From Piromyces finnis finn (lineage: Eukaryota; Fungi; Neocallimastigomycota), in assembly GCA_002104945.1 (NCBI GenBank), contig MCFH01000077.1, positions 124,001-188,000 on the forward strand: DNA of 64,000 nucleotides, read 5' to 3'. Under the pieces are notes generated by a model, which made no database searches, had not been told where the DNA came from, and was given only the letters and a program-made list of their open reading frames with translations. Shown here piece by piece: positions 1 to 64,000 of this stretch. A program made the position numbers and the translations under genes. The first letter of the stretch is position 1. Each line of letters opens with the position of its first letter.

Positions 1-1443
1 ATAAAGCTGTATCGTTTATATCTTTATACTCTATTTCAAAAGATTTGAATATTCCTCCATTGTCAGCCAAATGTGGGTTAGCTCAGGTTAGATGTTTTAA
101 CAAATGGAAAAACTCAAATTGTATTATCTCACACCTTGTCAATTACATTCCTAAATTTAGAAAATACACGTGGTGCAAATCAAGTAGGACACTTGATAAA
201 AAACTAAAGAAGCATGGAGATATTAAAGCAATTAAAAACTTTTATTGGAAAGATCTCAAAGGGAATTCAATCAAAGCGCAATATTATGATGATAATAAAT
301 TTATTGAAACTAAAGATTTTATTAAATTATGTTATGAGTACCCAGAGTTTGCCTATGGCTTCTACTGGCTATTGAAAGCAAGAAGCGGATACAAGTTGGA
401 TGCTAGAGTTGCCAAAGCTGCCAAATTTGTTGATCCAGTTTGTCCTAACTACTGTCCATGTTGCAAGTGTGGAGATCAAAGTATTAAGCATTGGTTATTA
501 GATTGTCCAACATTTAGAGATATTCGTATTAAACATTATGATTCTATAGTCCATCTATTAAATTTTTTCAGTCAACGTAATTCCAATAGTCCTATCAATA
601 ATAATGAAAATGTTAATATCAGTAGAGATAGCAATAATATTAATAGTAATAGTAACAATAGTAATAATAAAAATAACAATAGTAATAATAACAATAGTAG
701 TAATAACAATAGTAGTAATAACAATAGTAGTAATAGAAATAATAATATTAGTAATGATAGCAATAGTGAAGATAATAATTCTAATTTAGATAGTAATTTA
801 GTTAATGATAGTAATAGTTCTAATAATTATACATATTACTAATTATACACATGAATATTAATGTGTATGATTATTCTAGTGTGTGCAGTAAAATATTTAA
901 ATTCCTTCTTGGGGGAAGAAATTTTAACAATATCAATTACAATTCAAGGGAATGGAAAGAGCTTTGTAAGCGTCAGATTCAATCGGGCACTAACGAAGGA
1001 ATACTATTCTTGACGATAACAACGGAACTTCTAACCAAAATAATGCTTTTTTCTATTGGCCAGCAATGGTCAATGTTCAAAAGGTTTGAAGCAATATCCA
1101 AGAGCGTCAATGATGAAGAAACAGTAAGAAAGGCCAGGAGGGCCAGCGCAACCAATGGAGATCATAATTTTGTCCCATGATAAAATTTTGATCTTTGACT
1201 CGGTGTCCCATTGGAAGTCAAATACAATTATTATACTTTAGTATAATAGTGGCTTTCTTACTTTAATTAAAATTACTAGGATACATTATACCCAATTTTT
1301 ATTCATTTGTGTTTATTTAAACATATTTTTTTTATTTTTATTTTTATTTTTAATTTTTTATTACATGTATTATAATTTTAATTAAATTAATAATAAAGTT
1401 TAAAATATTTGATGCCGTTAAAAAAAGAAAAAAAAAAAAAAAA
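1..1443 (+). mobile_element. Non-LTR retrotransposon (LINE) 3' remnant, runs off the window start
   Basis: ORFs 45-842 and 851-1180 are out of frame with each other. They contain the ORF2 C-terminal CCHC motif CPCCKCGDQSIKHWLLDCP and a poly-Asn/Ser tract. The 3' UTR is shared with the copies at 15821-16169 and 39846-41633, and an A-rich tail lies at about 1419-1443. Confidence 0.8.
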
Positions 1444-2098
1444 GTAATAAATACTTATTAAAAAAAAAATTGATGTTAAAATAATTTCAAGTAATAAATG
1501 CTGGCGGAACAAAGATATTTAAATTAACAGCTTTACAGTTCATCAGGGTCTCATGTTTCATATGTAGAGGGTGTCGCGGCTTTTCTTACTAAAACAATCC
1601 ATATCATTAGTAGCTCAATGAAGCTACTTTTTGATAGGTTTAGTAAGACACCTAACGTAATCAAGAGCGCCGACGTCGTACTGATATGGCAAAGGAACAT
1701 TTCCAATGTTCCGTACACAGGGTTCAACGTTAGTATTTCCTCAAATTCGAATGAAAACCACTATGAACTCATGGGAGAGTTTAGTGGGCACCACACTATC
1801 ATACCTGATGTTACTTCTCTTTTTTATTTCATTTAATTTATTAGGTAGGGACCAATCCCACAAAGTACAAATTGTAGAGTTCATTGAACTTTTATGCAAC
1901 TTTAATATTATTTTATATTTATATTTTTATATCTTTATATATATATTATTATTATTATTTTTATTTATTATTCATTATATTAATATGTATTATCACCTAA
2001 TATTATGTAATATCTCAAACTAAATAAATAAATACAAGAAAAAAGTGTATTCTCTTCCTAGTCTAAAAAAAAAAAAGTATTAAATGCTTATTAAAAAA

Positions 2099-3089
2099 TG
2101 TTAAGTTTGGGATTTGGTTATGCGGCCAGGTCAGAATGTTATTAATTATATAGTAAATATGTTTTTTAAGAAATTAAAGTTAAATATAAAACAACCCTTT
2201 AAACTTCCAAATGAAAAATTAATATTTATTCTTTAGAACAACATTTTTATAAAATTTTATTTATTTAGTAATAATAATATAAATGATAATATATTTAATA
2301 ACTATATAATTAAGATTATAACTATAATCTTTACAAAGAATTAAAATCGAATTCAATTCATTCTATTTTATATTCTTTGTTCAGATTATTAAATTGATAA
2401 AAATAAAGTATTACATGTAATATGTTAATAATATAATAAGATTGTTTGTTTGTTTGTTTGTTTTGTCATGACATAAAATAAAATAAACATATGATTAATC
2501 ATTTAAACACTTGATCCATTAACCTATTTTATAATAATTAAAATTATTTAATTTATAAATGTTAACTGTTACACCTAAATGGTTTAGTTCTATTTTTAGT
2601 AACAGTCACTATCATTAATTAAATTAATATAATTAAAATTTCTATTGATATATTTTTAATTTTCGTCAAGTCATAAGAAATGTCTATGATCCATACTTGA
2701 TATCATATTGATTTTAATTTACTTATTAAAATCTTCAAATTACCATATCTTTCTTAAATGACCAGTTAGAAGGACCGCGATTGTACCAAAATGTAGCTTC
2801 TTCCCTAAGCTTTCTAATAAAATTAGTTTTACAGCCGTAGCACTGACAGCCGTAGCGATCGTTTTTGGCGAGTTACGCCTTGTTTCGTGTTTGTTTATTT
2901 TTGGTTAAGGGTTATAGTGTATTGATATTAAATTTTTGAAATCATAACCCTTTCACTGAATCAAAATTTAAAAGGTGACTTTTAAAGGTGTTTTAAAATA
3001 ATCATTGAAATTATTTAATTATAATTATTATGTTTAATTAATTATAGATATTATCTGAATTTGTTTTAAATCCAGTTAATATCTTCACA
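2099..3089. mobile_element. Solo LTR, family C, copy 1 (about 990 bp)
   Basis: Termini TGTTAAG...CTTCACA, flanked by AAAAA on both sides. Highly similar direct copy at 31949-32944. Confidence 0.75.
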
Positions 3090-3155
3090 AAAAATGTCAA
3101 AATCTCAATTCATGAAATTTGATATTTCATGAAATTTCATAATTTTGAAATTATT

Positions 3156-6100
3156 TGTGAAATAAATTTAATTAATAAATAATTTTATTAATAAGGTTAA
3201 CAAAGAGAAAAAGTTACATTGTAAGTTTACAGTTATAATAAGATGTAAGGTCATGTGACCATAGAAAATAAAATAAAATAAATAAAAAATAACTATCTCT
3301 ACAACACGTAGACATTACGTTTACAACACTTTTAATACATGTTTATGTTTTTATAAAATAGTCACGTGTGTTTATAAATATATGATATAGATAAATAAAA
3401 TTATGCGTCCATAAATGTTCACACTCCCCCTCAAATTAGATTTTCTTTAAGAATATCTTATTTGTATATTCAAACATTCTTGGACCAGGTAGGTCTTTAG
3501 TTAAAGGGTCAGCTAGCATTTCTTTAGTGTTTATATATTCTATTTTTATATTGTTCTTTTCTATGTTGTCAATAATAAAATGGTAGTGTATATTTATGTG
3601 TTTTAACTTTGTGTTTATTTCACCGTTTTCTATTATTTTCTTACTTGTCTTGTTGTCGGTGAATAGAGTTATATTTTTATTGTAGTTAAAAATTTCATCT
3701 ACCATATTTTTAAGCCATAGGATCTTCTTCGTATTCATTGACGTACTGATATACTCAGCCTCAGCAGTAGACGTAGCCACACATGTTTGTTTCTTTGACA
3801 ACCAGCATATTGGGCTGTTTCCCATTAAGATTATCCCTCCAGAGGTAGATTTAAAGTCTTCTGCGCCCCCGTAGTCCGAATCAGTGTATCCTTGGATTTT
3901 CCCTTCACCACTGTATTCGATTTTGTAATGTTTTGTTGTGGATAAGTATCTGAAAATGTTTACAATTGTATTCCAGTCAGATACTGTTGGGTTTTCGGAT
4001 TTTCTTGCAGCTTTATTAACGGCGAAAGCAATATCCGGTCTAGTACTTTTTGATAAGTATATTAATGTACCTATTGCACTTTTATATTTAGTCCTATCAA
4101 AAGGATTATTATTTGAGGTGCTCTTGTCAACTGTTGTACATGGCGTATTTCATCTACGTACGTTTTCCATATGAAATCTTTGTAATACATTATTAATGTA
4201 ATTCTCTTGAGAAATAATGTATTTGGAACCTTTCTTCTCAATCTTTATTCCTAGAATATAATTAATGGGACCGCTATTTGATATTTTAAATTTACTTTTA
4301 ATTTTGCTTATTACTCTCTCTATTGTATTTGTTTTTCCAACTATAACCATGTCGTCTACATATAGACCAATTATACATTTTACGTATTTGTTTTCTTTTA
4401 ACGTATATATACATGGTTCGGATTTTAATGGTTTAAAGTTATTATTTTTCAGGAATTTATCTATTGTTTTATTCCATTGTCTTCCTGATTGTTTTAAACC
4501 ATAAAGAGCTTTATTCAGCTTCCAGTATCCTCCCCCAAAGTTGCTATCTCCAAGCGGAATAGTGGTGTAAATATCCGTATCTAATGGAGCATTGAGGTAG
4601 GCAGCTTTAATATCAAGCTGAAATATATCCCACTTAAATTTTGCAGCAATAGCAATAATAAATTTTAGACTGTCAATATTTAAGGTTGGAGAATAGGTTA
4701 AGTCAAAATCGATTCCTTGTTTTTGACGGAAACCTCTAGCTACAAATCTAGCTTTAAAACGTACAATTTTATTATTGCTGTCCCTTTTAACAGCAAAAAC
4801 CCATTTGGTAGATATAATATTTTTGTTTTTTGGGATATTTTTAACCAGGGACATAATTTTATTAGAATATAAATTATTCAATTCATCTTGAATGGCTGCT
4901 ATATATTTGTTCCTGTGCTTCTTAGGGGTACTGGAATTATTTAGAGAGGTAGGACTGCAAGGCCTTTTTCTTTCAGGATGGGAGGAATCATCAGAATTAT
5001 CGGCCATGATATCATCCATGATATCATTTTTATCTTCCAAGTTTGAATCAGGATCATCCATAGATTTATTGTCGTCCGGGATAAAAGAATGAGTGTCACG
5101 TGCAATATCAAGAGAATCAGAAATTTTTGAATTTAAATTTATGTTATCATTAATATCCATAGTATCTGAGTTGGTAGAATTATCCTGTGTAACATTAGAA
5201 TTTATGCTAGAATTATGACGTGGATTATTTGATTTATCATCCAATAGAATGTTTTCATTTTTATTTTGAGTTTTTGAGTCAATTTTTGAAAAATTTTTAT
5301 TAATAAAAACTTTTTCACGATGATCAGAAATTGAATATTTAGTAGTATTTTCGCCATTAATTTTGGTATTAGAAATATCTTCAGTGGTGAATTCATCAGT
5401 TGAAGAATTATTATAATGATCGGGATTTTCAATAATTTTATTTTTGTTTTCATCAGCAGGAGTTTTACCAGAACAAACGTTATCGGAACCAGGAGTTTCA
5501 GGAAATTGGTATTTATTATTTTTATTGATATTATTTGAAATTTTACAATTTTTCTTTTTGAAATTGCAATTGTCATTTGCAATTTCTTCTAAAACTTTTA
5601 AAATGTCATTTGTAAATTTAATTTTGTCAAATTTCGAATTTGAATTATTATTTTTGTTTTGAGTGTCTTCATTCATGTATAAAGAATTTGTTTTAGAATT
5701 GTTCATTAAATTACTTTTTGAGCTTTCCATAGTTTGAGAAATAATATTAGTCCTTTTGTTATTTTCTTCCTCTTTCCTTTCAGTTCTTTCGTTGTAAGTT
5801 AAATTTTTATCAACCAGGTCCTCGTCCATAGTACTCATATTGTCTTCATTTACCATTTTTTCTTCTATTTCTTCTTCTCCATTGTTTTTAAAGTGGAAAT
5901 CCTTCTTCTTGGAGGTAGTCCTTTCTGTATTATTGTTTTGTTTATTTTTATTTGAATTTGTATCCGTAGTGTTGTTGTTCTTGCTGTCAACAACTTTCTC
6001 TTTTACACCTTCCGTGTTATTGTTGTTCTTCGATGAGTCTGAGGATATCATACTGTCGTAATTATTAATATTATATGAATCATTGAAAGAGAAATACGGA

Positions 6101-9041
6101 TCGTTTATATTTTTCTTTTTATAGGTGTATTGTGCCGGCTTATCTTCGCAGCATTCTATTTCCCTAGAATAGTGAATTTTAAGTTTACCACCACATATCT
6201 CCATGACGATATATGAGTGATGTGTTTCACTGAACCCAAGAAAAATTCCTTCCTTTGAGTTTGGCGCAAATTTTGACCTTTTAAGAGAATAGTCCTTAAA
6301 GTAGCATATGCATCCAAATACCTTTAGATATTTTAGATCTGCTTCCTCGTTGGTAAATACTTCGTCAGGGATTAAATTATTGTTTCCTTGGTGTGGTATT
6401 TTGTTGTAAATATAACAAGAATATTTTACAGCAAAACTCCAAAAGTCTTCAGATAATTTAGCCCAATATAAAAGTGTTTTAGCAGAATTTTGAATAGTCT
6501 GATTTATTCTTTCTGCTTTACCATTTAATTCATGTACGTAAGGAGGTGAGTTTATCTTAGATATACCGTTTTCCTTACAATATTTTATAACTTTACTACT
6601 GTTATATTCTTTTGCACCATCTGTCTTGAACGTTTTGACTTTATATTTGTCAAAAGTGTTATTGACATTCTTTAGGAATTCAATAATGATGTCAGGTGCT
6701 TCAGATCTTGACTTGAGAGTGTAAATCCAAAGTTTTCTTGAATATTCATCTAGCATAGTCATAAAATATTTCTTATTGTTTACGGATGAATTAAACGGGC
6801 CTGAAATATCGGAGTGAATAGTCTCTAGAACTCTTCCGGCTTTAGGTACGGTTTTGTTGTGGGGAGACTTCTTCATTTTTGATATTTTGCAGTCTAGGCA
6901 AGGCGTTACTTTAATTTTATGTTGATTTAGATATTTCTTCAGATCCTTCTGGTAGAAATGGCCTAATCTCTTATGCCATATATCTAAATCATCTTCAAAA
7001 TTTGCAATAAATGGTTCGTTTTTCTTTTTATTAATATTTATGAGTTTAATTTTGAATTGGTTTAATTCATTTGAGTATGTTTGCATTACATTTTTATTTT
7101 CAGAGTCCTTGAAAATAAGTCTGACTTTCCCGTCGTCAGTAATATCTATAATGCTTCTTAAACCAACTTTAGCAAGTCCTACACCACTAATTAAATTCTT
7201 GCTAACTTTATCTGAATACAAAACTTTTTCTAACTTGTAAGTTTTGTCTTTTATCTTAAACTCATATGAACCATAACCACTAAATTCACAGGTAGTTCCA
7301 TTTGCACATCTGAGTTGGATGTGTTCTTCTGTGATGTTCTGCAGAATGTCCTTATTATTAATGATATGTTCAGCGGCACCAGTATCATAGAACCATTCGT
7401 CGTATTTATTTTCTCCATACACATAATCTATATTCTTTGCATTAGGAGATTCTTCTTTTGTAGCTTCATCTTTTTCAATAAGGTAGATACTTCTTTCCGT
7501 TAAAGGCCTGATATCTTCAAATTCTACGTTAATGCCGTAACTTTCGTTGTCGTCGTAGTTTTCGACGAAATCTACTTCTTGTTCGAATTTCTTTTGTTGT
7601 TTTTTCTTGTGAACTTGCCTCCCTTGTTGTGAATTTCTTTTAGATTTGTTTTGGTTATAGGCCTTATTATTACTGTTTCTTCTTTGTTCTCTTTCCATTT
7701 TGGCCTTTTGATTATATTCACACATTTCGGTGGAGTGACCATATTCACAGCAGATATGACAGTAGGTACGGTGGCTTCTATTTATGTTTCTTCTGTTACC
7801 GTAACTTTTATTCTTTGTTGATTTGTTTTCTCTACTAACAAAATCAACATCCATTGGATCATCAACTTCGTCATCTTCATCTTGGTCATTGTTGATCCAA
7901 TCCTCGAAGTAGGATTTGGCATTGATGTAACTTTTGACCTTCTCGTAGAGTTGATCAGAAGTTTCGTCTAAAGTTACATTCAATTGGTTCTTGACACTTC
8001 GTGGAAGGGAATTGTACATATATTCCAATTTTTCCCTTTCACTTAAGGACATTCTTTGTTCAGACATCTCAAGGAAGATTTTCCTGACATTATCAATGGT
8101 TTTACTGACTTTGCTCACATCTTCAGTATGTAATTTTCTTAACTTTTTTAGCCAGTATTCGATGTCTGCATTAGCGTTACCGTATTTTGTATTCAACTTC
8201 TTGAATACTTGGTAACAGCTAGTATTATGACCAATCTCTCTGAGGATCTTCTCATCCACATTTTGAATGATCATAAGGTGTGCATCAGCATTAAGACTTT
8301 CAGCTGCTGATACTATCTCGGCCTTATAAATTGGCGAGTTTGCCAATTTATTGGCGGCTACAACATTAATGTTATTAATGTTGCTGCTTGGGTTTGCGTC
8401 CTCCCCCATAGCTTTAGTGAAGGTTTTGTAAACGGACGCGAGTAAGTTATTAGTACGGTAGTTAGCAATAATTTTTACAATAGCCATAGTGTAAACATCT
8501 TTAAGATTAAAGTCTATCTTAAAGCTGTCGTCTTTGATGGTTCCAACAATGTCATAATCAAGATAGCTAGTTAGACCCTGTCTAGAAGCAGCTGACTTGA
8601 TTAAAAGACTCCAAGTGTCAAAGTTGGATTTTCCATGAAGACGTTGATTATTGGCTAAAATTAATTTCTGGGACATACTAAAATTTTAAACACACAAAAA
8701 TTTTTGCTTTAAATTTTTCTTAAGAAATTTTATTATTGATTAGAGTTTGAGACTCTTAATCTGTTTAATCTGTGAAATAAATTTAATTAATAAATAATTT
8801 TATTAATAAGGTTAACAAAGAGAAAAAGTTACATTGTAAATATTACAGTTATATAATGAGATGTAAGGTCATGTGACCATAGAAAATAAAATAAAATAAA
8901 TAAAAAATAACTATCTCTACAACACGTAGACATTACGTTTACAACACTTTTAATACATGTTTATGTTTTTATAAATTAGTCACGTGTGTTTATAAATATA
9001 TGATATAGATAAATAAAATTATGTGTCCATAAATGTTCACA
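3156..9041 (-). mobile_element. Full-length Ty1/Copia LTR retrotransposon
   Basis: LTRs 3156-3423 and 8771-9041 (TG...CA, several differences). 5-bp TSD TTATT. PPT GAGGGGGAG next to the 3' LTR. PBS-like GATTAAGAGTC at 8751-8761. Domain order gag-PR-IN-RT-RH. Confidence 0.95.
3436..8676 (-). pseudogene. Copia gag-pol polyprotein interrupted by one in-frame TGA (4150-4152)
   Basis: Zinc knuckle CHICCEYGHSTEMC, protease FYDTGA, integrase WHKRLGH/CLDC and KTDGAKEY, RT YVDD. After the TGA the same frame continues (NTPC...STRPDIAFAV...YTDSDYG) into ORF 3436-3825, the RNase H end (MLADPLTK). Confidence 0.9.
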
Positions 9042-9959
9042 TTATTAATTAAATTAATTAAAATATTAATTTAATAATATTTTACTAATAATAGTTTATT
9101 TAATATAAATATTAATTGGGAAGCTATTTATTATCCGGAGATAAATAGTGTAACAATTAATTAATATTAAACAAACCAATTAGTAAAATAAGATTCATTT
9201 AAACAATTATTAATATTATTTTTAACAACTTATTAATATCAATATTTAAAGAAAATTATATTTTTATATTATTATATTATTATATTTTATTAATATTTAT
9301 ATTTATATTATTATACATGTATAACTTAAAAATATTATTATTATTATACTTTATTAATATCAATATTATATTATTGTTTAAATTGTAAAAAGATTATTTA
9401 AAAAAAATCCTCATTAAATATAATTTATAATTTATTAAAAATATCTATATATTTATATATGAATTTCATAATTTAATAAATAAAGAAAAAAAAAACATTA
9501 ACTTTAAAATATAACCTATTTTATATTTTATTACATAGAATATATTTACTATAAATTTATAATATAATAATTTATATATTATAAATTACCTATTTTTTAA
9601 CTTAATACTATATTAAAGAATTATTTAATTGTAAATACTTTTAATAAATTAATTAATTAATTAATTAATTATAAATTAGCAATATGTTAATTGTAATATG
9701 CTTTGTTTTTAAAATTTAATTCAAAGTTTGATATAAAATATATAAAATGATAAATAAAATTTTCTTTTAATATTGTATTATAAATCCTTTCCATTATTTC
9801 ATAAATTGATTTAAATTTTAACTATATTTATATAATATTAATAAATACAATACAATATAATATAATATTAATAAATACAATATAATATTAATAAATATAA
9901 TATAATATAATATAATATAATATAATATAATAAAATAGGATAGAATATTAAATAATAGT

Positions 9960-10799
9960 ATGGATAATTCAACATCTTCGGAACAACTTACGAAATTAGT
10001 TAAGTCGAATAATGAATCGAGTAATCCTCGTTTGGATTATTACAAAAGGGTTTTAGCGTCATGTTATTCAGACATTGTATTTCAAACTATGGTTAATACC
10101 ATAAATTTTAAAGAAGTTGTCCCCTTACCTAAAAATAATAAAATGTACAGATTTGTTGTTAAATGCTATAATAACTGTAGTAATGTGGTTATCGGCGCTG
10201 TAAATGACACCTCAGATTTATCTTTATCGGATTTACCTGCTTTATCCATTCCAATGTCACATTATCACCTTAATAAAAATAACTATATTCAAGACAATTT
10301 CTTCCATAAAATATCTAACAATGAAACTGCCTCAACCAATAAATTTATTGAACATGTTCGATTAGTTGATGAAAGAATAAAATATTTAATTTCAAACTAT
10401 ATAAAGAATATGGATATGACTTCACCTATCTCAAACTTACTTACTAAAAATAAGGTAACTTACACTCAAAATTGGACGTACACTGGGATAATTAATAAAA
10501 GTAAAGATGCTGAATATATTAATTTCCGTTATTTCAAGGATCCAATTAAAGAAAAGTTCAAAATAGGAACTAATGTGTATTGCGGTGATGTTTATTCAAA
10601 AGAAGTTGCTGATCTTCTTTCCAAAGACACTTTTTGCTATATTCATGGTAATATTTATCCTATTATTAAAGTTTGTTATGTGTTAGTTAATGAACGAATG
10701 ATTAATGGGGTACCAATGGTAAATTTTACTTGCAAAGCTTATTTTGTTGATATTAATATTTCGTCTAATTCTCTTCGTAGTAGTACTGAAAGATTATAA
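9960..10799 (+). CDS. Intronless hypothetical protein, 279 aa
   Basis: Long ORF with normal amino-acid composition in AT-rich, stop-rich surroundings. No family recognised with confidence. Confidence 0.7.
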   Translation: MDNSTSSEQLTKLVKSNNESSNPRLDYYKRVLASCYSDIVFQTMVNTINFKEVVPLPKNNKMYRFVVKCYNNCSNVVIGAVNDTSDLSLSDLPALSIPMSHYHLNKNNYIQDNFFHKISNNETASTNKFIEHVRLVDERIKYLISNYIKNMDMTSPISNLLTKNKVTYTQNWTYTGIINKSKDAEYINFRYFKDPIKEKFKIGTNVYCGDVYSKEVADLLSKDTFCYIHGNIYPIIKVCYVLVNERMINGVPMVNFTCKAYFVDINISSNSLRSSTERL

Positions 10800-11394
10800 A
10801 GAAGAATATGATTTGTAATGTTTTAGATTTTTGTTTAAATTATAAATTGTTATATTTACATAATTCTATATACAAATATTAAAAATATTTTAGTAGATAA
10901 GCAATTTTAGTATTGCGAAATAATTAAAATTTATTAAATATGAATATTTTATTTTTTTTAAAAATTTATTTATAATTCACACACACATATATATATATAT
11001 ACATTATATTTAATATTTTCTTTCTTTTTTTTTTTTCAAAAAAAAAGAATGAAGTAATAATGAAAATAAAATATTAAAATATTAAAAATATAAAAATAAT
11101 AAATTAATTATATTTTAGAAAGAATTTATGTAAAATCTTCTATTTCTTTCTATTCCTATATATATAAATAACTAAATAAATAATAATATAAATAAGAATT
11201 ATAAGTATTATTTTGCTAAATTTGTAATAATTTAGTAAACTTGTTAATTTTTTTTACCAATTAATAATTAAAGATAATAAAAAAAGGTTTATTTATTTAT
11301 TTTTTAATTTTTTAAAAAAATATTTAGTCTAAACAATAAAAGAAAAGTAAAGTTTTAATTATATTTTTAAATATATTTTAAATTATATTTTAAA

Positions 11395-12291
11395 TTATAA
11401 AACAACTATTAAATTATAAGTAAATAAATACTTTTTCCAAACATCAATAATATTATACCTTGTTGTTTTAATTAAACATGGTATTGAAGAAAGTAATGTA
11501 TATAATAAAAATGCTTGATAAGGTCTTTTACTACAATATTCATTTATGTTATCATTAGTTACAACATTTAATATATATTCAATTAAATCAGTGTTTTCAT
11601 TGGTGTTATTTTCAAGTAAATCGGTAATGTCCGAAACAGATATTTTTTTATAGTTTTCTATTAAAGACAATTCATCTTCAAGATTGTCAAAACATACCGA
11701 GTATACTAACCTTTCTATCAATTCCTTTTTGTCATAAAAATTATCAATATTTCTACCACGATTTATATTCCTAAGATTATTAGAATCATCTTCTTTTTTC
11801 GAATAAAGATTCAAGTCACTGCGCAAGTCACGATAACGAAGGGTGAAATCATTACATAATACATAAACATACTTTAGACGATTATTAATGCGTATAGATG
11901 TTTTTTCATTGTAATGACGCTGAAATACAATGGATAAATTTTTCAATTCCTTATTCTTCAATAGAGTCCAATTTTCAAAATTTCTATCGCTATACATGAT
12001 CATATTACTAAAATCGTTAATGGAACGTTTTTTGTTACTAGCATAAGAGGAATTTTTAATGCTCGAAAAATATAAAATATAAAATAATTCTTTATATTCC
12101 ATCCAGTAAGGACTTAATAATTGTTTAAAATTCTTTAAATCATTTTTAAGACTATATTTTAAAATGTCGAGGATTTCTGTGTGTGTAAGTTGAGATATAC
12201 TGTCGTAAAATTCTTTTATTAATTTACTATTTAAAAGATCTTCCATATTTTTTATTTTCATTACAATTTCAGAATTTTCGGTATTTAACAA
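11395..12291 (-). CDS. Hypothetical 298-aa ORF, in frame with the upstream helicase (separate gene or severed C-terminus)
   Basis: The track start is TTG. The frame is continuous with the reconstructed helicase across a single TAA at 12304-12306. Confidence 0.6.
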   Translation of the reverse strand: MLNTENSEIVMKIKNMEDLLNSKLIKEFYDSISQLTHTEILDILKYSLKNDLKNFKQLLSPYWMEYKELFYILYFSSIKNSSYASNKKRSINDFSNMIMYSDRNFENWTLLKNKELKNLSIVFQRHYNEKTSIRINNRLKYVYVLCNDFTLRYRDLRSDLNLYSKKEDDSNNLRNINRGRNIDNFYDKKELIERLVYSVCFDNLEDELSLIENYKKISVSDITDLLENNTNENTDLIEYILNVVTNDNINEYCSKRPYQAFLLYTLLSSIPCLIKTTRYNIIDVWKKYLFTYNLIVVL

Positions 12292-12487
12292 AGCTTTACT
12301 GAGTTAGTTATCATTTTGAGGGTTATATTCGATAGTTTTATCTTTGTGCTTTTTGGACGCTATTTTTTTTGGTGTGTATGCAGAGTAGTTAGGATTGTAG
12401 TGAGTAAGCATACTAAGTGATGGGTTGCTTATACTTACATTAGCGCTATTACAAAAATGGACATTTGGGACAGATTCAAGGAAAAAT

Positions 12488-12489
<2 letters not shown>

Positions 12490-12523
<34 letters not shown>

Positions 12524-13055
12524 TTCCGAGTGCATTTCTCCCATCGATCAGAGTTAGCTCCAATGGTGGTTCTTAGAGAAACGTTGGCTCATTCCTATTG
12601 CTAGGTGGTTGTGACCCTCCTGGTCTGTCATACTGTTTCTTCAGCTTCGACGCTCACTTAATCCATGTACATTAGATGCATGTCGTTGTACGATATTTCA
12701 CAACTACAATGCTAAGCCTCTTATAGTCAATTTGATCACGTGTCAACCGCCCCCTAATGTTTACACTTAAATTGATTAAGGAATATTATGTGTTTTTGGC
12801 ATAGCCTAAGTCACCACTTATTAAGTTCTAATTTGGAATGTACCATGTACACTAGACCCTCTCAGGCCGGCTAGACGAGTGTTATTATCATAGTAGTAAA
12901 TTAGAAAGTTCATTTATACTTACCTGAATATCATAACCCAACCCATGGCAAACCCAGTGGGAAAATCCACAGGCACTGACATCTGCGGGGTCGAACCAGA
13001 AGCCTTATGTATGCTAAGGAAACGCCTTAACAACCAGGATAAAAACTGGAACGAC
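12490..13055 (-). mobile_element. tRNA-related SINE, copy 1 (535-bp body plus poly(A))
   Basis: T31 tail at 12490-12520 on the plus strand. 14-bp TSD TCAAGGAAAAATAA at 12476-12489 and 13056-13069. B-box GGTTCGACCCC at 12987-12997 (minus). Appears identical to copy 2. Confidence 0.85.
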
Positions 13056-14143
13056 TCAAGGAAAAATAAGGCACATGAATATTCTAAATTTTTTTCATTA
13101 ATAATAATATTTTTAGATTTAATTATTTCAATAATTTTATTCATTATAAAGGTATTAAATAGGGGTACTCTTTTTCTGAAATCGTTTACACTTATATAGC
13201 AGCAGGTAGATGAATCGAATACACTTTTAAATTCATTGCATGCTATGGAAAGGTATATCGGTAGAGTTTTACGTAGATAGTTTTTGGAATATTGAAAATT
13301 GTCTATGGTATCGGTGTTGGTGTTGGTATTATTAGAATTAATTTCTGACTGATTATCACATATTAAAGACTCAATGGAAGCATTTTGTAAGGCGTTGTTA
13401 TACATTAAAGCTTGATTATACTTTTTTTCGCTAATAATATACTTAACATAATCAATGCTGTAATTTATCGAATTTTCATATTCGCATTCATGATCACTGT
13501 TATAAGCCATGTATAGATAAATATTAACATTTCTTTGGTGTGGTGGTAAAGCGTCATGAGATCCCACTCTACGAATTCGGCCGATAATTTGGTTAATTTT
13601 TTCATAATTCCAGTGCGGTGTCAATATGTGTAATTGGCGAATATTCATGATATCTACACTTTCCGATAATATATCACTTCCAAGAAGTACTTTAATAGTT
13701 GTACCATTTCTATTACTTGTATCATTAAATATGCCTAAGCGTTCCATAACGTTTGGGCATAGTCTCTTATCTCCGGTAACAAAGGTAAAATTCCATTTTT
13801 TCTTGTTTCTGTTTATTCGCATTTCTTTTAATTCCGGATAGTTAATATTTTCATTTAAAGATAACTTTTGTCCGAATTTTAATGCTGATTTTTTATCATA
13901 AATGTATTTATAGCCCATTTCACAGAGTAATGCAGCAAAATAATAAATACCTACTTCATCAATAATATTACAGTAAATAAAAACAGGACCATCCGGACTA
14001 TTTTCACTATTAATGATTTTAAGGCATTCATGTAATTTACAGCAGTAGTTTTCAAGTTTCTTTGATTGTTTTCTTATAATATTCTGAATAATACTGTTAC
14101 TATTAATAATATTTTCATTTTTTAAAATGTATCGATCATCTGA

Positions 14144-14245
14144 ATTATTATTATTATTATTATTATTATCTTCTGAATTATTATTATTATTATTATTATT
14201 ATTACCTTCTGAATTATTATTATTATTATTATTATTACCTTCTGA

Positions 14246-14277
<32 letters not shown>

Positions 14278-14284
14278 CTTCTGA

Positions 14285-14318
<34 letters not shown>

Positions 14319-14320
14319 GA
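14144..14320. repeat. Compound (TTA)n microsatellite encoding poly-Asn blocks inside the helicase
   Basis: TTA runs punctuated by TCTTCTGAA or CCTTCTGAA, giving (N)n-SED/SEG units on the minus strand. Confidence 0.9.
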
Positions 14321-15820
14321 ATCATCGTTATTAACATCATTTAAAATATTGTCAGAATCATTATCGTTATTTTCATCATCTGACATATTGTCAGAAAAAT
14401 TTTCATTATCATCATCATTTGAAATGGAAATAGAAATATTTTCATCATTATTATTATCTGAAATATTGTTAGATGAACTTTCATCATAATTATCGTGTGA
14501 ATCCTCTTCTTTAAAACCAATTACACCAAGCGTTGCTTTCACATGACTAATTCCAATGTTGCATATACTTTTTGATTCACTAGCTAACGTTTTGTAATTT
14601 TCAAGTTGCAATCCTTTCATGGAAACTTTAAATATTTTAAAGCGTTCAATTCTTGGCACATGAGAACCTATAAAATTAACTGATGTGTCCGGTGGATTTA
14701 ATCCATAATACGATACATGACCTTTCATTATTTCTTCCAATTTTTTCGGTGTTATTTTAATACTGAAATCAAAATCAGGTTTTATTAATTTTACTAAACT
14801 TGTTATTTCATTATAATTATCGAAAATCGGAGTAGCCGACATAAATAAGACTCTCGAATCTTTTATGTTATTTAAAAATTTAAGTAATTTATTATATATA
14901 ATTTTATTACCAACTGTATTTCGAAAATGGTGTATTTCGTCAATGATTAAAAGCCTATTTTCATATAACGAAATATCTTTTATGGTTTCAACGGATTTAC
15001 AAAAAGTAATGTAGGTATGAAATTCGATGTATCTTTTTATAAATTGGTGATAATTGGTAATACCGGTTGGAGGTTGACGATAATTGTATGTGTAAGCGTA
15101 CCATAACGCGACTCTCTGTTTAAATTCCATAATGGCCTCTTTACTTTTTACCAATATAATACTTGGTTTTTTATAAATATCAATGAAATTCAATAAAATC
15201 CATAGAGCTGTAAATGATTTCCCAGTACCCGGCGAATGATAAATTAGAAATCTTTTAGCTATTTCATTTTCATTTGTCATATATCGTACAGGTAAAATTT
15301 GATATCGCTTCATATGGAGATTCTCTTCAATCAATTTTTCTTCAGTATATATTTCTTTGAATTCCCGATATTTACAAAGTTCTTGAATATCTGAATATGT
15401 CATATTTTTATTCTATATAAAATGAATTAAAATGAAATGATGGAACTTAATAAAATGAAAAATCAAATTTTAATATTAATTAATTAAATGGACCAAAATA
15501 AATTCTTGGTAACTTGAATTTTTTGTGAAGGATAAATAAATTTATATATATTTAAATAATCATTTTAAAATTATCGAGTATTTTAAAAATATCTTTAATA
15601 AGTAACAAAAAAGAGAAATCATTATGAATATTTAGATTCATTAATTCTGTTCTATACTACATTTCCTACATACATGATTGGAAAATAAATTAATATAAAT
15701 TTATTTATTTTCTATTTATATATATATTTATATTATATATAATTTATTAAACTGTTTGTTCAATTAAAACATAAATTTATAAAAAAAGTAAATAGTCGGA
15801 TTCGAACCAATGGCATAATC

Positions 15821-16169
15821 CTTTTTTTTTTTACAGTATCAAATATTTTTAAACTTTATTATTAATTTAATTAAAATTATAATACATGTTATAAAAAAAA
15901 CAAAATTAAAAATTAAAAATAAAAAATAAAAAAAAAAAAATGTTTAAATAAACACAAATGAATAAAAAATTGGGTATATGTACTCTTGTAATTTTAATTA
16001 AAGTAAGAAAGCCTCGATTATTATACTAAAGTATAATAATTGTATTTGACTTCCAATGGGACACAGAGCCAAAGACCAAAATTTTATCAAGAAACAAAAT
16101 TATGATCTCCATTGGTTGCGCTGGCCCTCCTGACCTGTCTTACTATTTCTTCAGCATTAATGCTCTTTG
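15821..16169 (-). mobile_element. 5'-truncated LINE 3' end with poly(A)
   Basis: Inverted copy of about 1097-1440. T-run at 15821-15832. Degenerate TSD TGGCATAATCC / TGACATAATCT. Confidence 0.8.
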
Positions 16170-16640
16170 TGACATAATCTATATCAAACTATATAACTAG
16201 TTACCTCTACATGGAGATTGAATTATAAAAGCTATTATAACGGTACTTAGTATTATTATAAATATCAATTAAATAATTTAAGTTTATTATTTTTTTTATT
16301 ATAAAATGAAGAGTATATTATTAAAAAAAAATAATAGTTTAATGTTAATATTCTATATTATATAATAATAAAATAGGTATAAAGTTTAAAATTAAAAATT
16401 ATATATATATATCCATATGTATATATATACAAATACAAATACAAATATAAATATAAATAATAAAATTTTCAATATAGAAGTAAGCTTCTTTATATTTCAG
16501 AAATTTCATTTTCATTATCAATTATATTGAAAAACAATGTGTAATATAAATTAAAGTTTATTTTTTATTCGCCAATTATATTATTTTATATCTTAAAATG
16601 ATATTTATTTTTCTATATATTAATATAAAAATAATTAAAT

Positions 16641-16642
<2 letters not shown>

Positions 16643-16687
<45 letters not shown>

Positions 16688-17219
16688 TTCCGAGTGCATT
16701 TCTCCCATCGATCAGAGTTAGCTCCAATGGTGGTTCTTAGAGAAACGTTGGCTCATTCCTATTGCTAGGTGGTTGTGACCCTCCTGGTCTGTCATACTGT
16801 TTCTTCAGCTTCGACGCTCACTTAATCCATGTACATTAGATGCATGTCGTTGTACGATATTTCACAACTACAATGCTAAGCCTCTTATAGTCAATTTGAT
16901 CACGTGTCAACCGCCCCCTAATGTTTACACTTAAATTGATTAAGGAATATTATGTGTTTTTGGCATAGCCTAAGTCACCACTTATTAAGTTCTAATTTGG
17001 AATGTACCATGTACACTAGACCCTCTCAGGCCGGCTAGACGAGTGTTATTATCATAGTAGTAAATTAGAAAGTTCATTTATACTTACCTGAATATCATAA
17101 CCCAACCCATGGCAAACCCAGTGGGAAAATCCACAGGCACTGACATCTGCGGGGTCGAACCAGAAGCCTTATGTATGCTAAGGAAACGCCTTAACAACCA
17201 GGATAAAAACTGGAACGAC
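16643..17219 (-). mobile_element. tRNA-related SINE, copy 2
   Basis: T42 tail at 16643-16684. Body 16685-17219 has the same 5' and 3' ends as copy 1. TSD ATTAAATAA(T) at 16634-16642 and from 17220. Confidence 0.85.
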
Positions 17220-17353
17220 ATTAAATAATTCTTTTATTGTTTTCTTTCTCTTTTATTTTTCTATTTTTCAAATATATTAATATAAATTAAATATAAAACT
17301 AAAATTAAAAAGTATAAATAAATTAGTAAAAAAAAAATAAAAAAAAATAAAAA

Positions 17354-18202
17354 ATGGAAAATTTAGAAAAATATTATAATACGATTATTGATGAAATCAC
17401 TAATAAAGCTGTAGAGGTTTTCAATAATAGCTATAATTTAGATATTAAAAAAGAAAGTATAATTGAGAATTTAGAAAGTGAAATTAGTAATCAACCACCA
17501 ATAAAAGAAATGAATAAACTTTCCATTAATGATACTTGTATAGCAATCAAAAGGAATAAAACTACTTGCAAAAATAAGTGTACTCCTGGTCATGTTTATT
17601 GTGGTACACATTTACGTTCTGAAGGTAAGTTACCATTACCTGAACACATAAAAATGGTTGCTAATAAATACAAATATGAAATTATTGCTAATACAGTATT
17701 ATTAGGAAATGAATGGATATCTCAAAATAAGTTACCACTAGATTATAATATCAATACTAAATGGCCTTTGAAAATTGAAAGTACTTCAAATTCTGTCAAT
17801 TCTTACATTTTATTTTTTACTGAATTTTCAGGTTATTTTGGAGCTGGAGTATTTGTTATTCATTATATTTCTTCAGATAAAAAGGAAAGCTATTATATGG
17901 CAACACATTATGTTGAAGTTAATAAGTATGGTGAAGATCTCCAATCAAATATGTATGCAAAGGTATCATTAAAATCGATTGATTCACTTAAAGATAAACC
18001 AATATATAAAAAGATTATATCTTTTCTTGGTGAATATGGTATTCCATATGACATTAATGATATTAATAAAAGAATTAGTGATATCACTGAAAATAATCCT
18101 GTTGTAATGTATAATAACATTATAAATGTAATTAATTCTCATTATAATATTATGTATTTTTCTTATGATGCATACATTAATTCTAATATTAATAAAGAAT
18201 AA
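17354..18202 (+). CDS. Intronless hypothetical protein with a C-x8-C-x9-C-x2-H zinc-binding motif (DUF5763-like)
   Basis: Motif TCIAIKRNKTTCKNKCTPGHVYCGTH, recognised by eye as the type common in large DNA virus proteins. Confidence 0.7.
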   Translation: MENLEKYYNTIIDEITNKAVEVFNNSYNLDIKKESIIENLESEISNQPPIKEMNKLSINDTCIAIKRNKTTCKNKCTPGHVYCGTHLRSEGKLPLPEHIKMVANKYKYEIIANTVLLGNEWISQNKLPLDYNINTKWPLKIESTSNSVNSYILFFTEFSGYFGAGVFVIHYISSDKKESYYMATHYVEVNKYGEDLQSNMYAKVSLKSIDSLKDKPIYKKIISFLGEYGIPYDINDINKRISDITENNPVVMYNNIINVINSHYNIMYFSYDAYINSNINKE

Positions 18203-20026
18203 AAAAAAATATTAATATTAATAAAGATATTATATATAAATACAGATATTTAAATTAAATTTAAATTTTATTGTATAAATTTGTTTTATAATTCTATTTT
18301 ATTTTATTTTTTTTTTTAAAAAAAAGGGTTTTAATAAGATTTTTTAAAATATAAATTCAATATAAAATGATATAATAAAAATATCAATAATTTATGAAAA
18401 TGTATATTCCATTTAACCATAATTTATAAAATGCATAATCCATTTGGTAAAAAGAAAAGAAATATATATATTTTAAATTCATATATATACATTTTATTAA
18501 TATATATATTTAATATCTAAGAGAAAACCTACTTAAAATGTATTAGTAATGACTTATTCCTTATTGATTATTAAACATTATTTTAATTAAGTAAAAATTA
18601 TCGTTTTATAATATTTAATTCTATTTTAAATATTATATATATGAAGTAGAAACTATAAAAAAAATAAATATAAAAATAAGAACAATTTAATATTAAATTT
18701 AATAAAATAATAACAAGGTTTTATTAGTGTAAATTAATGATTAATAAATAATAATATTAAATGTTTATATATAAATTTTCTTATAATAAATCAAATTATT
18801 TAAGTCAAAAAATCATTATTTTATATTTATAATTTTCCATTTTATTATTAAACCATTATATATTTGTTAAATAAATATTTTATATTTAAAACTAATTTAT
18901 AAATTATATATATTTTATATTTGTAAAATTGCATATATATGTTTATAACATCTAAATAGTTTAATTCATAGTATATAAAAATATTATATGAATATTTTAT
19001 ATATTTTATTATAATATAGTTTATTTTTTTCTTAAAAAAAAAATAATTTGAAATATAAATATATTTTTTATTTTTTTTTTGAATTAAAATTAAATAGTGG
19101 AACAAAATCCGCAAGTATTATTTAATATCTAAAAAAAATAATTAATTAATGAATGACATCATATTTTATAAATATGGTATATTAATTTCATTTAAAGTAA
19201 TAAAAATTTTCAAAGTGTTGTAATATCATTAAAAATCAGTATAAAAAATCATGCACATATATACCATAAATAGTAAATTTTATGTTAAAAATTAATTATT
19301 AAAAAACAATTGATTTAATAAATTTATGGAATAAAAATAGTTAAAACGTTTTCATTATTTTTTTTAAAAGCATAAAAATTATTCATAAAATATTAAAATA
19401 TTAAAATTTAAAATTTATATTTTTTTACATTGAATATTTGAATAAAAAAAAAAAAAGCATTCCCTTAAACTAATTTAAATAAAAATTTGTCTTTTTTAAA
19501 AAAAAAATAAACATGATGTTTTATCGTTAATTTTATTTTAATAATATTAAAAGCATGATAATTATATAATCTGGATAACCACAAACCGTTATATATTTAA
19601 TTTTTGGGGTTTTAAAAAAAGTATTGTTATAAATACTTTTTTTTCTTTCTAACTTTTTTTATTTTTTAATAGATTTTATTTTAACCACTCTAAAAAAGTA
19701 TTTATTTTTTTATTAAATTATTTTTTATTAATTTTTATAATTAACTAGATTTTTTTATTCTAAATCTATATAATTCTAAATATTAATAGTTTAAATATAT
19801 TTTTATATTCTATAGATTAAAAATAATAATTATGTTTCTTAAAGTTTATACAAACACTCTAAAAAATACTAATTAAAATTTTTATTGAATAAATATTATT
19901 TATTTATTTTTATTTTTATTTATTGTATTTTATTTAATACCGTTTAGTGTATTACTTTTGTTATGTATTGTATTGTTTATTTTTTTTTTATTTTGTAATT
20001 TAGTTTTATTTGCTATTGCGATTAGT

Positions 20027-23000
20027 TTAGTTATTAGTTGGTTCGAGAGGTTCTTCAGTCCAGAGGTTGAAGTAGAAGAGTTGAGTTGTATCGAATTCAT
20101 TACATTCAGTCATCACTAAACTGGAAGAATCAGCTAAAGCAATACATTGATCTGGTGTAATTGGTGATTTGATAAAGTTGCCATCACGATAGAAATCAGT
20201 ACCAGTTTCACCACATTTACCTAAAACTAAAGAACTGTTATCAGAAAGCATGATACAGTGACTAATATCAAACTTCAAGTGGAAATTACCATTATGTGTG
20301 TATGGAATATCCCAGAGAGAGTATGTAGAGTAATCACATTCAGCTAATGTAATTGATGAATCGAGAACACCAGAAGAGTGTACACATTTGTTGGTATCTG
20401 CGTTGTACAAGTAATAAGTTTCAGTGTTAGGAAGTGGAGTGAGTGTAGCGAATGTGGTTTCAGAACCAAGTATACCACACCATAAATTATTTTCGATACC
20501 CCATTGACCATATTCATCAGTAGTAACAACATCAGCATTTGGATCAGAGCAACATGGATAACCTAAAACCTCAGAAAAGCAGACGGTGCTTGGTGTTGGA
20601 TTATGGTCCCAGTTGTAGAACTTTTCATCATCGTTTTTAGCACAAGTGTTCAAGTTCATTTTAATTTCATCTTTATACATATCTTCAGCATTAAGAATTC
20701 CTACGCATTTGTCGCTAGATTCAATCAATCCTAAGAATCCATCATTACCATGGACCATCTTTGCTTGGTCATCACATTTACCTAATTCGAGTGAACCTGT
20801 ATCAACATCAGCAACACGTAAACAATAATCTGGATGTGCCATAGAGTAGAAGTATCCTTTACGTGAATTCAATACCATCCACTTGGAATAATCAGAATCA
20901 TCACAAGCTTTAACGGTGATTGGCTTATTTGGTTTTTGTGGAGCATATAAACACTTGTTGGTATAGGCATGATAGAACCAGTATACACTATGTCCAGGTT
21001 TAACAGTAGCACTTGGTTTGCTGTTTGTTGGAGTAGAAGAAGGTTCAACAGTAGTTGTAGTAGATTCAGCCATAAGACACCAATTGTTATTTTCAGAACC
21101 CCAATTGCCTTCATCATCAGTGTATATAACTTCAGTAATTTCAGGAGAACAGCATGGATAACCAGCTTTAGAGTGACATTCAGAGGTAGGTTCAGGAGTA
21201 GATGTTGAAACTGTAGTAGTGGTATACTTAGGTACAATAATGATTTCGCGCTCAGCTTCAAACTCTGGATTCTTTGTAATCACTTCCTCAATAGAATCAA
21301 CAATCTTACCATTCCATCTTTCAATGTACCACTCAGAATATTCATCTTTACTTGTTTCAAATTTCAAGCCGCTACTATTTTTAGTTTTGCCGTTCAAACA
21401 AATTTCTGGATCTACACTGTTCTTGAGGCAAATGTATTTGTTGTCAACTATTTTAAAGTGAATATGATGGTTAATTGTTTCATCAGGTTTGCTACAATCA
21501 AACATTCTTGGATCTTGAGAATTCATAGCATACATGCATTTACCAGTAGCATTTAAAACCAATGTTTCATTGTCATAAGTCCATATACTATGATTACAAT
21601 CACCCATCAAAAGAACACTAGTATCTGAATGTAAATTGGTAATAAGACATTCTTGAGTTTTTCTATTCTTAATACGGAAACTATAATCTAATTTAGCTTC
21701 ACCAATACCGCACCATTCGCCATCTTCAACACCCCATTTATTACCATTATCATCAGTATATTGAACTTCAGGATTTACTGAAGAACAACATGGATAACCA
21801 TCATCCAAAATACCAAAGGAACATCTGTCATAACCAATACCACACAATTTACCATTTTCTATACCCCAATTACCAAATTCATCAATATATTCGACTTTAG
21901 TGTTTTGATCATAACAACATTTGTATCCAAGTTCCGAAAATATAGATGAACAAGTTAAATGTTCATATCTTGGAGATTCTAAAGCACTGGGATTAATAGT
22001 AAACTTACCTCCTAAACATTTTGAATTATCAAGTTGTGAGCAGAACTTACCATTCTTTATGATGAATTTTTCATATTTATTATTATCTTCACAATAATCC
22101 ATATATAAATTTTCACCATTAAGATTCAAACATTTAGCATCATAGGATGATACAATAAAATATACTTGACCATTTTGTCTAATAAACCATTTATTCTTTT
22201 TGTTATTAACACATTTATAATTAGTTTTAATTAATTCTTGTGATTGACCCTGATTGTTAATTATTGTTTTACGTTGAAGGCAAGCTGGAATATCATCATT
22301 TCCTGATGATATTTGTATATAATAGTACAAATCGGTATAAATTGAATAATCACCAACTTGAATTTCATTATTTTGTAATTCACCTCTCTTACTTAATACA
22401 TAATTACTACTATCACGAATTTTGCGTGTTAAATGAACATCTGGAAAATCTAAAATCATCCATTGATTGTGTATTTTTGGATTATTATTATTAAAATATT
22501 CAACCAATTTTTTATTTATACTACTAGCATGTGTATAAACACTACTAAAAACTTCCCACACAGCCTGTATATTCATAAAATTTATAGTAAGTACATCATT
22601 ATTATTTCTATCATAAAACATAGTAGTATTAGCATGATCCTTTCCATAAATATTAAAAATATCCTTATTTTTATCCCATGTTGTTAGTATATTATGATCT
22701 AACATATCTTTAATAATAGACCATTTTTCATTAACCCCTGCATTGTAATTATCTTGTACAAGATAATTATTACCATAATCTGAAATCTTTATTCTTGGAA
22801 AACATCCTTCATGGAAATTATTAACAAAATTAACAACATTACTGTTATATAGTGAAGGCCTACGAATTTCGCTAACTTCTGTTGCTGGATATGTAAAATT
22901 CATATAACTAACCCATGAAAGATCATCACAAGAACCCATTCCTGGAATATCTATTTTTTTGCCTATTTGAATTGTCTGATTATTTTTTGTATATTTGTAA

Positions 23001-24040
23001 TCTCCACGTGTATAAATAATTATTGTACCTCTTGCTTTTCCAAGAGTTGGAAATAACTCATTACTTTTATTATCTTGATAAAAATAATCTTTATAAAATT
23101 TTTCATATGGTCTATCAGAATTATTTATACTAAGATTAGCAATTGCTTCATAAAATTCTTCCTCTTTTAAATCACCTTTTTCTTTCATACTACCATCTTT
23201 GTTATACTTATGGAAATGACAATTATCACATTTTAAATGCATAATAACAGTTTCACTTGGATTATAATGTAAAAAATTAATAGCTTCATCAAATACATTA
23301 CTTAAATAGTACAAATCATTAGTTTTTTTATTAATACAATCAAATTTATCGTGAGTAAGATATATTTGTTTTTTTGGATTAGTTTCAAGTCTTATATCTA
23401 AATATCTAATTCCATGCATTAATTGTTGATATATATCTAAAGATTGAGTTCTTCCCCATTGTCTTCTAAAGCCATTTATAATAGGAAAAGAATGCCAATC
23501 TACAGCATATGTTCCACTATCATGAGTACCAGGAATATTAATTTGATTGATCCTTGTATTATTAAGATATTTACTCATCCAATTAGAATCACTGTCTGCA
23601 TAAGTAAAATCACACCATCCATATTCAGTTAAAGCACGGTTATACTCAACATCAATATCATAAACAAGGACATTTGGTTGTAGTTTTATTTTTTTAGTAC
23701 TCGTTGTTTCACCACCGTTACTTGTATAATAACAAAATCCTTCTTTAATATTAACTCTACCTTTGAACTGACATTGATCAGGATCTACTCTAGTAGATTG
23801 ACCAAATTCACCATCTACTTTTTCAGTTTTATAATAACAACCATATATATCATCACTAATTCTCAAAAATCCTTTATCTCTTTTTGTACATATGTACGTT
23901 TTTGAACAATCTTTAAGGCTAAATAAATATGCTTCTTTATCAACATTATCTAATTCAAAATATTTACCTTCATCTTTGGCACTTAATACATATTTAATTG
24001 ATATAAATAAAGTATTAATAAATAATAATGTTAATTTCAT
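20027..24040 (-). CDS. Secreted bacterial-type PI-PLC X-domain protein with ricin-B lectin domains and four fungal dockerin (CBM10-like) repeats
   Basis: Signal peptide MKLTLLFINTLFISIKYVLSA. PI-PLC motifs INIPGTHDSGT, TQSLDIYQQLMHGIRYLDIR, YLTHD. Dockerins of the form GYxCC...DxxGxWGxExxxWCGI (four copies). Ricin-type NxxTxKC and QxF/W repeats. Confidence 0.9.
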   Translation of the reverse strand: MKLTLLFINTLFISIKYVLSAKDEGKYFELDNVDKEAYLFSLKDCSKTYICTKRDKGFLRISDDIYGCYYKTEKVDGEFGQSTRVDPDQCQFKGRVNIKEGFCYYTSNGGETTSTKKIKLQPNVLVYDIDVEYNRALTEYGWCDFTYADSDSNWMSKYLNNTRINQINIPGTHDSGTYAVDWHSFPIINGFRRQWGRTQSLDIYQQLMHGIRYLDIRLETNPKKQIYLTHDKFDCINKKTNDLYYLSNVFDEAINFLHYNPSETVIMHLKCDNCHFHKYNKDGSMKEKGDLKEEEFYEAIANLSINNSDRPYEKFYKDYFYQDNKSNELFPTLGKARGTIIIYTRGDYKYTKNNQTIQIGKKIDIPGMGSCDDLSWVSYMNFTYPATEVSEIRRPSLYNSNVVNFVNNFHEGCFPRIKISDYGNNYLVQDNYNAGVNEKWSIIKDMLDHNILTTWDKNKDIFNIYGKDHANTTMFYDRNNNDVLTINFMNIQAVWEVFSSVYTHASSINKKLVEYFNNNNPKIHNQWMILDFPDVHLTRKIRDSSNYVLSKRGELQNNEIQVGDYSIYTDLYYYIQISSGNDDIPACLQRKTIINNQGQSQELIKTNYKCVNNKKNKWFIRQNGQVYFIVSSYDAKCLNLNGENLYMDYCEDNNKYEKFIIKNGKFCSQLDNSKCLGGKFTINPSALESPRYEHLTCSSIFSELGYKCCYDQNTKVEYIDEFGNWGIENGKLCGIGYDRCSFGILDDGYPCCSSVNPEVQYTDDNGNKWGVEDGEWCGIGEAKLDYSFRIKNRKTQECLITNLHSDTSVLLMGDCNHSIWTYDNETLVLNATGKCMYAMNSQDPRMFDCSKPDETINHHIHFKIVDNKYICLKNSVDPEICLNGKTKNSSGLKFETSKDEYSEWYIERWNGKIVDSIEEVITKNPEFEAEREIIIVPKYTTTTVSTSTPEPTSECHSKAGYPCCSPEITEVIYTDDEGNWGSENNNWCLMAESTTTTVEPSSTPTNSKPSATVKPGHSVYWFYHAYTNKCLYAPQKPNKPITVKACDDSDYSKWMVLNSRKGYFYSMAHPDYCLRVADVDTGSLELGKCDDQAKMVHGNDGFLGLIESSDKCVGILNAEDMYKDEIKMNLNTCAKNDDEKFYNWDHNPTPSTVCFSEVLGYPCCSDPNADVVTTDEYGQWGIENNLWCGILGSETTFATLTPLPNTETYYLYNADTNKCVHSSGVLDSSITLAECDYSTYSLWDIPYTHNGNFHLKFDISHCIMLSDNSSLVLGKCGETGTDFYRDGNFIKSPITPDQCIALADSSSLVMTECNEFDTTQLFYFNLWTEEPLEPTNN

Positions 24041-24270
24041 TTTACTTTTATCACTATAAATATTATAATTATATAACTTGAAAATTGTGGAAAATTCAAA
24101 ATTTGCAAATATAAATAATTATGTTTATTATTATAATATTTGTAGAATAAATAATTAACAATAAAAAATCATTTTAAAAAAAATATTTAAAATATAAAAT
24201 ATTTGTAATATAATTTTAAAAAAAAAAATCATTATAAGAATCTTTATCATTACCATTAAAATTGTATAAT

Positions 24271-25008
24271 TTATTTTTTAACATTAGTATTATTATTTTT
24301 TTTGTAACATTTTACAAAACAACAACAACAACAAATTATTATTAAAATAAAAATTATTCCCGCTATAATACCTAAATTTACAAATGCTCTAGTTAAACGA
24401 TAATCAGTTGGTATATATTGAATTTTATGACATGTTCCATTATAACAAGCTTTAAACGAACAATCTATATCTTTTGTACAAGACTCACCAACCATTAGAC
24501 CACAATAAATATCACTATTACTTTCAGAAAATAAAGTAGTTTCTGTATAAATAGTATCACAACTTTCAACATTTGCATTCACATTATATGTACAAGTATT
24601 ATTAAAACATTTATTTGAAAAACATTGAGTATCAGTTTTACAATCAGTAGAGACATCAATAATTTTATTATTATTAGATTCAATATAATCACTTATTTTT
24701 TCCTCATAATTATATACATAAGGAATCATAATATATTTATGAATATAACCATTTTTATCTGGAAATTCAATAAATGGTTTAATATTAGAAGGTTCTACAC
24801 ATACACATACATTATCTTTACAATAAGCTGACAAATCAGAACGACATATTTTATAATTTGATTCGTTTTTAACCCAACTTGTAGTATTGTCAAAACGACT
24901 AATAAGTTCATCTGGAATATTGGTAGATTCAATACTTACAGTACGAGTATAACTACATTGAAGAAATAATATGTAATATATACTTAATAATAAGATGAAA
25001 TTTTTCAT
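24271..25008 (-). CDS. Cys-rich single-pass membrane protein, 245 aa
   Basis: Signal peptide, repeated CxxDxxCxSxxCxNxxC modules, C-terminal hydrophobic segment followed by a CCCCC cluster and basic tail. Confidence 0.8.
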   Translation of the reverse strand: MKNFILLLSIYYILFLQCSYTRTVSIESTNIPDELISRFDNTTSWVKNESNYKICRSDLSAYCKDNVCVCVEPSNIKPFIEFPDKNGYIHKYIMIPYVYNYEEKISDYIESNNNKIIDVSTDCKTDTQCFSNKCFNNTCTYNVNANVESCDTIYTETTLFSESNSDIYCGLMVGESCTKDIDCSFKACYNGTCHKIQYIPTDYRLTRAFVNLGIIAGIIFILIIICCCCCFVKCYKKNNNTNVKK

Positions 25009-28000
25009 TATAAATTATTTTATAAATTTTTTTATAAAATAAAATTTAAATTGTAATATCTATTATTTTATTTGTTTTAATTTAAAATAATTATTTTTGA
25101 ATTTTATTTATAATTTATTACATTTATTATTTTATTTTTGAAAATCATTTTAATAGTATTAAAAATATTTTAAAGTGTTTTAATTTATTTATTTTTTTTT
25201 AATTTTAAATTTATAAAAAATAAATGGTAGGATTGGTTCATTTCTAATATTTTAAATGATAATTCGTTGTTTTTTTAAAATAAAAAATAAAATGATTTGT
25301 TAGAAATTGAAATTATCTTGAATCCGTTTTATATCATTAAAATTGACACCAACCAATGATTATTCAGAAAAATAAATTAAAATACATTACATTATTATAT
25401 ATAAATATTATATATTATAAATAGAGAATATATCATATTAATATTTTAAGACAAAATTTATTTAATTTCAAAAAAAAAACGTTATAATAAAAGATAGTTG
25501 AATAAAAATAAGACCCGTTATTTAAATAATTATATTTATATATGTTCTATTATATATTTTATCATTTATTCTATTAGAATATTCTTTATCTTTAAAATTT
25601 TTGAAAATTAAAAATATTTAAAAATTTTAATAGTAATAAAATTTGGTTAAATTAATTAATCCAAAATTTTTATGGTACATTTAAAAATCATATTTTAAAA
25701 AAATATACTTACATATGTTGTATATTAAATATTTTCATGTTGATTGTTATGTTTTATTAATAATTTTTATTATCTTTATTTTCTTTTTAAATCAAAGAAA
25801 CATAATTTCTGTTTTATTTTGTTAATCATAAATAATTAAAAACATAAAATGATTATAAAACTTTATCTTATAAATTATGAATTTAGGGATTCCAATTTAT
25901 ATACGAATATATCATTAAATACGTTTCTATATTTTACTTTGACAAATTATTTATATGAAATGAAAAAAGTATATAGATAAAAATTTAAATTAATAATATT
26001 AGATAATTTAAATAATAACATTTAAAAATAATCATTGTTATTTTAATTTTATAATATTTATATAAATTAATAAAAATAAATATTTGATACATAATTATAG
26101 ATTTAATGGGGTAATATATAATTTATACAAAATAAAAATCTATATAAACGGAATTTTAAATATATTATTTTTATTTGTATATACAATGTAAAGTTATAAT
26201 AATTATTTGAAGCATTCTATTTTTTTTTTAAAAAAAAACATATTTATAACATTAAATGAATAAATAAAGATATTACATATTATCTGTATATATTGCATCA
26301 AATTTTAAAACAGATATAATAATCTATTTTAATATAATTAATCCAGAACTATTTCTTATTTATAAATAAAATATAAGATTTTAATAATGTAAATCTTTAT
26401 ATAATAAATAATTATAATTTTTATATAATATTATTATATAATTTTCATAAAAAATAGTATTAAAATTACTAAAAATTATTTAATATGTAAAATAATTAAT
26501 TAAAATATTTTTAATAAATAATCAATTAATAAGTATAAATAAGTTGAACAAAGAACGATTTTAAGAAGTTCTTTGTGAGATTATTAATACTCATTTTTTA
26601 TATAGTAAATTCAATATTTAAAAATTAATAATTATTATTTATATATTAATAAAAAGCTGAATAAAATAATTCTTTAAAAACTATATTTATTATTCCTTAT
26701 CTTAACACTTACTTTACTATATAATTAAGCCTATCCTAACCTAGTAGACTTAATTATAAACTTAAATCCACTTAGATTCTTGACAAAAAAAATTTGATTT
26801 CTGGACAACTAGAAAATAAAAGGTTATATATATTTTTGAATGTAAGAATTAATAATTATTTTTTGTATAAATTAATTCTTATTTAATTATTTTTTAATTA
26901 TTAAATTAATTATTTATTTAAACTATTAGCATACATTCATTTAAATTACTATAAACATTTATCTATATTGATATTAATTATTCATTTACTTAATTTAAAA
27001 TTTATTTAATTACTATATTAATTATTTATTTATTTAATTTAGTAATATATTTAAAATAATAGTAAACATTCATTTATTTTTTAATTAATAATTTTTGTAT
27101 TACATTTTATAAGTGTTAGAATATGTGTAACGTGATAAGTTTATAATATACTATGTAATATGTGTCAAACACATTGAAATTTATTTGTACTACATTAAAT
27201 ACATAAGCCATAATTGTAAATCATATAAATACATGTAATTTCACATAATGTAAACATTAGAGTCTTTAGAACAAATATCCTCATGTAATTCTTAATAATA
27301 AAATACATTAATAAAGTTGACATATTCATAAAACCCAATTAACCAAAATGTTAATAGATTAAGAGTCTCAATTGCCCTCAGTTCTCAACTAGCTCTCATA
27401 TGCTCTCATGGTACTACTAATATAAAACTTTAAAAGGACTTAATAAAATGGAAACTCCCAGCCGGACAAAATAGAAGAAAGAAAATACTAACTTATAATA
27501 AAAGCTACCTCTAGTCAACTTTAAAGAAAAACTAATATCAAAAATTAGAAGACTCTCAATACCTTAAATTAAAACTATCATTCCAATACTTAGCCAAAAA
27601 CATCAATTAGAAGAATATGACTGATATAATTACCACCATACCAAAATTCAGAAAATGAAAAATTAAAATTTACAAAAATTTTGAAATCTCAAATTGAAAT
27701 TTGAATTCTAAAATTGAAATGTCAATATAAAATTGAAAATTATGAAGTGACAAATGAACAATAAAAATGAAAGAAAATCACTACTTGTTAAAATAAAGTT
27801 TCCTTACACTAAAATAATATAGATAATTTTATATTCCGAAAATAAATTATTCTAAAATTGAATTTTGAATTTTATACTTTTAATTTAAAATTTAAAAATA
27901 AACCAAAGGAAATTAAATTCAAATAACCTTAGAACAATTTTAGTTCAATTTATTTAGAATGTTAACAATACTTATTTAAAACATAAAACATGAAACTAAG

Positions 28001-28228
28001 AAATTATTAGTTCTGAAACTATTTTAAAATTATCAATGTTAAATATTAATATAAAGTTAATAATTTAAAATCCTAAAATATATACCATAAATATATAGAA
28101 GAAAACAAATATTAATCTTAAACTACTTTATTTCGTCAAATCCGTATAAATTGTTAACAAAGCAACAATTGTTTTATTATTTACCCATCTTAATTAAAAT
28201 TTATTATTTATTATAATTTCATTAAATA

Positions 28229-29677
28229 ATGAAACTAATAAATAACATATACAATTTAATTCAAATATTTCAAATATTTTTAATTCTACCGACAACATTT
28301 GCTTTAAATGAACTATGTAATTTTAATGGAAACTACGGTGTTTGTGTAGACATAAATGATTGCAAATTGGTAGATAAACAAGAAGGAATAGCAGTTCCTA
28401 AACCAAATCTTTGCAATGGTGATAAAAACATTCAGTGTTGTATTAAAGTTGTTTCTACTCTCAGAAATGGTAATTCACTCTCAATATCTGAAAATTGTAA
28501 ATACTCATATTTTTGTCCTAATAATTATAGACAATATTATAATGAATGCCCAGGAGATAGGTATAATACATTGTGTGTATCAAATGAATCAATAGAAGAA
28601 AAATCATATTTTTTTGCTGTAGGATCAAAAGAAATAGAATTTATTAAAGATATTAAAGAAGGAAATAAAAAATACTTTTTAGATGAAATCCCAAAGTATA
28701 AAGCATATTATGAAAAGTTTAGATTTACTGAAGACGAAATAATTTCATATGCCAACACTGCATTGGATTATTTAAAAACAAGTTATCTTTTCACAAATAC
28801 AATAAATATTATGAACCTTAAACATATTGGTATTTATTTAGGATCTAAAGAGAAAGGAAGACTTTTTGAATTCGATAATAATGGATGGCATGTTAAAGAT
28901 TATACTATGGAAAAACTTGATGAAGACCATAATGATCCAAACAAATGGAATTGGACTCACTTCAAGGAATTCAGGGGATATACAAGGGTTTCTCCAGAAA
29001 GCCTTGAAGACTCATTAAATGATTATAAAGAAGTCAATCGTTACTTTAATAATAAATCATATAATCTTTTTTGTAACAATTGCCATGATTTTGTAAAATG
29101 GTGTTTAGAGATTATTACTATGGGTAAACGTCTTGTAGAACCAGAATCCATTAATATTATAAAAGACAATTATACATTTAATACAAATGAAATTGACAAT
29201 AAAAAAGCAGCCGAAAATATAAATACTATTATTAGTGATATACATAAAAAATTTCGTGCAAAAGGAAGTGGTGTAATAGATATTTTAAAGGTAGAATTAA
29301 TTTACTATTTCCTTGTAAACATAGGATTTAAAAATAACGACATCATAAATATTAAATATAATGATCATGAAATATGCGCTGGATTGGATTATATAAATCT
29401 TCTTAGAGAAAAGAATTACAATGACGTTTGTAAAAGCTATGATTATAGTGGACTTATAAATTCTAAAGCCACTATTAATGGTAAATTTATCACATCAAGT
29501 GAAAACTTTTCTAATTTTATTTTCGACAACGATTTATGTTTAGAATTAAATTCTAGCGATATAGTTGATAAATCCGATGATATCAATGGAACTGAAAACT
29601 TTAATGATATTACTTTCACAAACATTTTTATTATATTTACATCAGTCATATTCTTGGAATTATTCAATTTATACTAG
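28229..29677 (+). CDS. Secreted Cys-rich protein with a permuted papain-like (PPPDE/LRAT-like) domain and hydrophobic C-terminus
   Basis: Signal peptide ending ...LILPTTFA. Cys-rich N-terminal module (C..CVDINDC..LCNGDKNIQCCIK). Catalytic-type HIGIYLG...GYT...YNLFCNNCHDFVKWCL. Tail TFTNIFIIFTSVIFLELFNLY. Confidence 0.75.
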   Translation: MKLINNIYNLIQIFQIFLILPTTFALNELCNFNGNYGVCVDINDCKLVDKQEGIAVPKPNLCNGDKNIQCCIKVVSTLRNGNSLSISENCKYSYFCPNNYRQYYNECPGDRYNTLCVSNESIEEKSYFFAVGSKEIEFIKDIKEGNKKYFLDEIPKYKAYYEKFRFTEDEIISYANTALDYLKTSYLFTNTINIMNLKHIGIYLGSKEKGRLFEFDNNGWHVKDYTMEKLDEDHNDPNKWNWTHFKEFRGYTRVSPESLEDSLNDYKEVNRYFNNKSYNLFCNNCHDFVKWCLEIITMGKRLVEPESINIIKDNYTFNTNEIDNKKAAENINTIISDIHKKFRAKGSGVIDILKVELIYYFLVNIGFKNNDIINIKYNDHEICAGLDYINLLREKNYNDVCKSYDYSGLINSKATINGKFITSSENFSNFIFDNDLCLELNSSDIVDKSDDINGTENFNDITFTNIFIIFTSVIFLELFNLY

Positions 29678-30667
29678 AAATCCTTAATTTCGTCAACTTT
29701 ATAATATAAAGCCATTATAATTTCTACACATATATATAATTTTAAATAATCATCTATTAATATACACATTTCATAAAAATTACACTTTAATGTATTTATA
29801 ACACATAATCTAAATTCTAAATTCATTTGATTTTATTACATACATAATATACTTGATTACAAATTATATTTATCCTTACATAACATTATTATTTGTAATA
29901 TTCAAATAAATCCTCATACATTGCACCAAGAAATACTTAATTCAACTACTTAGTTTGAAACATAAATAATTAAAATATATATTAACAAATTATACATAAC
30001 AAATTAATTCGAATATATTTAATAGTTACTGCTTTTCTACAAAGCGGATATTCGAAAGAGGATGTCATTTAATAAATTTACATAATAAATAAAAAATGCT
30101 AATACAAAAATAGCATATATAAGATATTACAATAATAGTAATAATAAAACAGACTCCTCATATACTTAATTACCTATATGTTTCAACTACTATGATTTAT
30201 ACGCAACAATTATGAGTGCATTTAACTATTCAAATTACAAATCAAAATATTCTTAGAATAAAATATTTAGATTTGAGGGGGAAGAATAACCACGATAGTT
30301 AAATATAAAACATATATTAACAACTAGTCAATAAATACAAATAGTTAGGATAATATAGTACGTCACGTAATTACTCAAAGAAATAATACAAGAAAACACA
30401 ATAAGAAAAATTATCCAAAATAAACCAAATATTATAATACTACGAAAAACAATTAAAACACATAATTTACAACTTTAAGTTGATAATAAATTAATAACAA
30501 ATATTTTACTAAAATGCTAAGTTTATAATCCATAATATAAAACATATAAAATAATACCCAAAATTAAGGTTTAAAGTTTTATCCTAAGAAAAAACGAAAT
30601 ATAATAGGTTTAACAGTTTATCCAGAAAACTAAGTATAAAATCAAGTTTAATAAAATATAATTAAAT

Positions 30668-30875
30668 GACGTAAAACCAAAGAGTAGTCATAAATAATAA
30701 AGACGTAAAACCTATGAGTAAACCAAAGTGTTGTCACAAACAATAAAGACGTAAAACCCATGAGTAAACCTAAAGTGTTGTCATAAATTAATAATAGGAT
30801 GATGTAAAACCATAAAAGTATTCAATCCTTAAAACATATAATAGGATGGTGTAAATCCAAATGAGTATCCAATCC
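30668..30875 (+). repeat. Degenerate tandem repeat in the 3' internal region of the cargo element
   Basis: About five imperfect units beginning GACGTAAAACC / GATGTAAAACC / GGTGTAAATCC. Confidence 0.6.
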
Positions 30876-31948
30876 AAATAATTATTTTAAACTTGAATTA
30901 TTAAATTACATATTTTAAAGGTTTAGTTGTTTTATCCACTAAAAAGCAATATATAATATAACACATAAATATGGGTAATAATATAATTCTTGTAATTATA
31001 TAAATTCAGGATATATCTAGCAAAATAGTAATAATATAGTTTAATCATTTAGAAATCAATCATTAAAATGGTGAATTAAAATTTTAATAGTATAAAATAG
31101 TTAGATAATATAGAACATAATAATAGTAGCACATATTCACCAGTAAACCAAATTATTCCTGAAGAATAATTAGGTTTAAGGGGGAATGTTAGAATATGTG
31201 TAACGTGATAAGTTTATAATATACTATGTAATATGTGTCAAACACATTGAAATTTATTTGTACTACATTAAATACATAAGCCATAATTGTAAATCATATA
31301 AATACATGTAATTTCACATAATGTAAACATTAGAGTCTTTAGAACAAATATCCTCATGTAATTCTTAATAATAAAATACATTAATAAAGTTGACATATTC
31401 ATAAAACCCAATTAACCAAAATGTTAATAATAAGAAACATTATATATTTTATTTTACGTTTGTATTTTATATTTTTGTATCGTATCTTGAAATAACTTAT
31501 AGAAACAATTAGAAAATATAAATACATATTAGGACAATCGGATATTAAAGTTTTTCCGAATTTTAATCGGTTTTACTTAATATTACGATGATTGATATAT
31601 TAGTTATCAATCGAATATCTTTTTAGGTTTTTCTTCTAGTCTTTTCCTAAAAAGATTATTTGTTAAGATTAGAAATTCTTTATTAAACTTTAAATTATCA
31701 AAAAATTATAAATATAAGGACTCTGGAATTCCACTAAAGAATCCAGAGTTATTATTTTAAGACAATTATAATAAATAACCCTTTCAAAAACTATATTCAT
31801 AAAAAATATTTACATTAAAGATAGTCTTAATATTTTGTGCTTGTTATTATAATTCACTTATAATAAACTCTTTAAGATAAGTATTCATTTTTATTTACTA
31901 TTAAGAAACTTCTCAATTTAATAATACATATTACGATTTGTATTATTA

Positions 31949-32944
31949 TGTTAAGTTTTTGGATTTGGTTATGCGACCAGGTCAGAATGTTATCAATTAT
32001 ATAGTAAATATGTTTTTAAGAAATTAAATTTAAATATAAAATAACTCTTTAAACTTCCAAATGAGAAATTAATATTTATTCTTTAGAATAACTTTTTTAT
32101 AAAATTTTATTTATTTAGTAATAATAATATAAATGATAATATATTTAATAACTATATAATTAAGATTATAACTATAATCTTTACAAAGAATTAAAATCGA
32201 ATTCAATTCATTCTATTTTATATTCTTTGTTCAGATTATTAAATTGATAAAAATAAAGTATTACATGTAATATGTTAATAATATAATAAGATTGTTTGTT
32301 TGTTTGTTTGTTTGTTTTGTCATGACATAAAATAAAATAAACATATGATTAATCATTTAAACACTTGATCCATTAACCTATTTTATAATAATTAAAATTA
32401 TTTAATTTATAAATGTTAACCGTTACACCTAAATGGTTTAGTTCTATTTTTAGTAACAGTCACTATCATTAATTAAATTAATATAATTAGAATTTCTATT
32501 GATATCTTTTTAATTTTCGTCAAGTCATAAGAAATGTCTATGATCCATACTTGATATCATATTGATTTTAATTTACTTATTAAAATCTTCAAATGATCAT
32601 ATCTTCCTTAAATGACCAGTTAGAAGGACCGCGATTGTACCAAAATGTAGCTTTTTCCTTAAGCTTTCTAATAAACCTGGTTTCACAACCGTAGCACTTA
32701 CAGCCGTAGCGATCGTTTTTGGCGAGTTACACCTTGTTTCGTGTTTGTTTATTTTTGGTTAAGGGTTATAGTGTATTGATATTAAATTTTTTGAAATCAT
32801 AACCCTTTCACTGAACCAAAATTTAAAAGGTGACTTTTAAAGGTGTTTTAAAATAATTATTGGGATTATTTAATTCTAATTATTATGTTTAATTAATTAT
32901 AGATATTATCTGAATTTGTTTTAAATCCAGTTAATATCTTCACA
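31949..32944. mobile_element. Solo LTR, family C, copy 2
   Basis: Same TGTTAAG...CTTCACA termini as 2099-3089. 5-bp TSD TATTA. Confidence 0.8.
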
Positions 32945-33001
32945 TATTATATTGTAGATAATAATTATTATTAAATATATAATAATTATTACATTGAAAA
33001 T

Positions 33002-36000
33002 TGTCACAATAACATATATAAAAATTTAAAAAATTTGGACACATGGAAAAAATTAAAAATTTTTTTAAAATTTGAAAATTTGAAAATTTGAAAAAATTTA
33101 TTTTTTAAATTTTTATTAAAAAATTTCAAATTATAAAATTTCTAATATTTGAAATTATTAAATTTTTAAAATTATTAAAATTTTATTATTAAAAATTTTA
33201 TTTTAAATTTATTAACTATTTACAATAATTATATTAATTATTAATTTATAAAAATTAAATATTTTATAATTAGACAATAATTAATTAAAATTAAAAAATG
33301 TAATAATTAAAATTGTTCATGTATAAAAAGAACAAAAATTGACAAAAATTACGAAGCTTTAGCGTTAGTAATTTTTTAACCTAAAGTTAATAAAATTTAT
33401 AAACTCCTATAAAACCTAAAACTTTAAAAATTTTAATATTTTTAATAACTTAATATATGCTGATATTAAGTTATTGCTAAAATAAAAATATTATTTAAAT
33501 TTCTTTATATAAATATTATTAGCTTTACGCCTTCAATAGGAAAGCGTATTATATTTATTAATTAATATAACTAGTGTGCTTACCACACTTTTCTTTAATA
33601 AAAAATCGCTTTTTGACATTACTAACGCTTATTATAAAAGTGCGCTAAGCACCAATTAGTTAGTAATTATTAATAACTAAATATAATAATTAAAGTTTAA
33701 TGGAAAAATCTCCACTTACACCTATTAAAGTGGATACAAAAGAATTTTTTAACCGCCTACAAACTACCAAGAGAGAACGTTCCCCAGGAAATACTCCCGT
33801 AAGAAAATCAAAGATGCCTAATCATTCCGGACAAACTAATGCTTCTACGAGTAATCCTACTCAGAAGCCAACTACTAATGAGGATCTCAAGGCCCTCATT
33901 GAGTCTTTAACTGCTACCTTAACTGGGAATATCAATCAGTTAAAGGTTGATATTCAAGCTACCAGAAGGGAAAACGAAAGTCTCAATGATCGTTTGACTG
34001 TTTTGGAAAACTCTACTCAAGTTATTATGGGTAAGATGACTACCTTAGAAGTCAACGATGCTAGGAAAGACAATCAACTCGCTGATATCAAAGCTCATAT
34101 CAGCAAAGCTACTCAAAGAGTTGATGAGTTGTCTACTCCCGTTACTCCTTCTGCTGCTACCCCTCACGAACCTGACGGTGACGTCATCATGGGAGATGCT
34201 TCGCCTCCAAACGTCGCTGAAAAAATGCTTTCTTACTCAGGAGAAAGTATTCAACTACGCAGATTCATCCGTCGATGCGAACACCACTTCTTAAGACACA
34301 TCAAGTTCTATGGAAACAATGAAGCTATGAAAGTAAACTTCATTGAAGATTGTCTTACTGGTGATGCTGCAGATTGGTACGATGTTGAACAAGCAGACTT
34401 CCAGGAATCTCATCCGAATAGAAAGGTTCTTTACGAAGCTTTGAGTAAGAGATTCCTTAACCCGAAGGATATCAACATCACCAAAATCGACCTGATGAAG
34501 CTCAGACATAGTTGGGGAAAAGCTTCCGAATACTTAGGAAAATTCTCCCAATATGTCAAATTAATTGGATGTTCCGAAGACATTCAATTAACCATCATGC
34601 TTTTCCAAGTTAGACCTACCGTGAACCACGCCTTTAGTAAATTAACTTCGGATAGACAGACGTTAGAAGAACTGAAGAATCTTCTAATCAAATATGATGC
34701 TTCCAAGGATACTTATTACGATGATACTTTGGAAAGACAAGCTAACTACAAGGACAAAGAGCCCTTAATAGCTAATTTATTAGGTATTCATGGCAGTCTT
34801 TATTCCAAGAACCCTAACAAGACTAACAATCGTAATAACAACCAAAGGAATAACAATAACAACAACCGCCCGTCTAACCAAAAAGGAAAAGGCTCCAGTA
34901 ACTTGGATAGCAAGTCTAGTACCCAAAATCCCAATAAAAGTACTAAACCTAATAATGGTACTTCATACTCCAGCTATCTCTGTGAAGTAGAAGAGCAAGA
35001 TATCTTAGAGCTACCAAATCCTGATCCGGAGAAGTATCCCATCGTGAAGACTAGTGTAAAAACTTCTAAAGGATCTAGACAGGTTATCACTTCGTCTCTC
35101 TTAGATTCCGGCTCTACTACCAATGTAATCCATATGGATTTAGTGAAGAAACTAGGAATTAAGACCATACCAGCTGATACTGTTGTAAAGGTCATGGGAG
35201 GTAATGTCCTAATGCATTACATCACAGAAGAGTTCAACATTGTAATGAACTTATCTTCTTTAGGAGGAACCCGAGAAGAGGTTCGTCAATACAAACTTCG
35301 ATGCCACGTAGCTGATCAGCTTCCTTCTTCGATTCTCCTAGGTTCTAAGTTCATGAAAACCAACTTCTTCTGTATCTTAACACAACCTGACCATTCCTTT
35401 ACAGTTAAAATTGGTCCTGTTCCTTTCTCCAACCATAATGGATCTGAGATTAAATCTCCTAACTTTAGGAATGATTTGAAGAAATCTACACCTCTTCATG
35501 AAGTTATGTTTATCACAGAACTCGAAGACTCAAATCTGGATAAATCAACTTCCATTCCAACAGAAACAGTCTTCATAGCCGATGATCAGAATCCTGAACT
35601 AGTAGAATCTATCAACGGTATACCTTTGGAATATGAAGATTTATATGAAGCCTTCAATGAAGAACGAGCCGATGAACTTCCTGAACATCGTGTATATGAT
35701 TGTTCTATCGATTTGAAACCTAATGCTTCATTATTTTATGGGCCAATTTATCCAACTACTCCTACTGAACGTCAATTTATTAAGGAGTATATTGAAGAAA
35801 ACTTGAATAAAGGATTCATTAGAAAATCCCGATCTCCTGCTGGACATCCAGTTCTACTCCAAGATAAGAAGGATGGTAGTCTCAGATTTTGCGTTGACTA
35901 TCGCAAGCTCAACGACCAAACTATCAAGAATGCCTATCCGCTACCTTTAATCCTATCAGTCTTTGAATCAATGAAAGGTGCTAACTATTTCACTAAGTTA

Positions 36001-39000
36001 GACCTCAAGTCAGCTTATAATTTAATTAGGATTAAAGAAGGTGACGAATACAAGACTGCATTCAGGACGGCATTTGGTCACTTTGAGTACTTAGTCATGC
36101 CTTTTGGACTAACTAATGCTCCTGCAGTTTTCCAAGCTTTCATTAATGATATCTTTAGTGATCAAATTAATAAGTACGTTCAAGTGTACTTGGATGATAT
36201 CATTATCTACTCCAAGACCCTTGAAGAACATGTTCAACATGTTAGAAATGTTCTTCAATTAATCATTGAAAACAACTTAGTTGCGAAACTCAAAAAATGT
36301 GAGTTTCACAAAGCTGAAATCGAATTTTTGGGTCACGTAATCAGTAAGGAGGGAATCAAAACTGATCCTCACAAAATTGAAGCAGTTAAGAACTGGCCTA
36401 TCCCCACTACTGTGAAAGAAGTTCAGTCCTTCTTAGGGTTATGCAATTACTACCGTCGCTTTATCTCTAACTTTTCTAAAATTGCAAAACCATTATACAA
36501 CTTAACTAAGAAAGGCGTCACTTTCATATGGACAGACGAGTGTAATAGAGCATTTAATCAACTTAAAGAATTTCTTACTTCAGCTCCAGTTTTACTTTGT
36601 CCTGATCACGATAAACCATTCATAGTTGAATGTGACGCAAGTGACTTTGCTATCGGGGGAGTACTTTCACAAAAAGGTGATGATGGAGACCTGCATCCAG
36701 TTTATTACTTTTCTAAAACCCTTCATGATGCAGAACTTAATTACTCTATCACCGAAAAGGAACTCTTAGCAATTCGTCAAGCTTTTATCGAATGGCGTCA
36801 CTTACTTCAAGGTGCAAAATATCCTATTACCGTTTATTCAGACCATCGAAACTTGCTTTTTGCTACCAAACCGCAACTTCTATCCCAAAGACAAGCTCGT
36901 TGGCAAGAATACTTTGCTACCTTTGATTTCAAGATTATCTATCGACCAGGAAAGAAAAATGGTAAAGCTGATGCTCTCTCTCGTAGATCCGACCATATGC
37001 TCACAGTTGGTAAGGATATAAGTGAATCATCCTTACTTAAACCAACTCAATTAGAAGGATTCAACGAAGATGAATGCTACTTCTCTATGGAAACTAGCTT
37101 CATTGACGACATTAAGCAGTGCTACCTTCAAGATGAAACCGCTTGTCAGATTCTTAAGGATCTTGAAGTTCCAAATAGTGATCATCCTTGGATTCTTCAA
37201 GATGGCCTTTTAATAAGAACCAAACATCCGGAGCAAGTATATGTTCCAAGTCAACTAAGACTCTTAGTTATTAAGCTCAACCATGATGCACCCACTGCCG
37301 GTCACTTGGGAGTCGATAAGACTTATGACATTCTTAAACGTAATTTCTATTGGGTTAATATGCGTCAAGATGTCGAGTCTTATATTCGAAGCTGTAGTGT
37401 ATGCAAGGCAATGAAAACCGATCACCATGCTCCTTATGGTAATATGATCCGTGTCCCTCTTCCGGAACTTCCATGGCAACACCTACAAATGGACTTTATC
37501 ACGGACTTACCATCAAGACCTTGTAACTCTACCTTACCATTCGACTCTACCAATCCGAACCACCATCAAGGTACCATAATGGTTACTACTTGCTACTTAA
37601 CTAAGATGATACACTTAGTTGGGTTCAAACATTTACCCACTGCTAAGGAAACTGCTACTGCTTTTCTTAACCATATTTTCAAACTGCACGGATTCCCCTT
37701 ATCTATTGTTACAGACCGTGGTACTCAGTTCGAAAGTCGTCTTTGGTCCCACTTGATGGAATTCTTTAATATCGATCACCACTCTGCTACTACTGGCCAT
37801 CACCGCACTGTTGGACAAGTAGAACGTAACAACGACTACGTTGAAACTTATCTTCGTTGCTACTTAGCTCAATTTGATGATCTCAGTTGGATGGATCATT
37901 TGTACTTAGCTGAATTTTGCTACAACAATTCCATCCATGCTTCCACCAAACAACCACCATTTCTCTCTGTTTATAATTATCAAGTTCACGCAAACCCACA
38001 AGTTGCAGACCTTGTTTCTTCTTTAGGACTTCATCCCCTCATCGATAGCTTCTCCCATAACTTAGCTGACCTTAAGCATACTCTCGAAGTCAGTCGTACC
38101 CGTTATCTCGATGAAAAGGATAAGCACCTTTATCACAACTTTAAGCGCTTCAAGGTCCACGATCTTGTTTGGCTTCGCAAACCCGCTAATTATCATCCTC
38201 CATTAGCGTTCAAGCTCCAATCCCGCAAGTATGGTCCATACAAGGTCACTGGTGTCGATGAATCTAAGCTCAACTACCGCCTTGATTTATCTACCTCACC
38301 TTTCCCTCGTGTCTACCCCGTATTCCACATCAGTGAACTCGAACCATATCATCCCACTCCTCACCATCTATTGCTCAACCATCCCAACTCCAATGAAATC
38401 ACCAAGATCCTTAGTTCTCGTAAATCGGGTCATTTTTACGAGTACTTAGTCACTTTTACTGACTTATCTCAACGTTGGATCAATGCTGACATCATTGATA
38501 AGGATGACTACTACAGCACCCTTTTAGCTGATTACCAATGTCGCGCTTACCAACAATTCACCAATTCCGTCCCAGATTCTTAATCTGGACCCCACTTATT
38601 AGTATCCCACCTACTAGTGTCTACCACCCTTACTCCTTCACTACCCACCTATCGCCACTACCCCACCTACTACCCACAACTCCGCTACCCACTAGTCGCC
38701 ACCACTACAACTACCAACCACTATTCCGCTACCCAACCACCCTCTTTCGCCTTTGCCCTCAACCCTCAAATTTCGCAACCTTTTCCGCACCCCAAAATCC
38801 GCTTCCCCTCGAGTCATATCATTTCCCTAACCTTCACGTGTAGTCTCCATTTCTGAAGAATCCACGTGATTCCCTCTCAACTTTTCTTGAACACTTTTAC
38901 ACTTCACTTTTTCAACACTTAGATTTTTTCAAAAATTGAGAATTTTCAAAAAATGGAAATTCTCAAAATTTTTCTAAGTGTCGTGGAAGTGTCCATGTCC

Positions 39001-39693
39001 AAATTATTATGACGTGCCAGTGTCCATAATTTTTTGGGTCGTCCGGCGAAACGACCCTTAGGACGGGCAGTGTCACAATAACATATATAAAAATTTAAAA
39101 AATTTGGACACATGGAAAAAATTAAAAATTTTTTTTAAAATTTGAAAATTTGAAAATTTGAAAAAATTTATTTTTTAAATTTTTATTAAAAAATTTCAAA
39201 GTATAAAATTTCTAATATTTGAAATTATTAAATTTTTTAAAATTATTAAAATTTTATTATTAAAAATTTTATTTTAAATTTATTTATTAACTATTTACAA
39301 TAATTATATTAATTATTAATTTATAAAAATTAAATATTTTATAATTAGATAATAATTAATTAAAATTAAAAAATGTAATAATTAAAATTGTTCATGTATA
39401 AAAAGAACAAAAATTGACAAAAATTACAAAGCTTTAGCGTTAGTAATTTTTTAACCTAAAGTTAATAAAATTTATAAACTCCTATAAAACCTAAAACTTT
39501 AAAAATTTTAATATTTTTAATAACTTAATATATGCTGATATTAAGTTATTGCTAAAATAAAAATATTATTTAAATTTCTTTATATAAATATTATTAGCTT
39601 TACGCCTTCAATAGGAAAGCGTATTATATTTGTTAATTAATATAACTAGTGTGCTTACCACACTTTTCTTTAATAAAAAATCGCTTTTTGACA
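33002..39693 (+). mobile_element. Full-length Ty3/Gypsy chromovirus (Tf1/sushi-like), family A
   Basis: LTRs 33002-33618 and 39071-39693 (TGTCACA...TTTGACA). TSD AAAAT. PPT GGACGGGCAG at 39061-39070. Single gag-pol ORF. Confidence 0.95.
33700..38583 (+). CDS. Gypsy gag-pol polyprotein (capsid, PR, RT, RNase H, IN, chromodomain-like tail), apparently intact
   Basis: LLDSGST, YLDDIII, ECDASD, HDAPTAGHLG...CSVC, MDFIT, TDRGTQF, and C-terminal ITKILSSRKSGHFYEYLVTF...WI. Confidence 0.92.
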   Translation: MEKSPLTPIKVDTKEFFNRLQTTKRERSPGNTPVRKSKMPNHSGQTNASTSNPTQKPTTNEDLKALIESLTATLTGNINQLKVDIQATRRENESLNDRLTVLENSTQVIMGKMTTLEVNDARKDNQLADIKAHISKATQRVDELSTPVTPSAATPHEPDGDVIMGDASPPNVAEKMLSYSGESIQLRRFIRRCEHHFLRHIKFYGNNEAMKVNFIEDCLTGDAADWYDVEQADFQESHPNRKVLYEALSKRFLNPKDINITKIDLMKLRHSWGKASEYLGKFSQYVKLIGCSEDIQLTIMLFQVRPTVNHAFSKLTSDRQTLEELKNLLIKYDASKDTYYDDTLERQANYKDKEPLIANLLGIHGSLYSKNPNKTNNRNNNQRNNNNNNRPSNQKGKGSSNLDSKSSTQNPNKSTKPNNGTSYSSYLCEVEEQDILELPNPDPEKYPIVKTSVKTSKGSRQVITSSLLDSGSTTNVIHMDLVKKLGIKTIPADTVVKVMGGNVLMHYITEEFNIVMNLSSLGGTREEVRQYKLRCHVADQLPSSILLGSKFMKTNFFCILTQPDHSFTVKIGPVPFSNHNGSEIKSPNFRNDLKKSTPLHEVMFITELEDSNLDKSTSIPTETVFIADDQNPELVESINGIPLEYEDLYEAFNEERADELPEHRVYDCSIDLKPNASLFYGPIYPTTPTERQFIKEYIEENLNKGFIRKSRSPAGHPVLLQDKKDGSLRFCVDYRKLNDQTIKNAYPLPLILSVFESMKGANYFTKLDLKSAYNLIRIKEGDEYKTAFRTAFGHFEYLVMPFGLTNAPAVFQAFINDIFSDQINKYVQVYLDDIIIYSKTLEEHVQHVRNVLQLIIENNLVAKLKKCEFHKAEIEFLGHVISKEGIKTDPHKIEAVKNWPIPTTVKEVQSFLGLCNYYRRFISNFSKIAKPLYNLTKKGVTFIWTDECNRAFNQLKEFLTSAPVLLCPDHDKPFIVECDASDFAIGGVLSQKGDDGDLHPVYYFSKTLHDAELNYSITEKELLAIRQAFIEWRHLLQGAKYPITVYSDHRNLLFATKPQLLSQRQARWQEYFATFDFKIIYRPGKKNGKADALSRRSDHMLTVGKDISESSLLKPTQLEGFNEDECYFSMETSFIDDIKQCYLQDETACQILKDLEVPNSDHPWILQDGLLIRTKHPEQVYVPSQLRLLVIKLNHDAPTAGHLGVDKTYDILKRNFYWVNMRQDVESYIRSCSVCKAMKTDHHAPYGNMIRVPLPELPWQHLQMDFITDLPSRPCNSTLPFDSTNPNHHQGTIMVTTCYLTKMIHLVGFKHLPTAKETATAFLNHIFKLHGFPLSIVTDRGTQFESRLWSHLMEFFNIDHHSATTGHHRTVGQVERNNDYVETYLRCYLAQFDDLSWMDHLYLAEFCYNNSIHASTKQPPFLSVYNYQVHANPQVADLVSSLGLHPLIDSFSHNLADLKHTLEVSRTRYLDEKDKHLYHNFKRFKVHDLVWLRKPANYHPPLAFKLQSRKYGPYKVTGVDESKLNYRLDLSTSPFPRVYPVFHISELEPYHPTPHHLLLNHPNSNEITKILSSRKSGHFYEYLVTFTDLSQRWINADIIDKDDYYSTLLADYQCRAYQQFTNSVPDS

Positions 39694-39705
39694 AAAATTG
39701 AGAAT

Positions 39706-39777
39706 GGGGTGTTAGCTCAGCGGTAGAGCAATTGACTGCAGATCAATAGGTCTTCGGTTCAAATCCGGAACGCCCCT
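39706..39777 (+). tRNA. tRNA-Cys (GCA)
   Basis: GGGGTGTTAGCTCAGCGGTAGAGCAATTGACTGCAGATCAATAGGTCTTCGGTTCAAATCCGGAACGCCCCT. Acceptor stem GGGGTGT/ACGCCCC, anticodon loop CT-GCA-GA, T-loop GTTCAAATCC, T-runs downstream. Confidence 0.95.
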
Positions 39778-39845
39778 TAATTTTAATTTTGGTTTTTTTT
39801 TTCGTTTTATCAAAGTAATAATTTTATTTTATTAAAGTAATAATA

Positions 39846-41631
<1,786 letters not shown>

Positions 41632-41633
<2 letters not shown>

Positions 41634-42742
41634 TTAAAAAGAGTGTAAAAACAATAAATAAAAGAAAATATAAAAACGAAATTAAATTTGTCTAAATTGA
41701 AATTATTGTGTTGATAATAAATAATATTTTATAGAATAAATCTGGTATTATTATTCTATATAAATATTATAAAATAATAAAACTATTAAAATTATAAAAA
41801 CAAATTAAATTTATTTAATAAAACTAGTAGATATTGTTAAAGCTCATATAATAGCTGTCGAGATAAAACAATATAAGATAACGAAGCAGTTTAAAAAGTT
41901 ATAATATAACTAACAATCCGTTATTATTTTGAATAATGAAATTAATAAATATAAAATTGTTATTATACTTGATTTTTAAGTTAACCTTAAAAGTAACTTA
42001 AAGTAAGTTATAGTTTAATTAATTACTTCACCAAAATTCTAAAATAAAATTAATCCTTAACAATGCATATATTTCGATTATTGAAAGAAAAATAATAAAC
42101 TTTAATTAATCGATATTAAAATATATAACTTTTGTTAAATTAATTGTTAAATTAAATATTTAATAACTTCTTTAGTAAATTACACGTTAAAAGTAAACAA
42201 ATATAGTAATTCATGTTATAAAATAATATAATTAAACACTTTCATTAAAATATTAAAAATAATTATTACTTTAATTAATTGTAAAATAAACAACTTTTTA
42301 TATTCTTTAACTTTTAATTGTTTCTTTTATTGTTATTTTTAATTAATTTTAATTACTTTTATTGTAAATAGTTATTAATTTTATTATTTTAATGTAAATG
42401 GTTTAAACTTAAAAGAAAATATAAATACATGTAAATATTCTTATTTTAATAATTATTATTATTATTAATAAAAAAATATTATATAGTTTAATTGATATTT
42501 TTATAATTTTAATAATCACTTTTATAATTAAATGAATAAAATTTTAAATAATTAAATATTAGAAAAATGGATGTTTCTAATAAAACAATTTAGTGTTGTA
42601 ACAAAACAATTTTATTAATTTTTATAAAAACATTTTTTCAAATTTTAATTCATATAACTTATATAGTTATAATTAAAGATATAATATAATAATCACTTTT
42701 TGAAGCAAAATTCAAAATTAAGATTATTATCAAATTATATCA
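41632..42742 (-). repeat. Inverted copy of an AT-rich LTR-like repeat family
   Basis: The reverse complement from 42742 matches 62800 onwards (TGATATAATTTGATAATAATC). The 41640-41930 part matches 53500-53830 inverted. Confidence 0.65.
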
Positions 42743-44805
42743 TCTTGATAAAGAATGAAATTTATAAATAATAAATTAATAGAATAGCTGATTTTGGAAT
42801 TATATAAACTTAATATAAATTAAAATAATAGTGAATAATTAAAATAATATAAAATAAAATATTTAATTAAATTTTAAAAATGTAAAACATAAACAATTCT
42901 TGTTTATAAACAAACTTAAATACAATTAAATAGTATAAATATAAATAGAAAATATTATTTTAAAACATGTTACTAATTAGCCAGGAAAATTAGAATATTT
43001 TAATAATAAAATAACAAATTAATATATATATATATTTTATAATACATAACAAGATGTATTATATATTTATTTTAAATAAATAAACTAATATTATAAAACA
43101 AGATGATTTTAAAACTTTAAATTATATTTATTAATTATATAAAACTTGTAGAATGAATAAGTAAAAATAAATCATTCAATTACACACAAATATACTACTT
43201 TCTAAGCCTATTTAGAAAAAAGGTATATTTGAACCTGTGCCATTCTAATAATATATGTAACCTTTCATTTTCTAGTTGTCTAAAAATTGATTTTTTTTTT
43301 GTCACGAATACTAGTGAAATCTGCAATTTCAAGATCACTTGAAATTGTGAAATTACTTATGAAATTTTCAAAATCAATAATATTTTAATTTCAAATAAAT
43401 TATAAAATTATATTAAGAAATATTTAAAAAATTTAGAAATGGTTAAGATATGACCTTAACCCTTAATAATTTTTATAATAAATAACTTTAACCCTTATCG
43501 TCAAAATTGAGTAAGGAAGAACACGCGTATCTTTTGGGAAATTACGGGTTCGTTAGAAAGCCACGCTCAAGAACTACAACATATGTTAATATGAGCATAA
43601 TATCTCTGCTGGTTCACGAGATATTAAGGTTTAAAGATGATTATGAACAAATGATTAATGAAAATTCAGAGAATGATCACCCCTGATGTATCAATCATAA
43701 ACCATTCTGTAAAACTAAATTATCTTTTCCCATTGATTAAAGCAAATTAAATTAAATTAAATTACATTGTAATAATTCTCTGGAAGATATTTGAATTAAA
43801 AGATTATAAACATTATAATTATATTCAATGAATTATATTAGAATTAGATAATAATTAATATTATAAATATTATTAACAATACTTAAATTTAATAATCATG
43901 AATAAGCTTTAAGTCTAGTTTTAATATTATAAAATGTATTATAAGTATAATCATGTATTGAAAAGTTACTTTATTATTAAATATAAAATTACAAATAGTA
44001 TAAATAGTTTAGAATAGTTTTAGGAATTAAATCTTTGTAAAGATTATTATCTTATTAATACTTAATAAGTATTACTATTAAATAATCTTATTATTATATA
44101 TATTCTTTAAATAAAATAAAAAGAAATTATTTTAACCATAATACATAATTTAATTATTCATTTATAAAACAATTAAGATTATTTTAATAAAACATTTTTT
44201 CTAACCTAGTTATCTTTTAATCTTTTATTTAATTTAATATTTTAATATTAAATTATAAGTTTAGTAAAACTTTTACATTTTTTTTAATAAGTATTTATTA
44301 CTTGAAATTGTTTTAACATCGTTTTTTTTTAACGACGTCAAATATTTTTAAACTAATTAATATTATAATACCTGCTATAAAAAAAAAAATAAAAACAAAA
44401 ATTAAAAAAAAAAATAGTTTAAATAAGCACATTTTTTTTAAATATAAAAAATTATTTTTGTCTTTTAATTATTATTATGTATTATTTAATTAACTATATT
44501 AATTATTATTAAAATTAACTTATTTCTTAATATTCTAAGTCTTCTTATTTTGTACTATTATTCTTTATATTAATATTATTTTTATAATTTAACCCAATCA
44601 AATATATAAATTTATAAAATATTTGATTTTATGTAAATTATTTTCTTCCAATAATCAAAATATATGTAATGTTAAGGATTAATTTTATTTTAGAATTTTG
44701 GTAAAAGTAATTAATTAAACTATAACTTATTTAAATTACTTTTAGGGTTAACTTAAAATTTAGGTATAATAATAATTTTATATTTATTAATTTCATTATT
44801 TATCA

Positions 44806-47800
44806 ATTTCTCGGCCTTTTAAGAATTAACTTCGTCCCTTGAAGTTAAATTTTGTTCTGGTAGAACGTAAGGAAAAACATTTTTAATATATACATTTCTA
44901 TCAAGTAGTTTTCCTGTATGTGAATCTTCAAGTACAATAGTATTAAATTTTTGTTTATTAACAACTTTATAAGGACCATAAAAATAAGGATCTAGTTTAC
45001 TTCTTCCTATTAATCTCATTATAACATAATCACCCGGTTTATAAGTTTTCTTTAAAACTTTGGATAAACCTATTCTATGTTCCCAATATTGATTAGCATG
45101 ATTAGAATATTCAATAGCTTGTTTTACCCAATTTTGATGTCTTAAAAATCTTCTAAAAATATATTCTTCTTCTGTTTCATTAGGGTCTTTATAAATATCA
45201 GGAAACATTATTTCTAATGGCCATGTGTCTCTTCTACCATATAATAGTTCGAAACTACTAAACTTAGTTTTTGGATTTTTGGTAGTTCTAAGTGCCCAAA
45301 GTGCAGATGGTAAATATTCATCCCAATTAAAAGTCTTAAAGCTTAAAGTTTTTCTAATTTCTCTATTACGATTTTCAATCATACCGTTTGATTCTGGATG
45401 ATGAGGAGAAACAAAATGCACCTTTGATCCATATAAACCAATCATCATTTTAGTAATGTCAGAAATAAATGAACTTCCATTATCAGTAATAATAATTTCT
45501 GGAGGTCCATTATGAAATTAAAATCTTTGTAAAGATTATTAACAATAATTAATACTTAATGAGTATTGCTATTAAATAATCTTATTATTATATTCTTTAT
45601 TAATATATTATTTAAATAAAAAGAAATTATTTTAAATCACAATATATAATTTAATTATTCATTTATAAAACAATTAATGAAAGAATTTCACTTTTTAAAA
45701 TATCAGCATGTTCCTTAGATAATTTATAAGGTTTTAATTTTATTGGTTTATTAGTAGTAGTAATTATAGAATGAGGCTCTAAATCCGCAGTAGTTAATTG
45801 AGATATTGATGTAGCCATACAAATTTTATATTTATTTATAATATGTTCAAATTCTGATTTAATATTATCAGGTGTTGAATTTAAGATTTCTTTTAATGTA
45901 TCTTGAAATTCTTGGTTTTCTTCTTTTGAAATAATTATAGAATTCATTATGGGAATATCATTAGTATCATTATCATTACTATTGATAATGTTTGTAATTT
46001 TCTTTAAACCTTTTTTTGTTTTCTGGTATATATAATCATCATCGGGGTCAATAAATATGCGGTATTTCTTTTGAATACCTCTTCCAAAAATTATATCAAA
46101 GTATGGGTTACTTTGCTCAATAATATAAATTTTTTCTAAAATAGTACAATTATTAATATTTATTTTTAAAGTAGTAAAAATATTTGTAGGAACAGTAGTA
46201 CCATTAGTAATAGTTATATTTTGTTCCTCATCACTTTTTTCAATATTTATATTTGATAATTTATTAAAACCATTAGTAGTAATGATATTGACATTTGCGC
46301 CAGTACCACAAAGAATTTTTAAATATTTTCCATCTATATCACCAATTATTAATGGAATATTAGAGTTATTAAAAGAGTACATTACTTTTTCAACTTTGGG
46401 TTTACAACCTTGTTCTAATTCTTTCCTAAGTGATGGACTAGCAGAAAGTAATTGAGAAAGACTTATTTTTGGATATAAGTTATTTGCTTCTTTAATTATA
46501 CTAAATTTATCTTTAATTTTTAACATTTGTATTTCTGTCATATTTTTTTGTAGTTACTTTGGGTTTGACAGAATTTTTCTTTACTTTTACATTATTTGTT
46601 TCATTATTATTTTAAAAGTTTCTTCATTAGTAGAATTATTAGAGTCATTAATTTTAATAGGTTGGATATGCTCTTTTGTATTAGTAACTTCTTACAAAGA
46701 TATTTCTTTGGTATTATTTTATTCTTCTTCACTTTCTATCTCTATTTCTTCATTTGGAATTTCTTCCATAACCTCATTTTTATCTTCACTAATTTTTCTT
46801 CTACGAGTATATCTAATAGCATTCTTTTGTTATTTTAAGTTCCTAATGTTAGGTTGGTTAAGTATTGAGGGCTTGACAATACACTTTTATTATTCGGTGA
46901 TATTTTATTTTTATCTAGTATTTTAACATTTATTTTCTTCTTTTGAGCAGCATTTATAGAATAATTATTTTCATTAGAGATATTAGAATTTATTTGTGCT
47001 TCTTGTACATTTTGTGAACTGTTTGCAATTTTAGTTTTTATGGGAGATTGCTTACTCCTATTATTTAGTTTAAATGATTGTATTCGTCATCTAATTCTGG
47101 ACAATTATTCGTAGTATGACCTATTCTTTTACAATTCAAACAAACATTAATTTTTAGGTCAGCAAGCTTTTGGGTTATTTCTTTTAGTTCATCCTCATTA
47201 TTTTGTGGATATCTTAAGGTACTTCTTCTTTGCTCAACATTTTGGTTAATATTATTAAATCTTGAATAATTATTATTATCATTATTGTAGTTGTTATTTT
47301 GAATATTATTATTATAATTATTATTTCTGTGATTACTAATATAATTTCTATTATTATAATTTTTAAAACTATTTTGAGTAGTGTTATTGTTATTCATTCT
47401 GTTGTAACTATTAAAATTATTTGAATATGTTCTATCATTATTTTTTTGAGCATTATTATCATTTGAAGACCTTCTAGAATTAATGGAAGTCCTTATTTTA
47501 GGTCTATTTTCTTCAACTATATTATAAATTTTCTCTTTTTTAATAGTGATATTTCTGGCTTCTTCTAAGCTTTTTGATTCAGCTTCTAAAAGTGCCTCAT
47601 AAGTTCTGGTAAAATTTCTAAAAGTATTAATGTAGTATGATAATATAATTTCATTTGACATTTTTAAATTTGTTTTATTTATTAAAGAGTCAAATTTAAT
47701 ATTGGAATCAGATACACTTTCATTTTTCTTTATTGTAATAGTAGATAATTCTAATAGTCTTGAATTCTTTGGTATGGAACCTCTAAAATGACTTTTAAGG

Positions 47801-48033
47801 TTTTTGATGATGGTATAATAATCATCTGGTGTTTCTTTGTTTAATGCATTAACTACAATTGTTCTAGCTGTACCCGTAGTTAATGATATAAGGTATTCTA
47901 ACTTTTCTTGTTCTGGTACCTTATATTAATTACACCAATGTTTAAAAGAAAATTCCCAATCATCAAATTCAACCTTTGTTGAACCCAAAATAGGTATTCT
48001 ATTAAAGGTAATACCTTTAGTAGTATTATCCAT
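44806..48033 (-). mobile_element. Decayed, internally deleted Ty3/Gypsy element, family B copy 1; outer LTR limits unresolved
   Basis: gag ATG at 48033 (MDNTTKGITFNRIP, internal stop), knuckle CLNCKRIGHTTNNC, protease region 45663-46541, integrase C-terminal half 44819-45510, PPT-like AAAGGCCGAGAAAT then TGATA at 44805. RT and RNase H are absent. Confidence 0.8.
47025..47074 (-). promoter_or_regulatory. Putative -1 ribosomal frameshift signal at the gag end of Gypsy B1
   Basis: T TTA AAC immediately before the gag TAA, then a GGAG/CTCC stem and GCAAT/ATTGC pairing. Confidence 0.7.
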
Positions 48034-48161
48034 TATTAATTTTTATTTTTATATTATTTTATTTGTTTTATTTCAATATTTTATTTTATATTATTTTACT
48101 TGTTTTATTTCAATATTTTATTTTATATTATTTTATTTAAAAGTTCTAATTTATAATAAGT

Positions 48162-48193
<32 letters not shown>

Positions 48194-49621
48194 TTTACAA
48201 TGATTTTTATTTACAATAATATAATTTTATTTACAAGTATTTAGTATTATTTACAATAATGCTTATATAATTTTATTTACAGGTATTTAGTATTATTTAT
48301 AATAATTTATCCACAATAAAATAATTTTATTTACAGATATTTTATATAAAAGATATTAGATTTTTTTTATTAATAAAATATAATATGATAGGAAGTAAAT
48401 AGTTGTTATGTATAAACAGTTATTTTAGTTTTATTGTTATTAGGGAACTTTATTCTTGAGAAAATTTTATTATTATTTATTATATAACGTTATGAATATA
48501 TTTTATTTATATCAAATCATTTTATATATTAGTATTGTTATTTATAAGGAATAGTTGTTTTAGTGTAAGATATATATTTTTTTTATTATTATAAAGCAGA
48601 AGATAATATTGATTATGTTGTTATAGTACCTTCAGAGTACCCGACAGTCTCGTCACCGTGTCTTTCGACCTCCACTAACTAACTGTCATAAATATTAAGT
48701 GGTGTAATATTTACTTATTAGTTAGCGCTCTACTCCCCCATGATATGTGATAAAACTGCACTCTTACTAACTTACTATAAAACACTTTAATTATCTTAGT
48801 AATTAATTAACCGAAAAGATAAACAAAAGTTATTTTTCGCTGAAAGTTAACTAAAAAGACAACTCAATATTATTACTTTTAATTATTTAAAACTTATAAC
48901 AATACTTTTTAATTTTATTTTATTTGACTGATGATTATATTTTGTAATTTTTATTGAATAATTTTTATTAAATTATAATTATTATTTTATAATTACAATT
49001 TATGTATTTCTTTTTCTTAAAAAAAAATAATTAAATATAAAACTTTATTTACAGGATTTATTTTTCGCTTTTTAGTGCCTTACAACAATTTAATTAACCG
49101 GCAAAAGCTACTAACTAGAGGTGATATACTAGACCTCAAAATAAATTTAAACTATATATTTTTATGTCGCTTTACCTTCACGACAAACCTTTAGCCTTCG
49201 GTGACTAAAGTTCCTTATTCGCCAGAGTTCACTAAAGTATTCAACTTGAGAGTCCTGTATTGCGTGCTTTTTATCACACTAACAATCCCTTCCCCCAAGT
49301 AAGTGTGCTATTCACACTCGTCCTACTTATACAAATACTTCAGTGATTAACAGCTATAATTTCTAACCAACTGAAACTAGTTAATTATACACTGAAACTC
49401 TGTATATGAGCTCTATACGCTCCTAGTATATTTTTACAAGTATTTTTTTTTATTTATAAAGTTTTATATTTATAATTTCTAAATATTATATAATTTCTAA
49501 GTATATAAATCATTTACTTTTATTTTCTTTATTTTTATTTATAAAATTTTAGATAAAGATAATATCACTTTCTATATTCATTTATAGAATTAAGATAATA
49601 TTTTATATTGTATCAATTAAT

Positions 49622-50181
49622 TGTCACAATAACATATATAAAAATTTAAAAAATTTGGACACATGGAAAAAAATTATTTTTTAAATTTATTATAAAATTT
49701 CTAATATTTGAAATTATTAAATTTTTTTAAAAATTATTAAAAAATTTATTATTAAAAATTTTATATTAAATTTATTAACTATTTACAATAATTATATTAA
49801 TTATTAATTTATAAAAATTAAATATTTTATAATTAAACAATAATTAATTAAAATTAAAAAATGTAATAATTAAAATTGTTCATGTATAAAAAGAACAAAA
49901 ATTGACAAAAATTACGAAGCTTTAGCGTTAGTAATTTTTTAACTTAAAGTTAATAAAATTTATAAACTCCTATAAAACCTAAAACTTTAAAAATTTTAAT
50001 ATTTTTAATAACTTAATATATGCTGATATTAAGTTATTGCTAAAATAAAAATATTATTTAATTTTCTTTATGTAAATATTATTAGCTTTACGCCTTCAAT
50101 AGGAAAGCGTATTATATTTGTTAATTAATATAACTAGTGTGCTTACCACACTTTTCTTTAATAAAAAATCGCTTTTTGACA
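49622..50181 (+). mobile_element. Solo LTR of Gypsy family A
   Basis: Matches 33002-33618 with small deletions. Termini TGTCACA...TTTGACA. Flanks TTAAT and ATGAT do not form a TSD. Confidence 0.9.
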
Positions 50182-53100
50182 ATGATGCAATATATTTCAA
50201 AAACACCATAAATAAAATATAAGTTAATGAACGTTAGCAATAGGGAATGATAGTTGAATAATATATTAGATAATATTGTATTTATTTCTATTTTATAATA
50301 ATGAAAATAAAATGATAAAATGATAAATAATAAAAATAATAAATTTTATAATAATATAATTAAATAGATCTTGGTTTAAAGTTTCTTTATTTAATTATTA
50401 TTATTATGATTATAACATTAATAACATTCAATACTAATAGAATCGAAAGTTATTATTTAATAAATATAAATAGTTAAATATAAAATGTAAATATAGAAAT
50501 ATGTTGATAAAATTATTATTAATAATAAAAATATAACTTCTCTGAAATAATAAACAATAAATATTCTTTTCTTTTATAATTAATATTTAAACCGAGTTAC
50601 ATATAATAAATACTAAATACATAATCATTAAACTAAAACTAAACTAAAACTAAACTAAACTAAAATAAAATAAAATAAAACTAATACTTAAAACTAAAAT
50701 ATCAAATATTATTTATAAATGAAAAGTTTTCTCTTCTTTAATATCTTATTCTTTATAACTGGGCTAGGGTTGTTATGTAACCTGGTCAGAATGTTTTGAT
50801 ATAATATAGCCTAATCTAGAATAAAATATTAAACTTGTTTTTAATAATATGAATTCATATGATAGATCTTAAGATTAATTTTTTAAATTACTTTTAAATA
50901 AAAAGTATTGTTTTAATCATTTTAAATTGTAAATATTTAATATTATAAATTGAGAATAACAATTGCTGATACTAATTATATATTCTCATGATTAATTAAT
51001 TAATAATTATAACTAATGATTTTTGATCCAAAGGTTTTTTGGTTTGATTATGATTGAGGTTATTAATCAAAAATTATTTGAAGATTATTAATTAATTTTT
51101 ATAATTGATTAGGTTTGGAATTAAGAATACTTATTATCTAACTTTATTTAGTAATAATGGAGAATTTTTTAAATTGAAATATTTATAGAAAGTTGGATGA
51201 CTTGAATAATGACTTTAATTATATAAATTAATATTGATCATTTTAATATATATTATTATATATTAATTGAAACTAATTAAATCTTTAAATAGCTATATCT
51301 CAAGAACTAATAGTCTAAATTAGCTGAAAATTTGTGAGAATATAGATCTCAACTAGTACTTTCTAATAAAGTTGATTTGAAGTCTCTAGAAAAGGAAAAT
51401 AGGACACGAGATTCAGAAGTTATCGCTAGTTTCGTATAGTGCATTTTCTTCTCAAGGGTTAATTTATTGAAAATTAAATTTTTGTGATCCTTAACCCTTT
51501 TCAATATTAAATTTTTTCAAGTGATCTTTCAATTATTTTTTAAAAGTATTTTATAATTTTTGAAATATAAATTTGATTTTAAAATTGTTTATTTGAATAT
51601 TTAATTTATTTTTTAATCGTCTTCTATTCTTGACATTATAGTTAATAATTCTATTATATAATAATTTATAGTGGAATTATTACACAAAAATGATGCGTTG
51701 ACCGATATATTTTTGAATAATGTAATGTTTTTAATAAATAATAAATTCTATATTATTATGATGAAACAATAAATTTAGAATAAAATAAAAATATGTTTTA
51801 TAATTAACAAATAAATCACTTAAAAATCGAAAATAAACTCTTATTATGTTTTAAATTAAATATTTATTATATTTTATAATTTATTTATTATCTATTTATT
51901 GTCCCCTTTCTATGAAGAAGAATTTTATCTTCCTTTTATACATTTTCATTTATTACATGTATTATTATTTTTAACTATTAAATATTATTATTACTATTGT
52001 TATTATTTATTAAAATTAAAAGAATAAATTAAAATTATGTCTTAGTATTATAAAATATTATAGAATATTACTTATTTGATTTTCTTATTACTTCAAAATG
52101 TTTAAATTTAGAAAAATTATTATAAATTATCATTGACTATCATTAAATGTATAATACCTTGAATAAAATAATTAAAATTTAAAATTAAAATAATATTAAA
52201 ATAAAATTAAAATAAAATTAAAATAAAAATTTAACAAAATTAAAATATTAAAAGTATCAATTATTATAAACACTCATTTTATACAGAAACATAAAAGAGT
52301 TCTGTATTTTATCTTTGGAATTGTTATTATTGTTCTATTTCCAGGTTTTAAGTTTATCATTTTAGTAATAATTACTCAATTAGCTATTTATTAATTTATA
52401 AGTTTAAGAGAATTTCTAAAGAACACTTGGATAAACACTGGAATTAATAATTTGATGTATACCATTTTATTTTTAGTTTATTTATTCATTTTTATTTATT
52501 TATTATTATTTTATTATTTTAGTACATTATTGGATTAAGTCGTTTTATTTTATTTAATAATTTATTTTATTTAATAATTTATTTTATTTAATAATTTATT
52601 TTATTTAATAATTTATTTTATTATTATCACTATTAGGTCGTTTTTACTCAGAATTTATTATATAATAAAGAGAATATTATTTATTTAAGAAAGGGTTATA
52701 TTTCATAAAATTATTATTCGTTCATTTTTAAGGGTTATTATCGTTTATTTTTATTATTATAAGTTACTATGGGTTAAGTCGTGTTTATTCAGCTAGTTTT
52801 TTATTATGTTTTTATGTGAGTAGCGTATCAAAAATGTTACGGTTCGAGGAATTTACTTTTATTTATAAAATATTAATAAATTTATTAATACTCAAAAATA
52901 ATATTAAAGTGAAATAAGAAAAATTGTTTTATTAAGATATTAATATAAAATTATAAAATAAAATAAAAATAAAAATAAAAATATCTGTATATTCTCTAAT
53001 TCTTATAATATACACCTTTTTATACTTTTTGTAAAAAATTAAGTAGTGTTAATTAAAAGAATTAGTCTTTAATTATTTACATTAATTTTAGTATTTAAAT

Positions 53101-54187
53101 TACTTTTAAATTAATAATAAGATTACATTACTATTATAATAAATATTTATACATATTATTAAATTGATTAACATACATTAAAAGTTTACTTTAAATATAT
53201 TTAACTAAAGAATTTTACTATTTTACAGAAATATTATTCATAATTTTAATTAATAAAAATTCATTAACTTGATAAATTAAACTAAAAGTTCAATAAACTA
53301 TAATTTTCAATATATTATTATTACTAAATTAATTTTTAAGTTTAATAAAATAAAATTTAAGTTCAATAAAAATAATTATTAATAATTTTAAATATAATTT
53401 AAGTGTATACATTAATTTACAAATAAGAATATTGTAAAGTTTTCATACATTTAGGAACAATAATGGATTAGGTTATAATCATTAATTATGACAAGAATAA
53501 CATTATTTGTTGGTTCCTTAACAAAAATGATAACGGATTGGTAGTTATATTACAACTTTTTAACTACTTCTTCTGTTATCTTATATTGTTTTATCTCGAC
53601 AGCTATTGTACGAGCTTTAACAATATCTACTAGTTTTATTAATTTATTTTAAGTTATTTTATAATTTTAATAGTTTTATTATTTTAATAATATTTATATA
53701 GAATAATAACACCAGATTTATTCTATAAAATATTATTTATTATTAACACAATAATTACAAATTAGACAAGTTTAATTTCGTTTTTATATTTTCTTTTATT
53801 TATTGTTCTTACGCTCTTTTTAACAATAATTTTTATTATATAAAAACTTATTTTTGTCTTTTAAATATTATTATGTATTCACTAATTAATTATATTAACT
53901 ATTATTAAAATTTAACTTATTATTAGTAATCTAAGTCTTCTCATTTTCTACTAAAAATTATTATTATTCTTTATATTAAAAATTATTTTTATAATTTAAT
54001 CCAATCAAATATATAAATTTATAAAATATTTGATTTTATGTAAATTATATTTTTATAATAAACTATATAAAATTATTTAATAATTATTTTATAATAAAAT
54101 TTTCTACTAATATCAAATTTATAATATATTTATAATTATTATTTATCAAAAAAAATGATAAATAATTAAATTTATAAATTATGAATT

Positions 54188-54189
<2 letters not shown>

Positions 54190-54260
<71 letters not shown>
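54190..54260. repeat. (AAT)n microsatellite
   Basis: Directly visible, about 23 units. Confidence 0.9.
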
Positions 54261-54334
54261 TTAAAACACAGATAGTTGAAAATTAAAATAATTAACATGT
54301 ATAAAATTATTAAATTAAAAACTATAAATGTAAA

Positions 54335-54365
<31 letters not shown>

Positions 54366-57300
54366 TAAATTAAATAGTTTATATTTGTTTATAATTATAC
54401 TTTAAAATAATAATTTTGTATAAATAGTGATAGAATTATTTTATTTTAAAAGATGTTCCTAATAATCCAGTAAAATTAGATAATAATATTAAATTTTATT
54501 AAAATAATAGTTGTGATTATATTTACATACATTCAAGATGTATTAAACCATAACATATATATATTTAACAATACAAGAGTTATTAAATATTAAAACTTTA
54601 TAATTAAATAAAATAATTTTATACTTTAAACTAACAAAGACTTGCAAATGAACAAGTATAAAAATCATTTATTCTATTTTTATTTTCTTATTTATTTTTA
54701 TTTATTAAATTTTAGATACAAATATTATCATGTTAAGGATTTCACTTCAGTTAGGTCGGAACGTACATATTTACCCTAAGTTTATCAATTAATTAAATAA
54801 TTGAATTAGTAAATTTTTAAATAAATAATATTTTATTAACTTTATTTATTAATAAATTTTTATTTAAAGAAAAATCTTTATTTATTAGTTATTATTATAA
54901 TTAGAGTAAATATTAAATGTAATGAACTCTCGAAATTCCTAATGATAGGAATTTTCTCGAGTATTTATACTATCTCTAATATTAAGGAATACATTTTAAA
55001 TTTAATACATGACTAATTATTTATATTAATTAACTATTCTATAAATTAATTATATATTAATTATATATGACTTTTCACTCGTGTTAAATTTAATAATTAT
55101 AAAAGTCATATTATCAATCATTTGTAGAAGGAATGATTATTTTATAATTTAGTTTTAATTTCCTTCTTAATCAAATGAACAAAGAAATATTAATTCAAAC
55201 TTTAATAAATATAAAATCTTAATAATTATAATTAATTAATATTTCTTAAAATATTATTTAATTATGTTTTATAATAAAATATTTCTAATTAATTAAACGA
55301 ATAAAACACTAATTAAATAAATAATCATGAATCCACTAATATTCATGACATATCACTTTCTATATTCCTTTATAGAATTAAGATAATATCCTCTTCGTAT
55401 CAAAAATGATAAGTGTTTAATATTATCTTAATTTATAATTAAATAATTATAAAAGTGATAATATTCTTATCAATTTATATAAAAAAAAAAGATTTAAAAT
55501 AAATTTTTATTATAAAGTTATTTGAAATATTTTAATTCGACATAACGATTATTAACAAAATATAAAAGTTATGTTTTAAAAACACAATTTTAAAATATAT
55601 TTTTGAATCAACTCTTTATTTAATACATTTATTAAAAGTATTGATTGATTTTTAAATTAGGAAATAATTACATGTATTTATAATTTTCTTTCTGTTTTAA
55701 CTTTTTAAAATAAAATATTAATATGTTTTAAAATAATAATGAATAATAAATAAAAGAAACAATTTATTTTAAAGTAATTAATTTAATTAATATAACCCTA
55801 TTTTACTATTTAAAATGTTATTTATACTATGTTTATTTTATAACAAAAATATAATTTAAACTGAGTTTTAATAAATAATTTTTATACTTTTAATTAAACA
55901 TTTAAATATTATTATTATTTATTATTTATTTTTAAGTTGTTTTGAGGGTTAGTTTATATCAAGATTATAATTTCATATTTATTAATTCCAATTTATATCA
56001 ATTTCTCCCTTCTTTAAGAATGAACTTCGTCCCTTGAAGTTCCTAAAGATTCCTCTCTTATTGTGTAGGGATAGATGTTTTTGATATGAACGTTTCTTGC
56101 TAATAGTTTTCCGGTTTGTGGGTCTTCTAAAACGACAGTATTGTATTGTGGTTTCTTTACAACTTTGAATGGTCCATAAAAATAGGGTTGCAGTTTAGTT
56201 CTATTGATTAATTTTATCATTACGTAATCTCCTTCTTTATATTTCTTTTTAAGTGCTTTGGAAAATCCAATTCGATGTTCCCAGTATTTATTTGCGTAAT
56301 CAGAGTATTCCATTGCTTCTTTTACCCATTTGTAGTGTCTTAAAAATCTTCTAAAATTGTACTCTTCTTCAGTTTCTTGTGGTTCTTTATATAAGTCTGG
56401 AAACATAATTTCCATAGGCCACGTATCTCGTCTTCCATATAATAATTCGAAGCTACTAAACTTTGTTTTAGTGCTTTTTGTGGTTCTTAGTGCCCATAAT
56501 ACTGATGGTAGGCACTCATCCCAATCCTGTTCATCTTCTATTAACATTCTTAATATCTTACCTATTTCCCGATTGCGATTTTCTATCATTCCATTTGAAG
56601 GTGGGTGATGTGGTGATACATAGTGCACCCATGATCCGTATAAATCTATCATCATCTTAGTTACGTCCGAAATAAAAGAACTTCCATTATCAGTTATTAT
56701 TAATTCTGGTGGACCATGTCGAGATATTACTTCTGTTAAAAATTTAATAATTTCTTCTGATTTAGTATTTGGGATTGCTTTGGCTTCAGGCCATTTTGTG
56801 AAATAATCTACTAAAGTTATTATGTAACTATTACCTGATCTGGTAGTTGGAAGTGGACCGATTATATCTAGTCCAACTCTTGTAAATGGTTTTTCCACTG
56901 GTGTGATATGGTCTTCTGTATATTTTGGTTGTGGTTTTGGTCTGAAGAGTTGACATTTCCTGCATGATTTTATCCACATTTTTACATCGTTCCATATTCC
57001 AGGCCAATAATACGAATCCATAATTCTTCTAGTAGTTTTATCTGAACCTTCATGTCCTATGTTGTGTGCTCTGTTTATAATGTCTTTTTTATCACTCTCA
57101 TTCTGTATAACTTTCAAAAACTTATCGTCTTTTACAAAATATAATGTATTGTCTAAAACTTTATAATTTTTATTAAAATATTTAATTATACCTTCTGGGA
57201 TATCTAAATCTTTTGGATTAATGTCATTCAAGATAGCGTTGATACTATTTATAATACCTTCATTTCCTTTTGATGGTAGTCTTGATAAGGCATCTGCAAA

Positions 57301-58466
57301 TACATTTCTTTTTCCTTTTTCGTATTTTATTGAAATATTGTATTTATTTATTTCTTCTATCCATCTTGCAATTCTTCCTTTAGTTGGTACATTTTTGTTG
57401 AAAAATCCAATTAATGGTTTGTGGTCAGTGATGAAAATGGTTTCATTTTTATTACTAATAATATATGGACTAAACTTTTTTAAACAGTAAATTAAAGCTA
57501 AACCCTCTAATTCTGTTACTGAATAATTTTCTTCACATGGCTTTAAAGACCTGCTTACACAATAAATTGGATGTTCCAATTTATCTTCCTCCATTTGCAA
57601 AAGAACACCCCCGATACCTTTAGTTGAAGCGTCTGTTCTGACTATAAAATGTTTATTGAAATCTGGATAAATTAAAATAGGATCCACTAATAGGCAGTGT
57701 CTTAAATCTTCAAATGCGTTGTTACATTCTTCTGTCCATATGTAATCTACATTTTTCTTGAGGAGTTTAAATAGAGGACTGGCTCTTATTGAAAAGTTTT
57801 TAATGAATTTTCTATAGTAGCTAACAATACCTAAGAAGGATCTAAGTTCTGAGATGTTTCTTGGTTTTTCCCATAGGGCAATACTTTGGACTTTGGATGG
57901 CGATGTTTTCAAACCTTCTGAAGTTAATACATGACCTAATACTTCTACTTTATCTTTAAAAAAAATGACACTTTTGAAGGTTAATAGATAAATTATATGT
58001 AGAAAATATTTCGAATACCTGTTTTAAATGACAAATGTGTTCTTTTAGATTTTTGGAATATATTACTATATCATCAATATAAACAAATAAACATTTGCCA
58101 ATTAAGGGCAAAAGTATTCTGTTCATTTCTCTTTGGAATGATGCCGGTGCATTGGTTAGACCAAAGGGCATCACTAAGAAATTGTAGTTCCCGAATTTAG
58201 TTGTGAAGGCTGTTTTCTCGATGTCTTCCTTATTCATAGGTATTTGATGATACCCTGAAAATAGATCTAATGCAGAGAATATTTTCGCACCTTTTACTGA
58301 AGAGAAAAGTTCATCTATAAATGGGAGTGCATAGGAATCTTTTATGGTAATGTTGTTTAGTTTCCTGTAATCTATGCACATTCTCCATTTTCCATTCTTT
58401 TTCTTAACTAGTAGAACTGGAAATGACCATGGCGAGTGCGATGGCTCAATCAATCCTTTGTCTAAT

Positions 58467-58833
58467 TGTAATGAGGTATATCTAATGATAAGGGTTAGAC
58501 TAGAAAATCATTAAGGTTAGATTAATGAAAATTTCATAATTATATTTTTATAACCAATCATTAAGTAATTAATTCACTTATCAAATTGTATTAAAAAAAA
58601 TAATTTTCATGTATAAAAGAGAGAATAAGAAAGATAAAATAGTTCTTTAGTGTTTTTATTAATAATTAATAAAAATTAGTTTTTTTTTGTTTCGTCTTTA
58701 GTTTGATAATACACTGACCTAGCGAGTTAGTCGTATTATAATAATAAATTTAATAAATAAACATTATTAAAAAAATACATATATATTTGATACATTAGAG
58801 TGTGTGTGTTTATTATTATAATATTTCGTTACA
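58467..58833. mobile_element. Solo LTR, family D (367 bp), inserted in pol of Gypsy B2
   Basis: Termini TGTAA...TTACA, 5-bp TSD CTAAT (58462-58466 and 58834-58838). Removal restores EIISLLDKGLIEPS. Confidence 0.9.
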
Positions 58834-60220
58834 CTAATAAAGATATTATTTCCTTTTTTAATATATCTGAATGATCTTTCGAAAGTTTGTATGGCTTTAA
58901 TTTTATAGGTTTGTTCGAAGTGGTGGTAATAGTATGTGGTTCCAATTTTGCGATTGTTAATTGTGATAATGAAGTAGCCATACACTTTTGATTGTTTATG
59001 ATAAGTTCTTTGAATTCTTTCCGTACTGGGTTAGGTACACTTTCAATTATTTCTTCTATGGTTTGTTGAAATTCTTTTTCTTCTTCTTTCGTTACTATAA
59101 CCGAGTTTAATAGTGGTGTATTTTGTCTATTATTTATTATATTTGTTATCTTTATTAAACCTTCTTCGCTCTTTTTATAGATTGCATCATCATCAGGGTC
59201 TATTAATAATCTATATTTCTTTTGAATTGTTCTTCCAATGATTATTTCATAAAAGGTATTATAATAATCAATAATATAAAAATTCTCTTTAATATTTAAA
59301 TTATTATCTATACTTATTTTTAATGGTATATATTTATTCGTAAAGATTATAGTTCCATCCGCTAGTTTTATTGTTAATTCTTCTTCTGTACTACAGATGT
59401 TTATATTTTTAATTTTACTTAATCCTTCTTTTGTAATAATGTTTACATTAGCACCAGTGTCAAATAATATTTTAAATGGTACGTTATTGATTTCCCCTAT
59501 AATTATTGGAATATTAGTGTTGGTGATATTGCAAATAATTCTTTCTACTCTTGGTTTTAGTCCTATTTCTAATTCTTTTCTAATTGCTGGGCTGGCTGCT
59601 AATAATTGTGATAAACTTATTTTTGGAAATAGGTTATAAGCTTCCTTTAATATATTGAACTTTTGATTTTTATTAAGCATTTGGATTTCTGTCATATTCC
59701 TCTTAGTTATCATTTTTTTACTATTATTTTCTATATTATTTGGTGTTTCCATAATAGTTTCTTTTTGCTTAAGAGTTTTTGAAGTTTCTTCTATTTTATT
59801 AATCTTTGTATTTCCATCATCTTCATTATTTTCCTCCTTTCTATTAATGTTTCCTTTATTGCCTCCATTATTTTTATTGTTTTCCTCATTTATTTTATTT
59901 TCATTAGTTTTGTTACTTTTATTATTTTTGTTGTCATTTTCTTCTCTGCTTTCTTCAACATAGCTTATTTCATTTTGGTTATCATTATTGTATTCATTAT
60001 ATTCACTTTCTTCTTCTGAGTCGATATCCATTATTCTTCTTCTTCTATCTCTGATTTCTTTCTTCTTTTGCTTTAATATATTAATTTTTGGTTGGTTCAA
60101 AATGGAAGGTTTTATTATTGACTTATTAGTATTATTTATTTTATTTTTATCTAATAGTTTAATAGATGTGTTTTTATTTTTGTGAAGCACATTTATTGTA
60201 TTTAGATTTTGATTTGGACG

Positions 60221-60271
60221 TGCAATTTTGTTTATATAGGGAGATTGCATACTCCCATCAATTAGTTTAAA
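60221..60271 (-). promoter_or_regulatory. Putative -1 ribosomal frameshift signal (slippery site plus H-type pseudoknot), Gypsy B2
   Basis: T TTA AAC at 60271-60265, then TAA. Stem 1 GGGAG/CTCCC. Loop TGCAAT pairs with downstream ATTGCA. The -1 frame leads into pol. Confidence 0.8.
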
Positions 60272-62091
60272 TAATTTTCTTCATCATAACTTTCAGGACA
60301 TTCGAAGTCTTGATGACCAATACGTAAGCAATTTGCACAGAAGTTTATCTTAAGTTCTGACAATTTTTGCGTTAACTCTTGAATTTCGTCGTTGTTGTCA
60401 GCATTATTTTTAAGTATATTTCTTCTTTTTTCCATTCTGTTATTGAATTGATTTCTATTATAATAATTACTTCTTTGTTCATTATTAATTATCTTATTAT
60501 TGTAATTATTATTTAAATTATCATTGTTGTTGTTATTTTGATAATATTTATTATAACCGTTTTTATTGTTAGGATAATCATAATTTGGTATATTATTATA
60601 AATTCTGTAATTTGGATTATTATTTGGATTATTGAAGTTAGAGACATATCTGTTACTATTATTATAATTTCTATATATGTTGTGATTATTATTGTACATC
60701 TTCTTAATTCTATCATTGTTGTCACTTGTATTTGGTAGTAAATAAGATGTACTAGTTTTATTCTTTGTGTTGTACATAATTTCACTATGATCTGTATTTT
60801 CTTGAAATTTGCTAAACTTATTTAATTTATTGAATTTTTCTTTGTTTGTTCCAGAGGGTATTGCCTTTCCTTTATTTTCTTTCATTAGGTTCATTATCTT
60901 CTCTTTCTTCGAAGTTATCTTCATGGCGTCTTCTAGGGTTGTTGGTTCTTCTTCCATAAGATTTTCATATATTTTTTCCCAGTTCCTGAAAGCATTAATA
61001 TAATAAGACGTTATAATTAATTCTGATAATGTGACGGTTTTATTTATTTGATTTAATAATTCCGTGAATCTTAAATCAAATTCAGAGATACTTTCATCTT
61101 TTTTATTGTAATAGAAGAGAGTTCTAAGATTTTTGAATTCTTGGAGGATGTTTTCTTGTAATGTTTACTGAGATTCTTTAAAATTGTCTCATAGTTATCT
61201 GGACTGCTTTTGTTTAAGGAATTATATACAATTGTTCTGGCCACATTCGCAGTTATTGCTAGTAAATAATCAATTTTTTCTGCTTCTTCAATGATTTTGA
61301 ATGTAGAACACCAATGGTCAAAGGAGAATTTCCATGAGTCAAAAGATATATTTGATTCGCCTAATATAGGTAATCTATTGAAAGTAATAATTTTTGTCTG
61401 GTTGTCCATTTTCTGTACTATTATTATGTTATTTCTTATATATTTTATATTTAAATAATTTCCTATTTTATTAATTATTATTATTTCTTATTTTTGTTTA
61501 TTAATTAATTATTGTTGATATTATTGATAATAATTATTGTCTATACTATTATTAAATGATAAATTTTTATTATAATTTATTATTATTATCTTAGAATATT
61601 ATCGTCAAATATTTGTATTTTTAATATTATTACTAATTATTATTAATTATTACTAATTATTAATCATTAATTATTTATTATTTATTATTTATCCTTTTAT
61701 ATTTATTATTATTATTATTCAATGTTTAGTAATATCATTATTTGTGATATGTTATTTACTAGTGTTTTAACTATTTTATTTATGATTATATATTTCAATT
61801 TATATATATATATATATTTATATTTTTTTTTATATTTTTATTACTTTAATATATCTTGCATAATATAATTTATTTTATTGTTAATTTTAATTTAATTATT
61901 ATATCAAGTCACATAACAATTTATATATTTAAAATATTATTTATTATTATTTGTATATTTTATATTCAATTGCTCGATTGATGTATATAAATCACTTTAT
62001 GTAAATGTATTTATATAATTTCATATGTTTTATTATAATTGTTATTAAATATTATTATTCACTATTAATATATATTTTATTCAATAACATA

Positions 62092-62122
<31 letters not shown>

Positions 62123-62799
62123 GTTTTATATATATATAAATATATGAAGTAAATATTAATACTTAGCTTCACCGGCCTTTAAAGGATTCTCCACCAAATT
62201 TGATAAGTGTTTAATATTATCTTAATTTATAATTAAATAATTATAAAAGTGATAATATTCTTATCAATTTATATAAAAAAAAAAAGAATTAAAATAAATT
62301 TTTATTATAAAGTTATTTGAAATATTTTAATTCGACATAACGATTATTAACAAAATATAAAAGTTATGTTTTAAAAACACAATTTTAAAATATATTTTTG
62401 AATCAACTCTTTATTTAATACATTTATTAAAAGTATTGATTGATTTTTAAATTAGGAAATAATTACATGTATTTATAATTTTCTTTCTGTTTTAACTTTT
62501 TAAAATAAAATATTAATATGTTTTAAAATAATAATGAATAATAAATAAAAGAAACAATTTATTTTAAAGTAATTAATTTAATTAATATAACCCTATTTTA
62601 CTATTTAAAATGTTATTTATACTATGTTTATTTTATAACAAAAATATAATTTAAACTGAGTTTTAATAAATAATTTTTATACTTTTAATTAAACATTTAA
62701 ATATTATTATTATTTATTATTTATTTTTAAGTTGTTTTGAGGGTTAGTTTATATCAAGATTATAATTTCATATTTATTAATTCCAATTTATATCAAAAA

Positions 62800-64000
62800 T
62801 GATATAATTTGATAATAATCTTAATTTTGAATTTTACTTCAAAAAGTGATTATTATATTATATCTTTTGTTATAACTATATAAGTTATATTGATTAAGAT
62901 TTAAAATCGTTTTTATAAAAATTAATAAAATTGTTTTGTTAAAACACTAAATTGTTTTATTAGAAACACTTGTTTTTCTAATATTTAAATATTTAAAATT
63001 TTATTTATTTAAGTATAAAAGTGATTATTAAAATTATAAAATATTAATCTAACTATATAATATTTCTTTATTAATAATAATAATTATGATTAAAATAAGA
63101 ATATTTACATGTATTTATATTTTCTTTTGAATTTAAACTATTTACATTAAAACAATAAAATTAATAACTATTTACAATAAAAGTAATAAAAGTAATTAGA
63201 AATAACAATAAAAGAAATAATTAAAAGTTAAAGAATATAAAAAGTTGTTTATTTTACAATTAATTAAAGTAATAATTATTTTTAGTATTTTAATAAAAGT
63301 GTTTAATTATATTATTTTATAACATGAATTATTATATTTGTTTACTTTTAAAGTGTAATTTACTAACGAAGTTATTAAACATTTAATTTAACAATTAATT
63401 TAACAAAAGTTATATATTTTGATCTCGATTAATTAAAGTTTATTATTTTCTTTCAATAATCAAAATATATGCAGTGTTAAGGATTAATTTTATTTTAAAA
63501 TTTTGGTAAACTATAACTTATTTTAAGTTACTTTTTAGGGTTAACTTAAAATGTAAAAGTTTTACTAAACTTATGATTTAATATTAAAATATTAAATTAA
63601 ATAAAAGATTAAAAGATAAATAGGTTAGAAAAAATGTTTTAGTAAAATAATCTTAATTGTTTTATAAGCGAATAATTAAATTATATATTGTGATTAAAAT
63701 AATTTCTTTTTATTTTGTTTAAATAAAATATTAATAAAGAATATAATAATAAAATTATTTAATAGCAATACTTATTAAGTATTGATTATTGTTAATAATC
63801 TTTACAAAGATTTTAATTCCATAAACTATTCTAAACTATTTATACTATTTGTAATTTTACATTTAATAATAAAATAACTTTTCAATACATGATTATATTC
63901 ATAATATATTTTATAATACTAAAACTATACATTAATTATTATTATAGTTACTAATTTACTTTAATACTAACGCTAAAGTATTTAACGTTAGTTTTAACTA
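62800..64000. repeat. Start of another TGATA-terminated LTR-like repeat, runs off the window end
   Basis: Begins TGATATAATTTG. The inverted homolog ends at exactly the equivalent base (42742). Segments are also shared with 43900-44805. Confidence 0.6.

Follow-up and report, generated by a model that had tools for sequence, protein, structure and literature searches.

Can a pair of LTRs that encloses one intact gene and no gag or pol be a mobile element, and if so, how did the gene come to be aboard? The question is raised by a locus of the gut fungus Piromyces finnis (contig MCFH01000077.1, positions 124,001 to 188,000; these 64,000 nucleotides are hereafter the window), which the initial annotation had read as a Copia-dependent element that retro-duplicates a gene for a secreted or surface protein. 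We consider it likely that the unit is a complete, recently integrated, non-autonomous Ty1/Copia-type element of a Neocallimastigomycota family, with a surface-protein gene aboard.

Boundaries and cis signals

The structure proposed initially was recovered in full. Two direct repeats of 243 nt, at 27114-27356 and 31187-31429, are 100% identical and enclose a primer-binding site (PBS), a leader, one gene, a 3' module of ~1.2 kb with a second motif resembling a polypurine tract (PPT), and the PPT itself. The features are as follows.

27109..27113, no strand: left TSD ATAAG, read directly and identical to 31430-31434
27114..27356, +: 5' LTR, 243 nt, termini TG...TA
27357..27372, +: putative PBS region GATTAAGAGTCTCAAT, directly 3' of the 5' LTR
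27373..28228, +: untranslated leader, without an ORF of at least 60 aa
28229..29677, +: cargo ORF, 482 aa (P0001, BCR36DRAFT_413124), intact and intronless
29958..31186, +: conserved 3' non-coding module (blocks ~29958-30111, 30220-30306, 30653-30913 and 31062-31186)
30272..30283, +: internal PPT-like motif, the second of the element (TTTGAGGGGGAA; the window has only three matches in total)
30674..30875, +: two pairs of 46/47-nt tandem repeats in the 3' module (repeat families D5 and D6)
31175..31186, +: PPT TTTAAGGGGGAA, which ends at 31186 and adjoins the 3' LTR
31187..31429, +: 3' LTR, by repeat identity with 27114-27356
31430..31434, no strand: right TSD ATAAG, read directly
3156..9041, -: autonomous Ty1/Copia element with an intact 1508-aa ORF

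The LTR termini are TG...TA and not the canonical TG...CA, and conservation of the window LTR in relatives covers its first 14 and its last ~70 nt. Promoter and poly(A) signals of the 5' LTR may be represented by a TATA-like motif near 27224-27231 and by two AATAAA motifs, one near 27297-27302 and one near 27310-27315, although such motifs are common in AT-rich DNA. Perfect 5-bp TSDs flank all five complete family members checked (ATAAG, ACTAT, ATTCT, ATTTT and TAAAC), with a chance match roughly estimated at ~0.008 for each in DNA this AT-rich; an element of the L011 type, with LTRs 89% alike, has flanks agreeing at 4 of 5 positions, and the L003-L005 type lies inside an (AAT)n microsatellite, where the TSD is unreadable. 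The cargo has neither termini nor a TSD of its own that would point to later insertion into an older element.

All family members have the GATTAAGAGTCTCAAT region in identical form, as do two Copia-like elements, and a tRNA would prime reverse transcription there. Its 15-mer GATTAAGAGTCTCAA has only two sites in the window, 27357-27371 and 8747-8761 (minus strand; 0.21 matches expected by chance with 2 mismatches allowed), the second lying just inside the 5' LTR of the Copia element at 3156-9041, whose shared PBS had been noted at the outset. The junction between PPT and 3' LTR is likewise the same in all relatives, and in most of them a similar PPT-like motif precedes the true PPT by 0.75-1.07 kb. 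In blastn comparisons the 3' module matched many relatives, even elements with an unrelated enzyme core, and the tandem-repeat stretch is among its best-conserved blocks; an Rfam search matched it to no family. The leader is partly homologous to that of the relative L040 (63% identity over a stretch that starts ~460 nt before the ATG and runs into the ORF).

The cargo ORF is the sole sense-strand ORF of at least 60 aa in the element, and tblastn with the polyprotein of the window's Copia found no gag/pol relic inside it (best E 0.28), in agreement with the initial annotation on both counts. Copia-type proteins would have to act in trans. The window Copia encodes gag, protease-barrel, integrase and RVT_2 domains, and its 271-nt LTRs (97.4% identity) end in TGTGAAC...CACA. 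It has the PBS motif in common with the cargo element, beginning 8 nt past its 5' LTR end and not directly at it, and a similar type of PPT; LTR termini, LTR body and the conserved 3' module all differ, so it is not established as the helper and represents the kind of helper needed as a candidate only. The autonomous partner with matching LTR ends that the initial annotation had proposed to look for was searched for, and no element that has both these LTR termini and the 3' module was found.

The cargo protein and its predicted fold

The ORF product equals the annotated P. finnis protein BCR36DRAFT_413124, and its family has 26 representatives among the 1.84 billion proteins searched. Four segments were delineated on the plus strand.

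28229..28306, +: signal-peptide-like hydrophobic N-terminus, aa 1-26 (Kyte-Doolittle maximum 2.2 over 12 residues; model helix 2-26)
28310..28603, +: Cys-rich, beta-rich N-domain, aa ~28-125 (alignment, local matches; model pLDDT 74-83)
28604..29263, +: PPPDE/DeSI-like papain-fold domain, aa ~126-345, with His199 and Cys285 (Foldseek)
29615..29674, +: C-terminal hydrophobic tail, aa 463-482, GPI-signal-like (model helix 463-481, after a disordered linker)

The Cys-rich N-domain is common to lysozyme, glucosaminidase and NlpC/P60 paralogues, and the tail motif recurs in P0013, P0016, P0005, P0012 and P0015. Residues 348-464, an Asn/Ser/Asp-rich linker, are modeled with pLDDT <50 and appear disordered. 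Judged from these sequence features, the protein is probably secreted and GPI-anchored at the cell surface.

The structural model, only moderately confident overall (mean pLDDT 65), places the core in the PPPDE/DeSI-like cysteine-peptidase fold class, with putative enzyme activity. Its sole meaningful structural matches, all to the central domain, are PPPDE1/DeSI proteins (Peptidase_C97; 3ebq, probability 1.00; 2wp7, 0.99), with a TM-score against PPPDE1 of 0.51 on the target's length, and the order of His before Cys is kept. The His column is occupied by His in 17 of 17 sequences and the nucleophile column by Cys in 13 and Ser in 6. To our knowledge, known PPPDE/DeSI proteins are intracellular, whereas the cargo protein combines a predicted signal peptide and anchor with a Cys-rich module that would lie outside the cell; it also differs from them in scoring under the curated Pfam cut-offs (Peptidase_C97, RTE1 and LRAT alike) and in the Ser at the nucleophile column of one third of its relatives.

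A family of gene-carrying LTR elements

The same chassis (LTR start, PBS, PPT and 3' blocks) surrounds homologous ORFs in P. finnis, in Neocallimastix genomes and in metagenome contigs, and frames homologous genes at at least 6 distinct loci in two genera, in line with the Copia-type, non-autonomous gene carrier suggested initially. This chassis is that of a so far undescribed family of gene-carrying LTR elements in gut fungi, which includes the following members.

L007/L008/L010: cargo P0030; LTRs 100% and 99% identical; TSD ACTAT
L003-L005: cargo P0005
L011-L013: cargo P0010, with glucosaminidase, NlpC/P60 and chitin-binding domains
L040: cargo P0013, a GH24 lysozyme; TSD ATTCT
L043-L045: cargo P0028

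The exact PPT/LTR junction was found on 24 further metagenome contigs, which include ORF-less miniature units and tandem units, and none of the 24 carries gag or pol. A signal-like N-terminus and an anchor module are present in all members of the cargo family, and the proteins end either in a GPI-like tail or in a chitin-binding module. The cores between them vary: PPPDE-like in the window, they are elsewhere GH24, GH25 or GH73 lysozymes, M15 or NlpC/P60 (Pfam matches Phage_lysozyme, Phage_lysozyme2, Glyco_hydro_25, Glucosaminidase, Peptidase_M15_3, NLPC_P60 and Chitin_bind_1).

Mobility is evident from two P. finnis elements, L046 and L047, whose homology (98% identity) covers exactly the interval between the outer LTR ends. 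They lie on different contigs among unrelated neighbor genes, their LTR pairs are 100% identical in each case, and their TSDs are both perfect but different (ATTTT and TAAAC), which together show recent transposition with the cargo aboard; the retro-duplication of a surface-enzyme gene postulated by the initial annotation is thus seen in independent insertions. The two differ by 5 non-synonymous and 3 synonymous codon changes, and a third paralogue (>90% identity) lies on a third contig. Whether other copies hold the same or different cargos had been raised initially; the chassis relatives hold different ones, and for the window element itself no second genomic copy was found except a redundant assembly contig of the same locus (P0002/L002).

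Comparison of L046 with L040 revealed a cassette swap limited to the enzyme core: 79% identity up to codon ~130 gives way to ~0.8 kb of unrelated sequence and then to 96% identity from the anchor to the 3' LTR. The N-domain common to this closest pair shows no purifying selection (23.7 non-synonymous against 4.3 synonymous changes, compatible with neutrality), which counts against our reading.

These features suggest a mechanism in which the unit would be transcribed from the 5' LTR to the 3' LTR, one RNA serving both as cargo mRNA and as template for copying and insertion. Gag, reverse transcriptase and integrase of Copia type would be supplied in trans, and insertion would create the 5-bp duplication. 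Recombination between related element RNAs or DNAs may exchange the enzyme core in frame, within limits set by the fixed N-terminal module and the fixed anchor, so that the element lineage would both multiply and diversify a surface-enzyme family. Most cargo enzymes are of the peptidoglycan-hydrolase type, for which bacterial cell walls in the gut are a plausible target. The lineage would in this way offer a route to gene-family growth of surface enzymes in gut fungi.

Alternative origins and known systems

The members might instead be immobile host genes with ancient LTR-derived promoters and terminators, the LTR identity being due to gene conversion. The cargo ORFs are indeed intact in every member although only 30-45% identical to each other, the P0030 insertion is common to two Neocallimastix assemblies and metagenomes, and the window element is single-copy. 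Against such immobility stand the 98% identical L046 and L047, each of which has its own insertion site, its own perfect TSD and neighbors unrelated to those of the other, and the recurrence of the exact PPT/LTR junction on 24 further contigs, miniature and tandem units included; moreover, a Copia-like element nested in one chassis copy is missing from other samples, which shows that the region continues to change. We regard this explanation as unlikely. That two unrelated solo LTRs flank a host gene by chance, or that the locus was misassembled, is barely credible: the assembly does have redundant contigs such as L002 and the genome is very AT-rich and repeat-rich, but the 5-mers on either side agree perfectly, PBS and PPT adjoin the LTRs on the inner edges where they belong, L002 independently reproduces the layout from the flank through the 5' LTR and the cargo into the beginning of the 3' LTR, and the same architecture recurs in metagenomes and in other species that were assembled independently.

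Two further possibilities concern the gene. It travels with the chassis across genera, in every member a predicted signal peptide is combined with a membrane or wall anchor, and modules of lysozyme or chitin-binding type, with GlcNAc polymers as possible targets, occur in several, all of which would suit an env-like or wall-lytic gene of the element's own, for particle exit or entry through walled fungal cells. We find this very unlikely, given that an element without gag has no particle of its own, that the enzyme cores can replace one another and represent several unrelated folds, and that ORF-less relatives have the same junction. The likeness to env-like genes remarked on initially is not supported by the model, whose PDB matches are PPPDE1 and DeSI and which has no viral envelope or fusion match in BFVD (best probability 0.28, none at E <=0.001). 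If a Copia element had freshly captured a host mRNA in a single event, this would account for an intronless, complete, sense ORF between identical LTRs and would leave an intron-bearing parent gene elsewhere in P. finnis. No such parent was found, and the exhaustive search of 1.84 billion proteins returned no close P. finnis paralogue besides the redundant contig; the nearest relatives (41-43% identity) themselves lie in the same chassis, and both the leader and the N-domain have homologues in sister elements, which implies that the gene was aboard before those elements diverged. Fresh capture is accordingly highly improbable, and the cargo seems to have belonged to the element lineage for a long time.

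Known systems resemble parts of this arrangement. LARDs and TRIMs are non-autonomous LTR retrotransposons of plants and other eukaryotes whose interiors are non-coding by definition. They share with the gut-fungal family the LTR pair, PBS, PPT and TSD without gag/pol, the presumed dependence on an autonomous partner and the existence of miniature ORF-less forms, but the gut-fungal interior has one intact, conserved and diversifying protein gene and a conserved 3' module. In replication-defective transducing retroviruses, which are helper-dependent, a cellular gene replaces gag-pol partly or wholly; here, too, cis signals are kept around an intronless, sense, cellular-type gene and helper proteins would be needed. 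Those viruses are short-lived laboratory or tumor isolates of animal viruses, whereas the present elements form a long-lived fungal genomic lineage with secreted-enzyme cargo and no trace of gag.

Plant gene-fragment capture, as in maize Bs1, likewise places host-type coding sequence in an LTR frame and multiplies it by retrotransposition. In maize, 425 LTR elements with gene fragments have been reported, and whether the fragments play any role was not known to the authors (PMC2774510). The gut-fungal ORF, unlike such fragments, is complete, kept across genera, exchanged as an in-frame cassette and without a known donor gene. LTR retrotransposons of bdelloid rotifers carry extra enzymatic ORF3s (PMC5408684), and there, as here, non-retroviral enzyme ORFs have been acquired and shared modularly; the rotifer elements have ORF3 in addition to gag and pol, whereas in the gut-fungal element the enzyme gene is the only ORF.

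Structure of the window element and of its redundant contig

The element at 27114–31429 (+) lies in very AT-rich DNA (12% to 25% G+C between the genes of the window), and the parts attributed to it in the initial annotation, namely an LTR pair, the target site duplication (TSD) ATAAG on both flanks, a primer-binding site (PBS), a polypurine tract (PPT), and a single intact ORF, were all recovered in place.

Parts of the window element
27114–27356 and 31187–31429, same orientation: LTR pair, 243 nt, 100% identical
Directly 3′ of the 5′ LTR: PBS-region 15-mer GATTAAGAGTCTCAA
28229–29677, sense: cargo ORF, 482 aa; no other sense ORF in the element reaches 60 aa
Ending at 31186, abutting the 3′ LTR: PPT TTTAAGGGGGAA, a purine tract

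The LTR termini are TG...TA rather than the canonical TG...CA. As had been claimed, the 15-mer is shared with the Copia element at 3156–9041 (−): GATTAAGAGTCTCAA has a single other site in the window, on the minus strand next to the inner edge of the 5′ LTR of that element, where the motif begins 8 nt past the LTR end, after a partial repeat of its own first bases. Similarly, a PPT-like 12-mer is confined to 3 sites in the window, namely the Copia PPT, the PPT of the window element, and an internal site at 30272. The internal motif (30272–30283) is present in most family members, 0.75 to 1.07 kb upstream of the true PPT, and may be analogous to the second internal plus-strand priming site of yeast Ty1. 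All short search motifs were 12 to 21 nt long and used as observed in the sequences, one of them with R covering 2 variants. Assignment of the window element to Ty1/Copia is based on the PBS and PPT common to 2 Copia-like elements and on the 5-bp TSD, no pol being present.

With the polyprotein of the window Copia as query, no gag or pol relic was detected in the element (best E 0.28). The 64-kb window contains no further copy of the LTR, the element has no Rfam match, and the LTR did not match a phage collection, which is ill-suited to the question. There is no sign of a cargo with termini of its own: a 28-nt inverted repeat between the leader and the ORF end was rejected as a cargo terminus, one arm being inside the coding sequence; the repeat is not conserved in relatives and stands barely above shuffled sequences.

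The cargo protein matches exactly the annotated hypothetical protein BCR36DRAFT_413124 (P. finnis, MCFH01000026.1, GCA_002104945.1), and HMMER, run exhaustively against 1.84 billion representatives, recovered only 26 relatives. One of these, P0002 (P. finnis MCFH01000170.1), is 98% identical and is encoded on L002, a 21.6-kb contig collinear with window positions 18863–31347 over all 12.5 kb and ending within the 3′ LTR. L002 differs from the 8.2-kb 5′ flank (window 18863–27113) by 21 indel events and 0 substitutions, and from the cargo ORF by 7 indel events and no substitutions. Because the collinear flank differs by indels only, we rejected L002 as a second insertion and regard it as an unpolished contig that represents the same locus redundantly; it reproduces the LTR–cargo–LTR layout independently. 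The 201-aa gene model BCR36DRAFT_375825 on L002 is an artefact, a distorted version of the cargo gene. This redundant contig is the only other copy of the window element that was found.

A family of gene-carrying elements and its recent mobility

Distant homologues of the cargo gene are single intronless ORFs, located between LTR-sized direct repeats wherever the available flank sufficed.

Relatives of the window element, with locus, cargo protein, and boundaries
L007/L008/L010 (2 Neocallimastix assemblies and 1 metagenome): P0030, 352 aa; LTRs of 217 nt, 100%, 99%, and 100% identical, respectively; TSD ACTAT
L003/L004/L005: P0005, 384 aa; LTRs of 175 nt, ~95% identical; within an (AAT)n microsatellite
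L011–L013 (metagenomes): P0010, 631 aa, glucosaminidase, NlpC/P60, and chitin-binding domains; LTRs of ~195 nt, 89% identical; flanks ATTAC and ATTAT
L040 (P. finnis MCFH01000137.1): P0013, GH24 lysozyme; LTR pair differing by 1 substitution and one 11-nt indel; TSD ATTCT
L043–L045 (metagenomes): P0028; PBS upstream and internal PPT-like motif downstream

All listed elements have in common the LTR start TGTTAGAATATGTG, the PBS GATTAAGAGTCTCAAT or a near variant, and a PPT of the form AGGTTT(A/G)AGGGGGAA. The LTRs end in TG...TA in the window, L007, L040, L046/L047, and L011 types and in TG...CA in the L003–L005 type. Perfect 5-bp TSDs flank 5 of the 5 complete members checked; the flanks of the older L011-type element agree at 4 of 5 positions, and insertion inside the microsatellite makes the TSD of the L003–L005 type unreadable. 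Four non-coding blocks of the 3′ region of the window element, together with the LTR end and PBS, recur in relatives, including some with unrelated enzyme cores. Wherever there was enough flank, no family member was found outside this chassis (the L041 and L042 contigs are too short to inform), and the intron-bearing host parent gene envisaged in the initial annotation did not come to light.

Direct evidence of mobility comes from P0016, a cargo protein with 3 paralogues of >90% identity on 3 large P. finnis contigs, 2 of which, L046 and L047, were compared in full. Each carries a 217-nt LTR pair (100% identical), PBS, PPT, and the internal PPT-like motif. Over the whole unit, from the outermost base of the 5′ LTR through the end of the 3′ LTR, the 2 loci share 98% identity; beyond the LTRs they are unlike, with different neighbouring genes and different TSDs (ATTTT and TAAAC). 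At the sequence level, this pair is direct evidence that a cargo-bearing element of the family transposed recently in the genome from which the window derives. The interpretation as a gene-carrying, retro-duplicating element is thus supported at the level of the family rather than for the window copy itself.

Scanning JGI metagenomes with a 21-nt PPT/LTR junction retrieved 24 further contigs, none of which carries gag or pol; several encode cargo-family ORFs, and some hold ORF-less miniature or tandem units. Among the ORF-less relatives (L022, L026, L034, and L038), L026 contains a unit of 1072 nt, L038 has 3 tandem LTRs ~1.1 kb apart, and in L034 a unit of 3243 nt is circularly permuted. Either the units exist in tandem or circular form, or their assemblies have collapsed at the LTR. 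In L035, a 379-aa coiled-coil ORF (530–1666), unrelated to the enzyme family and devoid of a signal-like N-terminus, occupies a complete PBS-to-PPT interior and may be a different kind of cargo. L028 contains a further ORF, with no family or Pfam matches, upstream of 3′ blocks arranged in the same order as in the window. Three other candidates were not counted as different cargo. The FHA+RING gene of L021 (111–2263) is of host type and a member of a conserved host family, with ~80% identical orthologues in P. finnis and Neocallimastix; it meets the chassis (99.7% identical to L035) at a repeat-rich point, where the two were joined either by true recombination or by a chimeric assembly. In L027 (MIF4G+RRM), similarity is limited to the final ~130 nt preceding the LTR, and L025 has an irregular block order.

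Cargo proteins and exchange of enzyme cores

Every verified member has a hydrophobic signal-like segment at its N-terminus and 1 of 2 modules at its C-terminus: an (N/S)G(T/A)xNF motif followed by a hydrophobic, GPI-signal-like tail, as in the window protein, or a hevein-like Cys-rich module with a Lys-rich tail. Pfam matches of the window protein to RTE1 (25.1 bits, cut-off 29.4), Peptidase_C97 (20.0 bits, cut-off 29.2), and LRAT all fall at residues 250–299 and below the cut-offs; 3 of 16 relatives match Peptidase_C97 at E ≤0.001, and a profile search of PDB sequences with the cargo protein returned no match. In an AlphaFold2 model built from a 20-sequence alignment (mean pLDDT 65), residues ~28–345 reach pLDDT 70 to 90 and residues 348–464 are disordered. 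Foldseek matched the model to human PPPDE1 (3ebq; probability 1.00, TM 0.51 on target length) and a DeSI deSUMOylase (2wp7; 0.99, TM 0.48), with no other PDB match above probability 0.08. An env-like nature, considered in the initial annotation because of the protein topology, is rejected, since no viral envelope or fusion fold was matched in BFVD at E ≤0.001 (best probability 0.28) and the PDB matches are PPPDE1 and DeSI.

His199 is kept in 17 of 17 aligned sequences, and the residue at position 285 is either Cys (13) or Ser (6), as would be expected of a nucleophile. Judged from the model, the central domain has the papain-like fold with a His followed by a Cys that is expected of PPPDE/DeSI peptidases, and this member would cleave an amide or isopeptide bond. 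Relatives with the same N-domain carry Phage_lysozyme, Phage_lysozyme2, Glyco_hydro_25, Glucosaminidase, Peptidase_M15_3, and NLPC_P60 domains, so that the members are probably surface-exposed hydrolases, mostly aimed at peptidoglycan. Outside the fungi, P0025 (Lutibacter sp., 4165 aa), a giant T9SS-sorted bacterial protein, contains 7 stretches weakly similar to residues 52–104 of the Cys-rich N-domain (E 6.8e-6), a similarity that hints at a bacterial origin of this domain.

Comparison of the P. finnis sister elements L046 and L040 reveals sharply different divergence along the unit.

Segments of L046 compared with L040
5′ LTR: 1.5% divergence
Leader: 32% divergence
Shared N-terminal 127 codons: dN 0.083, dS 0.056
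Enzyme core, ~0.8 kb: unrelated, GH24 lysozyme in L040 and no known family in L046
Last ~34 codons to the end of the 3′ LTR: 96% identity

This segment-by-segment contrast indicates that the unit is a mosaic, in which the core has been exchanged in frame between a constant N-module and the anchor. P0004 combines in series a PPPDE-like domain, a P0016-type core, and a hevein module.

Divergence between variants of the same insertion is too low for dN/dS. The ORFs of L046 and L047 are distinguished by 3 synonymous and 5 non-synonymous codons (8 sites), and the 23.7 non-synonymous versus 4.3 synonymous changes between the N-domains of L046 and L040 are compatible with neutral or diversifying change. 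At greater distances dN/dS is ~0.5, with dS saturated. Long-term constraint is implied because ORFs of 350 to 750 codons remain intact at 30% to 45% identity despite the frequency of chance stop codons.

A broader reading, possible but on balance doubtful, is that the family constitutes a cassette platform, in which a fixed export module (signal peptide and Cys-rich domain) and an anchor (GPI-like tail or chitin-binding module) would frame an exchangeable core. The cores, largely bacterial- or phage-type cell-wall hydrolases presumably acquired horizontally, would be swapped in frame by reverse-transcription-linked recombination, and the products multiplied by retrotransposition. If so, a mobile element would be the means by which gut fungi assemble an antibacterial surface arsenal and diversify it, an RNA-based counterpart, in eukaryotes, of a gene-cassette system.

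The non-autonomous LTR frame resembles that of LARD and TRIM elements, which are non-coding, whereas the gut-fungal elements carry a gene. Defective transducing retroviruses follow the same logic but are short-lived. The genomes of anaerobic gut fungi are large and repeat-rich, with numerous expanded families and numerous genes of bacterial origin, and an LTR chassis carrying complete secreted-enzyme genes, which moved recently and exchanges enzyme cores, offers a concrete, sequence-checkable route for the multiplication of such genes. The family also shows that LTR retrotransposons can harbour complete genes that are maintained for long periods. In annotation, BCR36DRAFT_413124 and similar genes appear as ordinary hypothetical proteins despite their location within mobile elements; they would be lost to repeat masking, and naive counts would misread gene-family expansions. 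In plants, LTR elements contain fragments of genes, with no known role (PMC2774510), whereas the genes of the gut-fungal elements are whole and maintained; in rotifer LTR elements, enzymatic ORF3s are added beside gag-pol (PMC5408684). Within the limited literature covered, which does not prove novelty, no description of such elements in Neocallimastigomycota was found.

Candidate partners and neighbouring elements

The proposal that the window element is non-autonomous and Copia-dependent holds in part: gag and pol are absent and the PBS and PPT are of Copia type, whereas the window Copia, which shares the PBS motif and PPT type, differs in LTR ends and body and lacks the conserved non-coding 3′ module (29958–31186). 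A second candidate, which in L003 is inserted within the leader of the P0005 element and is absent from L004 and L005, has the same PBS as the family and LTR ends more similar than those of the window Copia; it also lacks the 3′ module, and its frame is split into at least 3 ORFs, with gag and integrase and no detectable RT. No gag-pol partner with the same LTR ends and cis modules was found among the window Copia, the L003-nested element, and the 24 junction contigs, and scans of other collections gave nothing fungal.

The PBS is correctly positioned, adjoining the 5′ LTR, and its motif is common to the Copia elements; the complement may correspond to an anticodon arm, perhaps that of a tRNA with a CUU anticodon. 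No tRNA gene matching the PBS was found within the 344 kb examined, where the only tRNA present is tRNA-Cys, and 17-mer PBS scans of prokaryotic genomes and viral contigs gave chance-level matches only, none of them in an AT-rich sequence with Copia genes and none in a tRNA gene.

Copia-like elements and neighbouring features (window coordinates unless prefixed)
3156–9041 (−): window Copia, intact 1508-aa gag-protease-integrase-RT ORF; LTRs of 271 nt, 97.4% identical; flanks AATAA/AATAA
L003:1589–7955 (−): Copia-like element nested in the P0005 element (Neocallimastix assembly)
12920–15403 (−): host gene, SNF2/DEAD-type helicase
20027–24040 (−): host gene, 1337 aa, 4 CBM10 dockerin repeats, PI-PLC-X, ricin lectin
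33700–38583 (+): Ty3/Gypsy element, one intact 1627-aa gag-pol ORF
39706–39777 (+): tRNA-Cys gene
55401–62575 (−): second Ty3/Gypsy element, bounded by direct repeats identical over 300 nt, gag-pol over 4 ORFs

The window Copia holds a 129-aa ORF (3436–3825) between pol and the 3′ LTR, with no Pfam match, and the L003-nested element a 353-aa ORF without matches. A 148-nt piece of the leader of the P0005 element, far longer than a normal TSD, is duplicated on either side of the L003-nested element. The Ty3/Gypsy element at 33700–38583 has a G+C content of 37% to 44%, against 12% to 25% in its surroundings.
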